Of a stretch of DNA of 35,399 nucleotides, positions 1 through 35,399 are shown piece by piece (the stretch's first letter is position 1; each line of letters begins with the position of its first letter). The stretch lies in contig SLFT01000284.1 in assembly GCA_007124105.1 (NCBI GenBank), positions 1 through 35,399 on the forward strand, written 5' to 3'. The position numbers were made by a program, and so were the translations under genes. A model generated the notes under the pieces. It searched no databases, was not told the DNA's origin, and saw nothing but the letters and a program-made list of their open reading frames with translations. Origin of the DNA: Candidatus Hydrogenedentota bacterium (lineage in GTDB: Bacteria > Hydrogenedentota > Hydrogenedentia > Hydrogenedentales > CAITNO01).

Positions 1-198
1 GGTTCTGGTTCTGGTTCTGGTTCTGGTTCCGGTTCCGGTTCCGGTTCCGGTTCCGGTTCCGGTTCCGGTTCCGGTTCTGGTTCTGGCTCTGGCTCTGGCT
101 CTGGTTCTGGTTCTGGTTCTGGCTCTGGCTCAGGTTCTGGCTCAGGTTCTGGCTCTGGCTCTGGCTCTGGCTCTGGCTCCGGTTCCGGTTCTGGCTCG
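1..198 (-). repeat. Tandem hexanucleotide repeat of 33 GGYTCN units, coding (Glu-Pro)n on the minus strand. It runs off the left edge of the window.
   Basis: Read directly. The units are 4x GGTTCT, 8x GGTTCC, 2x GGTTCT, 3x GGCTCT, 3x GGTTCT, then mixed GGCTCT/GGCTCA/GGTTCT/GGCTCC/GGCTCG up to position 198. The reverse complement reads GAR-CCN in frame with the ATG at 470. Confidence 0.95.
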
Positions 199-470
199 GA
201 TTGAAATTCAGATTCAGGGTCAGGAATATCCGCCAAGTCGCTTTCTTCCGAAGCTGCGGAAACGAACTGTACATTCAACACCTCTGGCTGCTCCAATTGC
301 GTCTGCCAGCGATACAACAATACGGCAAAGACAATAATAAGAACATGCATGGCCGCGGACAACACAATCATTTTCGCGAGCCGCCTGTTCTTATCCCGCT
401 CAAGCCAGTAGTACTGGTGTTGATACTCATACGAGCGCTGCGGTTCTTGCTTTTTCTTTCTATCGTTCAT
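1..470 (-). CDS. TonB-like energy transducer, N-terminal part only. The C-terminus lies beyond the left edge of the window.
   Basis: This ORF is not in the track because it has no stop codon inside the window. My translation from ATG 470..468 is [91 protein letters not shown](EP)n. It has a basic N-terminus, a single TM helix with the TonB-type S-x3-H signature (SAAMH), then an acidic linker and a Glu-Pro spacer. The C-terminal domain is unseen, so the family call is tentative. Confidence 0.6.
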
Positions 471-598
471 TAGAGGCATGTAGTTCCATACCGTTTCTTA
501 TTCCAGGCGCCAAGGCGCATCACACACAGGCAACACCTTGTTCCTGTTCCAACGCAATGATATGCGCATGACACATACCTGCTCTGCCTGCACCACAA

Positions 599-627
599 CA
601 TATAGTATAGCAGGAATCCCGTTGCAA
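599..627 (-). promoter_or_regulatory. Putative sigma70-type promoter upstream of the TonB-like gene, containing the TATACTATA motif.
   Basis: The minus strand reads TTGCAA (627..622), 17 nt, TATATG (604..599). An alternative -10, TATACT (609..604), lies 12 nt after TTGCAA. The same TTGnnA-N12-TATACTATA arrangement recurs at 34901..34929. Confidence 0.3.
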
Positions 628-820
628 ACAGAATATGGTACTTACCGTATCGTGTACATATCCCGGAACAGAAGCGTTAGTTTCAGCTGTTATTGAAACG
701 CCGCAACGGGACGGGACTCTTATTTTGCGTGTTGTCCCAAGAACGAAATGAGTGGACGCAAGGTTGAACATCTGAACGGTGTGACAGCAGCCTGATGATA
801 TATGCGGGCCGGGGGGAGAG

Positions 821-851
821 AAAAAACGGGCGTCGCTGGTACGCGACGCCC
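821..851 (-). terminator. Rho-independent terminator of xylA.
   Basis: The minus-strand RNA reads GGGCGUCGC-GUACCA-GCGACGCCC (851..828), followed by GUUUUUUCUCU. It lies 20 nt after the xylA TAA stop. Confidence 0.85.
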
Positions 852-871
852 GGTGTACTAAAAAAAGCAGT

Positions 872-2194
872 TTATGCCTTGAAAATATATGTATTGAGCA
901 TATTTTCAAGCATTTCCTGACGCCCGCTAATGAGTTGCGGTTCGCCTTTTTTCATGGTATGGGCTTCAAGTTCTTCAAAACCGACTTTGCCGTCTTCGAT
1001 TTGTTTGCCAATGCCGCGGTCCCAGCCCGCATAGCGTTGTTTAATGACCTTGGCAAACCCTTTGTCTTTGTGCATTTTTGCGGCAATCTTAAGACCGCGC
1101 GCAAAGCAATCCATTGCCCCTACATGGGCATGGAACAGGTCTACCGGGTCTGTGGACTGACGTCTGAGATGAGCATCAAAGTTAAGGCCGCCCGTTTTGA
1201 ACCCGCCATACTTGATGATCGTATACATCGCCAATGCTGTATCGTACAAGTCAGTGGGGAACTGGTCCGTGTCCCATCCGAGCAGCAGGTCGCCTCGGTT
1301 GGCGTCTACCGATCCAAGAATGCCATTAGCGCCGGCGAACTCAAGCTCATGGATGAAAGTATGGCCCGCGAGGGTGCCATGGTTTGCCTCGATATTCAGT
1401 TTCAAGTCGCCTACCAGATCATACTTCTGCAGAAACGCGTAGCAGCTGGCGGCATCAAAATCATATTGATGCTTGGTGGGTTCCTTGGGTTTTGGCTCGA
1501 TATAAAACTGTCCTTTGAACCGAATCTTCTTCTTATAATCCACGGCCATGTGCAGGAACTTTCCGAGATGGTCCAGTTCGCGGCCCATGTCAGTATTCAA
1601 CAACGTTTCGTATCCTTCGCGACCGCCCCAGAACACATAACCTTCACCGTCCAAATATTTTGTGATTTCGAGTGCCTTCTTCACTTTTGTGGCGGCGTAC
1701 GCGAACACATCCGGCGAAGGGTTGGTAGCAGCGCCCGACATAAATCGTGGATGGGCGAACAGGTTGCAGGTGCCCCACAACAGTTTAATGCCGGTTTCCT
1801 GTTGTTTCTTTTTTGCCAGCTTCGTGATGTGGTCAAGCCGCTTATTCGTCTCCGCCAGCGTGTCGGCCTCCGGCACGATGTCGGTATCGTGGAAACACCA
1901 ATAACCCACGCCGAGTTTTGTGAAGAATTCGAAAGCCGCGTCAAGGGTTTGCTCCGCAATGGTCATTGGGTTATCGCCCTGGGCATACAGGCGCTTCATG
2001 GTGGGCATGCCGAACATATCCGCGCCGCCGCTGACAAATGTATGCCAGTAACACACCGCAAAACGCAGGTGCTCCGCCATGGTCTTGCCAAGCACCTTCT
2101 GTTTGGCATTATACTCTTTGAAAGCCAGCGGGTTTTTCGAGTCCGGCCCTTCGTAGCGGATAGGTTTTGGAACTTCTGGAAAATAAACGGTCAT
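872..2194 (-). CDS. xylA: Xylose isomerase.
   Basis: Translation starts MTVYFPEVPKPIRYEGPDSKNPLAFKEYN and carries the class II XylA motifs VCYWHTF, WCFHDTD, FYIEPKPKEPTKHQYDFD and LNIEANHGTLAGHTF. I trimmed the start to ATG 2194 because AGGAGA lies upstream; this gives 440 aa. The track ORF begins 19 codons earlier. Confidence 0.95.
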   Translation of the reverse strand: MTVYFPEVPKPIRYEGPDSKNPLAFKEYNAKQKVLGKTMAEHLRFAVCYWHTFVSGGADMFGMPTMKRLYAQGDNPMTIAEQTLDAAFEFFTKLGVGYWCFHDTDIVPEADTLAETNKRLDHITKLAKKKQQETGIKLLWGTCNLFAHPRFMSGAATNPSPDVFAYAATKVKKALEITKYLDGEGYVFWGGREGYETLLNTDMGRELDHLGKFLHMAVDYKKKIRFKGQFYIEPKPKEPTKHQYDFDAASCYAFLQKYDLVGDLKLNIEANHGTLAGHTFIHELEFAGANGILGSVDANRGDLLLGWDTDQFPTDLYDTALAMYTIIKYGGFKTGGLNFDAHLRRQSTDPVDLFHAHVGAMDCFARGLKIAAKMHKDKGFAKVIKQRYAGWDRGIGKQIEDGKVGFEELEAHTMKKGEPQLISGRQEMLENMLNTYIFKA

Positions 2195-2426
2195 AGGTTC
2201 GTCTCCTGTTTTTAACCTCAAGTTGCGTAAAAGATTTTTATGGGGCGACATAGACTACATGACAATACGAGGAAGCGCAAGGCCAATGCAACTTTTGTGA
2301 CTATGAAGGCGCCGCGCACGACTGAGAGCATCCCGCGAGCAATGGCGCATGCAGCGCTTCTTTGGCCAAACGCAAACCAACCGGCAACGTTCATGGCGTT
2401 GCGGGCTGTTCATTTAATTTTTTGCG

Positions 2427-2458
2427 TTAGACAGCGTCCCTGCAATATGCTGTATAAT
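2427..2458 (+). promoter_or_regulatory. Possible promoter for the UPF0316 gene (weak call).
   Basis: TATAAT at 2453..2458 is preceded by TG. The best -35 is TTAGAC/TAGACA at 2427..2433, but the spacer is 19-20 nt, which is too long for a canonical promoter. It would leave a leader of about 170 nt. Confidence 0.2.
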
Positions 2459-2628
2459 TACCGCACATCTTTCACCGGGTTAATCCTTTACACCAAGAAT
2501 ACATTGCTGAAGCGAACGCGCGGTTATGCGTCCCCAGACCCGCCGCCACATCTTCGCCTGATGGAAATCCTATGCCGCTTTTTCATCGTCATGCGCATAA
2601 CCTGTAAGCCAGATAGACAGAGACCACT

Positions 2629-3228
2629 ATGATTGATTTTATCCACGAGTTTTATCAACAACATACGATATGGGTATTGCCGCTGCTTATCTTCCTGGCG
2701 CGTATACTCGACGTATCCATCGGTACTTTGCGCATTGTTTTCTTGAACAGAGGTTTAAGATTCCTTGCGCCGTTTTGCGGCTTTTTCGAGATACTTATCT
2801 GGCTTATCGCGCTCAACCGTCTGATGGGAGACCTTACATCCTGGGTGTATTATGTTTCGTATGCCGGTGGGTTCGCTGCGGGCACCTATATCGGCATCAT
2901 GATCGAGTCCCGTCTTGCCATGGGTGTACTCTCGGTCATGATCGTCACCCAAAAAGATGCTGCCGGACTACTGCAGAAACTCAGGAAAGAGCACTTTGGC
3001 ATTACCCAGGTCGGCGCACAAGGCGTACAGGGCAAGGTACGACTAATTTATTTGATCATACGCCGCAAGGACCTGCCCCGAATTGCAGAGATACTGAGAA
3101 CACACCAGCCCGGCGCGTTTAGCGTTGTCAATGATGTTCGCGACGTGGGCGGCGGTGTGTTTCCAATGAACAGCGGAAAGTTCGGGTACGCAAGAGGCTT
3201 GTTGGGCGGCGTCCGCAAAGGAAAATAG
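2629..3228 (+). CDS. UPF0316/DUF2179-family small membrane protein.
   Basis: The N-terminal membrane part has the family-typical LDVSIGTLRIVFLNRG. The C-terminal soluble DUF2179-like part reads GITQVGAQGVQGKVRLIYLIIRRKDL. Length is 199 aa. Confidence 0.7.
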   Translation: MIDFIHEFYQQHTIWVLPLLIFLARILDVSIGTLRIVFLNRGLRFLAPFCGFFEILIWLIALNRLMGDLTSWVYYVSYAGGFAAGTYIGIMIESRLAMGVLSVMIVTQKDAAGLLQKLRKEHFGITQVGAQGVQGKVRLIYLIIRRKDLPRIAEILRTHQPGAFSVVNDVRDVGGGVFPMNSGKFGYARGLLGGVRKGK

Positions 3229-3344
3229 GCGCTTAATTAAGATTGGCTGACAACGTGTGTAGTTTGAAATATCCCATGCCTGCGCTCTCGCGCAGACAGC
3301 TTGGTGATTTGCCGCGAAACCACGCATGACAATCGGGAGGTAGT

Positions 3345-4049
3345 ATGAAACGTGTTACAGAACCTGTCGCCCGGCGCATTGAATGGCTGGGCGCGTGCTC
3401 ATTGTTTTCCGAGTTGTCCTCCGATCATGCGACAGCGCTTGCGGAAGTTTCCGGCGTACGCATCTATGAGTCCGGCGAGATCATTTTTCATGGGGGCGCG
3501 AGCGCCGATGGGTTCCACATCATCGTTGACGGACGGGTCAAGGTGTGCCGCTACGGCGCTGATGGGCGCGAGCAGGTGTTACATATCTTTGAAGGCGGCG
3601 AACCCTGCGGCGAGGTGGCCGTGTTCGAAGGCCGCGACTTTCCCGCAACCGCCGAGGCCATGGCCCTGTCCCGTACGCTGTTTATCCCGCGAGATGATTT
3701 CTTGCGTCTTGCGCGTACACGGCCCGACCTGTTAATGAACATGCTTGCCATGTTGTCGCGGCGATTGCGTCGCTTTGTGGAGATGATAGACGACCTGTCG
3801 CTGAAGGAAGTCTCCACGCGACTCGCCCGTCATTTGCTGGATTTGTCTGAAAAGGCGGGCAGCGCGAAGGACGTGGAGCTGGCTACATCGAAAGCGATGC
3901 TCGCGGCGCGTCTAGGCGCAGTAGCCGAAACGCTCAGTCGTACATTAACGCGTATGCAGAACAAGGGGATAATACATGTGGAAGGACGTCGGGTTACCTT
4001 GAAGAATATGGCAGCGCTCCAGCGACTTGCGGACGGCGAAAAACTGTAG
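3345..4049 (+). CDS. Crp/Fnr-family transcriptional regulator.
   Basis: It has a cNMP-binding-like beta-roll (IFHGGASADGFHIIVDGRVKV...GEPCGEVAVFEG) and a C-terminal HTH (SKAMLAARLGAVAETLSRTLTRMQNKGII). GGGAGG precedes the ATG. There is no FNR-type N-terminal Cys cluster. Confidence 0.85.
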   Translation: MKRVTEPVARRIEWLGACSLFSELSSDHATALAEVSGVRIYESGEIIFHGGASADGFHIIVDGRVKVCRYGADGREQVLHIFEGGEPCGEVAVFEGRDFPATAEAMALSRTLFIPRDDFLRLARTRPDLLMNMLAMLSRRLRRFVEMIDDLSLKEVSTRLARHLLDLSEKAGSAKDVELATSKAMLAARLGAVAETLSRTLTRMQNKGIIHVEGRRVTLKNMAALQRLADGEKL

Positions 4050-4061
4050 AGGTTTTCCCCG

Positions 4062-4787
4062 CTACTTGTAACGACCCATCAGATCATTGGCGCGGATGGC
4101 AATGAGGTCCAGGAACATGCGCGTGGCATCCGTGAGGGGATTGACCCGCGATGCCGGACTGTTCAGCCACTGTACAGGCAGCTCCACGACGCGCAAATTG
4201 TGCTTTTGCGCAATAAATAAAAGTTCGGCGTCGAAGCTGAAACGGTGAATCCTCTGACGCGAGAAACAGCATTGCGCGGCCTCGGCCGTAAAGCCCTTGA
4301 AGCCACATTGGGTGTCCTTGAACGAAGTAACACGCAACAACCGCTCGATGATATTGAAACAACGGCCCATACACTCGCGATACCAAGCCTGCCGTATCCG
4401 TATTACCGACTCAGGAAGGGCTCGCGAACCAATGACGATGTCCGCACCCGCGTCAAATAACGGCGAACAACGGTCAAGTTCTTCGATGGGAGTTGAACCG
4501 TCGGCATCGTAAAAAAACCTGTAGTCTCCCGATGCCACACGCGTCATACCCGCGCGAACGGCGTAGCCTTTTCCTCTATTTTGTGGTAATGTCTCCAGAA
4601 GCAGCGGGAGCGACATCGCGTCCCGCAGGCCGCGCACTACGCCAGAGGTATCGTCGCTGCTGCCATCGTCCACAACAATAATCTCCGCGTCGTAAGGCTG
4701 ACGCGCGAAATAGGCAGAGGCGCTTTCGAGAGTCTTGCCGATACGTTCCGCTTCGTTATAGGCGGGAATTATAAGGGATAGGCGCAT
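4062..4787 (-). CDS. Family 2 glycosyltransferase, polyprenyl-phosphate sugar transferase-like.
   Basis: GT2 motifs are LSLIIPAYNEAERI, IIVVDDGSSDDT and the DxD-like YDADGST. Length is 241 aa. Confidence 0.85.
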   Translation of the reverse strand: MRLSLIIPAYNEAERIGKTLESASAYFARQPYDAEIIVVDDGSSDDTSGVVRGLRDAMSLPLLLETLPQNRGKGYAVRAGMTRVASGDYRFFYDADGSTPIEELDRCSPLFDAGADIVIGSRALPESVIRIRQAWYRECMGRCFNIIERLLRVTSFKDTQCGFKGFTAEAAQCCFSRQRIHRFSFDAELLFIAQKHNLRVVELPVQWLNSPASRVNPLTDATRMFLDLIAIRANDLMGRYK

Positions 4788-4803
4788 AACGTCAGGCCTT
4801 TAG

Positions 4804-4840
4804 CGCCCGGACACGGCAGACGCCATGTCCGGGCGTTTTT
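4804..4840 (+). terminator. Intrinsic-terminator-like hairpin oriented for the plus strand, sitting between two minus-strand genes.
   Basis: The stem is CGCCCGGACA (4804..4813) paired with TGTCCGGGCG (4826..4835), giving 10 bp with a 12-nt loop. TTTTT follows at 4836..4840 on the plus strand. On the minus strand the hairpin is followed by CTAAAGG, so there is no U-tract. Confidence 0.55.
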
Positions 4841-4864
4841 ATGCAACATAATGGCAAGAAAGAT

Positions 4865-5869
4865 TTATTCGGCCGGTTTAAACCAGATATTGCGAAATCG
4901 AACGCGATCGCCGTGGTCTTGGAGCAGCAACGGCCCGACTGGCGCTTCTTCATTGCTGACGCCGCCTGGCGTATGCGATTCCAGTTCCACATCGTCATGG
5001 ATCAGGATGCCATTATGATACGCGTGGATACGCGCGTTTTCGATTTTTGCGCCGTTCTCGTCAAATACCGGGGCCGTGAAATCAATTTCGAAGGTCTGCC
5101 ATTGCAGCGGCGGCAGCGTGGCATCGGCTATGGGCGCGGCCAGTGAATACACGCCGCCGCAGAAACCGTCCTCAGGCTCTACACCGAAGCTGTCCAACAC
5201 CTGCACTTCGTATCTGCCCAGCACATACACGCCGCTGTTGCCTCGGCTCTGGCCGCGCGCGTTGGGCATGAAGGGTGTCTGGAATTCTACATGGTAGCGC
5301 CCGTTGCCAAACTCTTCAATGGTCTTAAGGTTGCTGCCGCACACTTCCATGGAACCGTCGCCGCGCTGACACCATTGCAGCGGCCAACGTTCCCACTGGG
5401 CGATGTTTGTGCCGTCGTAAAGGGAGACGGCGCCCTCGGGCGGCGCTTTGCCAAGGTTTGGCGGCACGATAAATACGCGTTTCAGTTCAAAAGGGGCCTC
5501 CACGCCGCCCCGTCGGCGTTGCTCGCGCAACATGCCGGTCATGGTCTCATTTTCAATGCGCGCCGTGAAATCAAACAAACCACCCAGGGCGCCCAGGTCC
5601 AACGTATCTTCAAATTCCGAGACGCCTTCCTCGCCTCTGCCGCGCGTTTCCAGGCGCAGCGCCTCTTCTTCACTTTCGCCAATAAACAACACCATGCGAT
5701 GCGCCGTATCGCTTAGTGCGACCACCTGTGCGCGAATATAATGGTTCGCCCAGGCGTCGCCCGTAAACGCGCCGTGGTAGTTGCCCATGATCATGTCGTC
5801 GTCTTCTACCGCTCCGGCATACATTGCCACGCATAGAGCAATCAGCGTCACGAAAGAAATTCGTTTCAT
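4865..5869 (-). CDS. Secreted DUF1080 (3-keto-disaccharide hydrolase-like) domain protein.
   Basis: The signal peptide is MKRISFVTLIALCVAMYAGA, with GGAG upstream of ATG 5869. The C-terminal part (SGVYVLGRYEVQVLDS...LLLQDHGDRVRFRNIWFKP) is typical of the DUF1080 lectin-like fold. The track ORF start at 5938 was rejected. Confidence 0.75.
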   Translation of the reverse strand: MKRISFVTLIALCVAMYAGAVEDDDMIMGNYHGAFTGDAWANHYIRAQVVALSDTAHRMVLFIGESEEEALRLETRGRGEEGVSEFEDTLDLGALGGLFDFTARIENETMTGMLREQRRRGGVEAPFELKRVFIVPPNLGKAPPEGAVSLYDGTNIAQWERWPLQWCQRGDGSMEVCGSNLKTIEEFGNGRYHVEFQTPFMPNARGQSRGNSGVYVLGRYEVQVLDSFGVEPEDGFCGGVYSLAAPIADATLPPLQWQTFEIDFTAPVFDENGAKIENARIHAYHNGILIHDDVELESHTPGGVSNEEAPVGPLLLQDHGDRVRFRNIWFKPAE

Positions 5870-6051
5870 ATCAAGCGTCTCCTTTATTTTGTTACAGTTT
5901 ACAGGGTGAATAAAAGCCTGGGCGTTTGCAAAGAACACGCCGTCCGCTACACAGTATCACGATGCCTTCTTTAACCACAAGCGCGTTTGCGCCGATTGAA
6001 TCATACCACGACATCAGCGAACACGTGAGGGTTGCTGGCCGCAGTGTCGTT

Positions 6052-8133
6052 TTAATTCGGCACTTCAAACTCCGATGGGGCGTCGTAACCCAGGTCGCGC
6101 ATGAGCGTATGGAAATCGTCGTCATTGTACGCCGGATCGAAGTTCACCGCTTCTTCATGCGCCTTCAATGCGGCAAGCCGTTGCGCGCGCAGTTCCCGTT
6201 CGTCAGGATTCTTCGCCGCTATATAGACGCCGACACAGTCAATGCGGCCTCTGATGTGAACGCCCGCGGCAGTGGATTCCCACGCCACGTCATACACGCC
6301 GTCGGCGTCCACGCGAAACACGTCTTCAGGCGATTGCAGCCACTGCGGCAACGGGTATTCGGCCTCGATATCGCGGGGTCCGTCAAAAACAAACACGCGT
6401 TTGTCGTGGTCGGGTTTATAGCTGGTGTCCATTGCGAAAAGGATGGCGGCATCCGGCGCGCTGATCACGTTCAACTCGAGGTCGGGACGCTGTGCGCCCA
6501 TGACACGGGCGTGGTGGGTGGCGAAGCCGCTAAGATACAAGTCCTCGAGCAGCCGTATCTCGCGGCCTATGCGCGTGGTAACGTCTATGCCGTCGCGATA
6601 CATCAATGTGGAGTTGGATTGCAGGGAATACCAGTACAGACTGATGATGCCGTTGGCGAGTCCCTGGTACGCTTGCAGCAGAATTTCGTCGGGGGTCGGA
6701 CTGCGCCGCAGACGCGTGAACTGGTCCTGCCAGCCTTCATGCACATTCTGCGACCACAAGGCTATGGGAAGGGGTTCGCTGAGTTCGCGAAGGCTGCGGG
6801 TCATCACGCCGATGCCCTCGAGGGGCGCGCCCCAGAATACTGTACGATCCCAGCAGTCATACAAGCGCCAGTTATCCATGGCGGGCGCGCTCACGCGATA
6901 GGCGTCGTAATGGGGAAAGTCAACGATGCCCGCCCAATAACGCCAGCCCTTTTCGTCAGACAAGGTCAAGGTGGTAGGGTACCGCGCGGCGTCGTAGTGC
7001 TTCAAAATGTTGTAAACTTCCATTGGCGGCATGTTCACATGCTGTGGCTCGCCCAGCCTGTCCACGCCATGAATACGCGCGACCCACTCGTCGGCGTTGT
7101 ACGTGTCAATGTCCTCGAAATAGGCTTTCTGACGCATGGGATATCGCGTATACAGCCCGTCGGGCCCGGTATCGTCCGTATATCCGGCGATATGATCGCC
7201 CCAGAAGCAGTTCACATGCATGCGCTTGAGCATTTTCAGGAAACTTTCCCGGGTCACGGGCACAACGCCTTTGGGCGTTGCAATGGCCATCCACCCGGAA
7301 CTGATGTCGAAGCGGTCGGCCTTGAAACGCATCCGCGCCCACCGGCTGTGACGCGCGCCGTCCGCTGTCTCGAAGACCACTTCCACCAGGCCGTGGGTCA
7401 GCGGCAACGGTCCCGTTTTGGCCATGACAATCATAGTTGCGCCGGGCTTGACTGTGCCTGTTTCGGGTCGGGTCTCGATCGTGGCCTGTTGGCGGCTGCC
7501 GCTACGCGTCTCGGGATATACCGCCACCTCTCGCACGGTCGCCGGGACATCCAGGTCGTTCGAGAGGTGGATAACCAAACGTTCGGGGATGATGCCGTCA
7601 GCGTCCGCCGCAAACCCGGTAATGCTGCGAATCCGCAACGGGTCCACTGCTATGGGCAGCGTCACGGTTTCCGTGGTATCAGTAAGCAGGTCTGTAATTT
7701 CCAGGCTGACCTCTGTACCCACGCCCCACGCCGCCGTTCTGGCGTTAAAGGTAAACACGGACAGCGCGCCCGGCGTCAGTGTGAATGGAGCGTCGGCATT
7801 GCCCAGGTTGTCCGGCAACTCGTACCAGGCCCATTCATCTGAGGCAAGCAATGCGGCGGCGTCTTCACCGTTGAACCGCAACTGCGGCTGCATTGCCGCG
7901 CCGTCATCGCCTCGGTGACGAACCACCAGCCGCACCAACGCGCCCAGTTCGGGATCAGGCGGCTGGGAATACTTAAACTCGTCAGAAAACTGGTGCGGCG
8001 TAACAATCACATCCACGATGTCCAACGGCAGGGTATCAAGCCGTATTGTTGTCGCCCATGCGCTTGGATTTCCGAACATTACAAAAGCGATGGCAGCGGC
8101 TGCTACCAGTCGAATCACAAAAGCAGAACTCAT
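6052..8133 (-). CDS. Secreted protein of unknown family (694 aa), possibly carbohydrate-active.
   Basis: ATG 8133 is preceded by GGAG at 8-nt spacing. The signal peptide is MSSAFVIRLVAAAAIAFVMFGNPSAWA. The ORF is long, uninterrupted and has coding-like composition. I recognise no family motif. Confidence 0.8.
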   Translation of the reverse strand: MSSAFVIRLVAAAAIAFVMFGNPSAWATTIRLDTLPLDIVDVIVTPHQFSDEFKYSQPPDPELGALVRLVVRHRGDDGAAMQPQLRFNGEDAAALLASDEWAWYELPDNLGNADAPFTLTPGALSVFTFNARTAAWGVGTEVSLEITDLLTDTTETVTLPIAVDPLRIRSITGFAADADGIIPERLVIHLSNDLDVPATVREVAVYPETRSGSRQQATIETRPETGTVKPGATMIVMAKTGPLPLTHGLVEVVFETADGARHSRWARMRFKADRFDISSGWMAIATPKGVVPVTRESFLKMLKRMHVNCFWGDHIAGYTDDTGPDGLYTRYPMRQKAYFEDIDTYNADEWVARIHGVDRLGEPQHVNMPPMEVYNILKHYDAARYPTTLTLSDEKGWRYWAGIVDFPHYDAYRVSAPAMDNWRLYDCWDRTVFWGAPLEGIGVMTRSLRELSEPLPIALWSQNVHEGWQDQFTRLRRSPTPDEILLQAYQGLANGIISLYWYSLQSNSTLMYRDGIDVTTRIGREIRLLEDLYLSGFATHHARVMGAQRPDLELNVISAPDAAILFAMDTSYKPDHDKRVFVFDGPRDIEAEYPLPQWLQSPEDVFRVDADGVYDVAWESTAAGVHIRGRIDCVGVYIAAKNPDERELRAQRLAALKAHEEAVNFDPAYNDDDFHTLMRDLGYDAPSEFEVPN

Positions 8134-8401
8134 TTCTTTGGCTCCATATTGCGGCGCGAAGGGCCTCTCCATCTCGAAATATATTGGCGACAATTATGAA
8201 GTAAAGACGTCGGCATATACAACCCCCGCCGTCTTACGACGATACTGGATGAAAGATGCGGCACTAACGCAGTATTGCAGGCTGATTGTCTCTTTCGCAA
8301 TGCCTGTGTTACCCTATGTTTGCAATAAGCGCTGTTATGTTTTTTATATGATCCAGGTAAACAGCAAAGCGTTCCGGCAGACAATCAGAAGGACGAGTAT
8401 T

Positions 8402-9220
8402 ATGGTTTTATTCTATAGGAAGGCGTTGTTTGTATGTATTGTTTCGGCTGTATATTTTGATGCCGCAACGGCTTTTGCTGTGGAATCCCCTGAAGCCGCG
8501 CCGGGAGTTGAAACGCCAATCTTTGTACAGAACGGAGAACTTGACGTAGACGCTGCTGTTGCATACTTCGAGGACTTGTACTTGTCGAACAGCAGCATTG
8601 CGGAGATGGAGATGACAATAGTGCGGCCGCGGCGCACACACACGATGGGGATGCGCGCCTGGACCGAGGGCCGCGACAAGTCCCTGGTGGAGATACAGTC
8701 GCCGCCGCGCGATCGGGGCACGGCCACCTTGAAGGTAGACAACAACCTCTGGAACTACATGCCGCGGATACAGCGTACGGTACGCGTTCCTCCGTCCATG
8801 ATGCTCACCTCGTGGATGGGCAGCGACTTTACGAACGACGACCTGGTTCGCGAGGCTTCCATGGTAGACGATTACGATTACGAGACCTTGGGCCCTTCCG
8901 AAGACCCCAAAGGCTGGCAGGTGCTTTTTACCGCGAAACCCGACATGGTCGGCCTTTGGAACAAGATAGAATTGATCCTGAACGAAGACGGAGCGATGCC
9001 TGTTAAGGCGACCTATTATGATCGCCGCGACCGTCTCGCGCGCACCCTTTACTGGGAAGATGTGCGGGTCTTCGACGGACGCAAGTTGCCCGCAAGGATG
9101 ACCCTCGTCCCGGAAGACGAGGAGGGGAATAAAACAGTGCTGCATTACAAGGATTTGCAGTTCAACACGGACCTTCCCCGCGACCTGTTCAGCCTTTCAC
9201 GGCTTGAGCGCGGCGAATAA
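8402..9220 (+). CDS. LolA-like outer-membrane lipoprotein-sorting family protein.
   Basis: AAGGA lies 8 nt upstream of ATG 8402. The signal peptide is MVLFYRKALFVCIVSAVYFDAATAFA. The core region RDRGTATLKVDNNLWNYMPRIQRTVRVPPSMMLTSWMGSDFTNDDL is typical of the LolA-like family that is encoded next to FtsX-type ABC transporters. ATG 8348 is an alternative start. Confidence 0.75.
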   Translation: MVLFYRKALFVCIVSAVYFDAATAFAVESPEAAPGVETPIFVQNGELDVDAAVAYFEDLYLSNSSIAEMEMTIVRPRRTHTMGMRAWTEGRDKSLVEIQSPPRDRGTATLKVDNNLWNYMPRIQRTVRVPPSMMLTSWMGSDFTNDDLVREASMVDDYDYETLGPSEDPKGWQVLFTAKPDMVGLWNKIELILNEDGAMPVKATYYDRRDRLARTLYWEDVRVFDGRKLPARMTLVPEDEEGNKTVLHYKDLQFNTDLPRDLFSLSRLERGE

Positions 9221-9236
9221 GGAGTATGTCTGCCCT

Positions 9237-10490
9237 ATGAAGTGGAGCACCATACGCATGGGCTGGCGCAACCTGGGCCGCAACCGAAAACGCACCCTGC
9301 TGGCTGTTGGCGCTATCGGCTTGGGCCAGTTTACGCTTGTTTTTGTGAACAGCCTGATGGCGGGCTTTTTCCTGGACGCCCTGGATACGGTCACCGGGCC
9401 AATGGTGGGACATGTGCAGATTCATCACGCCGACTGGCGCGAGGAGCGCGCCGTGGACCTGTATCTGGAGAACCTTTCAGAAACGCGTGAAGCGCTCCAG
9501 ACGCTTCCAGAGGTGGAAAAGGTGTCGCCGCGCATCTACACGGCGGTGTTGGCGGCTTCAGGCGAAAAGAGCGACACGCCCGCCCTGGCGGACCCGGGGT
9601 TTATCGTGGGCCTGGATATGGCGCTGGAGCGGGATAGAGGCGGCTTGCTTGAGACGCTGTCGGATGAACAGGTTCCCGGCGACGGCGAGGTGGCGATGGG
9701 CCGTGTACTGGCCAACCGACTGGGCGTGGAAGCGGGAGAATTGTTGGCAGTTATCGGACAAGACGCCGATGGCTTCCCTGTAAGCGATTTGTTCACCGTC
9801 AAGGCGGTAATTGATTCCAACGTGGAGCTGGTGCGAAGCATGGGCATTCTAATGTCCCTGGAAAACGCCGGCGAATTGCTGGTAATGCCGGACCTTGCCC
9901 ACGAAATCATCGTGCATGGCGCCGATTTCCGCGATGCCGACGCCCTCCGCGCGGCCATAGCCGACGTCGTCGCCCTGGATGCCGCCGAAGCATTGACCTG
10001 GCGCGAAGCGGCCCCCGAAATTGTACGCTTTATTGAAATGAAGGACTGGTTCGATTTTATTTTTCTGGCCATTGTGTTTGTGGCGGCGGCGGCGGGCATC
10101 GCGAACACGGCCATGATGTCCACCTTCGAACGCCGCCACGAGTTCGGCATGTTGCTGGCTGTTGGGGCGCGGCCGCGCCGCATTATCGGCATGGTGCTGG
10201 TGGAGTCAGTACTCCTCGGGCTTATCGGTGTGCTGATAGGTTCCATTGCCGGAACAGCGGTGGCGCTGATTACCTCACAGACGGGCATCAACTACGCGGC
10301 ACTCGGCGGCAGCGAAGTGGATGCGGTTGCCTATGGCAACTACAGCATTCCACTCTTTGTGTATCCACGCTTTGAACTGCGGCATGTCGTTTACGGCCTT
10401 GTGGCTGTGACCTTTACCTCGGCGCTGGCGGCGCTGTGGCCCGCCGCGCTGGCGGCGCGGCTCGAACCCATGGAGGCGATGCGTACGTAA
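9237..10490 (+). CDS. ABC transporter permease, FtsX/MacB/LolCE type.
   Basis: AAGGAG lies 12 nt upstream of ATG 9237. The N-terminus is MKWSTIRMGWRNLGRNRKRT, followed by a TM helix, a large periplasmic domain and a C-terminal three-TM FtsX domain. Confidence 0.85.
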   Translation: MKWSTIRMGWRNLGRNRKRTLLAVGAIGLGQFTLVFVNSLMAGFFLDALDTVTGPMVGHVQIHHADWREERAVDLYLENLSETREALQTLPEVEKVSPRIYTAVLAASGEKSDTPALADPGFIVGLDMALERDRGGLLETLSDEQVPGDGEVAMGRVLANRLGVEAGELLAVIGQDADGFPVSDLFTVKAVIDSNVELVRSMGILMSLENAGELLVMPDLAHEIIVHGADFRDADALRAAIADVVALDAAEALTWREAAPEIVRFIEMKDWFDFIFLAIVFVAAAAGIANTAMMSTFERRHEFGMLLAVGARPRRIIGMVLVESVLLGLIGVLIGSIAGTAVALITSQTGINYAALGGSEVDAVAYGNYSIPLFVYPRFELRHVVYGLVAVTFTSALAALWPAALAARLEPMEAMRT

Positions 10491-11728
10491 TGCCTGGAAC
10501 GATCGCCCTGAAATATGCGGCGCGCAGCATGACCCGCCACACGCGCCGCACCATATTGTCCATGGTAGGCACGGGTGTGGGATGCGCCATGGCGCTGGTG
10601 ACCCTGTCCTGGATGGGCGGCGCCACGGAGATGCAGGTGCGCGCCGTTGCGGAAAGCGGCGCGGGTCATCTGCGGATGGTTCATCAGGACTGGCCTGACA
10701 CACAGGAGCCCACGCTGCGCCTGGTAGACTGGGAGCGGGCACTTGCGGCGGTTCAAGCGCTGCCGAATATGAACAAGTACACTATGCGCGCCCACGCAAC
10801 CGGGCTGCTGGCTTTCGGCAATCGCACCGCGCCCGCGCAGATCACGGGGGTCACGCCCGAGCGCGAGTTGACCTCGAACCGCATCCTGCAACGCGGCGCG
10901 CTTGAGGGACGCTATCTCGAAAAGGACGAACGGGGCGCGGTGGTCGTCGGCCGCACCCTGGCGCGTCGCCTGGATGTACAGATTGACGATGCCCTATACG
11001 CCACGCTTTCAGGCAAGGACGACATCCACAGCGCCATGCTCTATATCGTAGGCATTCTCGACACGGGCAGTGAAGACCTCGACCTCGGCATTTGTCACAT
11101 CACGCTCAAAGACATCGAAGACATTACCGGAATCCCGGGAGTGGGTGAAATCAGCATACTTCTCGACGATGAACAGTACATGAAAGCGGCGGAGACGCGG
11201 CTTGCCGCGAACCTGCCCCCGGACAATACAGTAATCACCTGGCGCGAGGTTCATCCGGCACTGGCAGCCAATGTGGACAGCGACACCGCCTTCATGCGGC
11301 TCATGGCGGGTATTGTCATTCTGGTGGTCGCGCTGGGCATTATGAGCGCGCAGTTGACTGCCGTGCTTGAACGACGCGCGGAGTTTGCCATGCTGTCGGC
11401 ACTGGGCATGAAGAGCCGGCAGATTATATCCATGGTCATGATTGAAGCGGTAATCATTGGGCTGGGCGGCGCGATGGTGGCGCTGGTGGTAGGCGGCTCA
11501 TGCGCCTATTACCTCGCAACACGCGGCATGGACCTGACATCGTTCATGGACGACGACCTGGGATTTGCCGATGTTCTCTTTGACCCACACCTGTACGGCT
11601 CTTTTGGCGCGTGGCTGGTCAGCTACGCTCTGATTATTGCGATGGCGACAACAATTTGCGCAACGCTCTACCCCGCATGGAAAGCGGCGCAGGTAATGCC
11701 CGCGGACGCATTAAGGACAACAGGATAA
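10490..11728 (+). CDS. ABC transporter permease, FtsX/MacB/LolCE type (second copy).
   Basis: Its start overlaps the upstream stop as TAATG at 10488..10492. It begins MPGTIALKYAARSMTRHTRRT and has the same architecture as the preceding permease. Confidence 0.85.
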   Translation: MPGTIALKYAARSMTRHTRRTILSMVGTGVGCAMALVTLSWMGGATEMQVRAVAESGAGHLRMVHQDWPDTQEPTLRLVDWERALAAVQALPNMNKYTMRAHATGLLAFGNRTAPAQITGVTPERELTSNRILQRGALEGRYLEKDERGAVVVGRTLARRLDVQIDDALYATLSGKDDIHSAMLYIVGILDTGSEDLDLGICHITLKDIEDITGIPGVGEISILLDDEQYMKAAETRLAANLPPDNTVITWREVHPALAANVDSDTAFMRLMAGIVILVVALGIMSAQLTAVLERRAEFAMLSALGMKSRQIISMVMIEAVIIGLGGAMVALVVGGSCAYYLATRGMDLTSFMDDDLGFADVLFDPHLYGSFGAWLVSYALIIAMATTICATLYPAWKAAQVMPADALRTTG

Positions 11729-11729
11729 T

Positions 11730-12455
11730 ATGGAAGCAACGACGAACGGAATCCTGGTAAAAGCGCAGGCCGTCACGAAGGTCTATCATACCGACGAAGT
11801 AGCGACCCATGCACTACGCGGCGTTTCCACCGAAATCACTGCGGGCGAGTTCCTTGCCGTGGTTGGCCCGTCGGGAAGCGGTAAAACAACGCTGCTTAAT
11901 CTTATCGGCGCTTTGGATGCCGTGACGGAGGGCCGCCTCGAGGTAATGGGAAAAGACGTGGCAACAATGAGCAAACGACAACGAGCCGACATGCGTCTGC
12001 ATTCGCTGGGCTTCGTGTTTCAGGCCTACAATTTGTTCCCGGTACTTACGGCCCAGGAAAATGTTGAGTTTGTGCTTGAGTTACAAGGAATTTCCGAACG
12101 TCGCAGCGAACGGGCACGCGAGGCGCTCGACCAGCTTGGGCTGCTTGAATTTGCCGACCGGCGCCCAACGCAGATGTCCGGAGGTCAGCAGCAACGCGTC
12201 GCGGTGGCGCGCGCCATAGCATCCCGGCCCCGGTTGGTGCTTGCTGATGAACCCAGCGCAAACTTGGACGGCGAAAACGCCCGAATATTATTGGATATGA
12301 TGCATGATCTCAACGTGCGCGAAGGAATCACATTTATCTTCTCGACACACGATCCCCGTGTAATCGCATACGCGCGACGCGTCATTACATTGGTGGACGG
12401 ACGTATTGACACGGATGTTGTCAAGAAACAGGACACGGATGTGAACAAGGAGTGA
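11730..12455 (+). CDS. ABC transporter ATP-binding protein, LolD/MacB-like.
   Basis: It has Walker A GPSGSGKTT, the signature MSGGQQQRVAVARA and Walker B LVLADEPSANLD. The start lies 2 nt after the permease stop. Confidence 0.92.
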   Translation: MEATTNGILVKAQAVTKVYHTDEVATHALRGVSTEITAGEFLAVVGPSGSGKTTLLNLIGALDAVTEGRLEVMGKDVATMSKRQRADMRLHSLGFVFQAYNLFPVLTAQENVEFVLELQGISERRSERAREALDQLGLLEFADRRPTQMSGGQQQRVAVARAIASRPRLVLADEPSANLDGENARILLDMMHDLNVREGITFIFSTHDPRVIAYARRVITLVDGRIDTDVVKKQDTDVNKE

Positions 12456-12551
12456 TATTGGCTGGTACACCGATGAAGTGAAGCCTCCAAGGACGCGGCA
12501 GGACTTGTGAGCCGGCAATGCCAGCGCCAAGAAAATCAAACAGGATATTCC

Positions 12552-13436
12552 ATGCGTTACGAAGGAACCGTATACCGTCCGCCAAGCGAGGCCGGATCGC
12601 TCATCATACAGGCCACCGTCGGATGTCCCCACAATGCCTGCGCCTTTTGCTGCATGTATAGCGATAAGACCTTTCGCGCGCGGCCCGTTGCGGACGTCAT
12701 TGAAGACCTTGACATGGCCCTGGCGACTTATGGGCCGGGGGTGCGTACGATCTTTCTTGCGGACGGCAACGCCGCCGTACTTAGTACGGCGCGACTCACC
12801 GCCATTGGCGAAGCGGCGCAGACGCGGTTTCCACAACTTGAACGCATTACCGTGTATGGTTCCGCAAAATTTCTGGCAAAGAAGACGCGTGAGGAATGGC
12901 GGGCACTGGCGCGGGCGGGGATCACACGCGTACATTCGGGACTCGAGTCAGGCGACCCTGAAACCCTTGAAGGCATCAACAAGGGGGTCACACCCGAAGA
13001 GGCTGTCGCCGCCTACAACCATGTACTCGCCGCCGGCGTGGAACTATCCGTGTATCTGATGGTGGGCGTGGCGGGTATTGAACGGTGGCGCGAACATGCG
13101 CTGGGCAGCGCCGCTGTGTTGAATCAGGCGCCGCCACACTTTATTCGCCTGCGCACGTACGTACCCATGCCTGGAACGCCCTGGCACGACCGTTGGCGCA
13201 ACGGACAACTCCATTTGCTGTCGGCGCACGAAGCGTTACGCGAAACACGCTTGCTTATTGAACACCTCGACGAACCGTCAAGGCTTCTTTCCGACCATGT
13301 CAGTAATTTTCTCAACGTACAAGGACGCCTTCCAGACGAAAAAATAGCCATGCTGGCTATGATAGACGAGGCGCTGCACTGGCCGTTGTCTGCATTTCGT
13401 CCACCCACGGAATCACTGGTTGGCCTGGGTTTGTGA
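12552..13436 (+). CDS. Radical SAM domain protein of unknown subfamily.
   Basis: It begins MRYEGTVYRPPSEAGSLIIQATVGCPHNACAFCCMY. The Cys motif reads C-PHNA-C-AF-C. Later radical-SAM-core-like segments are IFLADGNA and RVHSGLESGDPETL. I trimmed the start to ATG 12552. Confidence 0.75.
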   Translation: MRYEGTVYRPPSEAGSLIIQATVGCPHNACAFCCMYSDKTFRARPVADVIEDLDMALATYGPGVRTIFLADGNAAVLSTARLTAIGEAAQTRFPQLERITVYGSAKFLAKKTREEWRALARAGITRVHSGLESGDPETLEGINKGVTPEEAVAAYNHVLAAGVELSVYLMVGVAGIERWREHALGSAAVLNQAPPHFIRLRTYVPMPGTPWHDRWRNGQLHLLSAHEALRETRLLIEHLDEPSRLLSDHVSNFLNVQGRLPDEKIAMLAMIDEALHWPLSAFRPPTESLVGLGL

Positions 13437-13601
13437 CCTACATCAATTCGAAACCGGAATTGCAACGCCGCTGTCTGCTACTATAGGGGCACAGGAATGA
13501 AATAGTTGCGCGGATAAGAACACACCCGGTCCAACACACTTTCCCGGGAAATAAAACGACGACCTCGTTTTGCGGGAGGTACGTGAAAAAAGGCTTCTCT
13601 C

Positions 13602-16600
13602 ATGGGACAGATTACGGTAGTTTGCGGCGCCGCGCGCAGCGGGCGAACCGCGCATATTGACGCGCTGTGGCGCAATCACATAAGAACCGCTGTCCTGCTG
13701 ACGCCCACCAGGCGCGTTGCGCGGACGCGACAGGAAACGTTTGCTCGACATTGCGGTGTTCCGGGACTTTTCGGCGACCGGGCCTGGGAAATAACGGACT
13801 TTGCCCGGATGCTGCTTGAAGAGGTCGGGCAACCCGTCCGCATGGTTTCCATGATTGAACGGCGCCTCATGATACGCCAGGCGCTCGAACGCTCCCTCGC
13901 CGAAAGAGGCGCGCCGACTATCGCGGTCACACCAGGGCTTGTCAGACATCTACTGCGCATAATTAACGAGCTGAAGCAGGCGGCCATTGAACCGGACAGT
14001 TTTCGCGCAGCCATCACAAAAACCGAACGACGCGGTCCCTTCGACATGCTGGTCGCCAACGTTTACGATGGCTATCAGGATGCGCTTATCGGCAGAGACC
14101 GATACGACGTGCCCGGCCTGTACTGGGAAGTGGAACGACGATATCGCGCCAGCGCAACAACATTGCCGAACAACATTGACACAATCTTGCTGGACGGCTT
14201 TGACGACTTTACATTGTCGCAACAACGGTTTATTGAGACTTTGTCCAAATCCGTAACACGGCTTGTTGTTGGCCTGAACCACGACCCCAACCCTGACAGA
14301 AGCGATCTGTATCACCTGCAACAGCGCTGGATCGAAGACTTTTCGCAGCGCGTACCAATAGAAACACTGACTTTCAGCAATGAGCCGCCGAAGACATATA
14401 TCCAGTATATTGGCGATCACCTTTTCTGGCGCGATCCACCGCCGCAGCCCAACGACCTGACGGCAAATGTTCGTATTGTCCCGTGCGCTGATGCGCAGCA
14501 CGAAATGGAGTCCATCGGAAGACAGGTCAAGAACTTGATAATCAGAGACAAGGTATCGCCGCGACAGATTGCCGTGTGTATGACCGACATCGAACAAACG
14601 GCCGCCGCGTTGCGCGCCATTTTCGAGGCGTTCAAAGTGCCTTGTATTGTTGGCGTGACGCCGTCCCTGCTTGCCACCGGCGCCGGCGCATTCGTGATGC
14701 GGCTATTCGAAGCGCTGGATGCGTGGGAAAGGAATGCGGTCGCTACATTGCTTGCCTCGCCTTTTATCGCCGCCACATCCCAGGAAGAAAAACTTGTGAT
14801 GGTCTTCCCCGTGTTGGCGCGCCGCGCAGGAATTGTTATGGGCCGCGACGCTTGGGAAACCCGCCTGCAACGACTGGCGGAACAACTGGACGCTCCAGCG
14901 GCCGCCAGGCAACATAAGCATCTAAAAAAGATACCTCATGCGCGCGAAGCGCTTGATCTTTTGAATGCGAGGCGCCTGTGGCTTGCCGGAACAGATGACG
15001 TCTTGCCCGGAGAAGCGCCCCCTGCCGCCTTTGCCGAAACGTTGGACAGGCAAATTGGGGCTCTTGATATAGACGCTGCGGTAGCCGCATTGCCCAACCC
15101 GGATACGGCGCGCCACGAAATTGCTGCGGTGCGGGCACTGCGCGCGCTTCTTGAACAGCTTGCCGTGACAGCGCGCGACACTGCGCCCATGAGCCGGGCC
15201 GAGTTCGTCGTGCTGTTGCGCGAGGCTATGGGCGAAACGCGTGTACCAATTCATCACACACAGGGGCCTGGCGTGTACTGCTGCGGGTTGGATGGGATGC
15301 GGCACGAAAAGTTCGACCATGTTTTTATTGGCGGTCTCAACGAGGGCGTACTGCCGCGGTCGGCGCCGATAAACGCCGTGTACGCGGAATCGGACCTGCG
15401 GCGGCTCCGAAAATTGGGGCTACCGCTGCCTGGCCAGCGGGAACATACCTATCGGCAGCGCCTTCTCTTTTGTCACGCTGTCAACGCCGCACAACAGGAA
15501 TTAACGTTTTCCTGGCGCGAGCAGGACACTTCGGGACGCGATGCGCTGCCAAGCCCGTTCCTGGTGGATATTGCGGATATGTTTGCGGCGCATCATATTG
15601 CTGTCAGCCTTCCTGAACCCGGACCCGACTGTTTTCTTCCCACGCCGCATGGCGCCGCCTCTGAGCGCGACTTGGCCAACAGTGTGTATTACCAGGACTA
15701 TAACGCCTTGCGTAAGACCTTCCCTGAAATTACAGCGTCGGTTGACAGGATGGTCGCTATTGAAACGGACCGCAACAGCGCCGCGCCTTTTGGCGTTTAT
15801 GACGGCTGCCTGCAAGCGCCGGACGTGGTCGCGCATCTTGAGAAACATTACGGCGCCAGGGCACAATTCAGTGTGAACCAGTTGGAGACATACCTGATGT
15901 TTCCGTTTCGCTTTTTCATGGAGCGGGTTTTGGGCATCGAGGAGACGAAACCGCCGGAAGCGGAACTCGACCCCATGACGCGCGGCACGATTGCCCACGA
16001 CGCACTGTACTTATTCCACAAACGTTTTGCCGGCGTATCCGTACCTGTGTTACTCACTCAAGACGAAGCCGGTGCGCGCACCGCCATGAAGGCGTGTGTC
16101 CATGATGCCTTTCGCCGGAATGCGTCGCGCCTGTTGTCTGTGCCCGCTGTAATAGAGCGGATTGAAAAGCGCCGCCTGGAACAGGCGCTTGACCGTTATC
16201 TCGACCGGGCCGCCAACGATTTTGACGCTGTACTAAAGCCGTTATATCTCGAGGCTGTATTTGGCCGCGCGCCCCGCGACGCCGCTGAAGACTTGTATGT
16301 GGAAGAACCTTTTCAACTTGCCATTGGCAAGGAAACGTTCCAGTTCACAGGAAAAATTGACCGGGTTGATACAGATGGCAACACAGCATGCATCATAGAC
16401 TATAAGTCCAACGCCGTGCCAACTTCTAAAAGCATCAAGAGCGGCCTGTCCCTGCAATTAACCGTATACGCCTGGGCGCTGGAAAAGCATCTGCTGCCAG
16501 GCGTTAAGTGTCATAAGGCCCTGTATTATTCAATTCAGAAAAAGAAGATGTGTGAAGCGTTGTTAAGCAAGAAGGAAGAAGACTTTATTGAACGCGAGGA

Positions 16601-16778
16601 AAACGCCAAGGCGCGCATTGCACAGGCCATCCGTGGCATCCGCGCCGGCTGGTTCCCGCCTTTGCCCGACGAGTCGCTCAACCTTGACAGAACGCCCATG
16701 CATACTGCCGCGCGCCATGAGGCATGGCGTGTCGCGCGCAAATGCGCCGCTCCGGCCTCGTCGGGAACGGAACAATAG
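13602..16778 (+). CDS. AddB-like PD-(D/E)XK nuclease / inactivated helicase-like protein (1058 aa).
   Basis: The N-terminal P-loop-like segment is VVCGAARSGRT. LLDGFDDFT is also present. The AddB-typical segment is FDHVFIGGLNEGVLP. The C-terminal nuclease motif is GKIDRVDTDGNTACIIDYKSN. Confidence 0.75.
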   Translation: MGQITVVCGAARSGRTAHIDALWRNHIRTAVLLTPTRRVARTRQETFARHCGVPGLFGDRAWEITDFARMLLEEVGQPVRMVSMIERRLMIRQALERSLAERGAPTIAVTPGLVRHLLRIINELKQAAIEPDSFRAAITKTERRGPFDMLVANVYDGYQDALIGRDRYDVPGLYWEVERRYRASATTLPNNIDTILLDGFDDFTLSQQRFIETLSKSVTRLVVGLNHDPNPDRSDLYHLQQRWIEDFSQRVPIETLTFSNEPPKTYIQYIGDHLFWRDPPPQPNDLTANVRIVPCADAQHEMESIGRQVKNLIIRDKVSPRQIAVCMTDIEQTAAALRAIFEAFKVPCIVGVTPSLLATGAGAFVMRLFEALDAWERNAVATLLASPFIAATSQEEKLVMVFPVLARRAGIVMGRDAWETRLQRLAEQLDAPAAARQHKHLKKIPHAREALDLLNARRLWLAGTDDVLPGEAPPAAFAETLDRQIGALDIDAAVAALPNPDTARHEIAAVRALRALLEQLAVTARDTAPMSRAEFVVLLREAMGETRVPIHHTQGPGVYCCGLDGMRHEKFDHVFIGGLNEGVLPRSAPINAVYAESDLRRLRKLGLPLPGQREHTYRQRLLFCHAVNAAQQELTFSWREQDTSGRDALPSPFLVDIADMFAAHHIAVSLPEPGPDCFLPTPHGAASERDLANSVYYQDYNALRKTFPEITASVDRMVAIETDRNSAAPFGVYDGCLQAPDVVAHLEKHYGARAQFSVNQLETYLMFPFRFFMERVLGIEETKPPEAELDPMTRGTIAHDALYLFHKRFAGVSVPVLLTQDEAGARTAMKACVHDAFRRNASRLLSVPAVIERIEKRRLEQALDRYLDRAANDFDAVLKPLYLEAVFGRAPRDAAEDLYVEEPFQLAIGKETFQFTGKIDRVDTDGNTACIIDYKSNAVPTSKSIKSGLSLQLTVYAWALEKHLLPGVKCHKALYYSIQKKKMCEALLSKKEEDFIEREENAKARIAQAIRGIRAGWFPPLPDESLNLDRTPMHTAARHEAWRVARKCAAPASSGTEQ

Positions 16779-16806
16779 CGGGTTCAGACGTAGAAAAGTC
16801 ACCCGT

Positions 16807-16835
16807 TTGACTGTAATGACTCGTTAATGTATCAT
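16807..16835 (+). promoter_or_regulatory. Putative sigma70-type promoter upstream of the VanZ-like gene.
   Basis: TTGACT (16807..16812), a 17-nt spacer, then TATCAT (16830..16835). Confidence 0.4.
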
Positions 16836-16927
16836 CCCTTTGACCAGTATGTTTTACCATATTGTAAAGGTTTGAATGTCTGTTGCAGGGAAGCGTACGT
16901 GTTACTGTGCGCGTTTATGAAAAGGAC

Positions 16928-17344
16928 ATGACGCTATTGGGTTGGAATTACAAAGCATGCATTTTTTTGTACAGTGTGGCGCTGTTTTATCTTTCCTCCG
17001 CGCCTGTTCCCGACGAGGTGAATCCCGGCATCCAAGGGCTGGATAAGGTTGTACATGCTGCCATGTACGGCATACTTACAGCCATTATCTCTATCGGCAT
17101 GTACCGCGGCGGCTATTACAAAGTCCGGTGGCAATGGTGGTTGTTGCCGCCGGCGCTTGCCTCGTTGTGCGGCGCAATGCTGGAACTGTATCAGGCATGG
17201 CTCCCGCATCGCAGTTACGATCCTTGGGATATGGTCGCCAACACGACAGGTTCCATGTTTATGCAACTGTGTATATGGCTGTTTGTTTCCCTGCTTCCCT
17301 TATCGCGCCTCGCTCCGTCAGCTGAGACAGGCCGTACCCCATAA
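16928..17344 (+). CDS. VanZ-like family membrane protein.
   Basis: It begins MTLLGWNYKACIFLYSVALFYLSSAP. It also has DKVVHAAMYGILT and LELYQAWLPHRSYDPWDMVANTTGS, which is typical VanZ topology and motifs. The start is uncertain: ATG 16928 or the track's TTG 16883. Confidence 0.75.
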   Translation: MTLLGWNYKACIFLYSVALFYLSSAPVPDEVNPGIQGLDKVVHAAMYGILTAIISIGMYRGGYYKVRWQWWLLPPALASLCGAMLELYQAWLPHRSYDPWDMVANTTGSMFMQLCIWLFVSLLPLSRLAPSAETGRTP

Positions 17345-17421
17345 TTATCGAAACTGTTCTCGGCGCTGCGTATCCGGCTGTAATTCCCCCACGTGTCCCC
17401 CATCCTCCCGGAGGAAAAAAT

Positions 17422-17496
17422 TGGAGGCGGCACCCGGATTCGAACCGGGGAATAAAGGCTTTGCAGGCCTCTGCCTTACCACTTGGCTATGCCGCC
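17422..17496 (-). tRNA. tRNA-Cys (anticodon GCA), with encoded CCA.
   Basis: The reverse complement is GGCGGCATAGCCAAGTGGTAAGGCAGAGGCCTGCAAAGCCTTTATTCCCCGGTTCGAATCCGGGTGCCGCCTCCA. It folds as a cloverleaf: acceptor stem GGCGGCA/TGCCGCC, anticodon stem GAGGC/GCCTT with loop CTGCAAA, T-arm CCCGG-TTCGAAT-CCGGG, and discriminator U73 as expected for Cys. Confidence 0.93.
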
Positions 17497-17509
17497 TCTC
17501 GTGGGAGGC

Positions 17510-17539
17510 ATTGTATGTTTCCAGGGCAATAAAAGTCAA
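17510..17539 (-). promoter_or_regulatory. Putative dedicated promoter of tRNA-Cys.
   Basis: The minus strand reads TTGACT (17539..17534), an 18-nt spacer, then TACAAT (17515..17510). The -10 element ends 13 nt before the mature tRNA 5' end. Confidence 0.5.
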
Positions 17540-17560
17540 ATTGGGCATCAAGCGCCGGGC

Positions 17561-18640
17561 TTATGCGTTCAAAATCGGCTGAAGCATATCCCGGTTATCG
17601 TATATCCATCTGGCAAGGTCCTCGATGATGACTGCGGCGCTTTTTTCGGGTTGCCAATCACATGCTTCCGTCACACGCGCATTGTCGGTAATGTACAAGG
17701 GGATATCACCCTGTCTGTTTTCAGTATCCGCGCCGATGGGAATGACCGTGTTCGTTGCCTGGCAACAAAGTTCCGTGAGTTCTACCAGGGAAACGCTGTT
17801 TTCAGCACCGCCGCCCACATTGAAAACGCTGCCGCGCAGTTCGGCCATGGCAGCGGTCTGACGCAATACAAGCGCGAGCAGGTCATCCACATGCAACATG
17901 TCGCGTACCTGCTTACCCGTGCCTTGATATCCAATGTACGTCAGCGCGCCGCCGTAAACATGCCGCGCCGTCCACAGTGCGGCGATGCCCTGGTCCACGC
18001 GTCCCATCTGCCAGGGACCGGCAATGACGCCGCAGCGATTCACCACAATATCCAAATCGTACATGTCCACGTATTCAGCGATAAGCGTTTCTGCGGCATA
18101 TTTGGTGGCGCCATAGAGCGAGCGCGCGCCGTCCAAGGGGAAGTCCTCGGCAATGCCGGCCCTGGAGATGCCGGGGAGAGACTGTGTCGGCGCAATTTCA
18201 AATCGGCCTGGCGCCTCCTCGAGCGCGATCGAACGCAGTTTCTCAAGGGGATAAACACGGCTTGTGGACAAGAATATCATGGCCGCGTTGTTGCGACGCG
18301 CCAGTTCCAGACAATGAACAGCACCAACAAGGTTGCTGTCTATAACATAACGCGGCGACCCGCCATAGCCCGCGAGTACGGATGGTTCCGCGCTGCATTC
18401 GATGATAAGGTCGAGTCTATCGAGAACAGGCAAGTCCTCGGGCATACGCACATCGCCATGGACAAATTCAACGCCCCCGCGACGCAGACGTCCCAAGTTG
18501 AGGCCGCTGCCGCGTCGTTTGAGGTTGTCCAACGCAATAACACGGGTTTCGGGGCATGTTTCTTTGAGCCCCAAGGCCAGGCGCGCGCCGATAAATCCGG
18601 CGCCGCCGGTTACCAATACAGTATTCAGGGATGTAGCCAT
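17561..18640 (-). CDS. NAD-dependent nucleotide-sugar epimerase/dehydratase (SDR family).
   Basis: The Rossmann motif is VLVTGGAGFIGARL. The catalytic YxxxK is in YGATKYAAE. Length is 359 aa. Confidence 0.88.
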   Translation of the reverse strand: MATSLNTVLVTGGAGFIGARLALGLKETCPETRVIALDNLKRRGSGLNLGRLRRGGVEFVHGDVRMPEDLPVLDRLDLIIECSAEPSVLAGYGGSPRYVIDSNLVGAVHCLELARRNNAAMIFLSTSRVYPLEKLRSIALEEAPGRFEIAPTQSLPGISRAGIAEDFPLDGARSLYGATKYAAETLIAEYVDMYDLDIVVNRCGVIAGPWQMGRVDQGIAALWTARHVYGGALTYIGYQGTGKQVRDMLHVDDLLALVLRQTAAMAELRGSVFNVGGGAENSVSLVELTELCCQATNTVIPIGADTENRQGDIPLYITDNARVTEACDWQPEKSAAVIIEDLARWIYDNRDMLQPILNA

Positions 18641-18708
18641 TGGTGTGCCCTATGTATTACGAACTACGCGCCCGACGCTGTCCGACAATGTCTTACAATC
18701 CGCCGATA

Positions 18709-18737
18709 ATCTTAAATTTCAGGTAACTCTCTACCAA
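18709..18737 (-). promoter_or_regulatory. Possible promoter of the epimerase gene.
   Basis: The minus strand reads TTGGTA (18737..18732), a 17-nt spacer, then TAAGAT (18714..18709). Confidence 0.3.
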
Positions 18738-18754
18738 TAGATATCGAAATTGGA

Positions 18755-18788
18755 CTGTGGGTTCCGCTTCGCTTCACCCACCCTACAG
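18755..18788. repeat. REP-like imperfect palindromic element.
   Basis: The plus strand reads CTGTGGGTTCCGCTTCGCTTCACCCACCCTACAG. GTGGGT pairs with ACCCAC and the outer CTGT pairs with ACAG. It lies in the intergenic region between the YceI-like gene and the epimerase gene. Only one copy is present in this window. Confidence 0.5.
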
Positions 18789-18879
18789 AATCGAAAGTTT
18801 GATTTAAGACGACATCATGCGAGACGTTTACAATTTCAGAGTAGTCCAACGTGTACCAGGGATCGGAATATTTCTGTGT

Positions 18880-19725
18880 CTAGTTTTCCGATTCCGCGAG
18901 AATCGCGAATGACACCACAACCTCAGGAAGTATTTGCGCGCCTTCGTACATATCATAGCCAATATCCCAAAGCTGGCGGTCTATGGTAAATTCCGCCTGG
19001 GCGAAGACATCATCACCGCGCCGCTCAATAGTAGCGGGAAACTGTATGCCCTTGGTCTCGCCGCGCAATGTGAAGTTGCCTGTTACCAGATAACGCCCCT
19101 CTTCGTCGGCAGGCTCGATTTTTGTGCTGGCAAAACGCGCGGTCGAATGTTCTTCCACGTCAAAGAATGCGTTGCCGCGTAATACGCCGGTGAGAATGCT
19201 GTTCTGGGAGAAGATGGTGTTCATATCCACAATGACCTCGACATAGCTTTCGTTGGGGTCATCGTTAACCACAACCAGCGTACCGTTAAAGTTGGCGAAT
19301 CCGCCTTCCATCGAAATACGCTGACCAAGAATGGTTTTGTAGCCCACCCACATGATTTCAGATTCCATGTTGGGGGAAATGACGTATTCCTCGGTCACTT
19401 CCACAGGGGCTGGTTCAGGAACTACGTCCGGCGCTTCCTCGGGATCGCCGGCGGCCTCCACGGCGGCCGCGTCCACAGGCGGTTCAGGGCGAACCGGCCT
19501 GCGTTCTTCCTGCACTTCCACCACAGTAGCGCCTTCAGCGCGGTCAATGGCGGTGTTGCTGCCGCCGATGGTGTAACCCACAAAACCGCCGCCCACCACG
19601 CCAATGATGCCGCCTGCGATAAAAGCGATGATAATTTTGATATTGTTCACGTCTGATTCGTCTCCATGTTCATGCGCCGCCGCGCGGGCGGTCGCCTTCG
19701 TTTGTCTCGTTTGGGCATGGCCCAC
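18880..19725 (-). CDS. Membrane-anchored YceI-like domain protein.
   Basis: It has a TM helix (IIIAFIAGGIIGVVGGGFVGY), a Pro/Glu/Ala-rich linker, then a YceI-like domain (FFDVEEHSTARFASTKIEP...YLVTGNFTLRGETKGIQFPA). An alternative start is GTG 19650, which is preceded by GGAGA. Confidence 0.75.
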   Translation of the reverse strand: MGHAQTRQTKATARAAAHEHGDESDVNNIKIIIAFIAGGIIGVVGGGFVGYTIGGSNTAIDRAEGATVVEVQEERRPVRPEPPVDAAAVEAAGDPEEAPDVVPEPAPVEVTEEYVISPNMESEIMWVGYKTILGQRISMEGGFANFNGTLVVVNDDPNESYVEVIVDMNTIFSQNSILTGVLRGNAFFDVEEHSTARFASTKIEPADEEGRYLVTGNFTLRGETKGIQFPATIERRGDDVFAQAEFTIDRQLWDIGYDMYEGAQILPEVVVSFAILAESEN

Positions 19726-19852
19726 AAGGTAGTTGTTACTGCACGACTGCTCTTTATGCTATCCAGCGAAACATCTTCTATCGCAACATTGGGCCAACAG
19801 GGCGCCACTATACCAACGATTAAGAGCGGGGGTTGTTCACCCGCGCGTCGCG

Positions 19853-21358
19853 CTATGTTGCCACGACACCATCGGCCGCATCCACTTCTTCATCCCACGT
19901 GTAGTAATCGTAGAAACTGGGTACGGGGAAATCGAACGTGTAGAGTTCCGGATCAATTTCGACAACCCGTCCTTCGTCGCGCGACTGCACAGCGGCAATG
20001 GCTGTGAGCGCCGTGGTGTACCCCACCATCTCGTTGTTAAGGGGTACGCCACCGTTTTTGATGCAATCGGCAAAGGCGCGGAACTGGTGTACATCCGGCG
20101 TCTCGAGGGCAACATCGGCCAGCAATTCGATGCCCTCACGCATTGCGTCAGTGCTCACCTGCAGCGTGGCGCCGCTGGTTGTGCGTTCGGCAAGCTCTTC
20201 CGCTGTCAGCTCCTCGTCCACTTCCTGAACAAGTATATCTTCCCCGAACAAGTAACATTGCTGCTCGGTCAGTTGAAGCGAACCTTTGTCGCCCTGGATA
20301 AGTTCCGAGGCGCCGCGCTTGGCGTTGGCAAGGATGCTCGAGTATACAAAGCGCACGGAATAGCCCCGGTTGATAAGATTGAGACGCTGATACTGACTGC
20401 GCGCGTCTATGGGCATGAACCCCGGATCGCCGGGATTGACATCGTATTCATAAGAGATTAGGATGTTGTCGTCTGTGGTGCGTCCGTCGCGCCAATAGTC
20501 AAGCCCGGCAAAGGTATGTACGCGGGCCGGCATACCTTTCATGAACCAGTTGGCGATGTCGGTCTGGTGGGTGGCCAGCTCGGTAAACAAGCCGTCCGAA
20601 CTCTCCTGGTAAATACGCCAGTTTAAGTGTTTTTCCAAATCGTCAATATACTTCTTCTCTTCTTCGTTTATCTCGTATTCCGCGGGCATCACACGACGCC
20701 AGAAGTGGTTACGATGCCACTGCGCGGTAATATGCGTAATGCGCCCGATCATGCCGTCGGCGTGGGCAAGGCCCATAGCCATATTGTATTTCGGGTTGTA
20801 GCGGCGCTGATGGCCCACCTGGACCCACCGGTCCAGTTCATGGCATTTCGCCAACATGCTGCGGCCTTCGTCCACCGAACGCACAAGCGTCTTTTCGCAG
20901 AAGACAAACTTGCCGGCGTTCAGGCAATCCATGGTGATCGCATAGTGCGTATCCAGGGGCGTGGAAATAACAACGGCATCGAGCTCTTCCTTCTCGAGCA
21001 TCTCTTTGTAGTCATAATAGGCATTGGGTTTGTATGCCGCCTGCGCCAGTTGACGCTCTTCGTCGGTCAATCGTCTACCGACTTCCAGTTCGATGCCCGC
21101 GTTCGACAGTTGCGCGTAGCGCACCGCCTCGCGCTGATGCGGCAGAAATACGTCGCACACGGCTGTAATAACAATATCGGGCGTACCTGTCATGCCATCG
21201 CGAATATGGAAGGTTCCCTGGCCGCCGGTGCCAATACACCCCACGCGCACTTTTTCGTTCTGCGCGTACGAGAAGGGCGAATATCCCGATGCAATGGCGA
21301 AGCCCGCCGTGGCGCCCGCCGCTTTCATGAAATTACGTCTGCTGATTCCTGTGCTCAT
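19853..21358 (-). CDS. Tat-exported Gfo/Idh/MocA-family oxidoreductase (501 aa).
   Basis: The twin-arginine signal is MSTGISRRNFMKAAGATAGFAIASG. The Rossmann motif is VRVGCIGTGGQG. The EKT/EKP-type segment is FVFCEKTL. The C-terminal half carries the insertion EELAERTTSGATLQVS. Confidence 0.88.
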   Translation of the reverse strand: MSTGISRRNFMKAAGATAGFAIASGYSPFSYAQNEKVRVGCIGTGGQGTFHIRDGMTGTPDIVITAVCDVFLPHQREAVRYAQLSNAGIELEVGRRLTDEERQLAQAAYKPNAYYDYKEMLEKEELDAVVISTPLDTHYAITMDCLNAGKFVFCEKTLVRSVDEGRSMLAKCHELDRWVQVGHQRRYNPKYNMAMGLAHADGMIGRITHITAQWHRNHFWRRVMPAEYEINEEEKKYIDDLEKHLNWRIYQESSDGLFTELATHQTDIANWFMKGMPARVHTFAGLDYWRDGRTTDDNILISYEYDVNPGDPGFMPIDARSQYQRLNLINRGYSVRFVYSSILANAKRGASELIQGDKGSLQLTEQQCYLFGEDILVQEVDEELTAEELAERTTSGATLQVSTDAMREGIELLADVALETPDVHQFRAFADCIKNGGVPLNNEMVGYTTALTAIAAVQSRDEGRVVEIDPELYTFDFPVPSFYDYYTWDEEVDAADGVVAT

Positions 21359-21360
21359 GA

Positions 21361-22410
21361 CTACTCCTTGCTCCTGCTGTCCTGGTTCATGTTAATAAAA
21401 ATTGTCTCGGGTGCGTTCTCTGTCTCCACAACAAGTATGGCGCGCACTTCGGGATAAGACTTACAATAGTCTCGTGTGGCTTCCAACCCCATCACATAAA
21501 AAGCTGTGCTCAACACATCGCTCTCAAGCCCATTGGGCGTAATAGCGGTAGCGCTGAGTATCCCGGTCGTGGGCATGCCCGTCCGGGGATCCACAATATG
21601 ACCATATCGTTGACCGTCTATCTCAATGTAACGCTCTGTGCGCGATGAGGTGGACAAGGATTCATTGCGAATATCCACTGTCGCGATATACGCATCCTCC
21701 CCATTATTATACGGGGAACGGATGTCCACAGTCCAACCGGACTTGCCCGGCGGCGCGCCCACAGCGACAATAGTGCTCGTACCAACGTTAAGCCGCGCAG
21801 ATTCTACGCCGTGGTCGCGCAGGATGGCGGCCGCGCGGTCAAGGGCCAGCCCCTTGGCAATACCGCCAAAATCAATATGCATGCCGGGCCGCTTAAAAAT
21901 CACCGTCCGCGACGCGGGCTCAAAGGCTACATGCTCGATGCCAACGCGCGCCGTAGCTTCCCGCAGTTCATCTGGACTTGGATGGTTGCCGCTTCCGACA
22001 TAAAAGCCCCATAGTTTCATAATCGGCCCAATGGTCACATCGAAAGCGCCGCCGGTGCGCTCGGAATAGCGCCGCGCGGCAAGAAGCAGTTCCATAATAT
22101 CCGAGGGAACAGTTACGGGCCTTTCTGCCGCCTCACGATTCATCAGGGTGGTAAAGCTGTCCTGGCGGAACCGACTGATTCGCGCTTCCAATGCGTCCAT
22201 GGCGACAAACGCTTCGCGCGCGGCCTCGCGCAATACTTCTGATTCGGCGTCAGGCGCGCCAAACATAAGAATTTCGATTTCCGTGGCCATGGCGACATGG
22301 CGCATCACCACCGGCCCTTGCGCAAGCGCCGCACCAGCGCCGAAGCACAAGGTGATAAACGTAACGCACACCATCCATGCGATGCGCTTCTTGTATATTG
22401 TGTTAAACAC
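21361..22410 (-). CDS. apbE: FAD:protein FMN transferase (ApbE family), exported.
   Basis: GTG start 22410 has AGGA 9 nt upstream. The signal peptide is MFNTIYKKRIAWMVCVTFITLCFGAGAALAQG. ApbE-typical segments are DVTIGPIMKLWGF, DFGGIAKGLALDRAA and GHIVDPRTGMP. The stop lies 2 nt before the oxidoreductase ATG. Confidence 0.88.
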   Translation of the reverse strand: MFNTIYKKRIAWMVCVTFITLCFGAGAALAQGPVVMRHVAMATEIEILMFGAPDAESEVLREAAREAFVAMDALEARISRFRQDSFTTLMNREAAERPVTVPSDIMELLLAARRYSERTGGAFDVTIGPIMKLWGFYVGSGNHPSPDELREATARVGIEHVAFEPASRTVIFKRPGMHIDFGGIAKGLALDRAAAILRDHGVESARLNVGTSTIVAVGAPPGKSGWTVDIRSPYNNGEDAYIATVDIRNESLSTSSRTERYIEIDGQRYGHIVDPRTGMPTTGILSATAITPNGLESDVLSTAFYVMGLEATRDYCKSYPEVRAILVVETENAPETIFINMNQDSRSKE

Positions 22411-22571
22411 TACTGGAAATCCTGAAAAGCGTTCTCAATCAAATAACGGTGGCGTCAGTGAAAAAGATGTCTCACTGTTGACGCGGGTGATACAATTGTC
22501 TGGAAACAGGGCCGCAATGGCGCCGCGTCGTTTCCTGATGCTTTTGACCTGACGAAGGAGGGTTTCGTTTC

Positions 22572-23264
22572 GTGAACCGTTCATCACTCGCCGGTATGAT
22601 AGACCATACGCTGCTGCGCGCTTTCGCCACGGAGGTTGAAATACGTCACCTATGTGAAAAGGCGCGATTGTACGGCTTTCGCGCCGTATCAATCAACCCG
22701 GTGTGGGTGTCCTTCTGCGCGAAATTATTGCGCGACAGCAAGGTGGGCATAGACGCCTGCGTCGCCTTTCCGCTGGGCGCCGCCACGGCACGCTTGAAGA
22801 TCGAAGAAGCGCGGGACGCTGTCCAGAACGGCGCCACCGAGATAGATATGGTCATTAACATCGGCGCGTTGAAATCAGGGTACGCTCAGTATGTGGAAAA
22901 GGAAATCAGCGCGGTAGTAAAAGCGGTAAAAGACTGTCCAGTCAAGGTTATTCTTGAAGCCAGCTACCTGAGCGACGAAGAAAAAACGGCGGTGTGCAAG
23001 ATGAGCGTACGCGCGGGCGCCGCCTATGTAAAGACATCCACGGGCTTCGGCAGCAGCGGCGCACGTGTACAAGATGTAAAGTTGATGAAAAGCGTGGTGG
23101 GCGATGCGCTGGGCATTAAGGCTGCCGGCGGTATACGCAGTTACGCGAGAGCCGTACAGTTCATCGAGGCAGGCGCAACCCGAATCGGCACCAGCGCCGG
23201 CGTCGCCATTCTCAAGGACGCGTCGGACGATGAAGAAGAGAAACAGGAGCACGCGCATAATTAG
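22572..23264 (+). CDS. deoC: Deoxyribose-phosphate aldolase.
   Basis: Motifs are IDHTLLRAFAT, VAFPLGA, EIDMVINIGALKSG and the Schiff-base Lys context AYVKTSTGF, plus IKAAGGIR. GTG start 22572 has GGAGG 11 nt upstream. Confidence 0.9.
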   Translation: MNRSSLAGMIDHTLLRAFATEVEIRHLCEKARLYGFRAVSINPVWVSFCAKLLRDSKVGIDACVAFPLGAATARLKIEEARDAVQNGATEIDMVINIGALKSGYAQYVEKEISAVVKAVKDCPVKVILEASYLSDEEKTAVCKMSVRAGAAYVKTSTGFGSSGARVQDVKLMKSVVGDALGIKAAGGIRSYARAVQFIEAGATRIGTSAGVAILKDASDDEEEKQEHAHN

Positions 23265-23498
23265 GACAATCGCGGGGTGCTGCGTTTCGCTGTTGTGTTG
23301 AAAAAAGCGCCGCTTTGAGCCGCCTGACTGGCTGCCGCCGCAGTGTCGAGCATCTCGGCATTGCCAACATGGACCGCGCCGCCATTATTGAAACGGACAG
23401 CTGGCGACAAGTAGACGCCCTTGACATTGTGAACTAACACGACAAATGGCAACTATACCGCTGTCCCGCAAGATATTTCCGATAACGCCCGGCACAAC

Positions 23499-24953
23499 TC
23501 ACCACAATGAAACATAGCGTTTGGGAAATGGCTGTTCCACAGCTTCGGCTTGTAGTGTGAACGGCGGCGGCGGTTGATAACGGCGCAACCACCAACAACG
23601 TGAAAAAAACGACGGCGTTTCCGGCTCAGGCGCGGCAAGCCCTTGTACTGATACGACAACCTTTCGGCGCGTGTACGTTTCAACAGCGATATCTACCGGT
23701 GGGATAACGGAAATGGGGAGCAACGATACAACCGGCTGCGGCGTACTGAATGGCGTTTGATATTTTACAGACTCTGAAAGCATCATGGGGGCGGTGCGAT
23801 AGTATTGGATATCGGGTACAAGCGCCAGGGCTTCTCCGGGATTCTCGCGTCTTGCCTCTGCAACAGCCTTCTGTACCCGAAGCGCCTCCTGGCCTGCATG
23901 ACGCCAGTGCAGGTTCACCCAAATCTGGCAACACATTGCCGCTATACATAGCAGCGTAGTCACGCGTACGACAGTGATGCGCCATTTACTGTTCTCCATA
24001 ACGGCCTGAAAGAATCCGGCGACAGCAATGGCCAGCAACGCCGCGGGCAACATTAACTGTCCCCCGCCGGCAAGTGTGACCGCATCCACGGTGAAACCGC
24101 CTTGACAAAGGCGAAACGCCGCCGCGCCAAGCAGCCCGAAAGTAAAGGCGGGTTTGTTTACCTTGCGAATCAGCCAGGCGCCCAGCAAAACCACAACGGC
24201 GCTAAGCCCATAGCCCGCCAACGGCAACTGCTGGAAGAATAATACCGTATCGGGCAACATGCCGATGGGATAAACCACAAAAAAAAGAGGCGCGAACATA
24301 CGCACTGGATGCAACGCCCCCGACATCGCCCACTGTCCGCTCATGAATAATGCAATTGTTCCAAAAATCGCAAGCGGCAGCCAACGACGCGTCTTTTCCT
24401 TGTAAACGCTGTATTCGAGGACAATAACCACGACGAACAGCATGATGTTGATCGGGCCGGTCAGTATTGCCGCAAGGTATACCAGCGCCGGCAACTGCAC
24501 CGCCCCGACCTTTGCCGACTGGCGGCAACGCACATAAACGTACAAGGTAAGCAGCGCCATGAATCCCGGCCACAGGTCGCGTACACCACTGATAGCAAGT
24601 ACAGCCTCCGTTTTCACCGGATTCGCCATGAATAATACCGCCGCCACCGAACCAAGCCACCAGGGGCCGCGCGTAAGATGACGCGTCAACACAAGGATCA
24701 GCGCCATGCACCCATACAGCAGCACGAGGTTTAGCAGCAGATACATCCATCCATAGCCGCCAAACAGGCGCGTTAACGAGGTAAAGAATAGAACGGCGTC
24801 CGGACGCGCCAGCGCGGCATAATCGCGGCCCAGCGGGGGAATGGCCAGGAACGCCGCATATACCATTGCAAGGTATAGCGCATCGGCCACAAACAACGGC
24901 GTTGCGCGCGAATGACGCACTGCTGGCGCGGTATGGTTTTCGGTTTCAATCAA
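23499..24953 (-). CDS. Polytopic inner-membrane protein of unknown family, possibly a GT-C-type glycosyltransferase or polymerase.
   Basis: It is 484 aa, with at least 11 hydrophobic helices followed by a soluble tail of about 130 aa. TTG start 24953 has GGAG 10 nt upstream. It is the last gene of the GT4-GT4-oxidoreductase string. Confidence 0.6.
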   Translation of the reverse strand: MIETENHTAPAVRHSRATPLFVADALYLAMVYAAFLAIPPLGRDYAALARPDAVLFFTSLTRLFGGYGWMYLLLNLVLLYGCMALILVLTRHLTRGPWWLGSVAAVLFMANPVKTEAVLAISGVRDLWPGFMALLTLYVYVRCRQSAKVGAVQLPALVYLAAILTGPINIMLFVVVIVLEYSVYKEKTRRWLPLAIFGTIALFMSGQWAMSGALHPVRMFAPLFFVVYPIGMLPDTVLFFQQLPLAGYGLSAVVVLLGAWLIRKVNKPAFTFGLLGAAAFRLCQGGFTVDAVTLAGGGQLMLPAALLAIAVAGFFQAVMENSKWRITVVRVTTLLCIAAMCCQIWVNLHWRHAGQEALRVQKAVAEARRENPGEALALVPDIQYYRTAPMMLSESVKYQTPFSTPQPVVSLLPISVIPPVDIAVETYTRRKVVVSVQGLAAPEPETPSFFSRCWWLRRYQPPPPFTLQAEAVEQPFPKRYVSLW

Positions 24954-25027
24954 TACTCTTCAGCTCCGAGAGAAAAGAAGCGCTTGCGGGCTGACGCCAT
25001 CCGATACACAAGCCGTCCCAACAAATA

Positions 25028-26014
25028 TCACGGAACGCGTACAGGCTTGCCGCCCGCCGCTGCGGATTTCCACGCGGCCTCGGTAACCTCGATAACGCGC
25101 AACCCACATTCCGGCGGCGTCTCAGGTTCGGCTTTCCCGAGCATCACCTCGATGAAATTGCTGTCCGGATTCTTGTTGTATTTCGGCAGCGTTACTTTCA
25201 CCGGTTTGCCCACGGCGTTCTGCTGCGAGAGGCCAAGTCCCTGGCGCAGGTAGAGCGCGCCCTTGCCGCCAACAATGGTATGGTCTTCGTACCAACCCGG
25301 CGCGTTGCCGATAATGGACAGGCTGCCAAGCGCGCCGTTCTCAAACACCATCGCCAGTGTGGCGTTAATGTCCACGGGTACATCGAAATTGACCTGGAAT
25401 GCCGACACCGTCTTTACTTTCATCCCTGTCATCCACATAAGGATATCCACCAGGTGACTGCCGGAGTCGTTCAGCTGGCCGCCGCCGGAAAGTTCCATGG
25501 TCTGGCGCCAGGTGTTCCGTGTTGCGCGCAGCCATTCCTGGCTGAGCACAGCCTGCACAAACTCGATTTCACCCAACGCGCCCTTCTGTATCTGCGCGCG
25601 CATATACCGAAACGGCGGCTCATAATGGCGCTGATAAGAAATCATAAGCGTACGATTGACCTGCTTTGCCTTCTTGATAAGCGCCTTAGCGTGACGGATG
25701 GTGCATACCATCGGCTTCTCTGTGAGTACATGCAGTCCCTTGCCTAACGATACATTGATTTGTTCATAATGCACCGTGTGGGGACTGAGAATAACCACGC
25801 CGTCAAGCGCTTCTTTCTTCAGCATGTCCTTGTAATCGTTATACACCGGCAATTTGTCCGCGCCCGGACAATGCTGATAGAACCGTTTCAGCGACGCATC
25901 GCTCGGATCGGTAAGCGCGGCAACCACCGCCTTTTTTGTTTCATGAATACGGTGATAGTGACCAACGGCTATGCCGCCGGCGCCAATAAACCCAATGCGA
26001 AGTTTTCCCGCCAT
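25028..26014 (-). CDS. Cytoplasmic Gfo/Idh/MocA-family oxidoreductase, nucleotide-sugar dehydrogenase-like.
   Basis: ATG 26014 is preceded by AGGAGA. It begins MAGKLRIGFIGAGGIAVGHY (Rossmann motif) and has the EKP motif in HVLTEKPM. There is no signal peptide. The track's N-terminal extension was rejected. Confidence 0.85.
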   Translation of the reverse strand: MAGKLRIGFIGAGGIAVGHYHRIHETKKAVVAALTDPSDASLKRFYQHCPGADKLPVYNDYKDMLKKEALDGVVILSPHTVHYEQINVSLGKGLHVLTEKPMVCTIRHAKALIKKAKQVNRTLMISYQRHYEPPFRYMRAQIQKGALGEIEFVQAVLSQEWLRATRNTWRQTMELSGGGQLNDSGSHLVDILMWMTGMKVKTVSAFQVNFDVPVDINATLAMVFENGALGSLSIIGNAPGWYEDHTIVGGKGALYLRQGLGLSQQNAVGKPVKVTLPKYNKNPDSNFIEVMLGKAEPETPPECGLRVIEVTEAAWKSAAAGGKPVRVP

Positions 26015-26120
26015 GACAAGGTTTCTCCTTGTGTTGTTTGGAAATTTCCAATAACCACGACCACAACATGCGCATGGTACACCCTGGGAGAAACAGATGC
26101 AAAAAAGCATCCCAGCGGCG

Positions 26121-27203
26121 CTACGCCGTCAGTTCCCTGTACACCTCCAATGTCTGTTGTACCATGCGTTCAACGGAGAATTTTTCTCGGGCCAGTTTAC
26201 TGCCCGCTTCGGCCATGCATTGTGCGGCCTGGCGGTCGGTGAGCCCGGCGACGATAGCATCGGCCAGCGCTTCGGGATCGCGGACCGGCGTCAAGTATCC
26301 CGTAACCCCGGGGATTACCATCTCTCGCGCGCCGCCGGCTTCGGCGGCCACTACTGGTACGCCCGCAGCGAGCGCCTCCAGTATCGAAGTGCCCAGCCCT
26401 TCGCTCCAGCTCGAGGACACATAGATATCGGCGGCGCGGATAATGGCGGGGGCATCAGCGCGGTAACCAAGAAACGCGACGCAATCATTGAGTCCAAGCG
26501 CGTTGCGTCTCGCTTCGAGCGCGCTGCGCAGCGGCCCTTCGCCCGCGATACAGACCCGCAGGTTCGGAAACACCTTGCGCACCCTTGCCGCGGCATCAAG
26601 CAGGTTCGCATGGTCCTTGTGATCCACCAGTGCGCCTGCGCTCGCCAACAATGGCGCGTCTTCGGGCACATCAAGGGAGGCGCGAGACGCCGCCGGCATA
26701 AGCGCGCGCTCGAAGTCCACCGCGCTATGAACCACGCGCGTTTGCGGGGGATGCAGTCCGTAGTCGGCGAGAGTCTCCTGAACCTTCTCTGAGACGCATA
26801 AGATACGGTCGGGGCGGCTATATTTCCAGCGGTTAAGCCGATGCTGTCTGGGCGGGAAATTGACGCGGCGAGAGACCACGATGCGGCTTGTCATACCGAA
26901 GCAGGATGCCACAACGGCTATGCCGTGGGCGTGGCTGGCGTGGGCGTGAACAATGTCCACATGGCAATGTTGTGTGATTCGGGCCAGCCGCCAGGCGGAA
27001 TAAAGATCAAGTTCACCGCGCAACGGCAGCGCAAACCGATGTATATCATCACGATCGGGATGCATGGCCACAAACTCCTCGCCGGCGCGACCGATTACAA
27101 TGTTTGACACACCATGTTCGGCAAGCCCGCGCACAAGCCAGGACGCTTGCTGTTCCCCACCCCTGAGCCCTTGTTGCTCGTCCAGATGGACTGCGGTTAT
27201 CAT
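26121..27203 (-). CDS. Family 4 glycosyltransferase.
   Basis: The GT-B/GT4 C-terminal signature is SSSWSEGLGTSILEALAAGVPVVAAEAGGAREMV (E-x7-E). Its start overlaps the upstream stop as ATGA at 27200..27203. Confidence 0.88.
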   Translation of the reverse strand: MITAVHLDEQQGLRGGEQQASWLVRGLAEHGVSNIVIGRAGEEFVAMHPDRDDIHRFALPLRGELDLYSAWRLARITQHCHVDIVHAHASHAHGIAVVASCFGMTSRIVVSRRVNFPPRQHRLNRWKYSRPDRILCVSEKVQETLADYGLHPPQTRVVHSAVDFERALMPAASRASLDVPEDAPLLASAGALVDHKDHANLLDAAARVRKVFPNLRVCIAGEGPLRSALEARRNALGLNDCVAFLGYRADAPAIIRAADIYVSSSWSEGLGTSILEALAAGVPVVAAEAGGAREMVIPGVTGYLTPVRDPEALADAIVAGLTDRQAAQCMAEAGSKLAREKFSVERMVQQTLEVYRELTA

Positions 27204-28366
27204 GAACGCTGCCCCTCTCCAAATGCCTTTTTATGCTCCGCAACCACCTGCCTGTATACATCAAGGGTGCGCTGCACGAACACTTCACTGCTGAATTCCG
27301 CTTGAACCCGTTGGCATCCCGCCCGGCCCATTGTGGCCCGTAGCTCGGGATCGTCCATCAGCTTGCTGAGCGCTTCCGCAAGCGGCTCCACCGTGCCGGC
27401 GGGCACGATAAACCCTTCCACACCATCGCTGATAATCTCGGCAAGGCCGCCGTAATCAGAGGCGATGACCGGGATGCTCGCTGCCATCTGCTCTTTCATG
27501 CTGAATGACGACGTGTCGCAGTCAACGGAAGGTTGCGCGCATATATCGAAGGCCTGAACACAATAGTCCATATCGTTGCGAAATCCGAGGAAACGCACCA
27601 TGGACGCGATGCCCAATTGCGTGGCCATCATCCGCAAAGACTTTTCAAGTACACCCTGACCAAACACGAGAATGCGCAGCTGTGGATACTGTTCCTTGAG
27701 CATCGCGGCCGCTCGGAACAAAAATTCGTGTCCTTTCGCTGGCACAAGACGCGCCACAATGCCGCACACGATGTCCGAATCGGCGCAGTCAAATTCAGCG
27801 CGGGCCTGCTTGCGGCGTTCCGGATCGAAAGCGTACAGGGCAGCGTCAACGCCGTTGTGGATGGTGCGAAGGCGGTCAGCGTTAAATGCGGGGTGTTGCG
27901 CAAGCGTGCGCCGCACGACATCGCATACCACAATTTGAAAATCGGTCAGCCGCCTGTTTAAGTAACGATTGGGCAGGTTATCGTTCACCACGTAGGTGTT
28001 GTGACGCGTACGCACCAATGGCGCAGGCCGATTCATCCAATAGTTGGTCACGGCAAAGGCCCAGTGGTCCTGGGAACCGTTTACATGTACAACATCCGGG
28101 GTGTATTCGCGCATGAATCGGGTCGCCTCGGCTAAGTCGGTGCGCCACGCGGCAGGTCGTACGCCGCCCTTAAAACTGAACCAGTCATAAGGTTCGGCGC
28201 CTACGGCTCTGGCATGGTCCACAAGAACACTGCCCGGACGACATCCAATGGCGACACGGTGACCAAGACGCGTCAGGCCCTCGGCCAGCGTGGACACATA
28301 ACGCACTTGTCCCCCGCCCTGTAAATGAGGATCGCTAATGAGAATATGAAGAGGTTTATCAGACAT
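27200..28366 (-). CDS. Family 4 glycosyltransferase.
   Basis: The N-terminus is HILISDPHLQGGGQVRYVSTLAEGL. The C-terminal part is SSFSMKEQMAASIPVIASDYGGLAEII. This is GT4-like architecture, 388 aa. Confidence 0.82.
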   Translation of the reverse strand: MSDKPLHILISDPHLQGGGQVRYVSTLAEGLTRLGHRVAIGCRPGSVLVDHARAVGAEPYDWFSFKGGVRPAAWRTDLAEATRFMREYTPDVVHVNGSQDHWAFAVTNYWMNRPAPLVRTRHNTYVVNDNLPNRYLNRRLTDFQIVVCDVVRRTLAQHPAFNADRLRTIHNGVDAALYAFDPERRKQARAEFDCADSDIVCGIVARLVPAKGHEFLFRAAAMLKEQYPQLRILVFGQGVLEKSLRMMATQLGIASMVRFLGFRNDMDYCVQAFDICAQPSVDCDTSSFSMKEQMAASIPVIASDYGGLAEIISDGVEGFIVPAGTVEPLAEALSKLMDDPELRATMGRAGCQRVQAEFSSEVFVQRTLDVYRQVVAEHKKAFGEGQRS

Positions 28367-28675
28367 GGAGATTATTATCGCCTATTGTAATTCGATGCTG
28401 AAAAGCGTTTTGGGGGCATGTCGCGATTGCGTACATAACGCGCTGCTTTCAGATTGGTTGAAAAAACTCTTGCGCGATCCGCTTCCTGTCATTGGAAACA
28501 AACGACACGGCATGTTGTAAAGGCATTGCTGCGCGGACGCTATGTATTTATCTTTGCTGGCGCGTACAATCCAATTTTTCATTTCATGTACGAAAAAGTC
28601 CTTTTGACGGCCCATACAGTTGAACAAACAATGCGCTCCAAGTTTTTCGTGGGCGCTCCACTCTCCGAACGACAT

Positions 28676-28697
28676 ATACCCCGCTATAGCGGGGTAT
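28676..28697. repeat. Perfect 22-nt palindrome; could be a hairpin or an operator.
   Basis: ATACCCCGC-TATA-GCGGGGTAT, read directly. It lies 7 nt downstream of the stop of the 66-aa ORF on the minus strand. There is no U-tract on either strand. Confidence 0.6.
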
Positions 28698-28703
28698 GCC
28701 GCA

Positions 28704-28904
28704 TTAAGATTCCGTTTGCGTCATATCGGTTTCGCTCTCAGTAGTTTCCGTCGCATCATCGCCTTCCGGTTGACGCTGCTCGCGAAGAAGCGATTCAATG
28801 CGCGCATTAGCGTCATCCAGGTTTTCCAGTGCGCTGGCAAGCTCGGTTTCCACTTCTGCAAAATCGTCTGTGCGCGTAATAGTTACTTTATTTTTTTTTG
28901 ACAT
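28704..28904 (-). CDS. Small acidic hypothetical protein (66 aa), predicted helical or coiled-coil.
   Basis: Translation is MSKKNKVTITRTDDFAEVETELASALENLDDANARIESLLREQRQPEGDDATETTESETDMTQTES. It shows coding-like codon periodicity and lies 42 nt downstream of the usp gene on the same strand. The Shine-Dalgarno spacing is poor, and an A9 run sits at codons 3-5. Confidence 0.5.
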   Translation of the reverse strand: MSKKNKVTITRTDDFAEVETELASALENLDDANARIESLLREQRQPEGDDATETTESETDMTQTES

Positions 28905-28946
28905 CCTTTTATTATCCCGAAAGTCGCGCCCGTGTGCCTTTTGGTT

Positions 28947-29777
28947 CTAATGCACCAACAGTACGGGACACGATGCATGATTCACTGCGTGAGACGTTGT
29001 GCTTCCCATCACTATCTCGCGCAGTTTGCTGTGTCCATAAGCGCCCATCACAATCAGCCCGGCGTCGCATTCGCGGGCGTAAGCGATAATAGTTTCGCCA
29101 GGATCGCCTCTCTTATGCGCATACTCCAATTCTATCGTGTGGCTCTGCAGATATTCGCGCGCCTCATCAAGCCACTGTTGCGCCGAATCATCGCCAACCA
29201 CAAGCAGGTGCATCTTTCCGCCCATTTGTTCGGCGAGGGTCACGCCAACCTTTAACGCTTTCCGCGCGTGGCGCGAGCCATCATAGGCCAGCACAAACTG
29301 GTCGGCGCCCGGCGTCTCGCGGCCTGTAACCAGCACGGGCACAGACGCGCGACGCACCACCGCCTCGGTAGTCGAACCGATTAACCCCTCGAGAAAATCC
29401 TTGTGTTCACCCGCGCGTCCCATGACGATTACGTCTACCAATTCGCCTTTCTCAATGATTACGCGTGGCACAATGCCTGTGTGCAGTTCTGTCTCACAGG
29501 GCACGCCCTTTTCAGCGCATAAGCCGGCGACATATTGAAGCGCCGCCTTGCCGCGTTCATCAAGTATCATGGCAATGCTGCCTTGATAATTGACATACGG
29601 CGCGGCGCCAAGTGACGCGGACAGGTCGCGCAGAAATGGTCCCTCGAGCAGCTTCACATCCACCACATGCAACGCCAGCAACGACGCCTTCTGCTGTGCC
29701 GCCAACGCCACGGCATACCGCACGCCGACAGCGGAACTTTCACTGCCGTCCGTTGTTACAAGTATACGTTTGATCAT
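28947..29777 (-). CDS. Universal stress protein with tandem Usp domains.
   Basis: There are two Usp repeats. The first runs ILVTTDGSESS...VMGRAGEH...GSTTEAVVRRASVPVLV and the second runs VLAYDGSRHA...VMGAYGHSKLREIVMGSTTSHAVNHASCPVLLV. Confidence 0.9.
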   Translation of the reverse strand: MIKRILVTTDGSESSAVGVRYAVALAAQQKASLLALHVVDVKLLEGPFLRDLSASLGAAPYVNYQGSIAMILDERGKAALQYVAGLCAEKGVPCETELHTGIVPRVIIEKGELVDVIVMGRAGEHKDFLEGLIGSTTEAVVRRASVPVLVTGRETPGADQFVLAYDGSRHARKALKVGVTLAEQMGGKMHLLVVGDDSAQQWLDEAREYLQSHTIELEYAHKRGDPGETIIAYARECDAGLIVMGAYGHSKLREIVMGSTTSHAVNHASCPVLLVH

Positions 29778-29814
29778 TGATTTCGCCCTTTACTTGTTCC
29801 GTATCCAACCGGCG

Positions 29815-30453
29815 CTAACAACAGGCCGCCCGTTCTGTAAGTGTACCAAAGTTGTGGAGCATGCGTATACCATCCGCCTGGCTTTTTTCCGGATGAAACT
29901 GTGTCGCAAACAAATTGCCCCGTCCGACTGCGGCCGGAAACGTAACGCCGTAGCTGCAGTGAGCCAACACAATGGCTTCGTCATCAGTCACAGCGTGATA
30001 ACTATGCACAAAATAGGCGTAGGGGTCGGCGCTTACGCCGTCGAATAATATCGCTTCGCGTTCGGCCGCGGGCAGCAATCGGTTCCAGCCTACATGGGGC
30101 ACCTTCAATCCGGTTTTCCCGGCATCGGGGAAACGCACTACCCTGCCAGGCAGAACGCCTAGTCCGGGCGACCCCGCGCCTTCCTCGCCGTACTCGAACA
30201 ACAGTTGCAGACCAACACATATCCCCAGAAAAGGGCGTCCACTGAGGGCGGCGTCCTTCACAGACGTGTCGAGGCCGCGCGTCACAAGGCCGTCGTAACA
30301 ATCTTTGAAGGCGCCCACGCCAGGCAGTACCACGCCAGGCGCCTTCTCGATGACGCGCGGGTCGTCGGTAATCTGTGCGGCGTAACCGGCTTTCTCGAAG
30401 CCTTTCTGCACACTGCGCAGGTTGCCCATACCATAGTCCACAATGGCGATCAT
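29815..30453 (-). CDS. hisH: Imidazole glycerol phosphate synthase, glutamine amidotransferase subunit.
   Basis: Motifs are MIAIVDYGMGNLRSV, VLPGVGAF, the catalytic Cys in GICVGLQLL, HVGWN, YFVHSY and QFHPEKS. Confidence 0.95.
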   Translation of the reverse strand: MIAIVDYGMGNLRSVQKGFEKAGYAAQITDDPRVIEKAPGVVLPGVGAFKDCYDGLVTRGLDTSVKDAALSGRPFLGICVGLQLLFEYGEEGAGSPGLGVLPGRVVRFPDAGKTGLKVPHVGWNRLLPAAEREAILFDGVSADPYAYFVHSYHAVTDDEAIVLAHCSYGVTFPAAVGRGNLFATQFHPEKSQADGIRMLHNFGTLTERAACC

Positions 30454-31055
30454 GTTTCCAGCATCCCCTTGGTCGAGGGTACGTCGTGAATACGCGGGTC
30501 GCGCTGCAACGCAAACCGCAACGCGCGACCAAACGCCTTGAACATGGCTTCGAGACAGTGGTGCAGGTTGCGTCCACGGCGCAGTTCGATATGCAGCGTG
30601 ATCCGACTTTGCATGGCTACGGCGTAAAAGAACTCTTCAGCCAGCTCCGCGTCAAATCCGCCCAGATCGCCTGGCGGCAACGCCGCCTGAAACACCAGAT
30701 AAGGACGTCCAGAAAAATCAACTGCCGCTTCCACCAACGTTTCGTCCATGGGAACCAAAGCATGACCATACCGGGACAATCCCCTGGGTTCACCCACCGC
30801 TTCCAGAATGGCCTTGCCCAGGCAGATGCCCACGTCTTCAACCGTGTGATGGGCATCTACATGCAGGTCGCCCGCGGCCTTCACGTCCAAATCAAACAGC
30901 CCGTGACGCGCTATGTGGTCCAGCATGTGATCAAAGAAACCTTGACCGGTCTGTACGTGTGCGCGACCAGTTCCATCCAGTTTCAGGGTCAATTCCACGT
31001 CTGTTTCGTTGGTAGCGCGTTTGATATGCGCTTCCCGAGAACCAGGAGACGTCAT
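30450..31055 (-). CDS. hisB: Imidazoleglycerol-phosphate dehydratase.
   Basis: Motifs are RATNETDVELTLKLDG, GFFDHMLDHIARHG, DAHHTVEDVGICLG and GRNLHHCLEAMFKAFGRAL. I trimmed the start to ATG 31055, giving 201 aa. The stop overlaps the hisH start as ATGA. Confidence 0.93.
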   Translation of the reverse strand: MTSPGSREAHIKRATNETDVELTLKLDGTGRAHVQTGQGFFDHMLDHIARHGLFDLDVKAAGDLHVDAHHTVEDVGICLGKAILEAVGEPRGLSRYGHALVPMDETLVEAAVDFSGRPYLVFQAALPPGDLGGFDAELAEEFFYAVAMQSRITLHIELRRGRNLHHCLEAMFKAFGRALRFALQRDPRIHDVPSTKGMLET

Positions 31056-31203
31056 TGCTATCAAGTCCTTATGCTGTTGGATAAAACGGCTTCGTTGCGT
31101 GTCAATACAACAGGGCGAACAAACCGGCTGCACCCCATGAAGCGCGAGATATTTGTGCGAGAAATGCTTATATTGTCATCATTCTCGACGCTGTTATTCC
31201 GTT

Positions 31204-31929
31204 TTAGCGGCCCAGTAGCAGGCGGTCCGCCAGGAACCGCGGCAGGTGCGCGTCGCGGACGCGCTTGACGGCGTGCTCCACATCATACTCGACACGCGCC
31301 AGTTCAAAAGTCATGCTGTCTGCATCAAACAGGCCAAATGAAGCGCGTACATCGTCGTCGCGCGGCTGACCAACAGAACCGGGGTTAATAAAGTACACAT
31401 GGTCTCGTTCCAGAACGGTTTGCTGTTCCTTGCCAAGCGGTATTGCCCCATCCGTGCTGAAAACGGCAGGGGTATGGGTATGTCCCATAAAACATATATT
31501 GCAGTTCTGCTCATCAGTAAAATATACGTGCGGGAGAATGTCTTCCCACGAGAAGATATAGGTATTGTGATTTTTGGGCGCGCCATGAACCGCGACAAAG
31601 GGGCCATAATTAAGCGCATCGGGCAGCCCCCGCAACCATTCGAGCGAGACTTCTGACAGTTTCTCCCGTGTCCAGACCGCCGCAGTCAACGCGACAGGAT
31701 TGAATCCCCAGGGTTCTTCGACGCCGCAGCCAACAGCGTCATGGTTGCCCAATATAGCCTGGACATCCCTTTCGGCAAGCTTTTCGATACACTCATTTGG
31801 CATGGCATTGTAACCAACCACATCGCCAAGACACACCACGCAGTCAACGCCGCGTTCGTCTATCTCTTCAAAGACCGCGTCAAGCGCTTCTATATTGGCG
31901 TGTATATCAGAAATAAGGGCATACAACAA
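31204..31929 (-). CDS. Metallophosphoesterase family protein.
   Basis: Calcineurin-like phosphoesterase motifs are ISDIHAN, CLGDVVGYN, GNHD and GHTH. TTG start has GGAGG 9 nt upstream. Confidence 0.85.
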   Translation of the reverse strand: MLYALISDIHANIEALDAVFEEIDERGVDCVVCLGDVVGYNAMPNECIEKLAERDVQAILGNHDAVGCGVEEPWGFNPVALTAAVWTREKLSEVSLEWLRGLPDALNYGPFVAVHGAPKNHNTYIFSWEDILPHVYFTDEQNCNICFMGHTHTPAVFSTDGAIPLGKEQQTVLERDHVYFINPGSVGQPRDDDVRASFGLFDADSMTFELARVEYDVEHAVKRVRDAHLPRFLADRLLLGR

Positions 31930-32085
31930 CGGTAAATACCTCCCGAAAAATTAATATCATGCTCTGGAAACAGCCCGCAGAACCAAATACCTGTAGTAAA
32001 TTGGACACGTGTACCCGGATATTCTGCATGGTTACACCTGTCAGAATCAAATAAAACTCATGGCCTGTCCTTTCTATCGTTTATA

Positions 32086-33489
32086 TCAGCCGGCAGATTC
32101 CAATTCCACTGACGTATGCGTCCATCCGTCCGTGCGAAAAACCAGCCAGGTCAACGTCAGACGCAATGCGTGACTAAAAAACAAGGCAGCCCATACTTTA
32201 TCGGCGGTCAATGTTCCCATGCTCAAGAAAAACTGGCAGATACTCAAAAGCGCGACTATTTGTGTGGCAAACGCGATGAACATGGGCACGCGCGTTGCGC
32301 CCGCGCCCTGCAAGCCGCCCGTAAGCGCCAGGTTCACGGCCACAGCTACGCCGGACAAGCTCAAGTATCGCAACAGCGATACGCCAAAACTAAAAACGGG
32401 CTCATCCACGGCATTAAAGAGACGCAACAAGACGCCTGGATATGTCCAGAAGACAACGCCCACAGCGAAAGACCAAGCCGCGCCCATGCATGCCGCAAAC
32501 ACCACGCCGCGTTTGCCGCGGCGCCGCACACCCGCGCCAATATTCTGGCCCATAAGCGTACCGGCCGCCGCGCGCAAACCGAAAGACGTCCAGGTAACCA
32601 GCGAAAACAACTGCGCGTAACATATTGTATACGCCGCCTGCGCCGCAGCGCTATGTTCAAGAGTGCTGATGTATCGCAACAAGAGCACACCGGCAATGTT
32701 TAGTAGAACACCTTGTATGCCCGTGGGTATTCCGATACGGGCCATGCCGCGCAGCAATTGGAGGTCTGGCAGCACCCGGAATCGCCTCGGCGGCTGGATG
32801 ATCATGCGGCGGCTGAACACCAGGTAAAGACCTATGCCGCAGCTTACCGTGGGCGCAAGCACAGTGCCGAGGGCCGCGCCCATCACGCCAAGGGGCGGGA
32901 ACGGGCCTATTCCGATAATCAGCACGGAACTGATAAGTATATTGAGCGCCGTGGTGAGTATTCCAAGTTTGAGCGGCGTTTTGGGTTCGCCCGAAGCGTG
33001 AAAGGCGCCCGTTAACATGAACATGAGAAACAACGGCGCACCGCAAAGAAACAGCAGGCGCAGGTATGGCAACGCATGGACATAAACTTCGTCGGCGATA
33101 TTAACGGCGCGCAACAACAGGGGCGCGCAAAAATAACCAAGCGGCGCCACAATGCCCACCAGGATTATCAGCGATACCATAAACGCAGCGTAAAATACCT
33201 CGCTGATGGTATCGCGGTCCTGACGGCCCGCATAGCGCGCGATAAGCACATTCATGCCGTGGAATATCGAGGCAATGAACACCACGATTACAAGGAACAC
33301 CTGCCAGGCCACGCCAATGGCGGCATTAGCGGCATTGTCCGCAGAGCCGTGAAAATGCCCGATCAGTACGTGGTCCACAATGCCGTGCATGCCATTGATC
33401 AAGTTTAACAAAACCAGCGGCCATGCAAGTTTCCATACCGAACGCAAGAGACTGCCGGATACTATTTCTTTATCAAATGCTTTCAACAA
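32086..33489 (-). CDS. MATE-family efflux transporter.
   Basis: It has 12-TM MATE topology. The N-terminal region LLRSVWKLAWPLVLLNLINGMHGIVDHVLIGHF is family-typical. I place the start at TTG 33489 (or 33486), after AAGG, giving 467 aa. The track's 61-codon Arg-rich extension to 33672 overlaps a structured inverted repeat and was rejected. Confidence 0.8.
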   Translation of the reverse strand: MLKAFDKEIVSGSLLRSVWKLAWPLVLLNLINGMHGIVDHVLIGHFHGSADNAANAAIGVAWQVFLVIVVFIASIFHGMNVLIARYAGRQDRDTISEVFYAAFMVSLIILVGIVAPLGYFCAPLLLRAVNIADEVYVHALPYLRLLFLCGAPLFLMFMLTGAFHASGEPKTPLKLGILTTALNILISSVLIIGIGPFPPLGVMGAALGTVLAPTVSCGIGLYLVFSRRMIIQPPRRFRVLPDLQLLRGMARIGIPTGIQGVLLNIAGVLLLRYISTLEHSAAAQAAYTICYAQLFSLVTWTSFGLRAAAGTLMGQNIGAGVRRRGKRGVVFAACMGAAWSFAVGVVFWTYPGVLLRLFNAVDEPVFSFGVSLLRYLSLSGVAVAVNLALTGGLQGAGATRVPMFIAFATQIVALLSICQFFLSMGTLTADKVWAALFFSHALRLTLTWLVFRTDGWTHTSVELESAG

Positions 33490-33550
33490 ATCATGCCTTG
33501 GAGGTTGCCTTTCTCGGGGAACAGCGGGAAACCCCACGCCAAACGCGCGG

Positions 33551-33735
33551 GCTGAGCCCGGATATTTCACCAGATTTCTGTTGCGCCTGCGAATCTTACG
33601 CCATCTCAGCCACTTTGCTTGCCCGCCGACTTCGACGTGGCCCGACACGCTGTCAGCCGGCGACCTGCGCAAAATGGCTGATCTGACGCAATCTTCGCAG
33701 GCTCACGACGAAACCTGGTGAAATATCCGGCTTAG
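33551..33735. repeat. Long imperfect inverted repeat (about 185 nt), a potential structured RNA, in the leader of the MATE gene.
   Basis: CCGGATATTTCACCAG (33559..33574) is a perfect reverse complement of CTGGTGAAATATCCGG (33715..33730). The arms continue with paired blocks TTTC/GAAA, GCCTGCGAA/TTCGCAGGC and TCAGCCA/TGGCTGA, and an outer GCTGAGC/GCTTAGC. The central spacer of about 62 nt is GC-rich. Confidence 0.8.
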
Positions 33736-33854
33736 CGGCGTTTCCTGTTTCACAGGCCCTGTTCAACGGATTACAGTGCGGGCACACTGGACTTCCATGA
33801 GGCCCGGCGCGAAAGGCCATGAAAGTGATTCTGAATGTTTCGCTGGCGCACCAC

Positions 33855-34673
33855 TCAACTGAAATCCGACCCTCGGGGCGGCATCCCCAATACCGTTTCC
33901 AGCATACCGACCCGCTCATATCTAAATTGTTCGGCATAAGCGACGCCGGTTTTCCCGCCCAAATCGCCGCAGAAATTTCGTATGCCCATTTCTATCAGCT
34001 GCGCTCGTTGTTCGGCGTCGGGATTCTGAAGCATGGGCACTTCAATATCCATCGTTTCCGCCTCGCGCGCCAGCATATCCACCGTCAGCTCCATCTGACA
34101 TTCGTGAGCGAGCAGCGCCTCTATTTTCTTGTCTATCGTGCTCGAGATGTCCACAAACAACGACGCGTTCATGGGCGCTTTCGCAAACCAATACAGTTCA
34201 GCTGGCTGGTAGGGCGGTTGTATATGCTCAGGATAAAACAAGGGGTTGCCGCTGAAATGCGCTGCCTCGAGTGTGGCCATGGCCACATGCCTGTGGTCCG
34301 GATGTTCTTCGTAAGGCGCGAAAGGATCCCAACTCATTACGATATCAGCGCGCACTTCGCGTATCACGGCCATAATCTGGCCGCGCAAGATGTTGATGGG
34401 CGTTTCATTCAACTCGCCATCCACATATCCCGCGAGCCGCACCTCTTTCAGACCTAGAATAGCGCCCGCCGCCCTGGCCTCCGCGGCGCTGATATCTATC
34501 AGTTCCTCTTCCGTAAGCCTGTAGGAACCCTTGGAGTTGTCCGTCAGAATATATTCGTACACGTCAAAGCCCAGTTCGTCCACGAACCGAGCGATAGTGC
34601 CGGCAGCCATGAATTCCATGTCGTCCGCGTGCGCCACCACTACCAGCACACTCTTCTTATGTTCTGCAGCCAT
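33855..34673 (-). CDS. PIG-L/LmbE-family N-acetylglucosaminyl deacetylase.
   Basis: VLVVVAHADDMEFMAAG matches the AHPDDE-type motif, and EEHPDHRHVA matches the HxDH zinc motif. The start is uncertain: ATG 34673, ATG 34694 or TTG 34718. Confidence 0.82.
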   Translation of the reverse strand: MAAEHKKSVLVVVAHADDMEFMAAGTIARFVDELGFDVYEYILTDNSKGSYRLTEEELIDISAAEARAAGAILGLKEVRLAGYVDGELNETPINILRGQIMAVIREVRADIVMSWDPFAPYEEHPDHRHVAMATLEAAHFSGNPLFYPEHIQPPYQPAELYWFAKAPMNASLFVDISSTIDKKIEALLAHECQMELTVDMLAREAETMDIEVPMLQNPDAEQRAQLIEMGIRNFCGDLGGKTGVAYAEQFRYERVGMLETVLGMPPRGSDFS

Positions 34674-34900
34674 TATGGTTCTTGATCCTTTCATGAAAAT
34701 AGCGCGACTGTCTACCAACAGACCTCGAAAGTGGTCCGTGGCGGGTAACGCGCAACAGCGCCCATCGGAATAACTACTACAGAATTCACTAGTTTTGACT
34801 TACAAAGGCGCTATGCAAGACCGTTACAAAACAGCCTGAACCTGTATTTACGCCGTATGCTCCAACGCCACAAAGGGAGAGGCGGCAACACGTTGGCGTA

Positions 34901-34929
34901 TCTATAGTATAGTCATATCGCACTACCAA
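34901..34929 (-). promoter_or_regulatory. Putative sigma70-type promoter upstream of the PIG-L deacetylase gene, containing the TATACTATA motif.
   Basis: The minus strand reads TTGGTA (34929..34924), 17 nt, TATAGA (34906..34901). TATACT (34911..34906) lies 12 nt after the -35. The architecture is the same as at 599..627. Confidence 0.3.
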
Positions 34930-35085
34930 AAACGAACGCCGCCCCAGCACCAGTCACAGGCGGGAAAAGAGCGGACCCTGAGACAGCCGCGCATAGAGCC
35001 GCAGATTTACCTGTAAACCATGAAACGATTGCCGCAGCATCATGCTCCGATACATTGCCCTGAAACCTCAACGCGGCGTTTAGCG

Positions 35086-35399
35086 TTATTGAGGTCGCGC
35101 CTGGTAGATACCGCCGGTTACCGTCTCGAACCGTGTGTTGTGTTCGGCCACCAAATCATCTTCCCGATACACACGGATGGGGATATTGGCCTTTATAATA
35201 CAGGGCTGGCCGTAGTCGGAGCGTACAGATGCCTCGATCAGCTGTCCATCTTTCCATCTGATATCCACCTCAAAACCGTCTCGCGCGCGCAGTCCACTCA
35301 CTTTTCCTTCCTGCCATGCGTCAGGCAGCGCGGGCAACAGGTGGATGCGCCCGTTATGGCTCTGAAGCAGCATCTCCGCGACGCCCGCGGCGGCGCCGA
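35086..35399 (-). CDS. C-terminal end of a GH95-like glycoside hydrolase (alpha-L-fucosidase family). The N-terminus lies beyond the right edge of the window.
   Basis: The frame stays open to position 35399, reading ...[61 protein letters not shown] and LLPALP...W..G.V.GLRARGGFEV resemble the conserved C-terminal region of GH95 enzymes. Confidence 0.65.

Follow-up and report, generated by a model that had tools for sequence, protein, structure and literature searches.

The window analysed here, a stretch of 35,399 nucleotides from a Candidatus Hydrogenedentota bacterium, contains three leftwards-transcribed genes that code for a probably exported ApbE-family protein, a Tat-signal dehydrogenase of the Gfo/Idh/MocA (GFO) family, and a YceI-like protein. 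The features of interest are as follows.

21361..22410, minus strand: apbE, predicted exported FAD:protein FMN transferase (349 aa, GTG start; Pfam ApbE match)
21598..21600, minus strand: codon of ApbE His271, within the Y-x-H-I-x-D-P motif and invariant in 21 GFO-linked orthologues
21364..21369, minus strand: AAGGAG Shine-Dalgarno for the dehydrogenase gene, inside the apbE 3' end (sequence reading)
19853..21358, minus strand: Tat-signal Gfo/Idh/MocA-fold dehydrogenase, proposed ApbE client (501 aa; Pfam GFO_IDH_MocA N- and C-terminal domains)
21263..21358, minus strand: twin-arginine signal peptide, residues 1-32, S-R-R-N-F-M-K, probable cleavage after S-Y-A (TIGR01409)
21215..21241, minus strand: Rossmann dinucleotide-binding motif G-C-I-G-T-G-G-Q-G, residues 40-48 (sequence)
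20116..20242, minus strand: variable helix-loop-helix excursion, residues ~373-414, bearing the motif below; possible flexible tether (AlphaFold)
20165..20176, minus strand: S395-G396-A397-T398, proposed flavinylation site; Gly and terminal Ser/Thr kept in orthologues, Thr398 the predicted FMN-phosphoester acceptor
18880..19725, minus strand: YceI-like membrane-anchored protein, conserved third gene (281 aa; Pfam YceI 5e-27)

apbE ends in the codons AAGGAG and the stop TAG, and only two nucleotides separate this stop from the ATG of the dehydrogenase gene. The first-pass annotation had apbE (22410..21361) ending 2 nt before that ATG (21358..19853), and both open reading frames and their spacing are seen in the sequence; its sequence observations are correct in every detail. 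Judged from this junction, the two genes are translationally coupled in the window. A promoter and terminator scan of positions 17400..23000 returned counts no greater than the shuffled expectation and does not help to define the operon.

The ApbE product aligns with positions 1-265 of the 266 in Pfam PF02424 (5.5e-73; 246.2 bits, cut-off 25.6) and with the solved FMN transferases 7esa, 4xdt and 2o18 at 1e-33 to 1e-40. Against NF007774, the E. coli equivalog model, it scores 138.9 bits where the cut-off is 498, and it is thus not an E. coli-type orthologue. The catalytic and Mg/FAD-binding motifs DFGGIAKG, YGHIVDPRTG (with the catalytic His) and SDVLSTA match those of 7esa, 4xdt and 4ifu in alignment, and G182, K186, G187, H271, P275, G278 and S301 are invariant in the 21 GFO-linked orthologues. 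His271 is the equivalent of His257 of V. cholerae ApbE, the catalytic role of which comes from PMC12052999. By these signs of conservation the window ApbE has the full transferase catalytic set, and there are no assay data for FMN transfer itself. In the N-terminus, MFNTIYKKRIAWMVCVTFITLCFGAGAALA/QG, a KKR n-region is followed by a hydrophobic core and A-L-A/Q, which by eye only reads as a Sec-type signal; together with DFGGIAKG this agrees with the earlier description of the product as carrying a Sec-type signal and GGIAKG.

It could be argued that the ApbE-family protein instead hydrolyses FAD in the periplasm as a pyrophosphatase, or traffics flavin, like Ftp of T. pallidum, or that it transfers a group other than FMN, in which case the dehydrogenase would carry no covalent FMN. 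We regard this as very improbable: conservation extends to the catalytic His and the metal ligands, the canonical acceptor motif of the relatives described below implies transfer to protein, and the position of T. pallidum N55 and E. coli Y60 is occupied in the window ApbE by the aromatic residue Phe (alignment). This position is reportedly a switch, Asn marking the hydrolase and Tyr the transferase type, as Deka and colleagues are said to have found in 2015. On the other side, four to five loci have the ApbE domain fused behind an Nramp-type membrane protein or transporter, a hint of a role in trafficking or linked to metals, and FAD pyrophosphatases are reported within the ApbE family (PMC4767422). 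A scan of genomes with a single ApbE sequence for further apbE contexts gave 5 loci only and was uninformative.

The dehydrogenase is a member of the Gfo/Idh/MocA family, for which domains, fold, GxGxxG, acidic residue, E-K-P-type catalytic Lys and downstream His are all in place. Pfam detects the GFO_IDH_MocA N-terminal (5.6e-19) and C-terminal (1.2e-12) domains, with bit scores above the cut-offs for PF01408 (69.4), PF02894 (48.5) and PF22725 (39.2), and finds nothing besides these and the Tat signal; no described ApbE client domain family (FMN_bind, NqrB/RnfD, DUF2271, DUF3570, Flavodoxin_4 or FMN_red) is among its matches. Invariant across 77 homologues are G43, G45, G48, E155, H183 and D69, the acidic residue that follows strand 2, and K156 and H264 are at least 90% conserved; of these, E155-K156 and H264 are catalytic. 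The AlphaFold model (mean pLDDT 88.9) matches GFO-fold enzymes at ~1e-20 in Foldseek, with probability 1.00 to many GFO structures; the matches include glucuronide 3-dehydrogenase 8tdi, which is the best, levoglucosan dehydrogenase, and GFOR. There is no PDB entry within the family itself (the best profile match is the generic 3e18, at 9e-36), and no NCBIfam model reaches its cut-off for the window protein or its Bacteroidota relatives. The Tat signal passes TIGR01409 (18.1 bits, cut-off 16.7) and falls slightly below the Pfam TAT_signal cut-off (20.5 against 22.7), and conservation of its R7, R8, F10 and K12 across the 77 homologues is 90% or more. Both the twin-arginine SRRNFMK and the GCIGTGGQG motif noted at the outset are thus present.

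The dehydrogenase contains EVDEELTAEELAERTTSGATLQVSTD, in which T394-T398 are encoded by 20165..20179 and Thr398 by 20165..20167. The site reads E-R-T-T-S-G-A-T, with the [ST]GA[ST] core there and the classical Asp absent. AlphaFold models a helix at residues 386-395, a loop at 396-403 and a helix at 404-408, with pLDDT of 66-73 around the motif as against more than 90 in the flanking regions. Whether Thr398 lies on an exposed loop had been posed as a check, and the model places it on a loop of lower confidence between two short helices, outside the well-packed core; as modelled, this loop looks flexible. A search of stop-to-stop ORFs of at least 150 aa for [ST]GA[ST] found one match in the dehydrogenase and one in a shadow ORF (25748..26239) that overlaps a real gene on the opposite strand, and with this as the sole other match the dehydrogenase remains the only exported protein of the window with such a motif. 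The count expected from its own composition is 0.04. A single [ST]GA[ST] match is on its own weak evidence; the comparative data given below show, as far as alignments can, that SGAT is not due to chance. The statement that no usual ApbE client is encoded in the window also holds, since a Pfam scan of its 27 large ORFs found no FMN_bind, NqrB/RnfD, NosR, DUF2271 or DUF3570 domain. The loop peptides alone, searched against Pfam at E<=10 for FMN_bind-like similarity, gave no matches.

Among 84-85 non-redundant Hydrogenedentota loci, with family members 43-88% identical to the window protein, apbE is observed directly upstream of the orthologue (within 400 bp, same strand) in 69 of the 77 in which this could be determined. 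The pairing is a family-wide one, and it occurs independently in Dyadobacter. The motif is kept as [ST]-G-x-[ST]: the terminal Ser/Thr at Thr398 is present in 90 of 94 orthologues, the Gly in 81 and the classical Ala in 12, and the canonical core, strict SGAT, in only 7. The classical Asp is absent in the window's clade, and the Ala is mostly replaced by G, K, S, E, Q or L. Conservation of SGAT, which the first-pass annotation had made a test of its proposal, is therefore seen for the Gly and the terminal Ser/Thr and not for the strict tetrapeptide. Strong conservation within residues 374-421 is limited to G396 (0.82) and the Ser/Thr at 398 (0.91), and Ala/Glu/Lys/Pro-rich insertions of 0 to ~40 residues occur in the orthologues just upstream of the motif. 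Mutagenesis of the ApbE motif found the Thr essential, a minor effect of Asp-to-Ala, and flavinylation halved by changes of the Gly or Ala (PMC12052999), and because such changes are tolerated a relaxed motif is plausible, the more so where the ApbE is a dedicated one.

The site of the window protein recurs in relatives from ~160 other genomes. When 1.84 billion representatives were searched with a profile, 613 clusters were returned at E<=1e-30. In many of the ~400-aa Tat-GFO representatives the aligned loop has the canonical form D-x-x-[ST]-G-A-[ST], examples being VDGVSGATI, VDAISGASI, IDGRSGATL and FDFTSGATQ. At 80 genome loci in Bacteroidota and Acidobacteriota the motif is [VLI]-D-G-V-[STA]-G-A-T (Ser in 63, Thr in 11, Ala in 6), with no variation in its D, G, V, G, A and T at any of the 80. 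Pairwise BLASTP aligns the SGAT of the window residue for residue onto the VDGVSGAT of one such relative, P0163. On this alignment evidence the site in the window protein descends from a canonical one and has become relaxed, and its lack of the classical Asp is explained by descent from the VDGV[ST]GAT that the distant relatives display. The missing Asp had been entered as a caveat to the flavinylation proposal; its absence from E-R-T-T-S-G-A-T stands, and the full motif is found at the homologous position in relatives. The Bacteroidota proteins score 58-95 bits on NF058561, below the cut-off. Adjacency of apbE is rare in Bacteroidota (3 of 80), and the Bacteroidota link to ApbE rests on the motif alone; two Dyadobacter genomes have apbE immediately downstream of the dehydrogenase gene. 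Other neighbours of these relatives are a 3-keto-disaccharide hydrolase (53 of 80 Bacteroidota loci), glucuronate isomerase, TRAP transporters and a sulfatase.

The exceptions within Hydrogenedentota are few. Four members lack the terminal Ser/Thr: L107, which has no apbE; L104, which reads TGKA next to apbE; L025_3587, which reads SDRG inside a tandem array headed by apbE; and L144, at a contig edge. There is no apbE within ~5 kb of L020, L078, L107, L111 or L140. With only four motif losses, and both motif and apbE in almost all other members, the cases are too few to ask whether the two co-vary. The members without a nearby apbE are among the points in favour of a different explanation, by which the client of ApbE, for example an Rnf or Nqr subunit, is encoded elsewhere, adjacency reflects no more than co-regulation of periplasmic proteins, and the Gly and Ser/Thr are structural or part of a substrate-binding lid. 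The relaxed state of the motif in the window's clade is another, and the search for rival clients covered the window and the operons rather than whole Hydrogenedentota genomes or further apbE copies. We nevertheless think it quite unlikely that the ApbE acts elsewhere: the adjacency is held over deep divergence and is joined by translational coupling, it recurs independently in Dyadobacter, no other operon member has a candidate motif, and a complete canonical motif at the homologous loop of all 80 relatives is hard to square with a lid.

The genes downstream of the dehydrogenase bear on where its electrons might go. A YceI-like gene directly follows it in 37 of 84 loci, the protein being anchored by a transmembrane helix or a lipobox, and could possibly provide a quinone- or lipid-binding partner, although this is a guess. 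In 19 Hydrogenedentota operons of the SGGT subclade, the next gene encodes an octahaem cytochrome c fused to cytochrome b561 (~1150 aa, 8 CxxCH motifs, C-terminal PF01292). This neighbour fits a role for FMN in relaying electrons from bound NADH to the respiratory chain, with two taken up together and passed on one by one, and the earlier suggestion that covalent FMN gives the trapped cofactor an electron exit gains indirect support from these 19 loci. Three neighbours were considered as ApbE clients and rejected. The linker of the YceI-like protein has D-R-A-E-G-A-T after its membrane helix, which is not conserved in 39 orthologues, many of them lipoproteins with unrelated linkers; a conserved [ST]G[AGS][ST] is found in none of the 19 octahaem cytochromes; and the FMN_red neighbour present at 8 loci has neither a signal peptide nor the motif.

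We consider it likely that the three genes constitute a periplasmic redox module, in which a GFO dehydrogenase flavinylated by ApbE passes electrons from sugars to a membrane acceptor. The comparative evidence supports the idea of a flavinylated dehydrogenase put forward in the first-pass annotation, most of its testable predictions having turned out favourably, with qualifications and without biochemistry. A plausible scenario is that the dehydrogenase folds around NAD(H) in the cytoplasm and is then exported by Tat, and that FMN is then joined through a phosphoester bond to Thr398, on the flexible loop of the C-terminal domain. This would be done in the periplasm by the upstream-encoded, Sec-exported ApbE with FAD as the donor; the covalent FMN is inferred. 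Oxidation of a sugar or glycoside hydroxyl, most likely in a glycoside 3-dehydrogenase-type reaction (the substrate too is an inference), would reduce the trapped NAD+, and the tethered FMN would take the hydride from NADH, again an inferred step, and hand electrons singly to a membrane-linked acceptor. In sister operons this would be the octahaem cytochrome c fused to cytochrome b561, and in the window presumably quinone, reached through the membrane-anchored YceI-like protein.

The direction of electron flow is likewise inferred, and the dehydrogenase could be flavinylated and yet work in reverse, with electrons from quinol or cytochromes passing through FMN to bound NAD+ and on to a periplasmic keto-sugar or other carbonyl, which would make it a reductase serving respiration or detoxification. 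Anoxic habitats, from which Hydrogenedentota are often reported, would suit such an enzyme, and the cytochrome b561 and octahaem partner leaves the direction unfixed. Quinol and most c-type haems, however, have potentials well above the ~-320 mV of the NAD+/NADH couple, and reduction of NAD+ from them would be uphill; the neighbours of the relatives are moreover catabolic, like the 3-keto-disaccharide hydrolase of the Bacteroidota loci, and fit sugar oxidation. Reverse flow is known for extracytosolic fumarate and urocanate reductases, ApbE clients that take electrons through the flavinylated site (PMC8238504), but is unlikely here. Electron flow outwards from the sugar remains the preferred reading.

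The window protein resembles described ApbE clients in being exported and encoded beside apbE, in having a candidate Thr/Ser acceptor in an [ST]-G-A-[ST]-type loop (D-x-x-[ST]-G-A-T in the wider GFO family), and in its genomic link to membrane electron-transfer modules. It differs in that the carrier is an NAD-binding GFO protein, with a fold outside the described client classes that is not known to bind flavin, that the motif lies within an inserted loop of the C-terminal domain, and that the Asp is lost and the Ala variable in its clade. We found no paper, NCBIfam model or solved structure that describes GFO proteins as ApbE clients, in agreement with the earlier remark that they had not been so described. 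To our knowledge there is no biochemical evidence for flavin on any GFO-family protein, and we know of no flavin pocket in GFO enzymes.

Periplasmic GFO enzymes elsewhere, such as GFOR and the NAD-dependent glycosidases, are redox-neutral and need no electron exit. GFOR of Zymomonas mobilis shares the GFO fold with the window protein (Foldseek 1e-19), its sequence similarity being remote and confined to the N-terminal domain (E ~1e-6), and is likewise exported by Tat with a nicotinamide cofactor, which must therefore be recycled on the enzyme (PMC8121099). Unlike the window protein, it recycles NADPH by reducing a second sugar, in a redox-neutral manner, and has no apbE partner and no described flavinylation motif. 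The BT2158 family (NF058561) and the P2B11 glucuronide 3-dehydrogenase (8tdi) are also Tat-signal GFO enzymes acting on glycosides, and their association with DUF1080 3-keto-disaccharide hydrolases is seen here too, at 4865..5938 of the window and in the Bacteroidota loci mentioned above. The window protein is not a member of NF058561, which it matches at profile positions 79-194 only (60.8 bits, cut-off 750). Where periplasmic Tat-GFO glycoside 3-dehydrogenases send their electrons is stated to be unresolved, and an unidentified second sugar has been proposed as hydride acceptor for BT2158 (PMC8121099); the GFO family of the window, in contrast, has a built-in candidate acceptor. A proposed functional analogue is LacABC/ThuAB, the FAD-dependent glucoside 3-dehydrogenase (GMC flavoprotein and cytochrome c), which similarly oxidises glycosides in the periplasm and delivers electrons to the respiratory chain through flavin and haem c, but has an unrelated GMC fold, uses FAD rather than NAD and tethered FMN, and involves no ApbE.

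Only a few dedicated flavin-binding domains are known to be flavinylated by ApbE, and a nicotinamide-dependent dehydrogenase fold would be a new client class, trapped NAD with tethered FMN being, if true, a new cofactor arrangement. Periplasmic Tat-exported GFO dehydrogenases have no NAD pool and the acceptor is unidentified (BT2158, PMC8121099); covalent FMN with the octahaem/b561 protein would give their electrons a defined, testable path into the respiratory chain. Periplasmic oxidation of glycosides or polyols would then become respiratory, the question of electron disposal by Tat-exported GFO enzymes would be answered, and models of carbon and electron flow in polysaccharide degraders would be affected. 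We suggest, tentatively, that these proteins belong to an undescribed and widespread class in Hydrogenedentota, Bacteroidota and Acidobacteriota, in which the loop FMN of a Tat-exported, NAD-loaded GFO enzyme would act as a 'swinging-arm' acceptor from NADH to cytochromes or quinone. Some of the 'orphan' apbE genes for which Meheust et al. had no explanation may likewise have GFO clients. Among cultured Bacteroidota that degrade glycans, Maribacter, Flagellimonas, Chitinophaga and Dyadobacter included, hundreds of genomes encode relatives with the canonical motif.

The apbE gene and that of the Tat-signal Gfo/Idh/MocA (GFO) dehydrogenase lie where the first-pass annotation had placed them.

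22410 to 21361, minus strand: apbE, 349 aa, GTG start, full-length ApbE family (Pfam PF02424, 5.5e-73)
21358 to 19853, minus strand: 501-aa dehydrogenase, both GFO domains matched by Pfam

Only two bases separate the apbE stop codon from the ATG of the 501-aa gene, and the final apbE codons (AAGGAG) serve as the ribosome-binding site of that gene, so the two are translationally coupled. The ApbE N-terminus, MFNTIYKKRIAWMVCVTFITLCFGAGAALA followed by QG, looks like a Sec-type signal. Other sequence features in the first-pass annotation are also borne out: the Rossmann motif GCIGTGGQG is present in the dehydrogenase, as is a twin-arginine signal above the TIGR01409 cut-off, no classical ApbE client domain is found in the 27 large window ORFs scanned with Pfam, and [ST]GA[ST] occurs in no other real window ORF of at least 150 aa. 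The dehydrogenase reads ...ELAERTTSGATLQVSTD..., in which Thr398 (codon 20165 to 20167) is the last residue of S-G-A-T and the predicted FMN acceptor. The composition of the protein predicts 0.04 occurrences of the motif, and a single match taken alone is weak evidence.

Stronger evidence comes from distant relatives. A search of 1.84 billion representative proteins with the family profile identifies 613 clusters at E<=1e-30, of which only about 15 are of the 500-aa Hydrogenedentota type; the remainder are Tat-signal GFO proteins of about 400–470 aa with family-specific motifs such as QWHRNxxWRR. Many of these carry the textbook ApbE motif at the loop that aligns with the window SGAT, including VDGVSGATI, VDGMSGATV, VDAISGASI, VDSVTGASI, IDGRSGATL, FDFTSGATQ and VVTSGATH. 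A genome scan with an alignment of the canonical-motif relatives gives at least 590 relatives, and the best 80 (loci L150–L229), which we analysed, are from Bacteroidota and Acidobacteriota and include the cultured genera Maribacter, Flagellimonas, Chitinophaga, Dyadobacter and Olleya. These 80 share [VLI]-D-G-V-[S/T/A]-G-A-T, with D, G, V, G, A and T invariant in all of them. When the window protein is aligned with one canonical relative by pairwise BLASTP (29% identity, 2e-57), SGAT falls on SGAT, with window ELA-ERTTSGATLQVSTDA above ELGLVDGVSGATITKSSDG of the relative. Judged from this alignment and the invariance of the canonical motif, the window site probably derives from a canonical flavinylation motif that has since relaxed. 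This answers two reservations expressed earlier, that the upstream Asp is absent and that so short a match could arise by chance. In Bacteroidota apbE is mostly elsewhere in the genome (adjacent in 3 of the best 80 relatives), and in two Dyadobacter genomes it immediately follows the dehydrogenase gene (Pfam ApbE about 1e-77 to 1e-80).

The nearest relatives of the 501-aa protein are all from Candidatus Hydrogenedentota metagenome-assembled genomes, at no more than 88% identity. Two merged genome scans yield 84–85 non-redundant loci, in each of which ORFs were called, and 77 have enough upstream DNA for adjacency to be judged; apbE is directly upstream of a family member, in the same orientation and no more than 400 bp away, in 69 of these 77, as the proposed pairing predicts. 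In several loci apbE is followed by two or three tandem dehydrogenase paralogues. Many loci (L007, L010, L011, L014, L020 and others) derive from DNA records titled 'uncultured Nitrospirales/Nitrospiraceae bacterium', although their genes are clearly of the Hydrogenedentota type, and the taxonomic labels are probably wrong.

Conservation of SGAT itself was also in question. The strict [ST]GA[ST] form is not conserved, being present in only 7 of 94 aligned members, but the looser pattern [ST]-G-x-[ST] is.

Residues at the four motif positions in 94 aligned members
Position 1: S 57, T 11, A 9
Position 2: G 81
Position 3: G 32, K 16, A 12, others
Position 4: T 45, S 45

Segment 374–421 varies in length and shows little conservation apart from two features, Gly396 and the Ser/Thr at 398; upstream of the motif the orthologues have insertions rich in Ala, Glu, Lys and Pro, from 0 to about 40 residues long. 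In an AlphaFold model (mean pLDDT 88.9) the motif is on a loop (396–403) between two short helices, and the excursion has pLDDT of 66–73 compared with more than 90 in the surrounding fold. This fits an exposed, mobile element, although it reflects model confidence only, with no data on exposure or distance to the nicotinamide.

The window ApbE aligns along its length with solved FMN transferases at 1e-33 to 1e-40 (Listeria FmnB 7esa, T. pallidum Ftp, E. coli ApbE and Salmonella ApbE), and the motifs DFGGIAKG, YGHIVDPRTG (which contains the catalytic His) and SDVLSTA are all kept. Where the T. pallidum pyrophosphatase has Asn and the transferases have Tyr, the window ApbE has Phe. These residues are invariant across 21 GFO-linked orthologues. 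In four or five orthologous loci a single ORF joins an N-terminal Nramp-type transporter to a C-terminal ApbE (L007:3578-5992, L028:371-2782, L019:2-2680, L017:2-2071 and probably L104:2545-4995); these ORFs are 690–893 aa from stop to stop, with a PF01566 match at 1e-19 to 1e-24 in the transporter part. The Nramp part may supply metal for ApbE, or provide a link to flavin or iron traffic; the Meheust 2021 survey does not mention Nramp in its main text.

Mutagenesis of ApbE acceptors shows that the Thr is essential, that changing Asp to Ala has a minor effect, and that Gly-to-Ala or Ala-to-Val changes halve flavinylation (2025 review, PMC12052999); this tolerance, together with a dedicated ApbE, makes the relaxed window motif plausible. 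A full-text literature search, which leaves out most subscription journals, found no paper pairing ApbE or flavinylation with Gfo/Idh/MocA proteins, in agreement with the first-pass annotation, and an existing report remains possible. GFO proteins are not named as ApbE clients in Meheust et al. 2021, Huang et al. 2024 or the 2025 ApbE review, and supplementary file 1 of Meheust et al. lists one unrelated GFO gene (PMC8238504). According to the same authors, there are still genomes with orphan apbE genes, and the less prevalent substrates have yet to be identified (PMC8238504). Comparative genomics supports a flavinylated dehydrogenase with evidence beyond the window, and we regard it as probable that the adjacent ApbE flavinylates Thr398, which would make the GFO dehydrogenase a new client class for a known modification.

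Clustering all neighbouring ORFs of the orthologous loci gives only four recurrent families: the dehydrogenase, ApbE, a YceI-like protein and a protein of about 1150 aa. The YceI-like gene is directly downstream of the dehydrogenase in the window and in 37 loci, and its product is anchored through a membrane helix or lipobox.

18880 to 19725, minus strand: YceI-like protein
22572 to 23264, plus strand: DeoC/LacD-family aldolase, divergent from apbE

Directly after the membrane helix the window YceI-like protein reads D-R-A-E-G-A-T (residues ~60–67), which resembles a flavinylation motif and was rejected as one since it is not conserved across orthologues. The divergent aldolase–apbE arrangement recurs in nine related loci (e.g. 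L001:2659-3405, L004:1188-2069).

Nineteen loci of the SGGT subclade encode the ~1150-aa protein immediately after the dehydrogenase (L012:2748-6668 and 18 others, e.g. L009:7542-10970 and L101:6544-10137). Its sequence contains eight haem-binding CxxCH motifs and matches cytochrome c7/c3 weakly, with a cytochrome b561 (PF01292) membrane domain at the C-terminus, and no flavinylation-like motif was found in these proteins from the 19 loci. Such a fusion of a multihaem c-type to a dihaem b-type cytochrome is unusual. Such a neighbour assigns the dehydrogenase to an extracytoplasmic electron-transfer chain. NADH can give up electrons only in pairs, haems take them singly and flavin is the usual adaptor between the two, which gives a chemical reason for a flavin on the dehydrogenase. 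In E. coli, yceI shares an operon with yceJ, which encodes a cytochrome b561 homologue, and polyisoprenoid lipids are ligands of YceI proteins; by analogy, we infer that operons of the YceI type and of the b561 type may represent alternative forms of a single link to the quinone pool. The full scheme, in which tethered FMN relays electrons from trapped NADH to cytochromes or quinone, is tentative and in our estimate falls a little short of an even chance.

The best structural matches of the 501-aa protein are glucuronide 3-dehydrogenase (8tdi), WlbA, levoglucosan dehydrogenase and glucose-fructose oxidoreductase, and the catalytic Lys, catalytic His and NAD-type Asp are conserved in the family. 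A tandem DUF1080 3-keto-disaccharide hydrolase flanks the Bacteroidota relatives in 53 of the best 80 loci, and genes for glucuronate isomerase, TRAP transporters, a sulfatase and an SDR also recur nearby, in what looks like a uronide or glycoside utilisation cluster. From the structural matches, catalytic residues and DUF1080 neighbours, our best guess is a glycoside 3-dehydrogenase-type oxidation, the substrate of which is not identified. In these loci the canonical-motif dehydrogenase usually adjoins a second GFO paralogue, which lacks the motif in 60 of 60 cases. Like the 501-aa protein, members of the curated BT2158 family are Tat-exported GFO dehydrogenases, but at 60.8 bits against a cut-off of 750 it is far from membership, which was rejected. 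BT2158 probably reduces 'another as yet unidentified sugar' (Liu et al. 2021, PMC8121099), and the electron sink of Tat-exported GFO dehydrogenases is thus an acknowledged gap.

Several other window genes were noted.

4865 to 5938, minus strand: DUF1080 protein, 357 aa, 3-keto-disaccharide hydrolase (PF06439, 1e-30)
23499 to 24953, minus strand: 484 aa, no Pfam match
872 to 2251, minus strand: 459 aa, no Pfam match
6052 to 8193, minus strand: 713 aa, no Pfam match
25028 to 26110, minus strand: second, shorter Gfo/Idh/MocA protein
26121 to 27203 and 27200 to 28366, minus strand: two GT4 glycosyltransferases

A DUF1080 protein would be expected to act after a glycoside 3-dehydrogenase, yet this one is 14 kb from the operon. 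The 484-aa product is very hydrophobic and is probably a polytopic membrane protein. If its start is the internal MAGKLRIGFIG, the shorter Gfo/Idh/MocA protein lacks an evident export signal; with the two GT4 genes that follow, it probably forms a cell-envelope sugar cluster unrelated to the apbE finding.
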